A stretch of DNA of 61,057 nucleotides, the filler included, from Sphacelaria rigidula (taxonomy: Eukaryota): the NCBI GenBank assembly GCA_964200075.2. It is 5 parts of 5 records of this genome, joined end to end, with 100 filler letters (N's around TTAATTAATTAA, not from the genome) between each part and the next. Parts side by side here need not be neighbours in the genome. Positions count along the whole stretch, not along the records: positions 1 to 12,134 come from CAXNAA020004090.1; 4 more parts are not named here. One strand, 5' to 3'. Numbering within the stretch: the stretch's first letter is position 1; each line of letters starts with the position of its first letter. A program made the position numbers and the translations under genes. The notes beneath the pieces are model-generated. The model was given only the letters and a program-made list of their open reading frames with translations, ran no database searches and had not been told where the DNA came from. Of the stretch, positions 1 through 61,057 are shown in pieces.

Positions 1-588
1 CTCATTGCGGGCGGCCGCGTCGCTCCGACGAACATGCCCACACACCCCCGCACGCCCCCCCCCCCCCCCCCTAAACCAGCCCAAAAGTGTCACGAAAACA
101 AAGGTCATACAGCGCCTCATGTTTGGGTTCAGACTACATGAACCGCCTCATGTGGGCGACATTAGCGAGAACGAACCCAAGCGTGGGAATTCCCGGCTGC
201 TCGTGGTGCTCGGCTTTTTCCAATCCGATTTAGGTGAAGATTTTGCTTCCCCAAACCAAGCACTTTTTTCGGGGGGGGGGGGGACATCGTAGAAAGTGTC
301 TAATATAGGATAAACAGCATTTCCAGGTTACGATGCAATTCTGGATCTGCGGTCTCGGACAGTGACCGAAATATATATATTTGTACAACTTCGAAAAACG
401 TAGCTCGCGAACAAACCTACTATTGGATTACCAGCAGGTTAGCCGGATGCCTCAAAACGTACGTGATGCATCCGACGGCATTGTCAAGTTATATCGACGA
501 GCGCATCTGTTCCGTTTGCGTATAGCTACTCAAGCACTCGGCACTCGGACCTGATTCGAATACATTAAAGTAAAAAACATGTCAAAAA

Positions 589-905
589 CATTCCAAGGGT
601 CGAGACGAGTTTTTTTATTCGTTTAAAGCATACGTACGTGCGTATTGTGTAATCGATCCGTGCCGCACGAATCAATAAATCCTTGGGCTTTGTTTTCAGC
701 GTTGCACCCTAGGTACGCGCACCCCCAGATGGGCACGTCGACCGTAATATTGCAATGTTTGCGTACTGTCGAGACCTTTCTGACCCACGGTCAAGTTACT
801 CCTCTCTTTCGAGCGACCAAGTCTCCGAAGTCGTAGATGTGGTGATTCGAACCAGCGATGTTTTGTCCTGCCCTTGGAACATAACACAGAAAGTCGGCAT
901 CTCGC
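589..905 (+). repeat. Old dispersed repeat, homologous to about 44440-44730
   Basis: Collinear shared blocks ATTCCAAGGGTCG, ACGAATCAAT, GCTTTGTTTTCAGCGTTGCA, CTCTCTTTCGA, GTGATTCGAA and GTCGGCAT on two different scaffolds. Confidence 0.7.
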
Positions 906-1210
906 TCGGGGAGCATTGCGAACTAACTCCTCGGTAGTTGTCTCTGACTCGTCACCATGTTAGTGGTGCCTTGTGTGATGACTATCTCGTGGTATATGTA
1001 GTTGACACGCGATGGTCAATGCAGACGGATGCGAGCCCTGATATCGCCAGTAATCGCAGCTGCCAAGTATCTTCGTGATTTTACACACATCGCCATTAGC
1101 TCTACTGTGTCGTCTACTATACAGAATACATACGCTAACGTCATGGAGTACCATATGCGTCAGTTCCTTTCCCCCCCCCTCCCCCCCCCTCCTGTTTAAC
1201 AAACCTTCTA

Positions 1211-1488
1211 TGAGCAATGCTACGGTAGGGATTGCACTTTTCGTTTCCGGGTCTCTTTTTTGTAGAAGCCCAAATATATGGGGCTTACTCTGCGACCCAA
1301 ATCTCCGGGAATCGAACTCCCATAAACATGGTGTTTGCACGCAGGGGCCTTGTCGTGAATCGGCAATTTTTTCAATCTTTTTCAAGTAAAAATGATGCTG
1401 ATTCTCGAAATGGTCCGCCCAACACCCCGAGCAGCCCCGAGAAAAGGTTTCGCTAAAAAAAGTGCAATCCCTACCGTAGCATTGCCCC
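1211..1488. mobile_element. MITE with 28-bp perfect terminal inverted repeats, TA-flanked
   Basis: GCAATGCTACGGTAGGGATTGCACTTTT at 1214-1241 and its exact reverse complement at 1458-1485. TA at 1209-1210 and 1489-1490. No ORF inside. Confidence 0.85.
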
Positions 1489-2239
1489 TATACATATTTT
1501 ACACTTTGGGTGAAGAACTCCACAGCGGCAGAATGAAGGCATCCGCGGGGGTGGTCGAACGCACCCAGATTTTTTGTTGTTGTTGTAAAACTGATCTTCT
1601 TCTACACCTTTTCTATGGGATGTGCGGAGGTAGGTCTCTAGGCAACTCCGAACAAAACTCGTTCGCCTTGTTTGTTGTTTCTACTCACCACATTAGTTCG
1701 ATTTTTCCGAGTCGCGGTCAACTCGTAGCAATCTCTCTAAAGCGGTGTGCATCTTCACTCCGACTGCAGCGGCATACTTTCAAGACCTGAGCCAATTTCA
1801 GTGTAGGTCTGACTACGTCTGGTACCGTACTTGGATCGAGACTACCCACGCGAATTCGAGCTCGTGTAAATTTGGTGGTTGCACAATTGTTTCAGATGAG
1901 GACTACTACACCCCCTGCTACTGCATACGTTGTTCATTCTGTGCATGTGTTGCAACTCATGGATTGCATCCTCTTTCTCGCATATCACTCTTGGTATCAT
2001 GGTTGTCATGCGAATTCGTTTCCTCATGTTGGGGCGGGGAGTATTCATCTCGTCAACTATTCCGAACGCACAGTACAATATAAGATCCGCAGGCCAAATA
2101 TAGAAACGGTCGTGCACCCTACACAGAACCTGTTCCACGCAGTACAGACCAAAGGCACCAACAACCGTGCGCAAGAAATACATCATCCTGCTCTATCCTT
2201 CGTGTAGAATATCCCGACACTCTTCTGCCCATATCTCAC

Positions 2240-2531
2240 CGTCTTTAAAAATGGGCACGTGACACTTAGGACACCTCTTCGTGGACGATCCCATGTCCAC
2301 CGAAGCGTTCCTCGTACCCTTCCTCGCACCGTTCCTCACACCGCTCCTGTCACCGTTTCTCGCGCCGTTCCTTGCGCCGCTCCCTGTGCTGCTTCTCTGG
2401 TTCCCAGGGGCGCCGCCTTCAGCACCGCGCCCATCCTCCTCCACCTCATCTCCAGTTTCCCTGTTACAGTCAGGATCGCTATCGTTGTGGTTCTCACCGC
2501 CTTGCCAACCCGACGCGCTGGACGCACGAAC
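2240..2531 (-). CDS. Parkin-like RBR E3 ligase, exon with low-complexity linker and start of RING2 (gene partial)
   Basis: Acceptor taaagcag|GTT and donor GACG|gtgaga. Translation VRASSASGW...SSTKRCPKCHVPIFKDG resembles Parkin TTKPCPRCHVPVEKNG. Phase 0 matches the preceding exon. Confidence 0.85.
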
Positions 2532-3170
2532 CTGCTTTATTAATATTTTGGGATTCCGATTCCGAACTTTTCTTTTTTGTCGGGAGGACGGGGGGCATGG
2601 TTTCGAGCCTGTACATCATCTCTGCCGTGGAATCAAATCGGTTATTACGCATCGTCCCCCTAGAGACGCACTTTCAGCAGACCTGAGCGCGTCGTGTGGA
2701 GAGTGTATGTTGATTTGTGCTAACTGATGCGAAATTAAGAGAGACGACGGGAAAAACACACAACCGAATGTGTCAATTGCACGAAGACCATCGTAGTCTA
2801 AGATACGCTCCCCCGCGTGCTTCTGTACGCACTTCGCACAGAAGTTCCGTCTTGCGTCTTGCTCGAACACAAAAAAAGTAAGAGCGCATGTTTTTTGCTC
2901 CCAATAATCACGAAAGTTGTATCATTCGTTCGCGATTCAGGGAACTCCTTCTTCACCGTAAAAAAAAATAACACGTTTCATTTGCTTCTCTTCTTGCAGG
3001 CATCCATCCTACAACCCAAAATTTGGGACGACATGATCTCATGTTCTTCGACATACGCATGCTCAACATGACGCGCACACGGGAAGGAGAAGCCAACCGC
3101 ACGTCTGCGATTCTAACCCTAAGTCCGATGGCTTGTGGAAAGAACGACGGCCTCGGAATGAACGACCTAC

Positions 3171-3614
3171 CCCGTAGCAGCTCTCATCAGATCCGTGGGA
3201 GTGGCGACATACAGTGCACAAGGACGTACGGCACCCCGGGCACTCGATGTGGTATCCGTCGACGCTCTGTGATCCCGACGAATGTTCGACCCCTTCGTTT
3301 TCGGTTTTCCACCACGTCCAAGTCGAGATACGGGCAAGAGCCCGGTTTCTCGCTGCCGGGTTATCCTGGGTGCCGGATCGCGCGCCGGATCCAACAGCGC
3401 CGGATTCCGTGATGCCAGATCCAGATCCAGATCCAGATCCAGATCCAGATCCAGATCCAGACCCGTGTGCTTGTTGTTCCTGTTGTTGGACTTTTGCGGC
3501 ATCAGGGGCCACGCCACAGTGGCAGTTGGGGCACCAGATGATGCGCATGTCGGACGCGAGGTGTATGGCGCAGAACCGACGATACTTGACCATTTGCCTC
3601 GGCCCTAAGATTGC
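3171..3614 (-). CDS. Parkin-like RBR E3 ligase, IBR-domain exon
   Basis: Pyrimidine-rich acceptor cccattcccctcacag|GCA and donor GGG|gtaggt. 148 codons AILGPRQMVKYRRFCAIHLASDMRIIWCPNCHCG...IECPGCRTSLCTVCRHSHGSDESCYG show IBR Cys/His spacing. Confidence 0.88.
3415..3462. repeat. (CCAGAT)n hexanucleotide repeat encoding a Gly-Ser run in the IBR exon
   Basis: Seven perfect CCAGAT units plus CCAGAC. Reads GSGSGS on the minus strand. Confidence 0.95.
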
Positions 3615-4031
3615 CTGTGAGGGGAATGGGGAGGTTGAGGTTGTGGGGACGAAGAAACACAGTCGAAGAAGACGCCCGGGAGTGTCCGGTGAGATGAGCT
3701 GCCTGTGATCTCTTGACCAGTGAGCGATGATTGTCGTTACAGAGATACACCCACATGTATGTCGCTGTATAGGCACGGCGAGAGCTTCAGCACTACTCAC
3801 TGCTTGATGTGGATTTGTTCAGTGATCTCGTACGTGACCGTGCCTTCCTGTACTAGATGCACTGTTGTGAGCTATGACGTAGATCTACGCAAATTTTGTT
3901 CGTCGAGTGCGTACGGGAACGAGAGCGCGACCCGACAGCCATATCGTTGGCATGGGTAGAAGCTCGCACTAACTGCATCGCGATTCCCTTGGGTCGCCAG
4001 TCCAATCCTCTGCCGGGCAAATTACACGCAC

Positions 4032-4181
4032 CTCGAAGCAAACAGGGTCGATGAAGCTGTCTGCGCAGCCCATTGGACACCCCACGGTGTAACCATCAAA
4101 ATCGTGAGATGTCACGAGCCTGCAGTCGTTGACCCGGCTCTCGACGTAGACCTCGAAACAATTTAGACACATCACGTGAGA
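4032..4181 (-). CDS. Parkin-like RBR E3 ligase, exon with C-terminal part of RING1
   Basis: Acceptor cgcaacag|TCT and donor GAG|gtgcgt. SHVMCLNCFEVYVESRVNDCRLVTSHDFDGYTVGCPMGCADSFIDPVCFE resembles Parkin [42 protein letters not shown]. Confidence 0.88.
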
Positions 4182-5319
4182 CTGTTGCGGACTTTCACCA
4201 ACAGCCTCTCTGACGAATCACACGGGGACATGCGTGAAAAGCAGCGAGGTTGGCATCGGATCAGAACATAGGGTGGATCAGCGGTAAACTTGAGTGTAGG
4301 ACGGGGTAGCTGTCATGTCATGCATGCGAGTACCAGTTCTGCTCGATGATGCACAGTAAGAGGGTATTAGCTTGGTATTAGCTCGTTAATAAAGTGGACC
4401 GACGCAGAGTACCCGTAACTATGCCGATGCCGAACACCAACCTTATTCCCGTCCTAACCTCTACTGCCATCCCCAACCCCAACACCGGCCCGGGAAGTAT
4501 GCCTCCAGCACGACGTGAAACATTCTCGTTGGCTATAAAACCGAAATCCGCGTCGCGATGGAGGGCTTTGAGAGATGTATGATCAGTACGTAGCCGCCCT
4601 CCTGTCTTGTCCTCGGCAGACTGCAGGAAAGGTTATTGCTGCCGGAGAGCATCAAAATGCAACAACCTTCTCGGAAGTTTTACCGAGATTAGGTCACGAG
4701 GTTTCAACTTTGCCGTTCTTATTGCGAGTACTCTTCGTTTATAACGCTCGACCGGTTGCAACGGTATCGGCTAAATTTACCCAACATCAAGGGATCGGTA
4801 TCCCTACGTGTCATAATCCACCCGGCGAGAGATGATGAACGATACGTTCACGCTGAAGTGTCGCACACGACGTAGCACCCTTCGAAAACCGATTAAATAA
4901 TTTAACTCGCCCTCCCCAGTATGATAGACTACTTTTGAATATATATATATATATATATATGCTCCCCTGCATCTTTAGACTGCGACACTCTGGCGTCCAT
5001 CTCACCTGCTGGAGTTTTCACCAAAATTTCCGTCGTCTATCCTGGCGGAAATTTTTGTCAACCGCCGCTCCTGTAGAGAGGAATACGACGAGTATAGCCA
5101 GATGCACTTGAGGCGTTTTCCAGACCGTTGGTCAGCCGGCTTGCGTAGTTGAAATGGGAGTTATCTTGTACGGCGGTGCCGGGCCTGTCTGTACGCTTTG
5201 GGGGGGGGTCAGCTTCGGGCAAGACAGCAGTACTTGCGGGATTTGCGTCTGAAATCAGCAGTATCTTTAATCCAATACCTGATATTAACCCCGATTTTCT
5301 TCCGTGACACTTCTAGCCT

Positions 5320-5450
5320 CTTCCCTTCCTCGGGACGAGTCCATGGTCTCAACGGACCTACCTATCTCTCCCCCGGCACATGCCGTGCATCTTGTTATCG
5401 TGGATTGGATCATGATCAGCACTGCGTGACCGCGTCGACTGCCGTCAACA
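5320..5450 (-). repeat. Partial copy of SINE-like family B (see 40838-41130)
   Basis: 27-bp identity CCCTTCCTCGGGACGAGTCCATGGTCT with 40849-40875, then diverged collinear similarity (TCTCCCCGG, GGATTGG, TCAGCACT, ACCGCGTC). Confidence 0.7.
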
Positions 5451-5481
5451 CTTGTGCTCTCCTTACCCCCTCAGGCTTCAA

Positions 5482-5545
5482 CTCCGTCTCGAAAGGGATG
5501 CGTGGTCAACGGTCAAACGACTAAGGCAAGCCACAAATGAGTACG
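5482..5545 (+). mobile_element. 64-bp poly-C-associated element, copy A
   Basis: CTCCGTCTCGAAAGGG...AAATGAGTACG flanked by the near-duplication CCCCCTCAGGCTTCAA / CCCCCCTTCATGCTTCAA. Confidence 0.9.
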
Positions 5546-7279
5546 CCCCCCTTCATGCTTCAACGACGAAAAGCGAATACTACTTAGAAAAAAGACGTAT
5601 AGACTTCGTTCCATCTGCTGGGAATCGATATCCCCACGGTCGTGTTCGGTAGGGTATATCGGCTGAAGGTCGAGTATTTACATATATAAAAAAGGGGGTA
5701 TTTTACCGAAAATCTAGAAGCATTGCTTTCCAACGACGAAGCATCACAATCTTCGGCCTGTTTCCTGATCGGAGTGCTAAATTTGTGTGTGTGCGGGTGT
5801 GAAAATCTTAAACTTTTGTTTTCGACCTTCCCGGGCAGCAAACATAGACTCGAGGAGCAAAAAGAGAAGAATTTGGGGACACAAATGACGTGGAGCTGTC
5901 AGACGAGATCTTAGCAGTTCTGCCGCTCAATTTTCGTCGCCAAAACCTTGACAAGGCACGCCCTGATAATGATGCTCGTATGTCGAGGAGGATTGCAAAT
6001 CATGACTCTGTTATCGTTACCTCACCCTGACCTGGGCCCCAATGCTCCCCATGCCAACGTACGTATCGAGTACAAGGCGGAAAACTTCTCCACGCGATCA
6101 AGCGCCAATCGCCTTGCGCGCGGTAGTACAACAAACGATCTAGAACCGACAGAGGGCGTGTTTTGCTCTGGTAAGACTGGGAGAACGATTCGCCTAGCGG
6201 CGGCCGAAATCCAGCCGGCAACTATCCAATGTCGTAGTGGGGCGTTTATGTAAGTTTAGCTGGTAAATTTGGAGGACTTACAGGCTGCTTTTACTATCAT
6301 TGTTGTTTTCGCCCCATTAGCTCCATCTCTCGAACCCGTGGTCACGCAGCTGTATCGCGGTTTTTGGCAGTCGACGCAGCAACGGCTAGCCTTTGACCCG
6401 CATAGGGGTCTAAATGGGGGGGATGGCATAAGGGAATGGCGGCAATTGGTTCTTCGTGTGGAGTAACGACAAAAAATGTCTTCCTGGAAGCGAAACAACG
6501 CAGAGGAAACGAAGGAGGAGAAGAAATAGTAGGAAAATAAGTAATAGAAACATCAACTGAAAGTGGGAACTATATAGAGCATGTATCTGTATGGGAGATC
6601 ACATAAGTCTTCAGGACGGTGGCGGTTCCCCAGATACTATAGGTGATGGTAAATGAATTGGTCAATGGCCGAAAGCGCCAGGATATAGGCAGAGGTCTAT
6701 ATCAAGGGCGACGCGCATCACGACGTGGAATGTACATATATCAGTTGGGTACGTTTCCTCGTCGTGAATCCCATGTTGACTCTGCAATGGCGTCGCATAC
6801 TTTGGTACTGAATAAAGATTCCTAATGTACAGGAGGAGTACAATGTGTCGCTATATGATGGTTAGATACACCAATAGAGAAGTCTATGCGTAGAAGGTGG
6901 TGATGTCACACCACTGTGTGATCGCAGGTATACATACTAGCGCACATGAAAGCTGCATGCATGCAGAGCTTGCGGTTGCTGTCTCAATCTTCGGAACGTT
7001 AGCTGATGATAATTCTTTGAGTTTTTCATGGTTTTTCATGGCATGTGCGTCAAAACATGAACATGCGGCATGCACCTGTCGTCAATTGCCTCTCCTCGCG
7101 ACGCTCTGTGATCGGCAACCAGTCATATCCTCTGATCGGCTATCTCAGCCATGTCCATCAAACTTCAACGTTGGGCTACAAACACATGAACAAGCAAAGC
7201 ATTTATCCCACCGACTTTTACATAGCGGGTTTGGAACCACTTCCTCGATTCTCCCCTGCATCATCGCTTCGACTCACAG

Positions 7280-9604
7280 TCACGCCGCTCACCCATATAC
7301 AGCGTTTCTCTCGTGTGTCCTCTGAGCTCTTTGAGTGCGAACTCACAAGGTCGAAAAGGCTATGTCTGTTTCGAAACTTTTTTCGTGCTGGCTTCCTGTA
7401 GTTCGGGGACATTGTCGTGATTTCTTGAACGGAAACATCGCGCGATATATCTTTGTCTTGCAAAACGACATACCCACGGTACTTCATGAACGTCGTTCCA
7501 CGTAATGACCCCCTTCCTTAGCTTGGAGTGCCTTTCCATGGTGAACACGACTTGACTTTGACGAGATCTGCGCATTTCTGCAATGAAGGTCTTAACGCAG
7601 AGCCGGTAAACCTCTTCGGGCCCCACCCTCATAAGCGGCGAAGAGAGCGCTGTTACTGGCTGGTCGTTAGTGCAGAAAATGATGCACACAATCAAAGTCA
7701 ACCACGCACGCTCAAGAGTTGCAGAAAAAGACGTGCGGTTCATGCGTACCCCACCGGTCACAACAAGTACTACAGCAGTACAGTACAGTAATAGTCGAGC
7801 ACAGCACTGCACAGCGCTGCACAGCACCGCACCCCACAGTAGTGTACTATGCCCCATCTATGTCTAACCACGTCAAACACAGACGCGACTGCCAGCTCGA
7901 AGTCAGAGCAGCATCGGCGGGCGTTCGGGGTTGATCGCTGACCACCCAGTATATTCGTATACAGTACAGTATATATATATGCGGAGAAATGTGCCAGCAT
8001 CATCCACATTTACATCAATTTGTGTGCAGTAGTGCTCGCGGCTCTGTGCCCCGGATCACGTTGCAGCCAGCCATGGCTGGAGGGGATAAGTAGGAATGGC
8101 GGCTTCTGCCATCACTGCGTATCGCAGTCCTCACGTACTTTCGGTTCACCTGATCTCCCAGCTGCTCGTTGTGTTGGTAAATCGGATGGGTTGGCTTTTA
8201 GTTATGTCCACGGAGGGGGCTGGTATAGGGGCTCTCTTGTATAGTTTGCGTCTATTCTAAATCCAAATGATAAATGCTCGCGCAACATAATCAAGCCTTC
8301 TTCTAACTACAATCAGATGAAATATACCCGGGAGGGCCCAGGTCGTCTAAAAACTATCTCGGTGTCCTGTGTACCTCTTTGCAATTACTTGATCGAAGAA
8401 TAGGATTTGTTCTCGCCCCGACACGCTTTTCCTGTATGAACAAAAACACAATGCCCGTTTTTGGTCGCGGGTTCCTTCATCGCGCAACCCTCTGCTGATA
8501 TCATTCGTTCCACACCACCGGAAATTTAACCAATACGTCGTCAACACTACATTCATGTAAGACTGTATCACGCCCTGGGATCCAAAAGGGTGACGGGCCT
8601 GAATAATCTCGCAGCCTACTCGCCTCGCATCTGAAGCTGACGTTGATGCCCTCCACATGAGAAAGGCAGGCCAAGCAATTCTCGTCCTTGGAGCTCTTAT
8701 GAAATCCAGGTAACTTGAGCAGAAGATCATCGTCTCGATTTTTGCCCGATCCTGTTTCATTTCCACTTGCTAGCCCAGCATCTTCAACTTCAGCTTCACT
8801 CTCGCGTGGAGATGCGTATTCAGACGTGGTTCTTCTTGTGCTCTGGTGGGACGACAGATCGCCACTGTTGGTGCGGTGGTCTCCCCCAGCGCCGATGGTA
8901 TCCTGGTGTAAGATTGTTATGTACGTGAAGTACTCATCCACCCAAGAAGTCTTCGTTCAAAGTACCACCATGCAGCTGGCGTCCAATTCAATGAGAGTTC
9001 CCATCAACTTACAACCTCTGTCCACCTGGAATCACGGGGAGCATGGCTCACCGACCTGTGCGAGATTGCTAGTAATAGGTCACTGCAGACTATCTTGAGA
9101 AGTCTTGATATGCGAACGTACTGGCGACACGCTGAATTGGCCTTACATGTAGCACTATCGAGCAACGATTATCGTACAACACACGTCGACCGCTCCTGGT
9201 AGTGCACTGCACAGGTGCATCTTCATTCCGGTCAACCCTTTCCAGTAGGAATTGAGGCCTCTTACCTTGCTGTGACCTTTGCCTGGCCGTCTCCCTTTCA
9301 CCGATCCGCGTCCCTGACTCCCACCTTCATGAGGCCTTTTGATACCGCGGTTTTGATGTTCAACGCTTCCAGCCTCTGCCGCCGCCAGAACTGCCGCGTG
9401 TCGTCCAGCAGATACTGCAGCAGCAGACTTGGCTGCAATGCTAACGCTGCCACGCCTGGTCTTTGATGATTGGCCAAATTTCATGGGCGAGTGTTCGCAG
9501 AATCCATACTCGACCCCACAATCGGGGCACAGAGGTAATCCCGAGCGTGTGCGCTGTACCCAGCTGCTCGAAGCACCGCCTCCAGATTTCGACTGCGTGG
9601 ACAT
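7280..9604 (-). pseudogene. Decayed multi-exon coding remnant of unknown family, possibly TE-encoded
   Basis: Open first exon 9604-9266 (MSTQSKSGGG...CPDCGVEYGFCEH...GKGHSK|gtaag). Further exon-like segments near 9055-8500 and 7660-7280 have splice signals but contain stops or frame changes. Confidence 0.35.
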
Positions 9605-12134
9605 GCCTAATACGGCAGATCGGCAGCTTTTTCGTACGAACTTGACCTTCACTGCCACCCCAGTGTCGTTCCGTCCAGATGAATAAGATGCAATCGATAG
9701 TGGCAGTATGCGCTTGAAATAGAGTGCATAATTCAGCATAGGCTATGCCGTGGGCATTCAATCGGCACCTCCCTGCTGCTCTATTGGTGCAGTTTCACAT
9801 CATCTGTCAAGGATATCAGTATCATGTACGGCACAACACAGATCCGCCGCATTGTTGACCCTACTTGCCCCGCCTATTATGAGGTCATTAGAATGATAGC
9901 ATCGTAAAATATAGATCATTTTGTCCTCATCGTGAGATATCACCCCCTACATTATGCCCGATCTCGACTTTCACTGTAGAGAAGATTTATTTACCATAGA
10001 TAAAGTCAAATCCATTAACCCCTAAAAATTTTGTCCTAATAAAGAAGTATTGACTTCATCGCCAAGCTTAAACTCGAGGAAATCGAGACAAAAAAGTCTG
10101 TCGCGAAGGGGTGTTATACACCGTAGTCTAGGGACACGCGGCCCCATCTCGGCCAAACGGAGCGTAAGCGGGTGAGAGCTGTGGTGTGGGTATACCGGGA
10201 CGGGCGACGGTCGACTTCACGCTGAGGTTCTGAAGATTTTTTCAGGTGAAGCTCGTTGTCTCTGCTGTAGCTGTGGTTGGAGGGTATATTTTGCCGTGCA
10301 CTTTACTGGCGAGAGGTGTTTTCGGAGGGTGGTAGGTGTGGTTGAGGTGTCTGGGGTGGGTCTTGTGCCTCGTATGAAGTTGTTGGCTAGGTTTGTTGCC
10401 GGATAGTTCCTTCACGATGTGCGCAGTGCTGGATGCTTATGCTCTGTATGGCAGACGGTAACTTCGGGTCTGGGAAGCTGCACTGTCCGTTCCCGACCGT
10501 CGAAAACGAAGTTCCTGCCTTGCGCTTTGTCCTAACGATCTCGCTCTCGGTACAGACGCGACAGGAAGTAGTACTCTCACCTCACAGGCAACAGCTTGCT
10601 AGACAGGCAATAGACAAAAGTGAGTGCAGTCTGTCAGATGAAGTAGTCTTCTGTGATGATCTCACCCCACAAGCACGTACAGGAGTTGAAGACCAACCAA
10701 GCAGTCAGCTGTGCGGTGCGTTTACACTGTATCTGCACCCATCTGCGGTACTGTGAGCGCTATCACTGCCCGAGCTTCATCTGGCCACTTGAACCGCGGG
10801 TAGAACTTTCCAGAAGTAATACTGTACAGCCAGCTCGAAGTGCGTGGACACGTCCAAAGACACAACTCAACGAGAGACCCAGCCGTCAGTATGATAGGGT
10901 AGTTCAGCGGTACACAACCATTGTCTGTGTTGTCTGTGTGTACTCTGTGCGGCGTGACCGCGTAAGAAGAGATGGGCGTTGTCCCCTCTTCGGTTCCGCA
11001 TATGTATACCGCCTGCAGCGTTGTACGGTGAAATTGAACATGCGGGTTCACACAGAGCCAGAACAACATCGTGCATGCACCGACACAACAGCATGTCAGT
11101 ACCGTACAGACAGTACTGGAACCCGCTACCTCGGTACGCACACTGTCGTGTCGTGTACAGGTCACGGCCCATACAACCTTGGTCTCTTTTGTCCGCCCAA
11201 CCACTTGGGTGTAGCCCTCTACGCTCCAGGGCTGTTGACGCTGATCCGCAATGGTATGGCCCACTGTCTGGGATGCGGAGTGCAACATCGGACCCCACAA
11301 CGATGATATAGCATTTCAGTATTTGAAGTGGAAGTCGTAAAATATTCACTAGAGGAATGACACGTCCGGCCCTGTTCCTCACTAGCATCGTCGAACGCAG
11401 GGGGATTCCCGTGTGCACATGGGAATAAAGGAAATCGGTCCTCGCTGAGAGGTTGGATGTTTGCTTGCCTTCTACTGCTGTAATCAATTCTAGTGCCTCT
11501 CGGCACAAAGTACGTGGCGTGTTCCTTTGGCTACGAGAGGGCTCAGATGCGAATACATGAACACTGCTATTTTGGAGCCAGAATAATCATGACACGATCC
11601 GTCCATGTCCGTGAAAAAAATATCGTCGGGTCGAATGCACAGATATTGGTGTCCGAACAGCCCGCTGTCGCTGTTCGTGGTCGTTTTTTACGTCCATGCT
11701 CGGTCCGCTGTATCCAAACTTGCGATGGGATCGCACCACAACCTTGTGTACACGTGACTACCCTTAGATGCGGTCATCCTCCGGGCTAAAAGAAGGCACT
11801 CTAGTCCTTGTGTCCTTGGGGGCAGGGGTTGGTTGCCCCACCTTGAGCATGTTTCGATGATGCACTGCACAGGATTAAGGACACATACAGTACGGGCAGA
11901 GCAGTAAGCGTGTGGTACTGTACCCCTAGTTGACGCATTTCATCTCGTGCTTTTTGCAAGCATGTCCGTTTGTGTCCATTTTGCACGTATCATGATCCTG
12001 CATTTCATTGATCCGCGATTACTCTGCTGGTGTTGTGTACTCCTTCACAATTTCGTGTATATCGGAATATTCCATACGTCGGACGAGCACGAGTGTCACT
12101 CGTGGCACTCGTGCTCGTTGGGCTGCTCGTTGGC

Positions 12135-12234
12135 NNNNNNNNNNNNNNNNNNNNNNNNNNNNNNNNNNNNNNNNNNNNTTAATTAATTAANNNNNNNNNN
12201 NNNNNNNNNNNNNNNNNNNNNNNNNNNNNNNNNN
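12135..12234. other. Artificial scaffold linker
   Basis: N44-TTAATTAATTAA-N44, giving stops in all six frames. Identical at four positions. Confidence 0.98.
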
Positions 12235-13237
12235 CATTGCTGCTGCTGATCCAATGACAAGAAACCATGGCATCATGTGCCAATAATACAGCACGGGACC
12301 GGCGGCTGGCAAGCGATGAACGAGACGGGGGAGTCGGCATCGGAAAGCGTCCGGGCACTGCCGGTCTCCCCTCATCCACCTCCCCTCCTCCCAGGTTTCA
12401 AGAGTTCTGTCCTGTGCCGAGCACATGAGCGAACCTTGAAGGTTCACCATCCCCTTCGGATCCCTCAAGCCACACGCGGTGCTCCGTCTTCTCACGGACG
12501 CGTGGAGGGCCGTTTGAACAACAAAACAATTCAATCAAAAGTGCTTTCTTCCGCTCGCTGCTTGTTCGTTCCGTCTCGTTCATGCCACAGGTTTGCACTT
12601 GCGCGCTTGCTTCCACCACGCCGGGCATTTCCAGTGTCATGCGCCAAAGCAACCAACAAGGATCTCCCGATAATGACCCATACTATCCACTCCTTTCCAA
12701 GTCCATCGTGTTGCTCCGTCGTCCATAAATCGCATCTACCTTATCCCCCCACGAACCGTCCTCCACGCGATGTGTTCCACTGTCATACGCCAGAGCCATA
12801 CACTAGCGTCTTGCAATGACATCGATTGCCTCATCTGCTTCACCCCTTGCCAAATGAATCTTGCTGTGGAATGTCACCAACAAATAGCATCGCCTTCGTC
12901 CCCTCCCGCGAGGCCAATCTCGCGCCCCATGGCCAAGGTCGGCAGCGGTCGGGCCATTGTCCAAACGTCACGCAGCGCCCCTGTGAGTGCGTCTAGCCTC
13001 CCAACACCGCGGCGTTGCATACTTACTTGACACGCAAAACAAGAGCGGGTATGTATCGAATTCTACTTGATTGTTCAAGAACAAAAATATTTCCCGCGCT
13101 ACTGTACGATGGTTGAATAAAATACCTTCGACGTATACCAAGGATGCAGAACATACCGGCTTCGATCGCGACACTGAAACTCACGCTCACGTGCACAACT
13201 TCTCAAGCATCAGGGTGAGGGAGGGGAGGGGGGGGGG

Positions 13238-13301
13238 CGTACTCATTTGTTGCTTGCCTTAGTCGTGTGACTATTGACCACGCATCCCTTTCGAGACGGA
13301 G
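13238..13301 (-). mobile_element. 64-bp poly-C-associated element, copy B
   Basis: Reverse complement of copy A with few changes. Flanked by CAGGGTGAGGG(G-run) on the left and CAGGTGAGGG(G-run) on the right. Confidence 0.9.
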
Positions 13302-13418
13302 CAGGTGAGGGGGGGGGGAAAGGGGATTTCCCACGACCCTTATGGATAACACACAAGAGTTCTCTGGCCGGCGTAAGCAGGGTCATAAGTGCGATGAAGT
13401 CAACGCTAGATATCTCAC

Positions 13419-13503
13419 CTTGAGCGCGAACTTCTGCTTGGTCTCCTTGTGCGTTACTACGCGCACAGTGCCAAACCCGCCCTTTCCGAGCAGCTCGCCA
13501 GAC
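13419..13503 (-). CDS. Ser/Thr protein kinase (CDPK/CaMK-like), exon 3, subdomains I-II. Gene continues off the scaffold
   Basis: Acceptor cccccgcag|G and donor AAG|gtgaga. SGELLGKGGFGTVRVVTHKETKQKFALK has the Gly-rich loop and catalytic Lys. Phase matches exon 2. Confidence 0.92.
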
Positions 13504-13626
13504 CTGCGGGGGTGAAGCGGTTCAAGGACCGGTTCGGGTCGACCAGATATGCCCACCAACACCATTCGGAGTAGAAAAATAACATCAGGAAAACAAAATA
13601 AGTGGAACAGGGTGAATAGAGAACGC

Positions 13627-13763
13627 GGGGGAGGGGGGGGGGGAGAACGTGCCGGCGTTTGTGGTCGGAAGCAGGAGTGGAGACAATGAAAGGAGTGTAA
13701 GGATNNNNNNNNNNAAAAAAAAAAAAAAAAAGAAAAAAAAAGAAAAAGAGGAAAAAAAAGAAA

Positions 13764-13800
<37 letters not shown>

Positions 13801-13875
13801 GGGGGGGGGGGGAGAACGTGCCATCATTTGTGGTCGGAAGCAGTAGTTGAGACAATGAAAGTACTTGCAGGGTTA
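13627..13875. repeat. Two diverged ~65-bp direct copies around A/G homopolymers and a 10-N gap
   Basis: GGGAGAACGTGCC...TTTGTGGTCGGAAGCAG...GAGACAATGAAAG occurs near 13640 and near 13810. Gap at 13705-13714. Confidence 0.75.
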
Positions 13876-14920
13876 CCGCCAATGCAAGCTTTGACCCATA
13901 AACTAACACGCAGATATTTCTATCTGTGTACTTTGGCATCAGCTTTGTTGGCACTTAAAAAAAATACATGTCGTCATTAACATAGCATCGCATCCATTGG
14001 GCCAAGAGATGCCGGGAGACCTACGGACAGGACACCAACACCAACAATACCGTCATGTTTCGAATGCGTCGACTGGATCGAGATTGGTGACGTGCGCTCT
14101 ACGCCTTCACCCCGGTGTGTGCGTGGTGATCAAGAATCATAAATGAAAAACGTTTATGTGCCATCTTTTTCGGGAGGAGGGGGCGCGCGTTCAGGAGGAA
14201 AGGTCTGAGAACAGGTTTGCGGAGCTCTTCACGAGAGTAAGAAGGAGCGGCGGCTTCATTTTTTTTCAAACCATTTTTGAACATACGAGAAAAAGTCCAA
14301 CAAAATGTCTTGTTTTTTTTTTCTTCATATTTTCCATCCATCTTATTTCTCATAATAACGGGTGAAGGCGTCATGCCGATATATGTCACTGTGACCACGC
14401 ATATTTACATATCTGAACCAATGCGGTAGGAATGCCGTTACAACATTGCGCTGGGCTACAAAAATCCATAAAATCGTACCACATGCTTACCCAAAAAGCA
14501 GCAGCATGAAACACGCCATACATTGCACGACAGGGCAGCAAGGGGTAACTCTCGTAACAAATAATACTGACACAGGGCAAATTTCTGCGCTGGTCATTCC
14601 GATAGAACTCGATATATGAAACCGCGTTCATCACCATTTGACGCGACTCGGGCCATGAAATTCTCCTATTTTCAATAGTAATTTCCCACACCGCCGATTG
14701 ATGGGATGCCGAAACACGTATAGGATCGATTATTCTCACGTGAGTGAAAACTATACCAGCCGTAAAATGCACCGAGAAGCATCTCCTGCCCGGCGCGGAT
14801 TAAATACTGTACTTGTATCGTTATGATTTCGATAAAGAGCGTTGAGTGGGCCATGCCGTTCAGTCGTACGCACCAGACAGACGGCACTCTAGAAGAGCCC
14901 GCCATTCCATGTCAAAAAGT

Positions 14921-15180
14921 CATATGCCAACAGCAGTGGAGAGCGGCTGCGTCGTGGGTACACAAAATTCGACTTCACGGTCGACAAGGGGAGGGGACTG
15001 CTGAACCCCTCTCGCGAGGAAAAATAAGTCAAGAACCGCACAAGGGAGGTGGAGTACTAAAACAAAACAAAACGAACACTCTTGTGTTGACCTTCCTTCT
15101 CTGTGACCCCGGCTGATGCGCCAACATATACCGAAAGGTGTAGACTGGCGTTTAAAATAGATGGGATGACAACACAACAC
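14921..15180 (+). mobile_element. 5'-truncated copy of tRNA-derived SINE family A
   Basis: Collinear with 47210-47495 (AGTGGAGAGCG, TTCGACTTC, GCTGAACCC, TGTGTTGACCTTCCT, CCCCGGCTGATGCG, CCGAAA.GTGTAGA, ATGGG). Ends in an ACAAC-repeat tail. Confidence 0.8.
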
Positions 15181-15558
15181 CCCCCAAACATGACAACTTC
15201 ACGTCACAGACTTTCTCCACATGCATGGGGTCCCACTAATCCAAGCAACAGAACCACTGAACCACGATATTCGCATTACACCACATCATCTACTTTTTTT
15301 CTCAGGTACGTCTGTCATGAGACCACGGCTGGACCTCTGGGGGGTAAGTTAAAATGTGACGATCAATCATCTACGCAGCGGCTGGGCCGCGTTGAAGGCA
15401 CAGACCCGACGTGGAGCACACCGTCCTCGCCCGCACTCTTTGTATATACACGTCATGCTCCACAAAAACCGGACCGTTAACTACAAGTCACCCAGCCAGG
15501 AATCAAATGCCGATGGTGTCAGAGCAGTTCAAAAATATCCAGTCGAGGCGAGAATGAT

Positions 15559-15780
15559 CCCGATAACTTGCCCCCGACGCATGACGGCCACGGTCCACTC
15601 AATGCCCCGACAAGCCTCGAATCGCCCCTGCACGTACTGGCATCCAACCCTTCCTCCCACCCCATCCGCCCCGATAACTTGCCCCCGACGCATGACGGCC
15701 ACGGTCCACTCAATGCCCCGACAAGCCTCGAATTGCCCCTGCCCTTACTGGCATCCAACCCTTCCTCCCACCCCATCCGC
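15559..15780. repeat. 111-bp tandem duplication (2 copies)
   Basis: CCCGATAACTTGCCCCCGACGCATG...CCCATCCGC is repeated at 15559 and 15670 with only a few substitutions. Confidence 0.95.
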
Positions 15781-16375
15781 GACACGCACGCTACTCTGGG
15801 CGGGATGTTTCAGAATCATCCATGATCTCATCACACATGGCGAGAACAATACGTATGAGCACAACCACCGTAGCACAGCACAGCCGAGTAAAGCTGAGCA
15901 GAAGACGAACATGGACAGCACACCACATACGGCCTGCATTGCGATTGCAGTAGCTACAATAGTTGGTAATCATTGTTCCACCACGGAAACAAGACCGTTC
16001 ACTCTTCTTTGGATCTAGCAGCCATTTTTGGAGCTTCTACTCTTTTGAATAAACTATTCCGATTCCAAATGAACGGGATCTGTCAGATCCACAGCGCAGA
16101 AAATGTATATCGCCTTCTCAGAGAAGTAACAGCTCAGTCGGGACATTTAGGTCACGCCCATCGTCTGCCCTACAAGCGCCAAATAAGAGGATCCAAAGGA
16201 TTGAGGGAGTGACTTCAATAATGGCCAACGATGAAGATCCAGTTGTACTTGTGCGTCAGGTTTCGGGTGTGGTTGCACCAAAAAAAATTTAAAGGGTGTT
16301 GCTCTCTCGATGTTATAAAAACCGCTCCGAAGTATGCACTTTGCTTCTATTTCTGTATTGGGCATCTGACTCTGA

Positions 16376-16563
16376 GGCCGTGTCTCATCAAATTGTTTTC
16401 GTCTCGAAGACGTGCGGTCGAATCGAACTCGCTCATTTCTGATTCGTCGACGCTATTTACTTTCTCACATGGTTGACAACATGAATGCCGGGGGCGTATC
16501 AAGTACGAGCAAATTCGATTCCATCGTACTTTTTCGAGTCGAAAACAAGTTGATAAGACGGCC
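16376..16563. mobile_element. Tourist/PIF-Harbinger-like MITE
   Basis: Imperfect TIRs GGCCGTGTCTCATCAAATTGTTTTCG / CGAAAACAAGTTGATAAGACGGCC. TGA on both sides (3-bp TSD). Confidence 0.75.
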
Positions 16564-18629
16564 TGATGCGGACGACATCCGTGTCACAGGGTAAGAACTG
16601 GACCAAATACAGTAATGTAGAAGGAAAGTCAAAACCAAACAAGGGTGGCACACTATTTTCGCAGTACTTTCCGGAATAACATGCAAGGGTTACTCTGCTC
16701 TGCTGTTGGAGGACTTGATGGACGCTATACATTACAACCATGAATGCACCACATGATATTAGTTGGGTAACCCCCCTTTCCCCGCTCTCTTTCATTGATA
16801 TATCCCACCGCCCGCACCTCCCCACCGTCACCAAAAAAATAAAAAAATAACCGGTCTACAGGTGATTGATTACACATCATCAAAAACAAGTAGCTGCTCT
16901 GCAGCCAGGCTCGGGGGTTGCTCTGCCCGGCACAAAAGTCACGCAAACGCATGAACATCCGCAGTGTGCTGTGTTGTCCTCCCACCTACTACGGAGTATT
17001 CTGGATGAAACACAGCAATACACTGAAAACACAAAAATATAAGATTGTGTAGAGCGCGTGCATACAACCACAAACACTACTGTTAGAGAGATACAGATGA
17101 AACGGTTTGATGATGGTGTGACGACCGCGCACTGCGGTGCAACTTTGAGCTTCGCACAACCTTTGACAGTAGACTAGAGTTTACCGCTTGGTAGGTATTG
17201 GATATTAGTGTGGTATTTATCCGGATCTTAAATGGGGGTGCTGTGCTCCTGGTGTGGGAAGAACGCGTTCTTGTCTAAATCGGCAGCCCGTTGAGATCTG
17301 GCAACGCACACTTTGCCCAGGAAATATTTTGCACCCCCCTTTGTCCGAGGGTTCTCGGATGTCGCCGTTGGGGCTAGGGTTAGGGTCAGGGTTAGTTATT
17401 CGAAGTCACAAATTCCCGAAAAACTTCCATGACACCTACCAAGTGGTCAACTAACCTCACTTTGGAGCTTGTTCATGTCTCCATAGGAGTAGTAGCAGTA
17501 CATATATTTCACACAACAGTCTGATGACCTTCCTTCAAACAAGTTATTTTCGAGAGAGGACCACATCTAACGAAAGCGACCGCACTCCTCCTGCAATGTC
17601 TGTCCCCATAGAGCTAGCTGTGCGTGGATGAAACGCGCGTATAGACCTGCAACATCGAAACCTTCATCCCTCCCTCTTGCTTGTTGTAGTCCAACGAACT
17701 ACCGACCCATGAATACGAAGATGTAGAAAATCTCCGAAAAAAACACATCTCTCTCACAGAAACGAAAAGCACCCGAAATTGCAGCACATATACTTGTAGC
17801 TGTGACATCGCAAAAATGCGTTCAACTCCTGTACATACGAGAGGGGACCGGAACCTGAAACTGGTGCAACCAACTCTACAGGGTCCCCTCACAACACCAC
17901 TGATGTACCGACGCCTAATGACTAGCCTCGGCATCTCCACAAGAAACCCCGTTCATCTGCCGAGGCAGCCGCTAGCCCAGATGGTGGTGCATGCCTGCCC
18001 TCGGATGTTTCACTTCATTTGCCACCGCAGACCCCGCCTTGGCCCCTTCAGCTGTATGCGCGAATCTCCGTGGAGGGTCGAACAACAACCACGAGAATCT
18101 CGCCTCAAGATGAAGGCTCTTCGAGCCCAAAAGTGGTTGATTTTAGATTTTATGCGCAAAAAGTTTGACACCACGCGACTGGATTTTTTTGTGGCCGACA
18201 TCGACTATAACGGACTGTACGCTCTTGTGCCGTACAGTCATGTACCATTCAGTATCTTAGTGTATTGTACCCCCCCTGTACGGCACAGGTTTACTCTCAT
18301 CAGAATGCATGATTGGTCGTGTGAAATACATATTTCCGTTGGTAGTTGGTGACATGTGAATCAGACCTTCCAGCGGGAGACAGGAGCCAATTTTGGCACT
18401 GATTGGTCGCGTACGGTGTCATTCTTATCACGGTACAAGTAAAACACTAGTACAACAACCAGTAAGAGGGGACACTGCAATACATTTATTCAGCTCAGCA
18501 AACCAGAAGCAAACTGAGCAAAAACTTCCGATTTTGAAAGCTGTCACAACGCCATGCGCGTACGGGCTACCCATGTATACTGATGGCTATACAAGGAAAT
18601 CAAAAGTAATCACTGCCTGCTGCGCACAC

Positions 18630-18676
18630 CTGAGGTCGTACACATCCTGGATGTCGCGGTTGAACTCTTCTCGTAC
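18630..18676 (-). CDS. Protein kinase exon 2
   Basis: Acceptor ttcttgtgcgctgcag|GTA and donor CTCAG|gtgtgc. VREEFNRDIQDVYDLR; the phase-2 end joins exon 3 exactly. Confidence 0.88.
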
Positions 18677-19606
18677 CTGCAGCGCACAAGAAATAAACGG
18701 CGAAATATCCCGGTGTGTTTTAGCAAGCCATAACAACACTACCGTCTGTAACAGCAACAGAAATGTGAGGATGAACGAAGGCGAGGGTCACCAACTTGAA
18801 TTCTTTCAGCGAACAAAAAACGGTCGAGGCCGTCAACTGTGAGTGGTCTGCAGTCTGAAGCTAGATGTAACGAGTGCACCATGATTTTATGAATAAGCGG
18901 AAGGTAGAGAGGATATTGTACCGGGAAAGAGTGAGATTTACGATGCTAGCCACAGTCGGGACAACAGTTCAGCACGTCGCAGCAAGCTCAACACCACGAT
19001 CCCGTGCCCACGGAAAACACGCGCCGTGTTCGCCTCTGCGCCCCTACGCGCGCGCCCCTCTCTTCATCATCCAGTGCTACAAAGGAGCAGGGCGCTCGTG
19101 GCCATGTACGCCGCATAACGCCATCAACAGAACTCTGGGGTGATGTCCACCGGGTGTCTCGAGCAGCACTCCAGCACACATTTTGGGATGAGCGAAATCA
19201 GTCTCTAAGAGCATGGGGGTGGCAAGGGTGTTTTTCCTTAAAACACAAATCTCTGCGTTCAAAAACAGAACAAAAAGACAAAAGCGCAGAGAAACAAATG
19301 CGCGAAAACACGAACACACACCCCGAATTACTGGCCCAGCAACTACACGACAGTAGCAGTACACTCGTACCGTGCTCAGGGGTGATCGGGGCCCCTAATC
19401 TTTGTGCGTGCAGCAACAAACTCCAACAAGACGTAACGCTAGGTAGGTAGGGGCTCGTTTTGGTTCTCAATTTCGAATAAAGCACGAAACACATCGGCAA
19501 GTATTGAGTTGGTCTGTCTGTCTGTTTCGCTACTTCGTTCTTCATCTGCAGAAAGTGCATTTCTCCTCGCACACTCAATCAACCACCACCCGGCGAAAAC
19601 ACACAC

Positions 19607-19702
19607 CAGGTTCATCGCCAGCGTCCCCGATCGCCGGTGCTCCGTATAAGTTCTCTCCCGCCTCTCCATGAGGTCTCGGCCTTTGCTCGCTGCATTGCCC
19701 AT
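19607..19702 (-). CDS. Protein kinase exon 1 with N-myristoylation motif
   Basis: MGNAASKGRDLMERRERTYTEHRRSGTLAMNL|gtgtgt. Fits the MGxxxS consensus. Phase 0 matches exon 2. Confidence 0.82.
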
Positions 19703-19992
19703 GGCTCTTCCGGGCGTTGAGCCCGAGCACACGCACGAAAGCTAAGCTCGAGACCTACCACCTGCTGGCCTGCAACGATGCTTGACAGCGTGTCAAAATT
19801 GACAAATTAATCATTTTCCATTATTGATCGCTTTGAATTGTGCCATTATCTTACAGACCTGAAAGAGTAAAACTCAGGCGAAGATGAGGCTAACAAACAA
19901 AAAAATACTACCGTGCGCTCCGCCGCACACCGTCGGGACAGTTGCGGCAAGGAATCTCCGTCCTCGGAGCAACTCAGGTGACCTCCTACGAC
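19703..19992. promoter_or_regulatory. Putative bidirectional promoter and 5' UTR region
   Basis: 290 bp between two divergent start codons, with an AT-rich core near 19795-19850. Confidence 0.45.
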
Positions 19993-20241
19993 ATGCCCAT
20001 GCACCAGAACAACCATCATGTACCTGCACCGCTCAACGCGAATCTCAACTTTCACCACCAGCACCCTCCGCCGTTTCCAGCCATGACACAAAATAGCAGT
20101 ATCCAACAACGCCAGGGGTGGCCCGGCGGGCGTCCGCACTCTCAGCCACCTGCGGGGCATGGGTTCCTTGCTACCCCACCGCTGATGGTACCGCCGCCGC
20201 AGCAGCAGCAGCCACCGCAGCAGATTTCTTACTTACCGCAG
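19993..20241 (+). CDS. Pro/Gln/His-rich probable first exon of an unidentified gene
   Basis: MPMHQNNHHVPAPLNANLNFHHQHPPPFPAM...PPPQQQQPPQQISYLPQ ends at CAG|gtttgc. Downstream exons not found and start codon uncertain. Confidence 0.55.
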
Positions 20242-23200
20242 GTTTGCGCATGTGTTCTCTGGGGCATCGGGATGGAGTGTTATTTGAGTAAACTTTGTTT
20301 CTATGACCACTGGTTCTTCACCCTGTTGTGTGCAGTATCCAGACGGCAGACGGTATCATCACACCATAGTACGCAGCAAACGGTATACTCGTCTTGCAGG
20401 GTGTACGGCATCCGTACTGGCTGGTGATTCTACTGTTGTCGGACTGCTGTTCGGCGGATGACAATGTTCTTCAATCTCCACACATGACAAGCTTGTACGA
20501 TACATTTCATTCGGCGCCGTGGCAACATTAACTTTGCATTAAATCGATACGTCCAGTTGATTCTGTGAAGACCTCTTCGCCCGCGGTTCGTCACGCTCTA
20601 CATGATATATCTTGTCACGCATGTGGTCATGTTCTGCATGCCCACAGGATATGCAGGCCGCTTCTCAACCCTTTTCGTACCGGCGGTGGAGAAGTGCTGA
20701 TTTCGAGTTGCTGTGGTTTTAACGACATATGGTTCGGTTGTTCGCAGTTTCCACGCAGCACTATTTTGCCCAAGACGAGTTGGACGCTGAAATTTTGAGA
20801 GCACCTTGTTGTGATCGACATGCAGAACATCACGTAAGCAGCGAAGAAGAAAAAGAGGAACGTATGGGGATTTGAAATTTGAGCAAGAACAAGATAGTGT
20901 CATGAAGTCCAGGAAAAAATGAGAATCCACAGCTGCTCTCGGGATACGTCATTTTCTCGGGTGCAGAAGGTCTTCGTGCAATTTCAGCTCAAGAGTCGTC
21001 GAACTGGGCCGTTCGTGCAACGTTTTGCGTGCCACTGCTGCACCCCGCATATACCCAGTGCGGGGAGATTGCTGACGGGAACCCACCGCAAAAAAAAAAA
21101 AAAACGCACTCCGACACGCTATCGCCCAACGCGAACACCCGTACCACCTACTATATGCACGACCAGAATTGCAGTGGTAATAGGACGCGAATCGAACAGC
21201 GACGCAGTCCTTTGTTATCAGGTGGGTCTGCAGTTCGCAGTGATGTGCTTATATCGGGGTCATTGAGGAAACTGGGAAAGCTGTGGTTTGGACAACTTTT
21301 AGCCACTTTTAAGCTGGCCCAGCTCGTACTACTTCGATACTGTGATGTGGCATAGCACGCTTGCCAAGTGTTGGGCAGGTACGACCTCCGGACTGCAGCA
21401 CAATAATATTCCGGTGCGGTGCATCACCCATATTAATGTGCGTCGCAGTGCCACACGGACTGCACATACAGAAAATATGCAGGTGGTGTTGATTTTTGTT
21501 GTATATAATTCATAGGCCGCGGTGCTGATTTTTGCCGTGTGCACAAAGTCGAACACATTCGACCCGTTGCGTCCCCTCGTTGGATGAAACTAATCCAACC
21601 TCGCCGGGGCGACATTGTTTGTGCGAGCATGACGTCGGCGGATTCTTCTGTGACCTTCCGCCGTGAGAATGGTTGTTGTCAGTATCTTCTCTTCCCATAT
21701 TTTCGCGCGAAGCGCGATCACGACCGAGCGTTTTAAAATCGGCACTCGTCAAAAATTGAGGAACCGTCTGAAATTTGGGGAAAAACTACCACATGAGACG
21801 TGTGCTGTTTCACCGAGCTTCAGCACAAACACACTCACGCCTTCTCTCTCATGTGCTGTAGCTGTCACTGTGCCGTGGTGTGGTCGAACCTTTGCGAAGA
21901 CGGTTTGGTATCCGCTGGTATTGCGTCAACTGCCTTATTACTGTCGCTGCCTTCGTCTTTACAAAAATGAGTAAAATTATGTATGTCGGCACGCAGTGCT
22001 GTCTACACGATTGTTGTGTGTTCGCTTCTTCGTCTTCCGTCAAACGAACAAGGCGCTTCCTACACCCATTATTTCTATGCTATAGTTGTCGCTGTGCTGT
22101 TGTGCAATTAAGCACCCCACGACGAACATGGCGTGATGTGCGCCAGAGAGGGCCTGAACAGTTGTACTGCTGTACTGCTGCATGCCGAGTTTCGGTCTGC
22201 ACAGAATTGGGGGTGGGATTAAAGTTATGTCCACAAAGTTGAAAGTATTACATGACGACTGTGTAGCTGTCTGTTGCGTCTGCTTTAGCACTTCATTTGT
22301 AGTCGGGTGCCGTGATCGGAGACGACACGCAAGGCCGACGCGTGCAGGTTGGGGGAAATAACCTGATCCAGCACGGAGCTGCTGTATCCCACGCCATTGG
22401 TGGTGGCAGCTGTCTGACCGGCAGCGGCGCACTGTGTTGGCCAATGCTAGCTATTTGACAACTCAATTCTCTCATCTGATGGAAGAATCGTCGCCGCATT
22501 TTGGTATGTTGGGAGGCTCTGATTGGTCGAAAATTCCTGCCCCTATCTGTGCGCCCTGTGTCATATTTCGGCACAGGGCCCATACATGGGGATGGTTTGG
22601 TGGTGAACGATACTATTTACGCGAAGCGAGATTATGGCCGAGCCTTCAAGATCACCGCCCGGCAAACACTGAGGACCCGTTTAAAATTAGCTGAAGAGCT
22701 AAAACATGGGACAAGAGCCGTAGCTGTCACTGGTCTGTGGCATGTTTATACCTCGCGACGACGGTTTGGTCTCCGCTGAGATTGCTTGAGGTGCTACGGT
22801 TGTGTTCGTCTCCCTGTAAAATATACCCAAGTATCGGTCGGGACGCAGTGCGGTTTACACACTTGACTGTCTGTTGAAAACTTCATGTTACCCGGACCCA
22901 TCACTTGCGCAATACTGAACGTGGCTTGGTAAAGACACACAACGAGGTATACACCGCTCGACCGGCTGGGAACAGACCCTGTGCTCCCATGAAAGGAGCA
23001 ACGCACAGCACAGTGTGGATACACTGCACCGCTAAGGTGCTGCTTGCTCCCGTCAGCATGACGGCTGCTGCCGCTGGCATCGGCGCCAGCGCTCGCGACC
23101 ACGGAGAGACACAACCAGCAATACTAAGACGGGGATATACCTATACACGAGCATAGCAATGACCCACTGCGGCGGCAATGTACCACTCGCTGTCTGCTTG

Positions 23201-23653
23201 TCTGCTTGCAAGTTCGTTTCTCTGCTGCTGTTCTATCCGTCCCGGCGTACACTGCAGGTGTGACTCGAGTCTACGATTCAATCACAAGCATTCTTCACTA
23301 CATATTTCACTGCGAAGGTTGCATTTCATTGGCGGTAGACTCCGCTGATTCCTCACTGAAGGGCCTCTGATTGGTTGAATTCCGCACTTCACTACAAAAA
23401 TCTGTTCCCATGTATGGGCGTTGTGCCATATTTCCTCTTTGCCGGTGCGTGAGGGGGAGGTTCCCAAAGACTTGAAGTAAAAAATCGGGAATCCGACCAA
23501 AGGCAGATTGGGCACACGAAAGATCGGGAAAGTGCGCTCGAATCCTCTTGAAAAGCACAGCAAATATTTGAGAGGAGGCCCAATCCGCCAAGACCCATAT
23601 TCCGCCAAAGATCCGCGATGAAAGGTTCCACGCCTTGGACAGAAAAGTTGCAC

Positions 23654-23743
23654 TGTCAAAAAGTGTACTGCGTACATTATCGACTATTGCGCCTGTTGCA
23701 ACAGACAGTAGATTTCATACTGTACGCAGTGCACTTTTCGACA
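23654..23743. repeat. About 90-nt near-perfect palindrome (hairpin)
   Basis: TGTCAAAAAGTGTACTGCGTACA pairs with TGTACGCAGTGCACTTTTCGACA, centred on CTGTTGCAACAG. Confidence 0.85.
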
Positions 23744-24054
23744 TCTTGATATATTCTCCAGGGTGTGGAAGGCCGAAAAAGGGCATTTTTCGGAGAGCCC
23801 GTTGTTTTCACCATGAGAAGTGGCCTTACGTGCGTCCTCCTGGAGCTACTGCACTCACAAGCACTACGATAACTTGGACACGTGCTTGTATGTGTCCATT
23901 CGGTATGGCTGGTAATGGGGTGTATCACCCGGGCTGATGATGTCCACATGCTGAACAGGGGAGCAATCGGCGATATCTCCCACGCATCATGCCCCCAAAA
24001 TCTTCAACTAGAGAAAATGAGGCGTGTACTCAGGATATTTCATACCGTAGTCAT

Positions 24055-24368
24055 GAGACCATTGAACTCGCAGCTCTACACAGCCGGGACGAAGGACGCC
24101 GGGTTTTCGCCGGACCAGGCTCGCAATCAATCACCAAGAGTGAAGCGCCGTAATGTGGTCAGCGAGTCGCATGAAGGGTGAGCTGCATCCTACTAAGATT
24201 GTTAGACCCGAAGCGTACTCAGAGGACCATTGACCTCGCATCCCGTGTGTCTTGATTGCACCACTCGGCACCGAGAACAAACCCCACCCACGTCCCGGTT
24301 AGACACCCATGAGGCAGTGTAAAAGCCGTGGCTGTCTCTGGAAGTGGCGATACCACAGAACAAAGCAA
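24055..24368. repeat. Interspersed repeat family C: a plus-strand partial copy (about 24055-24220) and a minus-strand end cut by the scaffold (24301-24368)
   Basis: Shares GCCGGGTT.TCGCCGG.CCAGGCTCG and GCGAGTCGCATGAAGGGTGA.CTGCATCCT.CTAAGATTGTT with 35935-36196 and 36420-36600. 24301-24368 is the reverse complement of about 36127-36196. Confidence 0.85.
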
Positions 24369-24468
24369 NNNNNNNNNNNNNNNNNNNNNNNNNNNNNNNN
24401 NNNNNNNNNNNNTTAATTAATTAANNNNNNNNNNNNNNNNNNNNNNNNNNNNNNNNNNNNNNNNNNNN
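24369..24468. other. Artificial scaffold linker
   Basis: N44-TTAATTAATTAA-N44. Confidence 0.98.
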
Positions 24469-24709
24469 AAGGATGTCTGACACACTTATGAGCCTCTTTT
24501 TTTGTGCAACCAAATACCCCCCCCCCTATCGTAGGGTGACTCACATCGACAAATTAGAGACCAGGGTACGTACCTGTTGACGGGTACTGGCAGAAATGGT
24601 GCCAGGTTATTTTGCAGCACAGACAAACTCAATATTATATTGAAATCGTCAGTTTTGCCACACATCATGTCTGGCGAAATCACACCCGATTTGGCCAAGG
24701 TATCCCAGA

Positions 24710-25152
24710 AACACGGGGTCTTGAAAATTGGGGATGGATCATTTATTGGGGATGAGAAACCCGGAGGATTAAAATCTTCGTATCCGCACCAAATCTTCGA
24801 AATATGATTCCATTTCTTCACTTACTGATAGCTATCGACAACTGCTACACGAAAGAGAAATTTGGATTTCGATCACCGAAATGTTGGGGTCCTAGGTGAA
24901 AAAACAGTTTTGTAGAAAAACCGGTTGTCCGAGCGGACGCCAAAATGGTTCCGAAATTTTTTTTCACCTACGACCCCAACATTTCGGTGATCGAAATCCA
25001 AATTTCTGAGGCGTGTAGCAGTTGTCAAAAGCCATCAGTAGGTGAATAAACAGATCCATATTTCGAATATTTGGTGCGACACGAAGATTCTAATTCTCCG
25101 GGTTTCTCATCCCCAATGAAAGATCCATCCCCGATTTGTAAGATCCCGTGTT
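24710..25152. repeat. Long foldback with ~195-bp inverted arms and ~50-bp spacer, probably a MITE
   Basis: 24710-24904 pairs with 24957-25152, including AGAAATTTGGATTTCGATCACCGAAATGTTGGGGTC and its exact reverse complement. Confidence 0.9.
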
Positions 25153-25520
25153 CAGAGGCAGTTTTATTGTGGTCAGATGTATAGCCGTCGGCGCTCACTG
25201 AACCAGCCCTTCAGTCCCCTGGTGCTACGCTCGGCGCAGTAGGTGTGGAAGGAACGTAAATTTTCCATTTTACCTTTACCCTGGAATTCGGACATTTCCT
25301 CCTTACGGACGCTATTATAACCACAACGCGGCGGAACCTGACGAGCCAAGAAAATATTCTGATGACCAGCATCAAACGCACCTAGTGCCGACGAGGTGAT
25401 GATACGTGAAGGCTTTCATAGCCCTCGAATAACTTTCGCCGACGACAGTGCAAGACACGTCTCGTAGCCGCCGTTCGACAGTAAAAATTCAAGGGAGAGA
25501 GAAAGCTCGCCGATTCTTAC

Positions 25521-25816
25521 CTCTGATGAGAAACGGGTGATTAGAAGAAGGAACTTCAGGTGGGTACAACGTGAAGCCAATGGGCCTCAGCCCGGTGAAC
25601 TCCTCAGAGTAGGCCGGATTTGAATACTGGTAGGATCGGTGGTCCTCCACACCGTTGTGGAACATGAACATGTGATTTGATGGCGAAGCAGTTGCCCATC
25701 ACACCCTTCTTGTAGCAGCCAATCCCGAGCGGATCTCTGGCATCTCGCGCTCAAAGGGTTCACCCATCATGCAGAGCCTTTTTTGATAGCGGTAAGACTT
25801 GAAGCCTTGCCCTTTC
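25521..25816 (-). pseudogene. Exon-like remnant with internal stop, product unknown
   Basis: Bounded by ttttcgtgcgaatag| and AGAG|gtaaga. KGQGFKSYRY...ATRRV*WAT...FHNGVEDHRSYQYSNPAYSEEF...PFLIR. Confidence 0.3.
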
Positions 25817-26379
25817 CTATTCGCACGAAAAATGAAGACAATACACCCTGCAAATGTACAAAGTAAACGGGAGAAAATACGCGACCATTCTCTGAACAAA
25901 CGTGCATTTTTCTCCACGTCAGAATCATATCTGTTATTTCCCTGCCGTTTACCCTTCATCCAGTCTACGAAAAGGGTCGAGGGAATCAGAAGGCGCCGAA
26001 CGAACACAAGAGACCCCCCAGGGACGCGGGAGGGCAAGGGTCATATGAAAACGGCGGATTGGGATACGAACACACAACTTCCTGTCAAGATTCCATCTGC
26101 GCTGCGACGCGACACATCAAAGCAATCTCACACACCAGAGAACAGACAAAATCACCCCCCCCACCCTCCCCCCCATCCCTTTCCGCCACCGCATCCCCCC
26201 TCCACGCAAACTAGTGTCAAGCGGCATACCATAGAAGGTGCATACGAGTCTATTAACCAGGGCGAAACGGAACCCCAAGTTCGGCTTCCTCAACAAGTAA
26301 GACATTCCACCCCGCTCCCCGCCCGTCCCCATCAATTTTGCCGGTCAAGAGGTGTATCATAGATGTATACGGATTACAC

Positions 26380-29300
26380 CGCCCGGGCGACAACAAAACC
26401 CGAGGTCTACTTCTTCACCAAGCAAGCCTTCTCCTTCCCCGTCTGCTTCCTCATGCGAATACCACGCGAGGCGAGAAGAAATCCCAAGGTCGACGTCCTG
26501 TGAGAGCAAACTTCTCTCCTCCCGTCCCCCGCCTACGCAACTTCAGGCTGACACGAGGAATACGGCAGGCGATATAATATGTAGTACAACACTCAGGGTG
26601 GCAAAACAAACAAGGGCTGCCTTCTCAAAGAGCAAGCCTTTCCATATCCCCGTCTGCTCAATTATGCGCAAGCTACGCAGGATCAAAAGAAATAACAAGG
26701 TCGACTTTCTCAACGAGCAAACCTCTCCCCTCCCCGTCCTCCGCGTACGCAACTTCGGCGCAAAATGAAGAATCACGTGGGCGATACACGCAATATCTCA
26801 TCGAGGGCGACGACCAATCGCAACCTCAACTCCTCTATCAGCCAGCCCTCTCCATCCATTTCTCACCTGCTCTCTCATGCGTACCGTAACCAGGGCAACA
26901 ACAAATCCCAACCTCCTTTTCGTCAACGAACAAGTCTCTTCCTCACCGCCCCGTTCTGAGCGGGGCCCGCCTGCCGAGGGGCATTCCATACGTGATGCAC
27001 GGAGTATGCCACACAGGCCAAAAGTAAATCAAACGCTCGACTTCTGTTACAACCACGTCCCCCTGTCTCTTCGCCCTCCTTTCCACGCCTGTACTACCCA
27101 GGTCACAACAAACTTCAATGACGACTCCCTATCAACAATCAAGTCCTCTCCCTTCCGCCCCCCCCGCCAATCCCCACCTCCACGTGTATACCACCGAGGC
27201 GACGAGAAACCTCTGGCTCGACCTCCTCAACAAGCCAGCCCTCCCGACCCCCCGACCCCGACTTCAGCGGCCAGCCCTCGCCCACCACGACCCTTTGAGA
27301 CCCTCTCCGACGCGAATCTCGCCTGCGTGCAAGCATACAGTCAGATATGCGAGGTACATACCTAGGGCTACCACAAATCCCAACCTCGACTTCCTCAACA
27401 ACCATGCCCATCTTTCCCTTTTCCATCCGCGTACATCATTTCCGCCTGCCGCAACACACACCACAGGAAGCATCCTACCGTGGGCGACGACCAATCGCGA
27501 TCTCGACTTCTTCATCAGCCATCCCTCCCTCTTTATAACATGCCCTCTCTTTCGTACTCTACCCAGGGCGACACCAAATCCGAACTCCCTCACTTCCCTT
27601 GCTGAGCGGATTCCGCCTGCCGAGGGGCATACCGTACGTGATACACGGGGTATGCCACACAGGCCAAAAGCAAATCCGAAGCTCAACCCCCCTTACAAGC
27701 ACACCCTTCTGTCTCCGTGTATTATCCAGGCCACATCAAGCTCAACGTCGACCCCTTATCCACAATCAAGTCTCCTCCCTTTCCCGCTCCCATATCCAAT
27801 TCCACGCGTACACCACCGAGGCGACGAGAAACCTCTGGCGAGACCTCAACGAGCCCGCTCTCCCAACCCCCCTGCCCCGACTCCGACGGCCAGCCCTCGC
27901 CCACCACGACCCGTTGATCCCCTCCGATGCAAACCTCGCTTGTCACCATGCACACAACCTCGGATATACGAGTTACACACCCAGGGCCACCACGAGTTCC
28001 ACGCTCAACTTCCTCAACAACCATGCCCTTCCTCCCCTCCCTCACCCGCGTACATCATTTCCGCCTGCCTCAACACACGCCAGCATCCCACCGTGCGCGG
28101 CAACTAATCGCAACCTCGACTTCTTTATCAGCCAGCCCTCCCTTTTCACCACTTACTTGCCCTCTCTTTCGTACACCACCCAGAACGACCCCCAAATCCG
28201 AACTCCCTCACTGCCCCATTCTGAGCGGGCTCCGCCTGCCGAGGGGCATACCGTACGTGATGCACGGGGTATGCCACACAGATCAAAAGCAAATTCGAAG
28301 CTCGACTTCCGTTACAAGCACGCCCTTCTGTCTCTGTGTTTTACCCCGGCCACAGTCAAGCTCAACGTCGACCCCTTATCCACAATCAAGTCCTCTCCCT
28401 TTCCCGCTCCCATTTCCAATTCCACGCGTATACCACCGAGGCGACGAGAAGCCTCTGGCTCGACTTTCTCAACGAGTCAGCCCTCCCGACCCCCCTGCCC
28501 CGACTCCAACGGCCAGCCCTCGCCCACCACGACCCGTTGACCCTCTCCGACGCATATCTTGCCTGTCAACACCCACAATCTCCGATATGCGAGGTCCACA
28601 CACAGGGCCACCACAAATCCCAACCTCGACCTCCTCAACAACCATGCTCGTCTTTCGCTTCTCCATCCGCGTATATCATTTCCGCCTGCCGTAAGACACC
28701 ACAGGCAGTATCCCACAGTGGGCGACGACCAATCACAACATCGACTTCTTCATTAGCCAGCCCTCCCTCCTTCCCACCTGCCCTCTTCTTCTTGGTTCAA
28801 CACCCAGGACGACACGAAATCCCAAGTTCCCCACCTCCCTTACTGAGCGGATTCCGCCTGCCGAGGGGCATACCATACGTGATGCACGGAGTATGCCACA
28901 CAGGCCAAAAGCAAATCAAACGCTCGATTTCTGTTACAGGCACGCCTCCCTGTCTCTTCGCCCTCCCTTCCACGCCAATACTACGCAGGTCACAACAAAC
29001 TTCGACGTCGACTCCTTACCCACAATCAAGTCTTCTTCCTTCTCCGCCCCCGCCAATCCCCACCTCCACGCGTATACCACCGAGGCGACGAGAAACCTCT
29101 GGATCGACTTCCTCAACGAGCCAGCCCTCCTCCCCCCTGCCCCGACTCCAACGGCCAGCCCTCGCCCACCACGACCCTTTGACCCCCTTCGATGCAAATC
29201 TCGCCTGCCTGCACGCATATCATCTCTGGTATGCGAGGTACATACAAGGGCCACCACAAGCCCCAACCTCGACTTTCTCAGCAACCATGCCCATCTTCCT

Positions 29301-31750
29301 CTTTCCGATCCACGTACGTCATTTCCGCCTGCCGCAACACACACCACAGGCAGCATCCTACCGTGGGCGACGACTGATAACAACCTCGACTCCTCCATCA
29401 GCCAGCCATCCCCCTTTACCCCTCTGCCCTCTTTTTGGTACACTACCCAGGGCGACAACAACCCCCAACTTCCTCGCTGCCCCTTCCTGAGCGGATTCCG
29501 CCTGCCGAGGGGCATACCGTACGTGATACACGGTGTGCCCCACGCAGGCCAAAAGCAAATCCGAAGCTCGACCTCCGTTACATGTACATTCTCCTCGTTT
29601 TCCGCCCGCCCTTTCTATCTCTGTATATCACCAAGGCGACAAGAAATCATCATGTCGACATTCCACTCAGGCAATCCTTTCCTCTCCCCCCGCCCTGACT
29701 CTCCGTCTTGAAAGGGGTGGGTGGTGAATGGTCAACGAGTAAGGCAAGCAACAAGTAAGTACGCCCCTCGCCCCGACTCCAACGCGTACGCGACCAGGGC
29801 GCTAACAAATATCAAGTTCGACTCCCCCAACAGGCCAGCCCTCCCCCCTAGGCCCTGCGGCCTTCTCCGATGCAAATTTCGCCAGCCACGAGGTATGCAA
29901 TATCTGGTATACGGAGTATACCATCCAGGGCAACAACAATTCCCAAGCTCGGCTTCCTCGAAAAATAAGCTCTCCACCCTTTGCGCCTACACTAACACGC
30001 ATGTATCACCCAGGGCAACAACACCTCCCGAGCTGGATTCCTCCACAAGCGGCGTCTTCCTTCCCGACCTCCCGGCCACAGAGGATTTCACAAGTTTTAC
30101 ACGAAGTGTCCGACTCAGGTCGACAACAAACCTTCAACACGACTCCCTGCACACGCAAGCTCTGCTCCATCCCCGCCGCCACTCCCACACATATACCACC
30201 CAGGCCGACAACAGATGTTAAGCTCGTTCTTCTCCACAAGCACGCCCCTACCCCGTCGCCTCTATCCCCTCGTGATGGCCACCAGGGCCACGTCGAACCC
30301 TACGTTTGACGTCCTCAACGAATCACGCCTCTCCATCAGGCCCTTCGACCCAATTTCCCGCAAATTTCGCCCGCCACAAGGCACACGATAGGGACAAGAT
30401 TTTCAGTCACACAAAACCGAGATACACCCAGAGCAACAAATGTGTGCGAGCTCGGCGTTCTCCCCAAGCAAGCCCTCACCCTCCTGCTCCCAGTGCTTCC
30501 ACAGCAACTTTGCCTGCCACAAGGTTTACCATAGGCGACATATGTTGTATATTACCCAGGGCGAAACGAATTCCCTCAGTCGACCGCGTTTTCACAAGCA
30601 AGCCCTTCGCCCCCGCCCCCCTCCCCTGCTTCTACGCAAATTCTACCCATCACGAAATACACCATACATGACAGACGTACTGTAGAATATCATCCAGGCG
30701 TAAACATTCGCCAAGCCCAGCTCCCTCGACCTGCAAAGCCTCATCCTTCTGCCCCCCGCACCTACACGGCAATTCTGCCTGCAACAAGGCTTCCCATAGA
30801 TGGTATGTGTTCTACAACACCCCTGGCGAATCGAACTCCCCACCTCGACACTCTCCACAAGCAAGTAGGTCGCCCCCCCGTCTTCTTTCCCTGCTCCTAC
30901 GCACATTACGCCCGCCACAAGGCAGACCATACATGACAGACGTATTCAAGTATATCACAAAGGGCGTAAACATTCCCCGACCCCAACTTCCTTCACATGC
31001 AAAGCCTCATCCTCTTGCTCCCCGCACCTACAAGTTGATCCCCCTTGAGACGAGACGTACCATAGGTAACATGTGCAGTGTACCACCCAGGGAAAAACGA
31101 CTCCCCTACCTCGGCCCCATCTGCACAAGCAAGCCCTTCCACCACCTTGCCTCCCGTCCCTCTCCATGCGAATTCCGCCTTTGACGAGACACACATTAGA
31201 TGGTAGATGCAATATATCACCCAGGGCGAAAACATTCCCCAAGCTCGACTTTCCTCGCAAGGACATTACTGTGCCCCACTCCCCGCTCCCATTTGCTAGT
31301 TCCGCCTGTCATGAGGTGTACCATAGGTGGTATACGGAATATACCATTCAGAATGACAACAAACCCCAGCTTTGACCCCGCTCTCCGCAAGCAATTCCTT
31401 CGCCCCTGTCGTCTATCATCTCCTACTTAGTCTCTGTCTGCCGCAAGGCATATAACGGAAAGGAAATCACAAGGTCGGCTTCCTCCACAAGTCGGTCCTT
31501 CCGCCCCCCTGCCCGCCTCTTCTATCCGAGTTTTGCCTGCCACGAGGTATACCGTGGTCAACATACGTAGTACATCACCCACGGTGAAACAATTTTTCAA
31601 GCTTGACTCTCTCTGCACGCAGGCCGTTCGCTCGCGCCCGCTCCTCCTCTTCCTCCTCTACCCTAATCCTGCCTGCAACGACGCCTACGATGGTCATCCA
31701 GGGCTACAAAAAAACTCTCAAGTTCGATCCACTGTACAAGCAAATTGCTT
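26380..31750. repeat. C-rich degenerate tandem array: about five ~620-650-bp higher-order units followed by diverged ~130-bp monomers
   Basis: Marker TGAGCGG...CCGCCTGCCGAGGGGCAT recurs near 26957, 27603, 28222, 28844 and 29488. The sub-motif CCAGGGC...AAAT/AAC...CTCGAC...CAAGCAAGCCC recurs about every 130 bp from about 30550 to 31350. Confidence 0.9.
29701..29763 (+). mobile_element. 64-bp poly-C-associated element, copy C (diverged, 63 bp)
   Basis: CTCCGTCTTGAAAGGGG...AAGTACG flanked by CCCCCCGCCCTGACT / CCCCTCGCCCCGACT. Confidence 0.85.
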
Positions 31751-34700
31751 CATTGCCGAGAGATTCCGTCTCACGCCATTGTATGGGCTCGTTCCCTTAT
31801 TGCCAGGTCAACAATGCAAGGGCCAGCTCACACAACGCTACTCTGTCCGCATGACGGCACCGAATTTCCCATCGATGGAACATGCTCACGCTCGTGCGTG
31901 TGCGTGTGCGTGTGTTGGTGGTGGGGGGGGGGGGGGGGGGGGAGGCAGAGGGGGGGTTTTTTTTAACAATTTTTTTTTTCCCCAAAACANNNNNNNNNNG
32001 GTGGTCGGCCGGGGGGGGGGGGGGGGGGGGTGTGGTGGGGGGGGGGGGGGGGGGGGGGGGGGGGCAAGGTCAAGTGCCGCTTTTGATAATCAATGTGTTG
32101 TTGCCACAAAACTAACTGATCCGACGGCCGCTATCATACATCATTCCATCACACGCACAAGCTCGCGACTTTTTCGCCAGGTCGAAATCCCAACTCAAGG
32201 ATAATACACACATACCGATACATATTGTTCATGAAAAAAAACGGTTTCCAACAGCTTCTGCTTTCCAGCTTCCTTTTCTACCATCATGTCACAAACTGAC
32301 CGATGTATCGAGGGACATCCACCACCCATCGTCATCATCCTCATCATCATGAGAATCCTAGCTCCTCAAGTGAGATAGCAGGACGATGAAGGTCGCAGCT
32401 TGTGGACGCCCACGACCACCTTGGTAGCCCGTACCACTTCCACCATCACACCGCACACCGTAGGAGACAGGGCATCTCATGCGCGACCTCCAGAACCGAG
32501 CTGAACATTAACCAACGACAAGGTAGGGTGGCGAGGCGTGGAGGTGTTTAGTTTGCTCGGGTCTAATCTATTTCCTCTTCATTATACGCCAATTTTGGTC
32601 ACTTGTCTATCTATTGAATTGGCATCATCTTCACTTGAAAAATACGCGTCAGATGTAGATCTCCATCATTGAGCGCCGACAGGAACAGCCCCTTCGCCGC
32701 TTTTCTCGGTACGTGCTCGTTGTCTCAGGGATTCGTCCAGTTACCCGACTCCCCCTAGACAGGGTAGGATGAGGCGCAGGCATTCAGTTGTTGTTTTCTT
32801 CAGGGAATGGGGAAGGGTAGCATTCACTACAAACTTCAACTGCTAGGTAGTGATTAGGTTTAGTCCCGTTTGTGCCAATGCGACAGCAAAAGGTGACATG
32901 ATATTGATGCAGGAACGCTTCTGTGAAGATATCAAATGATCTCTGGCAAAAAAATGAAATTGAGAGGGAAATCCCAGCAGGTATCAAGTAACGTTCCACT
33001 CGTAGGGAAAGACCATGTCTGTTGGCTGTTGGCAGTCACAGCTACCGTGGAGTACAAGATTATTTGACGCCTGAGCATACCACAGTCACACCTCTTCACG
33101 TCATCTATATTTCGTACTTCTGTAACCTGTATCAGCACCTATGTAATATCCTTCACTAGGCATGTAGGAAAATGTGCGACCTGCATCAACCCCCCCGGAA
33201 GTTGCCCTGCAGTTTGCTTAACCCGAAGAGAATTCGATTAGCACTTCCCGTAGCCAATCAACTTTCACCATGTTTCCCGCCCCAACCAAATTTCCTTCTC
33301 ATTGCTCTTCGACACACTTGGAAAAATACGGTGCATCTGTGTGTGTGTGTCTGCACAGTCTGAATACGTCGGAAGAGGCGTGCCCTCTTACCATTTGGTA
33401 AACGAGGGGCTTCAGTCGCTGTAGTGGAGGAGGAATATATAGTGCTAGGTGCGGAGTGGAGGATGAGCAAGACTTCGTCGACGCCAACCACGGGCTTGTA
33501 GAAAAAATGACTCCCACATGCGCTGAACGATTCCGACGGAGAAATCGGATGACCGACATTCCTACCGTTTCTCTTGGAGGATCCGCTCATCTCCCCAAAT
33601 TTCAATTAACGTCCCAGGAAAGTAAAGTGGAGCGTTTTCCAAGCGAGGCCTACGATCATTTTGTAAAGGGTTGCATATCGGCATCGATCGATATTGTTCC
33701 GGTCCAGCTCCCTGCTTCTGTGGGATGATCAAGAACGGTCTGGGGGTGTTGTGAGGCAGTGCTCGAAATACAACTGTCAGGCCGATACTGGAGGGGGGAA
33801 GGGGAAAATTCATGTTTCGAGACTACGGGCTCATCACCAAAAGCAGGGAGAGGCGGTTGATCCTAGGAGAAAACTCGATAGATGAAATACGAGCACAAAG
33901 AATGCCTTGAAAATATGTCGATTGGCTAGTACAGTATAGGACAGGAAAGTATAGTACAGCTAGCAAGTTAACTTCGAGACACACTTTCGACCGGCCGGTT
34001 AGTTGCTCAGTCAAAGAAGTAATGGTCGTCCTTCTCATGGTCACCTCCCGTGTACGGTAGTCCTTCCCCCCCATCGGCCCGTGGTGAAGACAAATGGCTT
34101 GTGTGTGCTACTGTACCGTAGGTTCAGTTTCCATGTGAGCAGAGTCGTTTTGGTATTGGCGTTGCGTAAACCGTGCCGAGTAGTGAAAATAGAAATTGTG
34201 GCGGGAACGTGTGTGGCGTGACGAGTCTCATGTTGTAGACAATCAGGCCGTACTGTACGTGTGCAGGGAGGATCGTATCGGAGTGCAAGATAAGTACTGG
34301 TACAACATTGCAATGAATGCACAGCAGTGTATCTAGTGCACCACATTCAACAACAACTGATGACCTTCGTTTACCGTCTCAAACTACAGAAAAAGATGTC
34401 ATACGACTTGCAAGTATTTAGTACAATACGGTATCTGTCGTAGGGCAGTACGGCGCATAACGCTTACTCTACAGGGCCGCACGAGCACGAGTAGTAAGCA
34501 GAACCGCATCAGTGGCCTTCTGCAGCAGCGGAGTGTTTCGGTTTACTCATCTTACGTACTTCTGCCATCCTTTGACCATGGCTCCGTTCGAAAACCCGAT
34601 CATTTAGATCATTTAACCGTGACGCAATCAAGCGATCGATCGAATACAAGGCTATTAATATTACAAGTGCAAACGTGTGTTGGCCAGGATACTGATACAA

Positions 34701-34835
34701 CGATTAGAGTCGACAGGACCAGTAACATTATGGGTCGTCATTCAATCAACCCACCAACCAACCATCAAATCACTCAATCACCAAAACGGATTGGTACATT
34801 GATGTTCAATACTTACCTCGGTGTCTGCGCGTGCA

Positions 34836-35127
34836 ATTTGCTTCGCCCTCGTCGTTTGAGTGTCCCTCACAGCAGGGGATCCCTTCCCCATACCCATCAC
34901 ATGTCTTCACACCTGCACCTCTGGGTTCGAGCCTCTCTTCCATTTCCGCCTGTCGTCATCGTTGTTGTTGTTTTTGCCTGTGAAGGTAGTAAAATAAAAT
35001 TATTACAATCACAAGCAAAATCGAAAACAGGTTCGCACCCAGAGATGTGGGTATGAAGATACGTGATAAATTTGGTGAAGGGATCCCCTGCTGCGAGGGA
35101 CGCTCACAAGACGAGGGCGAAGCAAAT
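34836..35127. repeat. Diverged inverted repeat with ~110-bp arms
   Basis: ATTTGCTTCGCCCTCGTC...CAGCAGGGGATCCCTTC...CTCTGGGT (34836 to about 34945) pairs with about 35018-35127. Confidence 0.85.
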
Positions 35128-35934
35128 CGTCGATACAAGAGGCCCCCCTACCTGGTGCGAGTCAAATGAAGCTTCATCTAAACGAGAAAAAATGCGCCAG
35201 ATACACATATCTTGTTCAACTACGACAAAGGTAAACAAGATGCCTAGGACGAGCTATTAAAGCTATTAAGCTTTTCATATCAACCATGGCGAACCCCCGG
35301 ATTTTTAAGGTAACCCGAGTGACCAGTGCTCCAGGGTCCGCAGGGTGTCGACCCGTATCTTACTGATCTGTAACCACTCACGATAAAGAACAGAAATGAT
35401 CAACCGACGAATCAGTACATGTCCAGGTCGATCACCTCACGCATGAATCACAGACACACAACCCTGAATAACAAACAATGATTGAAGAAATAAAATGAGA
35501 ATAAAAACATATCAAGCGAAATAAATCACCTGTCGACACTCGCGGAGCCTCCTGCCGTTCTTGGTTCCGACCTCTCTCTCCTCAGTTTCTTTCCCCTCTC
35601 CACCCAACTCACCACTCCGTTTCCTACAAACACGATTTTTTGGTGAACCACAAGGGCGAAGGCGGCGGAGACGGCGGGGAAGTGCAACAAGACAGATACA
35701 GTACAAGGGGAAAAGGAGAAGGAAGGGAAATAGTAACGCTCAGCAATTGAAAAGAAAGGAGGATAAAAGCCATAAGCTCATTCATCTAAGCGGTTGAAAA
35801 TGAGAAAAGGAATTACGAGACGAGAAAAGCAACGTAGCTAGAAAAGCCGGTTCATTTGTGTGTGTATGGTGGGCGGGCGCGGGCGGGGGGGGGAGGGGGG
35901 GGGGGTACTCATGATCATGCTTACTATAGGCATA

Positions 35935-36196
35935 TGATAATTGACCTCGCGTCCCTACAAAGCCGGGACGGAGCACGCCGGGTTCTCGCCGGGCCAGGCT
36001 CGGACTTCATCACCAAGCGCCGTGGTGTGTTTGGCGAGTCGCATGAAGGGTGAACTGCATCCTGCTAAGATTGTTCGGCCTGAAGCCTACTGATCATCTT
36101 GAATTTGGACGACGGCCTACAATGAGTTGCTTTATTTTTGTGGTATCGCCACTTCTAGAGACAGCCACGGCTTATAAACTGCCTCATCGGTGTCTC
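35935..36196 (+). repeat. Interspersed repeat family C, longest copy
   Basis: Similar to 24055-24220, 36420-36600 and, inverted, 24301-24368. Confidence 0.85.
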
Positions 36197-36419
36197 AGCA
36201 TTTAAACACTACGTAGTACGATCATTCTCATTGTGCGGAGTTGAGGTTCTCCCACATTGCACAACATGATCTAGCTCGACCACCATCATGGTTACAGCAA
36301 CACAAACGCAAGCGCGCAAAAAAATCGGTAACCTGGTTACCTATAGCTTACGCAGCGAGTGGCGTGTTTTATAGAGTCATCGCCAACCGACGCCAACCCC
36401 ATCGGGGATCCGTCCCCGG

Positions 36420-36600
36420 ATAGCTTGGACGGAGCATGCCGGGTTTTCGCCGGACCAGGCTCGCACTCAAACTCAAACCACCAAGCGCGAAGAGCCGTGG
36501 TGTGCTTGGCGAGTCGAATGAAGGGTAAGCTGCATCCTGCTAAGATTGTTCGGCCTGAAGCCTACGGATTGTCTTGCATTTGGATGGCAGCCTACAATGA
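36420..36600 (+). repeat. Interspersed repeat family C, copy cut by the scaffold end
   Basis: CTGCATCCTGCTAAGATTGTTCGGCCTGAAGCCTAC is identical to the copy near 36055-36090. Confidence 0.85.
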
Positions 36601-36700
36601 NNNNNNNNNNNNNNNNNNNNNNNNNNNNNNNNNNNNNNNNNNNNTTAATTAATTAANNNNNNNNNNNNNNNNNNNNNNNNNNNNNNNNNNNNNNNNNNNN
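36601..36700. other. Artificial scaffold linker
   Basis: N44-TTAATTAATTAA-N44. Confidence 0.98.
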
Positions 36701-37004
36701 TGAAAATTTTTTTTCCGTTGTCGATTTTCAACCCGGGATACCATTATATACGTTACCGCTCGGAAATCGGAAAAAAAAAAAACGAAGACAAGAAAAATTC
36801 CATATATTCGCAACTGTAATTATCCCTCGATATTTTGAGCAGAGCATCAAGAATACGAGGTAAGGCTGTGTCTAAATCGAGACCCGAGAAAATGACGGGG
36901 GAAAATGCTCTTTAGAACGATTGGAACCGCTATTCACAACCTCATCATTTATTTCACGAGAATCATGCACCATTCCTATGGAACGCGAACAAAAAAGAAT
37001 ATGA

Positions 37005-37198
37005 GGCCGTGTCTAAGCATATCATTTTTGCGTCGAAAGAGTGCGGTGGAAAATAAAAATTCCGATCTGATAGGTCGTGATTTCAACCATATTCAAAAAT
37101 AGATTACGATATTTATTTGGAAACACGATCTATCAGATCGGAGTTTGCCTTTTTCGCCGCACATTTTTGATCGAAAAATAATGTGCGAAGATACGCCC
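37005..37198. mobile_element. Tourist/PIF-Harbinger-like palindromic MITE
   Basis: Begins GGCCGTGTCTAAGCA and ends TGCGAAGATACGCCC. Internal arms CCGATCTGATAGGTCGTG / CACGATCTATCAGATCGG. Flanks TGA / AGA. Confidence 0.75.
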
Positions 37199-37505
37199 AG
37201 AGAACGTGACGACGAGACAACAAATAACGATGCACCTCTGGTTTGTGGTTCAGGCCCCATAATGAGCCGAAAAGTAGACACGCGTGGAATCCGTTTTACC
37301 TTGTCTTGAGAATTCTCGACAACAACAGTTTCCTCCGTGCTCAAAGATTGAATTTGTTTTCAGAATGTATATGTGTTCGAGTCCGTTGAGAATAGAGCCT
37401 CAACCATCAGCCGAAACAACAAAAAATGCGGATCAAAATTGTGAAGAGTCACAACCAACCACTCTCGAATTCAAGATTCTATTCTCAATTTGTTTGTCAC
37501 GATAA

Positions 37506-37718
37506 GGGCCTGTCTTAGGGCCTGTCTTAGCACATGAGTTTTCGATCGAAAAAGTCGGTGGAAAACAAAAATCCTGATCTGATAGATCATGATTTCAACC
37601 ATCTTCAAAATAAGCGACGATGGTTACAATTACGACCTATCAAATCAAGATTTTTGTTTTCCATCGCACTTTTTCGATCGAAAACCCATGTGCTAAGACA
37701 GGGCCTAAGACGGGGACC
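37506..37718. mobile_element. Tourist/PIF-Harbinger-like palindromic MITE with doubled termini
   Basis: Inner element 37518-37705 has ~85-bp inverted arms (GGGCCTGTCTTAGCACATG.GTTTTCGATCGAAAAAGT). Flanks TTA/TAA, with extra outer GGGCCTGTCT / AGACGGGGACC. Confidence 0.85.
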
Positions 37719-38561
37719 AAGTAGCCTGATTGAAGCAACAGACAATCACCGTTTCTGTACTTTCAACGAACAGCAGTGTGTGGAATTGCAACTGATATTT
37801 CGTGTACCCATAGCGGAACTGGGGGAGAAGAAGAAATAATCCCCTCGTAAAATTGTCCTTGGTGTGCAGTACAAACATACAAGAAACGCTTGGATTGTAT
37901 CCCGTTCAACTCACGGCTCGACTCAGCCACGATTTGAAATTCGCCTTGTCGCCAGCATCAAGCACGTGTCATGTTCCACTGTACCTGTGTGCTCCTCGAG
38001 CGTCTTGGGCGGGAGCTTCTTCTTTATCATGCTTCTTGGTTAGATAAGACCAACTAACTGGAACGTGGCACATGCACTCACTTGCTTACGCTTGAACCCG
38101 AGCAGCACTGAAAGAGTTCGGAACAAAAATAATTGAGATTATTCAATCATATCATATTGAAGAAAAATAGCTTTCGTCTAACATCTGCGAAACAGCGAAG
38201 TAAGCACGCCAATAAGCGGCCCTGCACCGTGCCCTACAACGGTGCATCTGTAAAACACTTCATTCCTTCATGAGCATTTCCCAACACAACCGGTGACTCC
38301 CTGTCCACTAACCGCATGCCATTCCGATCTGGATCCGATCAAACCACCACATGAACGCCAGACATGCGTACCCCCGGACGCAGACATGTGTTGGATATGC
38401 GAGTACTACGAAGAGATCACAACGAGCATCGACACACAATACTCTCGTAAGGGACATACGACTCTGATTTTTTCCTCTTGTACTACTGCTGCTGCTTGTA
38501 CGCTTCGGGATGCTGGCACAGTGTGAATGAGACATACCGTAACCAACTGTGCTGTGCTCAC

Positions 38562-38708
38562 CTCGTTTCGTTGGAAAAGCAACGAGCTTCCTCCGAAGAA
38601 CGCCGAAGAGCCAGGCGGGATCTTGAACTGGACATTCTTGAAGACCATAGGGCCATCCCGGTCGTCAATGGGAGAGTGGAAGGACGCCAATGAGGTCACG
38701 GTCACGAC
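38562..38708 (-). CDS. Probable exon 2 of a secreted protein
   Basis: Acceptor cttgcccag|GTC and donor GAG|gtgagc. VVTVTSLASFHSPIDDRDGPMVFKNVQFKIPPGSSAFFGGSSLLFQRNE, 49 codons. Phase 0 is compatible with the exon at 42313-42498. Confidence 0.75.
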
Positions 38709-39128
38709 CTGGGCAAGCCCAAGCAACGAAAGGGGGGGGTTGGAGGCGAGAGAATAAGATACGGTAGAATTGAGCATATTATGATCTATCTCACGCCGTC
38801 GTGTGTTTTACAAAACAAAACTATACAGTAAACGAAACAGAACAAGACGCACGAACGGACTGTAGATCAGTGGGTAGACGGGCGTATGATACGATATGGT
38901 TTTGCGTTAAAATCGTGTGTTGTCGTAGGAGGGTGCATGGGCCGGAAGAGGCGTCATCACCTCCTTTTTACTCCCATCCATCATGATAGAACAACGTTTG
39001 CGACGACAGTACACTAAGTAGTACGAGTGCTCCTTCAGACACAACTTGTCCCCCCACCGCTGAGGAGCAGTCAGAAGCGTCAAGATGATGTTTCGTGAGA
39101 AGTCATCACATCTACTCCGCTGCAACTA

Positions 39129-40803
39129 AGTGGAGACAACGTCGCCTCAAACAGTTACTCATGGAGGTTACTAACGGTCGATTTGTCTTTATTTTTTTAC
39201 GACTTCCTTGGGAAAAATGGAGTTTTTCTCCAACCTGGGCCCATTTTCATTTGGTCCACTAACAACATCGACAATTCTTTCGGAGATCTCCGAAATGTTG
39301 GGAGAGGAAAAATACCTGATGATTCTCGAATGCTGGCGAGCGCCACAGCGTTTTCAGGCAGCTCTCCGAATTGCTTCGTTGCAGTTCAAATTTGTGGGAC
39401 TTCTCCAAAAATGAAGGTTCGGAGAAAAAACCCAAGCCGCTTCGTTCTCGAAGAAGTCTGAACCGAGAGTCTGAGGACTCTGAAGAATTTTTATATCTCT
39501 GAATAAAAGCATACCGGTGATAATGGGCCTCATCGACACTGTTTTTTCGGAGACGTCAGAATCTTTCAGACTTTCGGAACTCTGCATTGAGACTTCTCCG
39601 GAGACGAAGCGGCTCGATTTCTTCTCCGAAGCTTCACTCTTGGAGAAGTCCGAAATATTCGGACTTCAACGCAACATTTCGGAGAGTTGCCATGTGTGTA
39701 CGCCGTGGCGCTCGGAAGCTTTCGAGAGTCTTCAGGTACGATCAACAGCCTGGATCCGCTCCTGAGGTTCGACATTTGGGTGAGGTCCAACTCGAAAACA
39801 GTGCTTTGAAATCATGGCCAATGAACTTCATATGGACGACCTCATGCCCCCCGACCTCCTTGAATCTTTTCGCGGGGGTTGCCCGTCTTCCGTGCCCCCA
39901 ACGCGTATATGCGAAATCACCAATTTCGGGCTAAGAACGTCCCCTTTTCCGCCCCGATATCGAGGCGAAAAGGTGCTTTCGCACATAAGCTTTGGGAGCA
40001 TAGAAGACGGGCAACCCCCCAAAATAGTTTGAAGGAGGTCGGGGGGCATGAGATCATCCATATGAGATCCATTGATCATGACTCTAGGTCAGGAAAAGCA
40101 CTGTTTTCGAGTTGAACCTCACCCGAATATTGAACCTCAAGAACGGATCCAGGCTGCTATCCCCAATCCCAAACATTTCGAATATCTTTGAAAAAACAGT
40201 GTCAGGCCGCTCGTTATGGCACACGAAACAAAAATCTAGAAAAATGCCTTTTTGGAGCTTCTACGTCGTTTCACGCCCTCCTGAAAAGGGGCTAGGCGGG
40301 TTTTGATACAATGGAACGCCCTGTTGTACTCGTTGAGACAGTTCCAGCACACCTGTGCGTTTTCTGCTGGCCGCAGTTCTTTTCTTGCCCAAACTTGCAT
40401 TTTCTCGGAGATCGGCCATTTTTCTCGGAGACCGGTCAAGTCCAGACGAATCTCGGAATTTTTTCCGGACTTGACCGGTCTAGGAGAAAAATGGCCGATT
40501 CAGTACGAGAAAAATACAAGTTTGGGCAAGAAAAATACTGCGGCCACCGGGAAATGCACAGGTGTGTTGGAACCGTCTTAACGACTACAGCAGGGCATTC
40601 CAATGTTGTATCAAAATCCGCCCAGCTCTCTTTCAGGGCGAAAAACGACGTAAAAGCTCCAAACGAGCACTTTTCCAGAGTGATAGATCTTTCTGCTACA
40701 AGGAACGGCCTCAAAAATAAAAATGCGGCTCTTCTTACTCCGAAAACAAAATACTGAAAAACAACCCGACGCTACGTCGTAGATCTTCGGAGAAATCTCC
40801 ACT
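39129..40803. mobile_element. Putative non-autonomous DNA element of about 1.7 kb containing two large internal foldbacks
   Basis: TA|AGTGGAGA ... TCTCCACT|TA termini. Inverted arms about 39745-39921 / 39972-40157 and about 40237-40446 / 40464-40680. Many TCGGAG/CTCCGA motifs in 39270-39720. The foldbacks are clear; the outer boundary is tentative. Confidence 0.6.
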
Positions 40804-40837
40804 TACTCAGTCTTTTCTTTCCTTTTTCCCTCACACT

Positions 40838-41130
40838 TTGAACCCCTCCCCTTCCTCGGGACGAGTCCATGGTCTAACAGTCTTCTTGAGGGATCGACAA
40901 ATCTCTCCCCGGTACACACGTCTTGCATTTTGGTCTCGCGGATTGGGTCAGCACTCCCGCACCGCGTCAATTCATCTCACAAACTCAGTCGACTACTTTG
41001 TTTACTCAAGTTCTCACGCTTTCCACGGTGGAAATCATACATTACAAAGAAAGATCCCAACGCATCGGGAATTGAACCCCCGTTCTCTCCACCTTAATGA
41101 CGACATTCGGACCATCACACCACCGAGGCG
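40838..41130 (-). mobile_element. tRNA-derived SINE-like element, family B
   Basis: Minus-strand A-box TGGTGTGATGG (41112-41122) and B-box GGTTCAATTCCC (41067-41078) without a complete cloverleaf. The downstream body is shared with 5320-5450. Confidence 0.6.
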
Positions 41131-42312
41131 CGTCTTGATACAGCACAATCTCGCCGAAACAACACAACTGCACTTTCAGGGCATCAAAGTAGTGATGTAG
41201 ATGCATCTATCTAAGCTACCTGCGGTACCACACACATCCTGGTGGTGCAGGTAGGTATCAACGTCTAGGTGATGATCAGTGACGCACGTGTTCTCCGTAA
41301 CCCTGATTGTTCGATTGATTATCATACATCATTAATTAGCTGATTGCGACAATCCAGCCCGTGGTCGAAATGGACACGGCTCGGTGCGTGCTTGTTATCA
41401 GACATGATTTTGGGGGCAGCAGTCCCGACATGCCTCGACCGGTTCCACCATCGCATCGTTTCTTGTGCTTACGCACGTGTAGATACCTAGCAGCTCTACT
41501 CTGCTTGCTGCGTATCCCACGCTTTTGGCAACGGTTACCTGGTGCCGCTGCCGCGGGCTGTGGAGCCGTGGCAAATTTTGCCGTTCGGGAAAACTCAGTG
41601 GGGAAAATCCCGCCGCATCAGGATTTACTGCCGTCATCATCGTCGAGCGTAAGCAGCAGGTAGGGTAGCAAGACGGTTGCTACCGTATTACTACTGCTGT
41701 TGCTGTTGGTACTACTGCTGTCGACGATGATGCCTTTTTCTACACTGAAGGTGTGCACGTGCAGGTTCGCAGTTCACATACCCGCCCCAGGCCGGGCGGC
41801 CCGGGGAGGGAGAAAAATAATCACGTGTCATCCCTGTACTGAATCTGGTTTGTAACCCAACGTACGCATCAATCAACGCCAACGGCTGGCGTGTGTATAC
41901 AATCGTGATGAGCAAATCGAACACAGCAAGAACAGCATGTACTAGACAGTTTTAAACACCGCAATCCAGTGTGCTTGTTCGACTGGTGATACTGTAAGGC
42001 TGCTATATATCACGGGATCATCATATCTCTACGCATGCCTCCCCAGGGCGCACGAAATGAACAAAACGCCCAGCTGGACAAGCAAATCTCCTCGCCGCAG
42101 GCACCCCGAGATACAGTATAGTGAGATTCGCTCACAATGTAGTCTCCCCAGGCCCGTAGCATTAGTGCATCGCACAGCGCCCGCCGTAGTTTGCAGAAAT
42201 GATGCATCGAGCCTCCTCGTATCGCTGGAGGCAACGAAAACGCCCATGGCGGAGGAGATTGAAAACAACACTAAAACGCGTCATCAACTCTAACGAGTTG
42301 TCCGAAACTCAC

Positions 42313-42498
42313 CTTCCCCTCCTTGCAGATGATGGGAGCCGCAACCAAAATCCTGCCAGAGATCTTAGAAGGCAGATCCCCGCAGCTCTTCACCACCATG
42401 TCGACACTTACTGGGTCCTGCTCGCTCTCGGCCACCGCACCGAATGCGAGAGATAAGGCCCAGCATACCAACACGAGGACAGCTTGAAAGCGCGCCAT
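42313..42498 (-). CDS. Exon 1 of a secreted protein (signal peptide), possibly adhesin/beta-helix type
   Basis: MARFQAVLVLVCWALSLAFGAVAESEQDPVSVDMVVKSCGDLPSKISGRILVAAPIICKEGK|gtgagt. Basic N-region, hydrophobic core, small residues at the likely cleavage site, strong donor. Confidence 0.8.
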
Positions 42499-42589
42499 GC
42501 TGTTCTTGTTATGTTGTGGGTTGTGGGCTGTCAGTGAATGCGACAAGAGCCACAAAACACAACGGGAGCTGTCGCGTTTGTCTGTACGG

Positions 42590-43215
42590 CAGTGTTGAAG
42601 ATCGGTATCGAATTGATTACAAGAAAGATCGCGATCTGAACGATTCCGCAAAAAATCGAAGTAGAAGACGATAATTATTTGTCCATTCCAATTATAGTAG
42701 CATCCAAAGTATCGAGTTTCGATCCTCGATTCTTTTCGATGGATTGGCGCAATTTTCGAAGAACGTGTTCGGGGTGGTCATTTCAGCTACCTCGCCCCCC
42801 CCCTCCCCCCCCCTCTGTTCAAAAAATTACCCGCCTCGTGTATAACTACTGCGCACCTCGTCCTGCTCTGATCAACCTGTTACACCACGAGTTTTTACTG
42901 AAACAGACACAGAAACTGCTGTTTACCCTGTTGGTAAAGCGTAATCTTGTGGATATCTTTGTTCATTGTATATACTAGGACCTGCGCTATTATTGTCGAT
43001 CTATTATCTACTGCACTGCTGATCAGTGTGTGTTGACCGCTCAACTGCATACTCAGGCCGATACAAATGGAGCGGAATATCGAATCGAGATCTAGTATTA
43101 TCGTGCGTTTCGTCCTTTTCTGGACCATCGACAAAAATATCGGCACCACCGCCTTTCCTTGTCGACTTTTAAAAATAGCAATCGAACCATATCCTTCTTT
43201 CGATCTTCAACACTG
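42590..43215. mobile_element. Non-autonomous TIR element, hAT-like termini
   Basis: Perfect 15-bp TIR CAGTGTTGAAGATCG (42590-42604 and 43201-43215). Many subterminal TCGA motifs. TSD is degenerate. Confidence 0.75.
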
Positions 43216-43236
43216 CCCATATGGGCGCGTGTCTCA

Positions 43237-43366
43237 GGGCGTGTCTTCGCACGTTATTATCGATCGAAAATGTGCGGTGAAAACGGGAAACTCCAATCTG
43301 GAGGTCGTGATTTCAACTATCGTAGTTGATTTTGAAGATGATTGAAATCACGACTTATCATATCGG
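43237..43366. mobile_element. Truncated Tourist-like MITE of the 37005/37518 family
   Basis: GGGCGTGTCTTCGCAC...CGATCGAAAATGTGCGGTGAAAA...GGTCGTGATTTCAAC, with a partial return arm. Confidence 0.7.
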
Positions 43367-44439
43367 GTCGAAGGGAAGATCAATCTTCTTCGTGTTTTCT
43401 GAGAATGCACAGTCGCGGTCGTTGTGAAAGGTGTGGTGGAGCGTTGGTTGGTTACGGGTTTAATATGTCGCGTTGGGACTAGCACACGCTGTGCTTGACC
43501 ACATGTGTGTGTTCTTCGTAAGGCCAGATGACTGCAGATCTCCCCCTAATCAAGTTGCACGTACGAGTTCCAACGGCGCCAAGTGGTGCGCGACATTTTG
43601 GATCATTCGTATCTTGGATCTTGGATGCATCGGAATTATCAGAAGGTACTTTCCACAGTAAGTTCCTCCTTTATCCATCAAAACATCATGGTTGAATTTT
43701 TTTCCCCCTTCGTCAAAATATCATGGTTGAAATATATTTCGACGGGCTTGATAGCACCACAGCACCTCAAGCCAAGCAGGTATATACATCGGGCCAGGAG
43801 GGAGCGTGGTACACCTCCGGACAGGTAGCAGGCACCAGTCATGCGAGAGATGGCTTCAGGCCCGTGTTTTCTTGCTGTGGGACGTGAGGAAACAGACCAA
43901 CTGAGGGAAGACACACCCTATTGCCCGCACAGAATTCATCCTGAGGCGGCATAGCGCAGGTGAGATCAGCCTGGGCGTGTAGCGTCTCATGTACCGCACA
44001 CGTCTCTTGCAGCAAACGGAAGCATAGAGCGGGCCTCGGCACGCTGCTTACTCGAACCACCGGATACTAGTTTATGTGCACTATGCCGAGTGTTCGTATG
44101 AAGTGCCGTCATGTATGCTCACCGTAGGCTCATCCTAGCGTCAACAAAATCTGGTTCAAGTTGCAGTTGACGGTGTATAGCACCCCCTCCTGACGTATCA
44201 ACAATGACTATTCAGCAACAAGTAGATATTCGCGAGGCAATGCACCTGCAATTCCGTCGATAGTCCCCTCTATGAACATGGTCTCTCGGAGGTGCAGATA
44301 ATCTTTTCTAGACAAAGTCGGGGTCGACAACCCATCTCGCACAAATGGTATGCTCCCTCAGAATGCTCATAGACCCTTTATCTCGGCAAGCGGGCGGTCC
44401 TGAGCTGCCTGTATTGGCTTTAGTGCCGTGGGTGTACAG

Positions 44440-44730
44440 GATTCCAAGGGTCGGACGAATTCATGATTCGTCCGGAAATTACTTGATTTTAGTGTCATTG
44501 ATTCGTACGGTACGAATCAATCATTTCGCTTTGTTTTCAGCGTTGCAACGTAGGCACGCGAAGCCCAGGCACATGGAATGGCGCAAAAGTTGCGAAGAGA
44601 CCTGTTTGACCAGCGGTTTACTTCTTTCTCTCTTTCGATCAACCAGGCCAAAGAAATCGTGGATTTGGTGATTCGAAACGGCGATGATTTTTCCGAACCG
44701 TGCAGGATTCATCGTCGGACGTCGGCATGG
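44440..44730 (+). repeat. Old dispersed repeat, homologous to 589-905
   Basis: Same collinear blocks as 589-905. Confidence 0.7.
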
Positions 44731-47109
44731 CGGTTGTCACCTAGCAATTTGCATCAGCCATTCCTTGACCATTGACGCGCCCCAGAGTTTCCTGTGCCTG
44801 CTGGAAACGTCGTATCGCATGTTAGGTCATGCCACGGTGGCGGGGGACAAGATATGTCTCAGGTTTAAATCGTTAGGTGTCCCTTACAACAGTACTGTAC
44901 TGTATCTCACCCAAAAAGCGACTACTCGACTACTCGTATGAGGGAGCACGCCACGATTAAAATCCCAATGGGTAGGTGGGGATATTCGAATGAACTTCTA
45001 AACGGAAAAGTCCCGACGATTCATGTTCTTCTGTAGCTCCTAACTCTAGAAGCCCCTCAATGACAAACAAACATCCGGACCCAAATGTGCAACCCGTACC
45101 GTCGCATGACTCTGTTGTCGCGTCAATAACTGTCCTGCGAACGCTTTAAGATCCAACCGTGGAGTTCGACTCCTTGATCATGTGATGAGAACGAATGGAA
45201 AACTCAAACTCAAAACAGTACGCCACAAATCCCAACCATGGTATGTTGCACTCGAGAACACCTGCATCCACTGTATACTTCGTAGTTGATATCGCTCAGT
45301 GTCGTACTACAACATTGGGGGTTTCTGCTACTATGCGATTGTAGGTGTCCCGCCCTCCCTTCAAAGCTACCTCTACGCGTTACCATCGCGCTGCTGTGAC
45401 TGTACTGAGGTGCTTCGTCGTGTACTGTAGCGGCGCGCGGGCGTGGCACACTATACGGTACGGCTGCAGTGTGAGGCACACCGTCGCGAGGCTTGCTACA
45501 GCTGTCTGTTGGAGTGGCACGCTGGTGCTGCTCACGATACTGTTGTGCCCTACCATGCCTTCTAGAGTAACTCTGCTTTGATTCGGAGAACGGATGCAGT
45601 TCGATACCTATCGTCCATGGTATGTGTAAAGCACATTTTCGTATGGTTCTGTAGTTCATGCCACCGGACAAAATCATAGCAACAAACGGCACCTAAATCC
45701 GCCCTTGCTTGGTCATCGTGGACACCCGATCATAATTTGGTACCGAGCAAGAGAGGGTAGCTTCTGGACTACAAACTTGATCCAATACTCACGATTCGTA
45801 CCAAACACATTTCTCTGTGAAGCATAGCACCTGCCCTCGTTTGACACGAAGCTCATGTCGCACATCCAGTGGTTGATTAATCTGTAGATGCTTGACCATC
45901 CTAACGCCCGATCCCCGTCTCTCGTGTTCTTTCGACAGGAGGGTGTGAGTTCGTGATGGACCAGACATGTGTCTTGACGTTGTATGGTTGTCCCGCATTT
46001 GCGTGACGAAGTACATCACCCCTGAATGATTCCATCGTCGCCCTCAAATTTCTCGAACACGAAGCCTCCACATTGGTGAAATATCCATTTGAGTGAAATA
46101 TTCGGGCAATAATATACTCCCGACGATACAGTTTTCAACAACGGCGTGACTGGCACGGTGTACCTAAAAATCGAGGTTGATACTTGTCCGGGGGGTGATG
46201 AACCCCATCGCCGACGATAGACCGCCGGCCAGCCTCGTCTCCTTCGGAGATTGCCGGCTAGATTGCCAACATTCCGTCTCCCTGCTCCTTACACCAGCGG
46301 GGTAAGATACGACAGACAGGTGAAACAGAAAGTTCTTGGAACGGCCGTTCACACCTGATGAGATGTCGTGGGACGGCGTGGATATATCCATGGTGAAGTT
46401 GACGCTTCTTTTATTTTTCGGCATATTGAAGGGGCGTTCTGACCTGAGCATGTATGTGCCCTCGACAGCACGGTGTATGATAGAGACCACGCGCGCATTC
46501 TGTTTTTGGAGTGTCCACGAGAGCCCAAGAGACGTCGTCGATATCTCAAAGCATATGGTGACATGAATGCCGTGATATTTGCCACTTGCTCCAGAGAGCT
46601 AAACTCAACAAGCGTTCATGATAATATGTGTTGTACATTTATTCAGCTCTGATAGCATGCGCGCCTTACAGTACAATGCTCAATGCTTGGAATCCCCGCG
46701 CAAACTGACTGCGCTTCGATGCTACCACCACTTGCGAAGTTGTCAGTTGAGAACTTTATTACTAATAGCCGAAAAAGATTCAACAAATTAGGGGCTTGGC
46801 CATGTATATGAAGAATAGGCGCTCACTCCGAGGTGCCAATAAGTCCAAGAAGCCATCGTATCAGTATGTAAACCGCGGCTACAAATAAGACCGTCATTTT
46901 GTATTTGCCCGAGATTTGCCGAGTATTTGTTGATGATTGCCGATGTTTCATGGCGCAATAAAGCTTTATATATTTTTGTGTTTGATCCAGAAGGCCCCGT
47001 CGTCTTCCAAGGTCTCAGGATGGGCGCTACATCGCGGTAGCAAGGGCGTGCGATGGGAGCAAAATGAAAACGATTTTTTCATATAAATACGCCCCGGCGT
47101 CATATGATC

Positions 47110-47495
47110 GCTCGGACCGATGGCCCAGTTGGTGACCTTGACACTTTCTGGCGGTTGAGACGTGGGTTCGAATTTTGGTGAGATCACATGATCCGGGATT
47201 TTTCTCACATCATGCCAAGTGGAGAGCGATTATATGGCGGGCACACAAAGTTCAAAGTTCGACTTCTCGGTGGACATGGGAAAAGGGGCGGCTGAACCCT
47301 CATCGCGATGAAATACTGTAAAGTGAAACACCGCAGGGTGAAGGTGGAGTGAAACAAAACACACACACTAAAAAGAAAACTCCTGTGTTGACCTTCCTCC
47401 TGTGTGGCCCCGGCTGATGCGTCCGCATAATATGCATATGCCGAAATGTGTAGATAAACGTCCAAAATGGATGGGTTGGTGACACAACACAACAC
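47110..47495 (+). mobile_element. tRNA-derived SINE family A, apparently full-length
   Basis: A-box TGGCCCAGTTGG (47121-47132), B-box GGGTTCGAAT (about 47164-47173), body shared with 14921-15180, ACACAACACAACAC tail. Confidence 0.8.
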
Positions 47496-48829
47496 ACGCA
47501 CTGCTTTGTGTGCAGTGCACTAACCCATCGTCTAGGGCCTTGGTCCATTTTGAGTGCTGCTTGTGGAATAAAGGCGAACTCTTGCACACGAGTGCTTGAT
47601 TACACTGTGTTATTTTTCTCGATCGCAAAAGCCACCAGGAGGAAGAGGACAGCATTAACGTGATTTACTTTGGCTGGATATTGTATGATATTGCACGGTT
47701 GGTGCTGCAGAGGCGTGTACCTGTACTCGTCCAGGCGTCACCGTGCTGCTTGTCTTGTTGAATACGGTGGCTGCTCTCGGAGCTTTCGATACCTATTCAG
47801 ACCTGCCGGTCAGAGTCAGTCTAGAGTGAAACATTCAAACAAACCGTGCTCCGTGATGACCGTCCCATGTTCTTCCAGCTGAGGCTGGCAAGAGTGAGGA
47901 ACTGCGGCCAAGGCAATGTCGTGTACCCGCCGAGCATTTAGATTTCACGCAACGCAACCACCAAGCGAATGCTGATACCATTGCGGCGTCAGGGAGGTCT
48001 TTTGATTGCGATGTCAAGCGTTATTGCTACGTCGTGAATGGCCCATTGTGATGACATGACAGTTCGTTGTGATGGATGTCCCACTTTGCTTGTTGGGGTA
48101 TAGAGCTCTATTGACTTTGAACTGACTGTCACCATGGTAGCGAAGGTGGGGGTGGTTATTTCTCGTTCCGCTATGAAGTTTGAACAGGCACGTCGGTTTT
48201 CGGGGTGAAGATGTCAAAACAACACTACTGTGAAAAATTCGCTCTGAAATACTTTTCATAGTGGAATGTGCACCGTTACCAACTATTTTTCCTTCTACTC
48301 TGACTCTAAGATGCGAGAAAAACAGCTTGCGAAAAACGATTCTACTGTGAAACAAACCCTCGAGGGGAACTCTGATGATGTTGAAAACCCTCCAGAGGAT
48401 TGAGAAAGCCATATCGATTAGGGGGAAATTCAAGATGGACGGTATGTTGGGAGCCGTTGGAAAACCCACCAGAGGATTCGGAGGGTAGCCGATTGGCCGC
48501 GTGTGCATTCAGTCGAAAGAAGATTCTGTAGTACCAAGAGCTTGGACGTGCAGTTTTAGGGTGCGCATACATTGTCAATAGAGACAATTCATAGATTGAG
48601 ATAGCCCTTCGCTACTGCTCCCTAAGCTACCCACTTCAAAACGCTTAGCGTCCTGTTATCAGTTATCTGTGTTGGGAATAAACTGGGCGTTCTATTCTGT
48701 GGTGGCCAAAATAAGCGCCTGTGTAAACCTTTGACTTTTTTGTTCCCATCTCGCGCATCGGTAAAAACAGTGTTTTCGTGAGATTGAGAGTGGATGATAC
48801 GATTGAGAGTGGCTTTGATCATTCGCTTT

Positions 48830-48929
48830 NNNNNNNNNNNNNNNNNNNNNNNNNNNNNNNNNNNNNNNNNNNNTTAATTAATTAANNNNNNNNNNNNNNN
48901 NNNNNNNNNNNNNNNNNNNNNNNNNNNNN
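48830..48929. other. Artificial scaffold linker
   Basis: N44-TTAATTAATTAA-N44. Confidence 0.98.
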
Positions 48930-48985
48930 CGAAAGGGATGCGTGGTCAATGGTCAAACGACTAAGGCAAGCAAAAAATGAGTACG
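48930..48985 (+). mobile_element. 64-bp poly-C-associated element, copy D (cut by scaffold start)
   Basis: CGAAAGGGATGCGTGGTCAATGGTCAAACGACTAAGGCAAGC...GAGTACG followed by a C-run. Confidence 0.9.
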
Positions 48986-49222
48986 CCCCCCCCCACCTCG
49001 GTCCCCGACACTTTCCTCGCGCCCCCCCAACCTTCACGGCGCAAAGCCCCCAAAAACTCGACCCCGGCTGTGCCTCCCTTGCCAACCATGGCCGAAACCA
49101 CGGCTGCACCCCCTTCCTTAGTGGTGATATTAAGAACACCACCACAACGCCCACCAAGCTAATCGACGCAGGAGTACACGTTAACGTTCCGCCCGAGAAT
49201 ACACCACCTGGTAGGCTCGTCC

Positions 49223-51524
49223 TTGATTCCGGTCACCGCTTCGTGTCACCTCCACCCTGACCCGACCGAACGCGAAGTAGACGCTTCAATAGATGGCGTA
49301 TTGAAGGAACGTTTGACTCTCTTCTCCCACGTTGATTGGGCCCGGGAACAGCAGGCAGAACCTGCTTGTAAATCAGCTATCCATCATCTATCCAAAGATT
49401 GCCCAAGTCCATTCTCAGAAATCGAATTCCTTTTGCCCGTCGAGAACCACAAAGCTCCCACACAGGATGAGGTTACTGATCTTTCTTGGAAAGGTATGTT
49501 GCACACGGATGATGATGGTGTAGTTCGTTTAGTTCGTCGGTCCACAGCGGCCCTCCTCCCGTGGGAAACCTACAAGTTGATATGCCCACTTGCTGGGTGA
49601 TGAACCCATTCGAATTCATGTCCCGATGCTCCTACATCCATGGGTTCTACGCGAATGCCATTCGCAGGCGTCACCTCATTTGGGCGCCATTAGGATCTCC
49701 CAGATGCTTGAACGTTTTTTTTGGTGAATTTGTATGGATCAGTGTACTCGTTGGTGGGTTCAGCGTTGCCTCGTGTGCCAAGCGCGCAAGACTTCTCCTC
49801 AGACAGTTCGTTGACCGACTGTTTCCATGTTATGCCACTCCCAAACGGGCGTGGTGAAGTAGTTTCGTGAGACTATTTTGGTCCTCTGACCCTGACGGAG
49901 AGTGGTTATAAGTATATTTTGTTGTTTACAGATACATGTAGTCGACATGCGGTGATAAACGCTGTCCCTGCCAGTAGCTATAACGCGGAAGGTACCGCCA
50001 ACATTCTTGTCTACACGCACATCCCACAGTGGGGTATGCCCAAACGATTACTGTCCGATAACGGCCCGCATTTTTCAGGCAAACTTTCGGCCGTAGTCAG
50101 TGACCTCTTGGTGCCCACCGTATTTTTACTACTTCATCTCACCCTTCTACCAACGGCGGAACGGAGCGAGTGAACCATACGATGGCACAAATACTTGCTG
50201 CCGTGGCGAATGAACGACAGATGGACTGGGATGTGCATCTGCCCCATGTCCAAATGAATTATAACAACTCGGTTAATGCCGCTACGGGGTTGGCGCCGAA
50301 TGAAATTCATATTGGTCGTATGCCTAGGCTACCTTTGACGGTGTTCGAACGCAAAAATACAGGCGGACGTCAGAGTCTGGATCGTGATGTTGCAAAGTAC
50401 AATTTGTCGGTTAGCAATCGTCTTCCTCTTGCATATGAAGTGGTACGAGAACAGAACCAAATTAATTTGGCCGGAGTGTTCAGGTCAAACTCGGTGTTGG
50501 ATGATGAGGTACTTAACCGCCCGGTGTGGAAGGTAGGCCAATGGGCATGGGTATGTAACGATGTGAAGACCGTAAAACCAGGGGCTGGCTCAAAGACATT
50601 CTCTTTGGACAAATTGTTGAAAGCGAAGCTTCCTTCGGATTAGACTGGTCCTTAGGACGTCTCGGCTTTTGGTCCAAGCGCTATCGCACCCGACAAAAGT
50701 CCGGTGGGAGCGAAACTTTTGCATTTAGATTTTCCCATGGATGAACCTTTTTGAAACCGAAAAACCGCGTCTCGATACTACGTTGTAAACCGTGTATTCC
50801 CCCTCATGACTCTTTTCACATGCCCAAACGACTGCCGTTGGGGTTTAGCCAGTATGTGTTGACCAAGTATGCGATCAAAACTCCGCCGTATCATATGACG
50901 GTCGAAGATACGGACGCACCCCTGGAACATGTTGCGGTATATCGGATTTTGGGTCATCAACTGGTTTCCGGCCGTGGTGGTAAGATAGCGGTAATGTATC
51001 AATCACATTGGAAGGGTATCACGCGAGTTACATGGGAGCGTGAAATTGACTCACGTTGCTTTCATCGGAAAATACTGCTGTACTGGATAGGAGATGCCGT
51101 CCAACACCGTCAGTTGAATAAGAGATACAGATCAATGCGCAAGGGAGCTGCCGCTCGGTAACTGGCATGTGAGCACTCAGCACGGTTTGTCGTAGCAGGA
51201 TATAGCCTTCTTTCGCGTTCACAATCCATGCAGTCTTTTCGCGGACAGCGTTTGCCGAAGGGGGCGTATTTTCGGTATAAGGCTTTAGATTCACTGTGGC
51301 GGTTGGGCAAGACTCATTTGGTCGATCCTGTATCTGACAACTTCTATTTCATTCGTTTCCTCGATGACCCGAGCCCCCTTAAGATTTGTTTGAACGATAC
51401 CTACTACACCGAGGTGCCGACCGCCCGCCGTGGATCCTGGTGCCTCCAAGGTGACGACCACGGCGATCCCGACACAACCGTTCTTCGCAACACGGACACC
51501 GCTTGGGATACAGACGACTCATGA
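49223..51524 (+). mobile_element. Decayed Ty3/Gypsy (chromovirus-type) pol 3' half: integrase HHCC finger, DDE core, chromodomain and C-terminal extension
   Basis: CHSQASPHLG...FFW*...CLVCQARK; LFTDTCSRH; WGMPKRLLSDNGPHF; VNHTMAQIL...DWDVHLPHV..NYNNSVNAATGLAP; AVYRILGH...YQSHWKGITRVTWERE. Multiple stops and frameshifts. Confidence 0.93.
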
Positions 51525-51789
51525 TACCACATCCGACTCAGCTTCCCCATTCACCATGCGTAGTGTACCATGTTCGAATAGCTTGTCTTGCGCCGTAGCG
51601 TCGTTGGAAAACCGTGTGTTCCCTCCCCTTCATTTGTTTCCCGTACTATTGTAGCCCCGTTTCTCTAGTAATTGTATCGTGCATTTTGCATTCGTTTTTC
51701 GCTTTGGCCTTTGTCTTTGTGTCGTGTTTTTGTTTTGTTTTGTTTTCTTGTTCTGATTTGTGTTTTTGTGTGTGATATTTTTTTATTCT

Positions 51790-52480
51790 TCCTGGGTTCA
51801 TATGTCGGAGTATCCCGTGACGACCGTTCCACAAACATCCCTGACCCCGAGTCTGGAACACTTGAACCTTCGTCCTCCGCGTCGTACACTCACGATCATT
51901 CCGTATACTGGAATGGTTGTCACGAGTCGTCTTTGTTTCCTTGCGTCATTCTTCGCCTTTTTGTCTTGTTTTTTATTTTTCGTTTCTTTTATCGGTTGAG
52001 AGCTTCTGGAGCGAGCGCTAAACATACCTGATCCCCCAGTCTGGAATACTTGCGCTTTGTCCAACCGCTCCGAACACGAAATGCCGCCTCCGCCTTCGGG
52101 ATCGGCCGTGACGTGTCTCTTTCGGGTCCGTTTGACATTGACTTTCGATGTTGACATAGACGGTAGTAGCCGGGTCCAGACTTCAAAATGTTTTGACCTT
52201 CTCGAGTGAAACACTTACCCCTGCTTGCTTCGAACACGCAACAACCGCGTCCGTTTACGGGGAGGGTCGCCACGTGTTGTTCGTTTTGCTCCATTTCATG
52301 TTTGGTTTGTCTTCGCTATGGTCAAGCGTACTTTTTTACTTTTATGTTCTTCTTTTTGCTTTTGTTTTTCGTCTATATCTTGGGAGTATTTCGCGACGAG
52401 TGCCCCACCGTTCCTGACCTTCGAGTCCGGAAAACTTGACTTACTTGTCTGTGAGTCCTGCTCACGTACAACCGACCTCG
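51790..52480 (+). repeat. Degenerate ~170-220-bp repeats with T-rich spacers in the Gypsy 3' non-coding region
   Basis: A GAGTCTGGAACACTTG-like motif recurs near 51849, 52037, 52204 and 52423. Confidence 0.55.
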
Positions 52481-53735
52481 TTTATAGCAAGGGCCACGTA
52501 CAATACGACGCAACTGAATGGTTTATGCTTTGAACAACGTTTTCGTGAAATTGAGAGTAGAGCGCGGATTGAGAATGGCTTGGACCATTCGCTTTAACGT
52601 AGCCAACTTTTCATCCCGTTTGAGCTTTTCTTTGTCTCTATCACTGCCGTGTGCTTACAGCTACACGTCGATATCCTACTCGGGGATATCAAGGGCCTCA
52701 GTGACAAGCTACTACAGAAATAATATCGGGCCTCGCGGAGGTGTATTTCGGAACCGAAATGATTCATTTACTCATTGGGCGCTTTTCACTCTCAAACATA
52801 TCCTCTACTGCTGTCAATTTCACGAAAACATTGTTTTTGGTAATTGGTAAGATACCGCGTGGTCACCACTGGCCCTGTCGTACATAACGGTGTTGAGGAA
52901 TGCAATTGAAGTCGTGGTATATTTTGTTGAAAACGTCTCCTCATATAGGACCACTAGGTATCATGCAAGAATAGATTGCTCTTCCGAAACCGACCGTTGT
53001 GCCATGTCGATGTTTCGACCATTGGTGCAGCCTAGAGGCTCAGAGTCCGCCACTCGCTATTTTTTATTATCACTGCCTACATCAGTTTTTGCATACGGTT
53101 ACGCGCCTCTGAAATCGGTGCGGTGGTGTTTTGTTTTTATCAGGGATCGTTGATGACGAAGTGACGTGACGGTGCCCCCGACTGGGTTTTTTCCTCCAGT
53201 TTGTGTGCGCACCATCTCGTTTCCGTCCGAACGGACAAGTACCGTGAGAAGGGGACTGCGCTCGCCATCTCTCTCCGTGTATTTGTCGTGGTTCAGAAAT
53301 GTGTTGAGCGATCCGCCTCGGATTTATATCCGATGGTTGTGTATATTTCAATTGCGTTTCTTTTGACATTTACGAGTACCCGACCTCTCAAATCGGCTGA
53401 CTGTTTCCGTATATAGTTGTGTGAGTGAAAACAAAAAAATACTGTTTGGCTGGAACATCACCCAGGCGTAGTTAGCAACACGTTGCACTCTCACAAACAT
53501 GTACCGGTTCATAGCGGAAGCTGACGTGACGTGGCTTCACGGGATCTCTTTTGTCGCAGTGATTAGCCGCAGGTTGCCCCGCGGAATGTGCGATCGACCA
53601 GCGTCCGCTTCAAAAGTACATAGGCTGGTACAGCACTGACTGTACCGTACCCTGCGGCACCGTATGTACCGTACACTGTTCTTCACTTCACCTGCAGTAC
53701 TTCAATCCACTACGGCGCACTACAGGGCACTGTCA

Positions 53736-54122
53736 TGTTATAGTGCTGCAGTGCTGTGGAGGGTGACGGACAGACAGCGCAATGCAGAGAATGCAATGCA
53801 GAACCCTACAACATAGGATTGCGGTACGGTGAACTACAGCGATACCGTACAGACAGTCAGTTGTACGGTAGTACAGTATGTCCATGTGAAAGGGTACACT
53901 GAGTGAACATGCACATGTGCGGATAGATTTATGCTGACGTACGGGTACTGGTAGTCAAGTGTGTGTGACTACAGTACCATGATCAGGCCGGCTGCGACAC
54001 TGCCGTCTGAGTCCACTCTACAACTGATCCCTCTATCATAGGATCGACTCCGTCCAGGCACTCTCCAGTAATACAAAAAATAAAACTATCTACCCTTCGC
54101 CACGGGCCACGGAATACACTAA
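53736..54122 (+). repeat. Possible 5' LTR of the Copia element (boundaries uncertain)
   Basis: Begins TGTT, has AATAAA near 54078 and lies directly before gag-like sequence. No second LTR in the scaffold to confirm it. Confidence 0.3.
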
Positions 54123-56499
54123 TGTTACAACCGGCTGGGCAGAATGGCAGATCATGGTAGTAGGCCTGCTACAGTAGTCGGTGAGCAGGAGGTTTTGAAG
54201 CAATTGGGGGAGGTGAATAGCCAGCTGAGTTTCATGGCTCAGCCACTGCGTGATTTGCAGTTAAACCAAGTTGCTTCACAGAGTAACATGGACGATATGA
54301 GGGCAGTAAGAGAGGCCGGGGGCGCATAAACCAATGGCGTCCTCGGTAGTGATGGTTCCCATAGTCAACAGACTGAATCCAACACAAACAGAACAGTGGA
54401 GCGACATGGTGCCGGAGTTCGCAGAGACCGGCGGTACATCGGGAGTCAAGCTGTTCCGGAGGAGAGAGCGCGCGACGCAGGGGACAACGAGGCCACAAGT
54501 GACGGAGCTAAGGGCTCTGTCCCCGCACGTTAGTCAATCTTAACAATCGATGCAAGTGGAAATGTGTCAGGGGTTCCCGTTTTTCGACAGAACATCCTAA
54601 ATGTTTTCAGGGAAGAAAGCTGATTATGCTCGGTACAGACATGAGCTGGTGAACTTCGCGAGGGGCGAAGGAATTGACCGGGTGTTTACCATGGCCGGCG
54701 ATAGTTTGCACGACGTAGATACCGGTGACCCTGAATTAGCACTGGGGTATCTAGGAACTAGATACCACAGCCCACGTGAGGGCCAGACGGATGCTTGTTG
54801 CCAGTTTAGAAGGAAAGAGGGAGCAAGATATTTTGCTCGGAGTCCACTCACCTGGTGCGGTTTGGAAAAAACTCGCGGATGTTTTTCGCCCCAAACTAAA
54901 TGGGGCGAGAACCGCTTTGTTGGAAACGTTCGATGGAGTCAAGATTGGTGTTCGTGATGATCCAGAGCAGAAGCTGCTCGAGATAGAGGAAACGGCACGA
55001 GACCTGACCTCATACGAGGAACATCAACCCCTAAGCGGAAACCACATCCTTTTGAGATACCTCAACGCATTGCCTTTCGAGTATCACATTCCGAAGCAGT
55101 TGCTGGAGGATCGAGGGGGGGCGCTGACACGGGAGGTTGTGCTAACCTCAGTCCAAAAGCGCTTCGAATCAGCCGCTTTGAAGCAGGAACTTGCCCGGGG
55201 AAAGAAGTCGTCATCCCCGGGCGACCAGGCTCTCCTTGCCAGGCGTGGGACCAGAAGACCGAGCGGTGCACACCGCAAGGGAAAACCGGAAAAATCCAGG
55301 GCTCTGGTAAAAAAAACGGCGGGAGCCAGAGTCTTGTAGCTCTGGGTCGGCATCGTCGGACGGCAAACCGGCGACTGTGAAGCTGCTCCGCTGCCACGTT
55401 TGCGACGACGACACGACGCACCGAGCAAGGAACTGCCCGAGAGGATACTGCGGGAGCTGCGGTCAGCAGGGGCACATGCTCTGGGACTGTCTGAGATCGA
55501 CAGCGAAGAAAGAAGATGTGGCGATGGCGATGGCGATGGGCGCGGTCGACGACAGCGACAACTCCTCCGTTTGTTCGGTGGCGGACGGGGAGGCTTTCGC
55601 CTATTTCGACACCACCATCAACGGCGACACAGGCGAGTATGCATTGAGTGTTGGGAAGAGGATTGATAGACAGGAGGGTGAGAGTGAACCGTGGGTATTT
55701 GACACGGGGGCTACCCAGGACTTCTCCCTCGATTCCCATGGGATGACGAAGTACAAAGAGTGCAAGGGTAGGCTTCTACGGTGCGCGGGTGGTGGTACTT
55801 ACCCGAACGTAGGCAGGGGAAATTTGTCTTTTGCCTTCAGATCTGACGGACAAGATGTGATGGTCAAATTAGTGGACGTTGACCATGTACCTGATGTCCG
55901 TCATCAACCTCTTGTCACTCACGAGGATTCAAAAAATGGGAGACGCCTACACTGATTTTCGTGCAAGTTTCAGGGTAGATCTCATTTCAGGCAATACGCC
56001 AAAAATACCCGGACAACCACGTCAACTGAAAATTCACGCCCGCCGCCTCGACCAAAGTGATAGTGACAACTGTGCTTCGGCATATGCTGGTATTGCCCCG
56101 GGGGCTTTGCCTAGCCCCCAGATCGCTGACATGAACCAACTCCACTGTGCCCACGCCCACGTCCACGAGGGCTTACTGCGAAAGACGGCGAAGCAGCAGG
56201 GAAAGCATCTGGCTGAGGAGCTGCAGCCCTGCCGCGGCTGCTCGAGGCAAAGGGACTGCGACGGCCGATTCCAAGATCGACGCACACGAGAGCAGCTAAG
56301 TCAGCGTCTAGGGTGTTTGTAGATCTTTCCGGCCCGAACCTAGTCAAGTCTTACGGGGGAAAGTCGTACACGGTGATAGTCCGAGATGATCACTCACGGC
56401 ACACACAGGTGTATTTCCTCCGGAAGAAGGATGAGGCAGAAAAACACTTCGCAATATACATTGCATGGGTCTCTTCGGGGAAAATAGAGATAGTCCGTA

Positions 56500-58812
56500 C
56501 CCGCTGGTTCACGGTGATCACCCAAAAAACACTCATCGGCAAAACCTCACGCCGTTTAAAGGAGTTAGACCCTGAAGTTTTGCACAAATGTTCTATGGGT
56601 AATTACGCAACTTTCGATGATCAAGGTTTATCGACTATTTGATTTTTTTCACCGTTTTTCGGGGGTCCCAGTTTTTTAGGGAAACATCGACCCAATCGGA
56701 CCCCCGTAATACGGTAACGAAAAAAAAAAACCTCGTCCATCCAAAGTTGCGTAATATCCCAAAGCACAGTTGTGCAAAATTTCAGGATCTAACTCATTAA
56801 AACGTCGTGAGGTTCTTGGCCTTTGTGCGATGAAGTTTGCCGCACCGCGGTGAAACCGCAAACTACTTGATTTTAGTACCAAAACGGCATTTTTGAGCCT
56901 TGTTTGACGTGAACATGGAAATTCAAGCATCAGTTGATCGAGTTTTGCGACGAAAATTTGTGGAGCCCATCCTTGGGTTATGCAAAGACAGGTAGTTTGC
57001 GAAAACAAATGATGAAAAAATATCGTAGCGCCATTTTTCTCGGGTCCTAAAATGTAGACTATTTCGAGAATCGGGTAGGCACCGTCGCTTGGCGTGGTGA
57101 CCCCCGTAATACGGTAAAAAAAACAAGACAAACCTCGTCCATCCAAAGTTGCATAATGTCCCAAAGCACAGTTGGCAAAGTTTCAGGGTCTAACTCATTA
57201 AAACGGCGTGAGGTTTTTGGCTTTTGTACGATGAACTCTGCCATGCCGCGGTGAAACCGCAAACTACTTGATTTTAGTACCAAAACGGCGTTTTATAGCC
57301 TTCTTTGACGTGAACATGGAAATTTATGCACCAATTGATCGAGTTTTGCGACGAACATTCGTGGAATCCATCCTTGGGTTATGCGGAGGCAGATAATTTG
57401 CGAAAAAATGAAAAAAAATATTGTGGTGCCGTTTTTCTGGGGTCCTAGAATGCAGACTATTTCGAAAATCGGGTAAGCACCGCCGCTTGGCGTGATGACC
57501 CCCGTAGAACGCTAACAGAAAGAACACCTCGTCCATCCAAAGTTACATAATGATCCACAGCACAGTTGTACAAAATTTCAGAGTCTAACTCATTAAAACG
57601 GTGTGAAGGTTTTGGCCTTTGTGCGATGAAGATTGCCGCATCGCGGTGAAACCGCAACGTTCTTGACTCTAGTACCAAAACGGCGTTTTCCAGCCTTGTT
57701 TGACGTGAACATGGAAATTAAAGCATTAATTGATCGAGTTTTGCAACGAAAATTTGTGGAGCCCATCCTTGGGTTATGCAGAGGCATATAGGTCGTGAAA
57801 AAATGAAACAATATATCGTAGAGCCGTTTTTCGGGGGTTCCAGAGTGGAGACTACTTCGAAAAACGAGTTTGATCCCGTCGGACCCCCGGAAAACGATGA
57901 AAAACTCAAAAAGTACAAGACACGTCATCCGTAGAAAGTTGGGTAATGATACATAGTATATACATGCGAATTTTCAGGATCTAACTCCTAATGACAGCGT
58001 GAACGTTTGCGTGTTTGTGGAGGACGTGGGCTTGAAACGTGCAACTCCTAACTACTTGGTTTTAGTATGAAAACGTCTTCTGGGGTGAATTTGACGTCAA
58101 GGCAAGAAACACTGCATGAGGTTTCGAGCTTCTCCACCAAACTTTGTACATGTGTTCCTTGGACTCTTCCGGGACGCATCATTCTATTATTTTTCTTTTA
58201 GAGCATTCTGTACCGCCTTCCGGGGATCTTCATGCTGGGACCCCCGGAAGCCGGTAGAGAACGGAGAAGACATGATATATTGTCGAGGATACAGTTTTTT
58301 CTATTTTGAGCATCAATACCTACGGAACTGCCGAGTTTGAGGGCGATCTGAGCTTTTCTACAACAGATGTAGGAGACACCGACACGAGGCTCCCTGGATC
58401 TTTCGTGCGTATCATTAGTGAAAATCAGACGACGCCGACACCCGACATCACCGAAACATCCCGGTTTCGGGTATAATTCGACCCCCGTAGTAACCGTTTC
58501 AAAAATATGTTTTTCTCGTTAAATTCCCGTGTTGATGACGGTTGCTACGATTTGAAGCATGTAGGGATTGGGTGAAAATTGGGCTTGGTATTCGTAATTT
58601 AGACCTCGGCACAGTTTGAAGGGCGCTGATTGGCTGAGACACATTTTCGTCCATAGCGCCACTGCTACGGCCACAAAAAAATATCCGGCTATGTCACCCT
58701 CTTCGTCTCTTTATTGCGGTCAGTATGATACCATATATGCGACTATTGGGTGCGTATTGCGGAAGGCTTTCGCTGATGACACAATTTTGGGTGATCACCG
58801 TGAACCAGCCTG
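56500..58812. mobile_element. 2313-bp non-autonomous TIR DNA element with TA TSD, inserted in the Copia integrase
   Basis: 25-bp perfect TIR core GCTGGTTCACGGTGATCACCCAAAA. TA at 56498-56499 and 58813-58814. Removing it restores GTC CGT AGC GAT AAC GGG (VRSDNG). Confidence 0.95.
56700..58100. repeat. About 3.5 tandem ~395-bp units inside the TIR element, preceded by an inverted partial unit at about 56540-56670
   Basis: CCTCGTCCATCCAAAGTT occurs near 56731, 57134 and 57527, with a diverged version near 57922. Confidence 0.9.
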
Positions 58813-59640
58813 TAGCGATAACGGGTTTGAATTCTCGGAGGGTGTATTTCGTGAACTGTGCGACAGGGAAAAGATCAAGCAGGAGATGACAACTGCCGAC
58901 TCACCCCAGATCGACGGTGTTGCAGAACAAGCGTTGGGTATCATCGAAACAACAGGCCTTGCGGCCAAGATCCAAGCATCTGAGCTGTACCCAGATGAGC
59001 GCATCCCAAATGGTGACGGCCTGTGGGCTGAACAGGCAAACTGGGCGTGTCGCACCCTGAACTATTCCGCTATCTCGGCTAACCCGAACCACAAATCACC
59101 GCATGAGATGTGGTACGGATCACCACCGGACGGTGATCCCATTCCGTTCTTGAAGCCTGGGGTTTGTAGGAGGAAGCGGACAAAGAAATTACAGCCGAAG
59201 GCGGAAAAATGCTGGTATTTGAGCCCAGCCCCAGGCTACCCACGTGACGCGATGCGAGTTTTAACTGTACGAGGAACTATTACCGTGAAAAGGCATGTAA
59301 GATGGGTAAGTACGTCCGCCGCTCCCCCCCGCACACTGCAGCAAGCGATCCAGACGCCGGGCGAGCCGAAGGATTCCAACGTCGATCAAGGACAGGGAGC
59401 GAACGAGGAAAGGATGGAAAGCTCGACAGTGGACACTTCGTCCAGCGGTTCCCCGAGCGCACCGTCCTCCCCGCCGAGTTCCGTTGGTGGGAGGGGCAGA
59501 GTAGCACCGCAAATCCCCGTCAGTAGTGGAGGGGGCGAAGTGCCTTCACCGTCCCCGCGAGGGGGGGGGGGTAGGCGGGGTGATACCAGAGATCCCAGTT
59601 CCAGATTTTGTCAACTGAGGGGGTGAGGCGGAGCTAGAAT

Positions 59641-59641
59641 T

Positions 59642-59687
<46 letters not shown>
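59641..59687. repeat. (TCA)n microsatellite in the Copia integrase-RT spacer
   Basis: About 15 uninterrupted TCA units. Confidence 0.95.
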
Positions 59688-60988
59688 ATGCCGACACCAG
59701 CGCAGACGCCGACACCTACGCCAACGCGGACACCTTCGCCGACGCTCACATGGGCATCAAACACTCCCTCGTCGCCCGCACTGTCACCCTCTTCCACGGG
59801 TCCCTCGCAAGACGGCGGGGGGGCGACGACGCTCCTCAACGCCCGAGGACCGAGCAACGGCGTCCTGCGTGGGCCGATGAGTTGCCAATACCAAGGGAGG
59901 GGCGTACGAGGCGGAACGCTGGTGGCTAGCGGGGCGGAGGAGAGCCGAATGGAAGCGGAGATGGCGCTGGCAGGAATGGCCGACGACAAATGCTCAACCG
60001 TGGAGATGATCACCGCGGCAGCAGGACAGGTGGCAGGACAAAACGCAATCGCCTCGACCCAACTCGAGTTAGCCGAAAACGAGTTTTTTTGTTTTGTTGC
60101 TGACGGAAACAGAGTAGGGCCGCCTGAATTCAGTTTGCGCTCACCGGTTGGCCTACATGTAAGCGAAATAGAGGCAGCACCCACGAGTATGGATGACATA
60201 GCAAAATCAGAGTTTCGAGAGGCATGGCTAGGCGTGATGCAGGCTGAACTAGGGGGTCATGAAAAGGCTGGAACATTTTCGACTGGCCCTGTACCGGAAG
60301 GAGTAGACGTGATTTCAGCGAAGTGGATCTTGAGTTGGAAAATTGACGCAGATGGTACTATAACGAAGGCAAAGGTAAGGTTGGTATCATGGCAGTGGCA
60401 GTTGAGGAAGAGTGGCCGCTGTATCATTTCGACGTGACACAGGCTTTGGTTCAAGCAGAGGTGGACACTGATGCGTACATGAGGCTGCCTGAAGGTTGCT
60501 ACGTTTTGACAGACACGACCGTGAAGCTGAAAAAATCTATTTCCGGGATCAAGCAAGCGGGCAGGCAGTGGTCTCGTCTTCTGTGCCAAACATTACTCGA
60601 GGATATCGGGATGGTGCAGTGTGAGGCTAACCCTTGTGTTATCAGGATGGAAGATGCAGGAGACGTGCATGTGGTTTTAGTTGTCCACGTGTACGACATT
60701 CTTATCAGTGATTCTGAGGAAAACGTGGGAAAGGTGGGCAGAAACCTGAACAAAACGTTCCCACCGAATAATTTCGGAGAGACCACATGGTACATGGGGT
60801 GTGCAGTGGATAGAGACTGGGATAGAGGCACGTTGTCTGTGACGCAAACCACGTTCACGGCCACGCTCCTGAAGCGTTTTGAGGTGAGGGGGTACTCGGA
60901 AATCCCCGTCTCTGTTTCTGAAACGTTGGGGCCGACAACGGGTAAAGTCGCAGGGGTAAATCGCCCATACCGTAACGCAGTGGGGGGG

Positions 60989-61052
60989 CGTACTCATTTG
61001 TTGCTTGCCTTAGTCGTTTGACCATTGACCACGTATCCCTTTCGAGACGGAG
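60989..61052 (-). mobile_element. 64-bp poly-C-associated element, copy E, inserted into the Copia RT
   Basis: Interrupts YRNAVGG at its G-run (CGCAGTGGGGGGG). The right flank CACAG resembles the left flank CGCAG, a partial TSD cut by the window end. Confidence 0.9.
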
Positions 61053-61057
61053 CACAG

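Follow-up and report, generated by a model that had tools for sequence, protein, structure and literature searches.

The window, a stretch of 61,057 nucleotides from the brown alga Sphacelaria rigidula, probably carries four-fifths, counted from the 5′ end, of a gene for an RBR E3 ubiquitin ligase that is transcribed and rich in introns. We favor the reading that the encoded protein belongs to a non-animal RBR family that lies beside animal Parkin yet outside it, and that is probably farnesyl-anchored and independent of PINK1. The RBR order is laid out on contig-joined exons, with RING1 on exons 2 and A, the IBR on exon B and the start of RING2 on exon D; the homologues have the complete RING1-IBR-RING2 order.

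The initial annotation had described three phase-compatible exons running from the C-terminal half of RING1 through the IBR to the start of RING2. All three of the peptide strings it quoted were located in a single frame of the minus strand, and spliced contigs of public runs (X1–X4, presumed to be RNA) joined the exon borders. Those three exons thus stand, but exon A starts at about 4209 rather than at 4181 (contig cover runs up to 4212, with an acceptor tcgtcAG/A), and two more exons, unreported earlier, lie upstream in the window (Table 1). Three joints are contig-supported, each GT..AG on the minus strand with zero letter differences: 9266 to 8902 (X1, record 5), 4032 to 3614 (X1, X2 and X3, three of the four runs) and 3171 to 2531 (X2 and X3, two of the four). 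The donors after 9266 and 4032 read AAG/GTAAGA and GAG/GTGCGT, and the acceptor at 8902 reads ccAG/GATACC; exon D ends in phase 1 at a donor G/GTGAGA. Contig cover is incomplete along the gene (none at 8620–8725, for example), and the 3′ border of exon 2 may be a donor at 8619 (phase 1) or at 8594 (phase 2), or there may be an extra small exon before exon A.

Table 1. Features of the RBR gene in the window
Feature	Position	Strand	Description
Exon 1	9266..9604	minus	Probable start codon at 9604 (MSTQSKS...), N-terminal Cys/His knuckle, basic low-complexity stretch
Exon 2	8620..8902 (3′ end approximate, ~8620)	minus	Cys-free low-complexity linker, then RING1 N-half
Exon A	4032..4209 (start about 4209)	minus	Parkin-type RING1 C-half: H-x2-C-x2-C, long loop, GYTVGCPMGCADSFI
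Exon B	3171..3614	minus	Helix AILGPRQMVKYRRF, then IBR; both borders contig-joined
Exon D	2240..2531	minus	Gly/Arg/Asn-rich linker and RING2 start (TKRCPKCHVPIFKD+G)
Last intron seen, 5′ part	1..2239	minus	No contig piece of the transcript placed here

Searches with full-length brown-alga homologues support these exons. In tblastn, exon 1 was matched by the N-terminus of P0007 (E 1.3e-09), exon 2 by residues 65–164 of P0003 (E 2e-07), exon B by P0003 (E 3.7e-21) and exon D at E 8e-09. The knuckle of exon 1 has the pattern RTRSGLPLC-x2-C-x7-C-x-H, and a Pfam search with this exon returned no family; the N-half of RING1 in exon 2 follows LLLKLPGF...C-x2-C...FRC. An insert of ~97 residues, a (GS)n repeat among them, interrupts the IBR, which scores 22.0 bits in Pfam (E 1.7e-4), under the cutoff of 24.3. 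The intron after ...CFE is conserved: all five short database fragments run on into it, CF[EKT] being followed by V. Two further open reading frames were considered and ruled out, namely 2616–2921 (RRNFCAKCVQ..., with a CxxC string), which lies inside the intron 3170–2532, and 5288–5470 (..ITRCTAC..) as the N-half of RING1, the true N-half being at 8902–8620. Rfam and tRNA scans of positions 1–10000 gave no match.

The predicted RING1 is Parkin-type, as had been proposed from its long loop. Exon A matched Pfam PF17978 at 48.5 bits (E 1.2e-12, cutoff 26.6), the sole family found for it at E ≤ 10; because full-architecture canonical Parkins score 125–130 bits, the match is taken to be real but distant. 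The same family was found in all seven full-length relatives (35–60 bits) and in none of the four other RBRs retrieved. Parkin was also the top match among solved structures in both sequence and fold, well ahead of any other RBR. By sequence, P0003 matched Parkin best (1.5e-18 down to e-15), and its RING1 stretch matched Parkin chains only. With the model of P0022, the Foldseek rows listed through rank 31 were all Parkin (4.6e-14 to 2e-7), HHARI following from rank 32, a ranking that reflects local similarity since the model as a whole is of low quality (mean pLDDT 58.3, TM-scores 0.2–0.3).

We judge it unlikely that the protein is instead some generic RBR, or one of Ariadne type, that came to resemble Parkin in RING1 by convergence or that seems to do so because the query was short. 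The RING2 start is nearly identical to that of Ariadne/HHARI (ARIH1, ARIH2; TK-x-CP-x-CH-V-x-I-x-KDGGCNHM), which also has the RBR order, and the RING2 of P0003 matched ARIH1/ARIH2 well (2.5e-12), ARIH1 being matched via RING2 alone; moreover, ESM Atlas look-ups yielded generic RBR clusters only, with PF17978 and PF17976 in none. The distribution of PF17978 argues against this alternative; ARIH1 has no match to that family, and its RING1 loop and RING2 tail are unlike those seen here. The Ariadne domain PF19422 is present in ARIH1 (P0041, precomputed Pfam) but absent from the algal proteins P0003, P0004 and P0007, and the relative P0021 resembles canonical Parkin from RING0 through the C-x3-HW tail.

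Phylogeny, a check suggested at the outset, points the same way within the limits of a small tree (17 rows, 216 columns). Canonical Parkins grouped at 100/97 and the algal-type proteins at 89/85, and the two groups were joined at 94/91. The non-Parkin RBRs in this tree are ARIH1 (P0041) and three long branches (P0040, P0042, P0043), without RNF14, RNF144, RNF19, HOIP or HOIL-1; these four outgroups came from a homologue search with alignment A1 that was dominated by low-complexity words (8000 candidates, 7 hits). AU tests rejected a grouping of the algal-type proteins with ARIH1 (p-AU 0.021) but not with P0040 (p 0.0625) or with P0042 and P0043 (p 0.118), so that a position beside canonical Parkins is favored while certain non-Parkin placements survive.

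The initial annotation had placed the gene in an apparently non-animal genome, perhaps that of a stramenopile, and this holds, the organism being a brown alga and not an animal contaminant. The closest relatives of exon A are proteins of Pylaiella, Ectocarpus and Hapterophycus (67–82% identity), whereas Parkin-like representatives are 40–60% identical; four or more named brown algae have orthologues, and the family has at least five brown-alga members. A protein search with the RING2 region returned only four close relatives. Animal contamination or a recent transfer from an animal might be suspected since PMC2904391 describes Parkin as part of an RBR subfamily that is specific to animals. However, the architecture is unlike that of animal Parkin, canonical Parkins form their own separate group in the tree, and DNA runs of the same organism contain 0.90–0.95 of the words of the stretch, making such an origin highly improbable.

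Judged from the predicted protein, the window gene is not a canonical Parkin. Profile searches for the Ubl and RING0, the exons of which the initial annotation had not found, were negative: exons 1 and 2, the 88 ORFs lying upstream and the proteins P0003, P0004 and P0007 gave no match to PF00240 (Ubl), which is present in the canonical Parkins P0027, P0028 and P0030, and PF17976 (RING0) was not detected in the 88 upstream ORFs or in the same three full-length brown-alga proteins. The ~150 residues of the window gene from the N-terminal knuckle to RING1 hold zero cysteines, so RING0 is absent from it. These exons went unfound because the lineage does not have them, rather than by oversight. The phospho-ubiquitin pocket of Parkin, which we take to comprise H302 and R305 after RING1 and K151 in RING0, is likewise replaced: in the His column, the window gene and all three full-length brown-alga proteins carry Cys, and the Arg column shows Ala or Glu. 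The REP position, presumably W403 in Parkin, has no Trp.

These replacements bear on the possibility that the gene is a true Parkin orthologue acting with a PINK1-like kinase in mitophagy. A Parkin-type RING1, homologues with a Parkin-type RING2 tail and a tree position sister to canonical Parkins are all consistent with orthology, and RING0 is retained by two relatives: P0021 has PF17976 at 37 bits and, over the stretch that begins with RING0 and runs to the C-terminal end, is collinear with P0028, a canonical Parkin (E 8e-33), and P0031 aligned to P0021 across that region (E 2e-53). But the lack of a Ubl and a RING0, the replaced pocket residues, a CaaX end that canonical Parkins do not have (see below), the entry of Pink1 as not identified (‘NI’) for Ectocarpus in Table 4 of PMC3097184 and the statement in PMC10912746 that the oomycete P. 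sojae is without PINK1 and Parkin make this quite improbable. Membership of the Parkin subfamily, as originally suggested, therefore stands as regards RING1, the solved-structure match and the tree, but not as regards the Ubl, RING0 and the pocket. Because the protein is not a canonical Parkin and has its pocket replaced, and PINK1 is ‘NI’ in Ectocarpus, it bears only indirectly on how PINK1/Parkin mitophagy arose.

The exon for the catalytic RING2 cysteine had been reported missing, and tblastn with full-length P0003, P0004 and P0007 agreed, giving no credible match to the C-terminal part of RING2 anywhere in the 61 kb. The 2.2 kb downstream of exon D consists solely of repeat-like sequence with high contig depth. 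Both observations would fit a truncated or decaying copy that has lost its catalytic exon. We nevertheless think this improbable: the five exons are all open, the contigs that splice them do not differ from the window, and one contig (X3, record 13) runs on past the donor at 2240 for 80 letters that match nothing in positions 1–9800. With exons 2 and A 4.4 kb apart, a next exon lying over 2.2 kb downstream would be ordinary in this gene. One candidate close by was discarded, namely read-through of an in-frame TGA, decoded as the catalytic residue (Sec or Cys), via a short intron after 2240 into ORF 2057–2182 (C-I-S-C...F-C-V-G-C), as the splice leads to a stop, Pfam finds no family and the contig’s 80 letters are not located there.

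With an intact gene continuing beyond the window as the preferred reading, we presume that it has a catalytic Cys, a RING2 tail and a CaaX box like those of the homologues. Their RING2 is Parkin-type (GGCNHM-x-C ... FCW ... C-x3-HW). The catalytic motif G-C-x-H-M-x-C is invariant in all seven full-length relatives, and the tail W...C-x3-H-W occurs in these seven and in five of five canonical Parkins, but in none of the four other RBRs. All seven algal-type proteins also end in a CaaX box (C-[TSI]-[AILV]-[SMQ]; CTAS, CTIS, CTIS, CTLM, CSVM, CTLQ and CIIM), scored as Cys at −4, two mostly aliphatic residues and a final S/M/Q/A; this end was found in none of the five canonical Parkins and none of the four other RBRs. 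An N-terminal C-x2-C...C-x-H knuckle is present in four of the seven relatives as well as in the window gene.

Compared with Parkin (PRKN, the animal R0RBR E3 ligase), the family thus shares the PF17978 RING1 with its long loop (...GYT-x-x-CP-x-GC-x-DS-x-I) and the K/R-Y-x-R-F helix that follows, and in the homologues’ RING2 the catalytic Cys-x-His, the Glu preceding FCW and the C-x3-H-W tail. Besides the parts missing from it, it differs in a very long RING1 insert from the third Cys to the His, in the second insert in the IBR, in a His at FCW-x-[H] of RING2 where Parkin has Cys, and in the knuckle and CaaX box, which none of the five canonical Parkins has. The animal membrane-anchored RBRs RNF144A/B, RNF19 and RNF217 have a transmembrane helix after RING2. 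The algal protein would share with them the logic of keeping an RBR at a membrane surface, but the predicted anchor here is a farnesyl group on the CaaX cysteine.

Parkin is recruited via phospho-ubiquitin. In the mechanism we propose for the algal protein, RING1 would dock E2~ubiquitin, and the ubiquitin would pass to the RING2 cysteine, encoded by an off-window exon, and then to the substrate, as in all RBRs. Farnesylation of the CaaX end would retain the enzyme at a membrane. Activation by a PINK1-type kinase would not be expected, given that the Ubl, RING0, REP tryptophan and phospho-ubiquitin pocket are absent. Prenylation, membrane location and PINK1 independence are all predictions.

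According to PMC10912746, neither plants nor fungi are lineages in which ubiquitin-dependent mitophagy has been identified. Our literature search found no description of such a CaaX-ending Parkin-like family, the proteins of which appear in databases solely as unnamed products. Tentatively, the Parkin RING0-RBR module may not be an animal invention: brown algae and other eukaryotes may have a sister family in which a knuckle replaces the Ubl and a farnesylation signal forms the end, with RING0 kept in two members and lost in brown algae. Such a PINK1-independent, permanently membrane-tethered ‘proto-Parkin’ might tag the surfaces of organelles that are to be turned over, in lineages reported to be without PINK1 and Parkin.

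If a family with at least five brown-alga members indeed has a Parkin-type RING1 and RING2, and RING0 in some of its members, the Parkin core would have arisen before or outside animals, and would be separable from PINK1 control. As an alternative to recruitment by phospho-ubiquitin, the conserved CaaX box and the knuckle at the N-terminus suggest a mode that is simple and can be tested, and a natural Parkin-like core with neither Ubl nor RING0 would be useful for structural and enzymological comparison.

The three peptide strings quoted in the initial annotation lie in one shared reading frame on the minus strand. Contigs of four public sequencing runs (X1–X4; same coded organism, presumed RNA), placed on positions 1–9800 of the window, join the pieces of the ligase gene at GT..AG borders with no differing letters (Table), which establishes that the RING1, IBR and RING2 exons (A, B and D) are real and spliced. 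The proposal of three phase-compatible exons thus stands, except that exon A starts near 4209 and not at 4181, since contig cover reaches 4212 and an acceptor (tcgtcAG/A) is present. An ORF at 2616–2921 that contains a CxxC was ruled out as an exon because it is intronic.

Table. Features of the ligase gene and the retrotransposon in the window
Feature	Position	Strand	Evidence
N-terminal exon	9571-9305	minus	tblastn E 1.3e-09
Joint, exons 1 and 2	9266/8902	minus	GT..AG; contigs of X1, zero differing letters
RING1 N-half	8893-8615	minus	tblastn E 2e-07
Exon A	piece 4181-4032	minus	Pfam PF17978 (zf-RING_14) alone, 48.5 bits, E 1.2e-12, cutoff 26.6; tblastn E 1.8e-23
Joint, exons A and B	4032/3614	minus	GT..AG; contigs of X1, X2, X3, zero differing letters
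Exon B	piece 3611-3171	minus	IBR, weak Pfam match, 22.0 bits, under 24.3 cutoff; tblastn E 3.7e-21
Joint, exons B and D	3171/2531	minus	GT..AG; contigs of X2, X3, zero differing letters
Exon D	piece ahead of 2240	minus	start of RING2; tblastn E 8e-09
Copia-type LTR retrotransposon pieces	54755-61018	plus	Retrotran_gag_2 25.5 bits, Pol_BBD 31.3 bits, RVT_2 75.1 bits

The tblastn queries were three full-length brown-alga relatives (P0003, P0004 and P0007), searched against the window; the hits at the N-terminal exon and the RING1 N-half extend the gene beyond the three exons first proposed. The ATG at 9604 is the probable start codon, and the 3' border of exon 2 has two candidate donors, 8619 or 8594. 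The same queries found no credible match to the C-terminal part of RING2 in the entire 61 kb, in keeping with the earlier statement that the exon with the catalytic RING2 cysteine was not found in this scaffold. An X3 contig (record 13, 474 letters) spans 3271–3169 and 2529–2239 and continues for 80 letters absent from 1–9800, so that the exon with the catalytic cysteine lies outside the window and has not been lost. Five short brown-alga-type database proteins (P0001, P0005, P0008, P0009, P0010) run past the donor after ...CF[EKT], with V as the next residue. These are mis-called gene models, and the shared read-through shows that the intron position is conserved.

A domain scan covered 84 of the 116 window ORFs of at least 110 aa; only three gave matches, all from the copia-type element at 54.7–61 kb, and neither the upstream ORFs nor the ORF scan revealed another recognisable gene within 12 kb of the ligase gene. 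About 70 bases of the long RING1 intron (5482–5552, plus strand) reached a summed contig depth of 54,000–78,000 in X1–X4, versus 1–4 at the ligase exons, and bore numerous joints and loose contig ends. A second copy lies at 61002–61048 on the minus strand (3 of 47 bases differ), and Rfam and tRNA scans of 1–10000 gave no match. The stretch probably represents a dispersed repeat that is transcribed at a high level. Contig depth was also high (tens to thousands) at 1–327, 655–1635, 6214–6540 and 7849–8175; joints such as 189->8155 and 860->5482 connect these stretches mutually and with 5482, and they look like repeated-element copies, not like pieces of the ligase transcript. An inverted repeat spotted by eye at ~1221–1245 and ~1462–1486 (tacggtagggattgcac... 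/ ...gtgcaatccctaccgta), enclosing ~220 bases, resembles a small foldback element. Positions 26001–32000 have strong negative GC skew (−0.30 to −0.40), raised G+C (0.54–0.57) and long overlapping plus-strand ORFs with no Pfam match, and are possibly a low-complexity or tandem-repeat block. Paired N runs (44 + 44, 12 letters between) occur at 12135–12234, 24369–24468, 36601–36700 and 48830–48929, their regular ~12.2 kb spacing suggesting masking or scaffolding marks, not biology; two 10-N runs lie at 13705 and 31990.

Searching databases with exon A returned eight proteins out of nine candidates, at 67–82% identity. The four with source names are all from brown algae (Hapterophycus canaliculatus, Pylaiella littoralis, Ectocarpus fasciculatus and Ectocarpus sp. 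12 AP-2014), and the others include a 453-aa EukProt entry. A representative search with exon A gave 32 proteins at E<=0.001, among them canonical Parkins, fragments and the relatives P0021, P0022 and P0031; P0038 was added by a later homologue search. These four relatives were aligned with P0003, P0004 and P0007 as a comparison set (n=7).

The Parkin-type RING1 initially claimed for this gene was confirmed by Pfam, PF17978 being the sole match of exon A. The brown-alga proteins matched the C-half of this model (40–47 bits), plus IBR and PF22605 (29–33 bits), and neither Ubl nor RING0 was detected in them by Pfam. Canonical Parkins (P0027, P0028, P0030) matched PF17978 at 125–130 bits, plus Ubl, RING0 (PF17976), IBR and PF22605. 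Among solved structures, phmmer with P0003 ranked Parkin top (1.5e-18, then e-17 to e-15); Parkin chains were the sole matches to its RING1 stretch, and ARIH1 matched at 2.5e-12 via RING2 only. With a mediocre AlphaFold model of P0022 (mean pLDDT 58.3; domains 70–90), every Foldseek match listed as far as rank 31 was Parkin (4.6e-14 to 2e-7), followed by HHARI at rank 32 and then by ARIH2, HOIL-1 and HOIP; TM-scores were low (0.2–0.3), so this ranking reflects local similarity. Two ESM Atlas look-ups gave generic RBR clusters only. In an alignment, four features are common to canonical Parkins and the algal type (the window gene and its seven relatives), unlike four other RBRs: a long loop in RING1 with GYT-x-x-CP-x-GC-x-[DNGE][ST] at its end, at least three residues from the third Cys to the His of RING1, a [KR]-Y-x-[RQN]-[FYL] helix, and, in the seven relatives, a RING2 tail W...C-x3-H-W.

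In an RBR phylogeny (IQ-TREE, LG+C20; 17 rows, 216 kept columns), we compared eight algal-type rows, including the window gene model with X at the uncertain junction, with five canonical Parkins and four other RBRs (ARIH1, P0041; P0040, P0042, P0043). Canonical Parkins (ultrafast bootstrap/SH-aLRT 100/97) and the algal type (89/85) grouped together (94/91). AU tests rejected grouping the algal type with ARIH1 (p-AU 0.021), but not with P0040 (0.0625) or P0042 + P0043 (0.118). The outgroup sample consists of a few long branches and lacks several subfamilies of RBRs. The tree supports a position beside Parkin without being decisive.

The algal type is set apart by a C-terminal CaaX box, present in 7/7 relatives (CTAS, CTIS, CTIS, CTLM, CSVM, CTLQ, CIIM) versus 0/5 canonical Parkins and 0/4 other RBRs; its Cys column is invariant and the tails have diverged elsewhere. 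An N-terminal knuckle, SG-[LM]-P-[LI]-C-x2-C-x5-G-x-C-x-H, occurs in P0007, P0022, P0031 and window exon 1, and is shortened in P0021. In the RING2 motif F/W-C-W-x-[C], the last Cys is replaced by His (Asp in P0031). P0021 has a RING0 (PF17976, 37 bits), and its alignment with the canonical Parkin P0028 is collinear over the whole length between RING0 and the C-terminal end (E 8e-33); P0031, whose RING0 Pfam missed, aligns with P0021 over this region (E 2e-53). The ~150 residues between knuckle and RING1 of the window gene contain no cysteine, so RING0 is absent there, not overlooked. In the column of the Parkin His that contacts the phospho-ubiquitin phosphate, the window gene and the three brown-alga proteins have Cys; the column of the pocket Arg has Ala or Glu. 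A (GGATCT)n hexanucleotide repeat at 3409–3470 gives a (Gly-Ser)n run in the IBR insert of the window gene and was skipped as a repeat in the contig placement. At this position the brown-alga homologues carry another insert, which contains an L-W-x-L-W-G motif.

It is well established that RBR ligases bind E2~ubiquitin on RING1 and that a RING2 cysteine takes up the ubiquitin before it reaches the substrate. All seven relatives share the catalytic Cys, His and Glu without exception. As an RBR, the window ligase should bind E2~ubiquitin through RING1 and hand ubiquitin to the RING2 cysteine and on to substrate. S, M or Q as the final residue of a CaaX box is typical of farnesyltransferase substrates, and the relatives' ends fit this rule, suggesting a lipid anchor that would keep the ligase at a membrane. 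PINK1-type activation seems unlikely from the sequences, because Ubl, RING0, the Trp at the REP position and the phospho-ubiquitin pocket are missing. The literature agrees in part with PINK1 independence: Table 4 of one paper lists Pink1 as 'NI' (not identified) for Ectocarpus (PMC3097184), and another describes P. sojae as without PINK1 and Parkin (PMC10912746). Our literature searches turned up no account of Parkin-type RBRs from brown algae or stramenopiles, and the database proteins of the algal type are unnamed products. Marin (2010) describes parkin as an animal-specific subfamily (PMC2904391); how much weight the present finding carries hinges on a more complete phylogeny and on which taxa the members with RING0 come from.

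Follow-up and report, generated by a model that had tools for sequence, protein, structure and literature searches.

L1 inserts by target-primed reverse transcription at TTTT/AA, ends in a poly-A tail, generates duplications of ~15 nt and is truncated at the 5' end, with microhomology at the junction. SINEs such as the eel UnaSINE1 use a different arrangement: a 3' tail, recognised by the RT and shared with a "stringent" partner LINE (UnaL2 in this case), combined with a head that holds a pol III promoter.

RTE-type LINEs are described, in a lepidopteran study, as having a single ORF for APE and RT, an extremely short UTR made of a simple repeat, and many partial copies that consist of the 3' end only (PMC2887409). 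Such 3' fragments, which comprise the end of the RT coding region and the short UTR between flanking duplications, are stated there to be common and to have been mistaken for SINEs (PMC2887409). For Ectocarpus, the main text of a survey of transposable elements reports RTE-X, RTE and CRE LINEs (PMC12477816).

The subject of this report is a 64-nt repeat unit from the alga Sphacelaria rigidula, originally noticed as an apparent ultra-short mobile element. It was analysed in a window, here meaning the whole stretch of 61,057 nt, which is made up of five scaffolds (spans 1–12134, 12235–24368, 24469–36600, 36701–48829 and 48930–61057) separated by spacers of the form N44-TTAATTAATTAA-N44. As in L1, the homopolymer tail of the unit merges with the homopolymer that starts the duplication, the duplications are ~15 nt long and the copies are 5'-truncated; unlike L1, the homopolymer is C and not A, the tail begins 5 nt past a stop codon and the point of truncation is nearly fixed. 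As in the UnaSINE1/UnaL2 pair, a short 3' module is common to the repeat and a LINE, and this tail is more conserved than the rest. Unlike that pair, the unit is the tail module only: the 3' tail held in common with a partner LINE, which defines such SINEs, is present, but the internal pol III promoter head is not.

The resemblance to lepidopteran RTEs lies in the single APE and RT ORF and in duplications of variable length, whereas the repeat is here a C homopolymer and the target a C-run, the lepidopteran paper reporting no site specificity (PMC2887409). The unit is also far shorter than the lepidopteran RTE fragments described there (PMC2887409), is sharply bounded (64–67 nt) and reaches an abundance of ~10^5. 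The Ectocarpus RTE-X and RTE families likewise have a stramenopile alga as host, and the survey lists RTEX-N1_Ec32, which is ~600 bp long, has an unrelated 5' part and occurs in ~6000 copies (PMC12477816), in contrast to the unit, which is without a foreign 5' part. In the main text of that survey, neither a C tail nor a C-run target nor a form of 64 nt is mentioned, and its supplementary family notes may already list the family or the short version of it (PMC12477816). A full-text literature search returned no description of a C-tailed LINE or of a C tail combined with C-run targeting. The process is ordinary; it is the C homopolymer as tail and target, the sharp 64–67-nt form and the copy number that are unusual.

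Results

Copies of the unit in the window

The preliminary description had placed five copies on four of the five scaffolds, and these were reproduced at the same coordinates by a mismatch search together with blastn-short (Table 1). With up to three mismatches allowed, the 64-nt consensus recovers copies A, B and E with 1–2 mismatches each and gives 0 matches in shuffled sequence (n = 100). Blastn-short adds copy C and, at 48930–48985(+), the unit part of copy D. The copies are separated from one another by 1–8 substitutions. Copy A differs from the other window copies at 5510 and 5532; a variant table derived from reads contains 5515, 5516 and 5518 and lacks 5510 and 5532, probably due to a filter that excludes bases near contig ends.

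The short fragment in Table 1 belongs to a stretch (24225–24260, minus strand) which, 3 bases past the match, has a GAGTACGC-like end, ..TGAGTACGC, without a C-run. An internally deleted copy and the tail of a related LINE are both possible readings of this stretch, and either assignment is uncertain.

Table 1. Positions of the unit copies, their flanking duplications and related tails along the window
Feature	Position	Strand	Remarks
Copy A, 64-nt unit	5482..5545	+	2 mismatches to the consensus; start coincides with the LINE position of CTCCG
Copy A, C6 tail/target run	5546..5551	+	end of the sequence common to read-derived contigs; longer C-runs in other copies
Copy A, upstream target-site duplication	5466..5481	+	C5 + 11 nt
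Copy A, downstream target-site duplication	5548..5563	+	16 nt, 2 mismatches
Copy B, 64-nt unit	13238..13301	-	TG upstream (13302-13303) also matches the LINE
Copy B, upstream duplication	13303..13318	-	C10 + TCACCT
Copy B, C10 tail and downstream duplication	13222..13237	-	16 nt, 1 mismatch
Copy C, older copy	29701..29763	+	87.5% identity, 1 base missing; within a degenerate tandem repeat
Copy C, upstream duplication	29686..29700	+	15 nt; C-run target present once in paralogous satellite units
Copy C, downstream duplication	29764..29778	+	15 nt, 2 mismatches
Copy D and C9 run	48930..48994	+	unit positions 9-64; copy cut by the scaffold start
Copy E	60982..61055	-	C7 run 60982-60988, 64-nt unit 60989-61052, 3 extra LINE-matching bases
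Fragment, 20 bp	24225..24244	-	95% identity to unit positions 14-33
Second, divergent tail family	35895..35975	-	TG + 68-nt unit (35906-35973) + C11

C-runs, target-site duplications and host sites

A run of 4–10 C lies directly 3' of the unit in five of five window copies, so that the claim of a 3' end always placed at a C-run holds without exception. Runs of at least six C or G number 61 in the window, compared to 24 under a random-order model (~2.5x). As C/G-runs occur only about once per kb, the adjoining of a C-run by all five copies is not a matter of chance.

Duplications were sought by comparing 25 nt upstream with 30 nt downstream in the three first-family copies that retain both flanks, which are A, B and C; the 5' flank of copy E is 5 bases only. 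The duplications so found (Table 1) each start with the C-run, and in A and C the match runs right up to the unit's 5' end. Their scores are reached by 0.2–0.4% of 3000 random site pairs and by 0.2–0.7% of 420 control sites matched for C-runs. In each case the upstream duplicate holds a run of C5–C10 that cannot be tail. The imperfect target duplications proposed for these copies are significant, therefore, and measure 15–16 nt. They are imperfect (1–2 mismatches per 15–16 nt) even in copies that are 97% identical to the consensus. In public reads, described below, the consensus of contig loose ends has, in four of four runs, a C-run 14–29 nt upstream of the unit and a long one that follows the unit directly.

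Two host sites were expected to be older repeats, a satellite and a Copia RT, and both were seen. The host of copy C is a degenerate tandem repeat with a period of ~620–646 bp, in which the copy-bearing unit is 714 bp long. Adjacent paralogous satellite units, when their sequences are compared by eye, have a single C-run target and no insert, and thus serve as a paralogous empty site for copy C. Copy E interrupts a Copia-type RT (RVT_2, E 8.7e-21, ORF 60347–61021).

The tandem repeat spans 26000–31900(+), has sub-periods of ~130 and 265 bp, and is strongly C-rich on the plus strand (GC skew -0.30 to -0.40). The Copia-type retrotransposon spans 54755–61021(+), with gag (Retrotran_gag_2), Pol_BBD and RVT_2 domains, and itself contains a tandem repeat of 395 bp x 2.9 at 56699–57863.

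The unit is the tail of a LINE

When a 24-mer of the unit was searched for among metagenome contigs, three marine ones matched (L001, L002 and L003). In each of them the unit forms the 3' end of a conserved sequence that is longer: upstream of the unit the contigs stay alike over 400 nt or more, with a column identity of 95%, and a C-run ends every one of these long copies. An ORF of 1253 aa at L001:694–4455(-) reads into the unit; its stop codon occupies unit positions 57–59 and is followed only by GTACG and then by the C-run. Read against this ORF, the unit is the last 18 complete codons and two bases of the preceding codon, the stop codon and the predicted 5-nt 3' UTR of an RTE-like LINE.

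The encoded protein (P0001) has, by Pfam, an Exo_endo_phos domain at residues 64–285 (E 3.1e-11), N-terminal to an RVT_1 domain at residues 634–883 (E 7.7e-33); Exo_endo_phos_2 also matches (E 9.2e-07). The RT aligns to L1 ORF2p and R2 chains in the PDB with E values of 1e-20 to 1e-22, in a search that cannot separate the clades. The element is most likely RTE-like, likened by its layout and not by phylogeny, with one long predicted APE and RT ORF that ends 5 nt before the C tail. Three homologues of the ORF, 1328–1360 aa in length, were found, one of them a named product of Ectocarpus sp. CCAP 1310/34, in which 17 of the 20 C-terminal residues are identical. A protein atlas search gave RT/APE clusters without informative taxa, and the 24-mer is absent from the viral contigs searched. 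A dinoflagellate was considered as host and rejected: the spliced-leader motif has 0 matches and the nearest named homologue is from Ectocarpus.

This outcome settles several points that had been raised on the sequence of the unit. The search for a long element that ends in the unit and encodes an RT plus an endonuclease was positive, and the element is a LINE of the APE type, which provides the non-LTR autonomous partner that had been postulated. The other partner envisaged, a Penelope-like element, is contradicted by the APE domain and by the absence of GIY-YIG among the Pfam matches. The unit is also not a separate gene for a tiny structured RNA; it is the LINE's own coding end, stop codon and 5-nt 3' UTR.

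The long LINE copies are known from marine metagenomes only, none of them from the window's organism, and their source is probably a species other than the window's alga. The metagenome scan gave long copies only, which would be unexpected if the samples contained that alga. There is no LINE body within the 61-kb window. In the public reads, the loose-end consensus directly upstream of 5482 ends in ..GAACGGTG, the LINE sequence upstream of the unit, in four of four runs, which indicates that longer copies are also present in the window's alga.

Abundance in public reads

Logan contigs from four public runs (three studies; the runs are labelled as one organism plus "algae metagenome") were placed on 4400–6600. 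The number of contigs placed was 26864, 21440, 11654 and 1475 across the four runs, nearly all of them on the unit. At 5516, the summed word depth reaches 12.0 M in run X1 against 61.3 in the flanks, 6.85 M in X3 against 20.9–37.7, and 2.52 M in X4 against 12.5–13.7, or a unit-to-flank depth of about 1.8–3.3x10^5 fold (~2x10^5). In X6, which is RNA only by guess, the ratio is about equal to that of the DNA runs, a result without bearing on expression. The very high copy number that five copies in 61 kb had suggested is thus borne out, with read depth at ~2x10^5 times single copy. As summed contig depth does not equal copy number and may be as much as about twofold too high where unitigs overlap, the copy number is put at the order of 10^5 only.

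Two further places have very high summed depth in all runs; in X1 this is ~3200x single copy at 5288–5361 and 560–1400x at 6250–6397. These are further high-copy short repeats.

The 5' end is narrow

The complete copies had been described as starting at one and the same base. Four window copies have an intact 5' end; placed on the LINE, they start at positions 3710, 3711, 3713 and 3713: A and C share their start base, B has two additional upstream bases that match the LINE (TG) and E has three (GTG). The start is therefore common to within 3 nt but spans four positions instead of a single base. The preliminary description had also set its element apart from ordinary truncated LINE tails, which would have heterogeneous 5' ends; the copies are indeed LINE tails, but within the window their 5' ends are not heterogeneous.

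The reads show the same concentration. Loose ends at 5482 number 318, 286, 237 and 69 contigs in the four runs, compared to 25–38 at neighbouring places, and those on the 3' side concentrate at 5549–5552. Because the reference copy at this place is short, true 5' ends and longer copies both contribute loose ends at 5482. A consensus agreement of ~0.45 leads us to the very rough inference that a quarter of these loose ends come from longer copies.

Head-to-tail joints, in which 5551 is followed by 5482, occur in 55, 43, 29 and 3 contigs of the four runs. In the best-supported joints, 0–7 letters (e.g. TG, CCTG or C), often ending in TG, lie between the 6-C run and the next unit. This spacing is smaller than the 15–16-nt duplications and would agree with template jumps off a genuine RNA 5' end, of which it is a weak indication.

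Tail conservation and RNA structure

Over the three homologues, the last 20 residues are identical at 56 of 60 positions, while the preceding 233–234 C-terminal residues are 65–82% identical. The window formed by these last 20 residues ranks 20th in conservation among 1234 sliding windows. The tail thus seems to be under an additional constraint, for which an RNA-level role in recognition by the RT would be the simplest account.

The two hairpins proposed earlier for the unit can be drawn, but their folding energy is no better than that of shuffles and the base changes in their favour are one-sided only. Fold energies compared with shuffles give z of -0.3 to -0.9 in most units, with one at -2.35 and one at +0.33; the decayed copy C has z = +1.15. 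In copy B and in L003, the second stem is kept, in each by a one-sided change. Within the unit, the places that vary in reads are positions 34, 35 and 37 only, which form the loop of the proposed second hairpin. Rfam gives no match in the whole window at gathering score; at E<=10, window positions 5400–5640 and L001 600–1100 give two chance-level snoRNA matches elsewhere and, at or beside unit position 1, no ribozyme model, be it HDV-like, hammerhead or twister.

Other C-tailed sequences and homopolymers

A second, divergent tail family is present once in the window (Table 1). Its 5' boundary motif is that of the main unit and its end motif is similar, but the middle differs. Its first hairpin is perfectly paired, at a place where the main family has two G-U pairs; the changes are one-sided and fit, but do not prove, the hairpin. 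No flanking duplication is detectable at this single copy, for which both flanks are present. A queue of ribosomes at the stop codon, considered as the cause of the 5' end, was rejected on this family, which shares the boundary and has its in-frame stops at a different distance (one decayed copy).

A third sequence has two copies, at 13633–13700(-) and 13801–13870(-), with ends of ..GGCACGTTCT followed by C11 and by C12(+C36), respectively. These copies flank a 10-N assembly gap, and the sequence represents either a further family of C-tailed retroposons or a gap edge that was duplicated. Runs of 20–49 G lie by 10-N gaps at 13764–13812, 31923–31942 and 32011–32064, one of them next to an A-rich run. 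Genuine long homopolymers at which the assembly breaks, or artefacts of two-colour sequencing, may account for them. As tails of the unit's element they were rejected, not being adjacent to the unit.

Discussion

The copies are very probably truncated tails of a LINE, formed through target-primed reverse transcription at C-runs. The initial description had already proposed this process, and the LINE, the C-runs and the duplications support it. In the mechanism we propose, the LINE machinery would nick a G-run, that is, a C-run on the element strand, and the nicked G end would pair with the C tail of the RNA and prime reverse transcription. This priming chemistry is modelled on L1 at TTTT/AA. 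A second, staggered nick ~15 nt away would produce the duplication that starts with the C-run, and each insertion would leave a new C-run as a potential new target. The short template could be cut or trimmed from LINE transcripts and, after copies had multiplied, also from read-through transcripts of earlier copies. The unit would then in effect be a promoter-less, mini non-autonomous retroposon.

For the template of the short copies, we see an even chance, or slightly better, that it is a discrete RNA of ~64–67 nt plus a C-tail, corresponding to the RT-recognised 3' module alone. Position 37 of the unit bears on this: it is C in five of five window copies and in ~91–94% of the depth in four runs, whereas it is T, within a Met codon, in three of three LINE-attached copies and in four of four LINE ORFs. 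Such a difference is unexpected if LINE RNA is the sole template, although the contrast is confounded by species, as the long copies are probably from another one.

Alternatively, copying of a full-length LINE RNA could stop 64–67 nt from the tail, so that the short copies are dead on arrival and never serve as templates; a strong stop from structure or from bound protein just upstream could be responsible. We consider this somewhat improbable, though it has to be taken seriously. Truncation with duplications is the usual fate of RTE-type LINEs, as in the lepidopteran study (PMC2887409). That a second LINE family has the boundary too would suit a property that belongs to the enzyme or to the RNA architecture, and the 0–3 nt that are ambiguous at the 5' junction resemble the microhomology at junctions of truncated LINEs. 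Furthermore, in the predicted fold of the LINE 3' region the boundary falls within a 6-bp hairpin, on its 3' arm, but this hairpin is weak (fold z -0.61). Full-length copies could, moreover, hardly be maintained by an enzyme that breaks off at 64 nt in nearly all cases, and the head-to-tail joints, with 6–8 C between units, fit a real RNA end better.

The discrete short RNA can be taken one step further. The unit would then be the smallest self-propagating retroposon yet seen, a 64–67-nt RNA that is purely an RT-recognition module. That an RNA cut, runaway amplification and array formation should all apply jointly is, in our estimate, unlikely. If it were true, a site-specific RNA cut, made by a new small ribozyme or by a nuclease stopped by a bound protein, would free the unit from any transcript that bears a copy; every insertion would plant a new C-run target and lead to a runaway to ~10^5 copies; and the head-to-tail arrays would have formed by template jumping.

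A SINE-like gene, in which a 64-nt RNA is made from its own internal promoter and mimics or borrows the LINE tail, would account for the discrete ends, the huge copy number and a 61-kb window free of any LINE body. It is nevertheless very improbable: every part of the unit is collinear with LINE coding sequence, with nothing added, and 64 nt leaves no space for a promoter head. On reading the unit sequence, no A or B box is present, and the earlier statement that a B-box is lacking stands. There is no tRNA-like part, ARAGORN giving 0 tRNA genes in the window, and no Rfam match to the unit at gathering score, with one chance-level match outside it.

We give almost no credence to a DNA-level element that favours C-runs, be it a MITE, another cut-and-paste element or a recombination product. 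Small size and flanking duplications would suit it, but terminal inverted repeats are absent on direct reading of both unit ends, which agrees with the initial claim that no long ones exist. The duplications of 15–16 nt vary in length and start with a homopolymer, the pattern of target-primed reverse transcription, and an RT/APE ORF has the unit as its 3' end. An artefact of the library, the adapters or the assembly, such as a linker beside poly-G/poly-C read ends, might be suspected from the long G-runs that adjoin assembly gaps in the window and from the two copies at the ends of scaffold 5, but it is refuted by copies that differ by 1–8 substitutions and have flanking duplications, by their presence in four runs from three studies, by the in-frame LINE coding sequence in three unrelated metagenome assemblies and by the distance of the G-runs, which do not adjoin the unit.

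What had appeared to be an ultra-short mobile element is explained as the tail of an RTE-like LINE. The 64–67-nt module shows stronger conservation than the remaining ORF and suggests itself as a candidate for the minimal RNA recognised by the RT. Its copies, of the order of 10^5, seed C homopolymers and short repeats across the algal genome; they are found in other elements and probably also in introns. This amplification bears on assembly, on gene annotation and on the evolution of genome size in the group.
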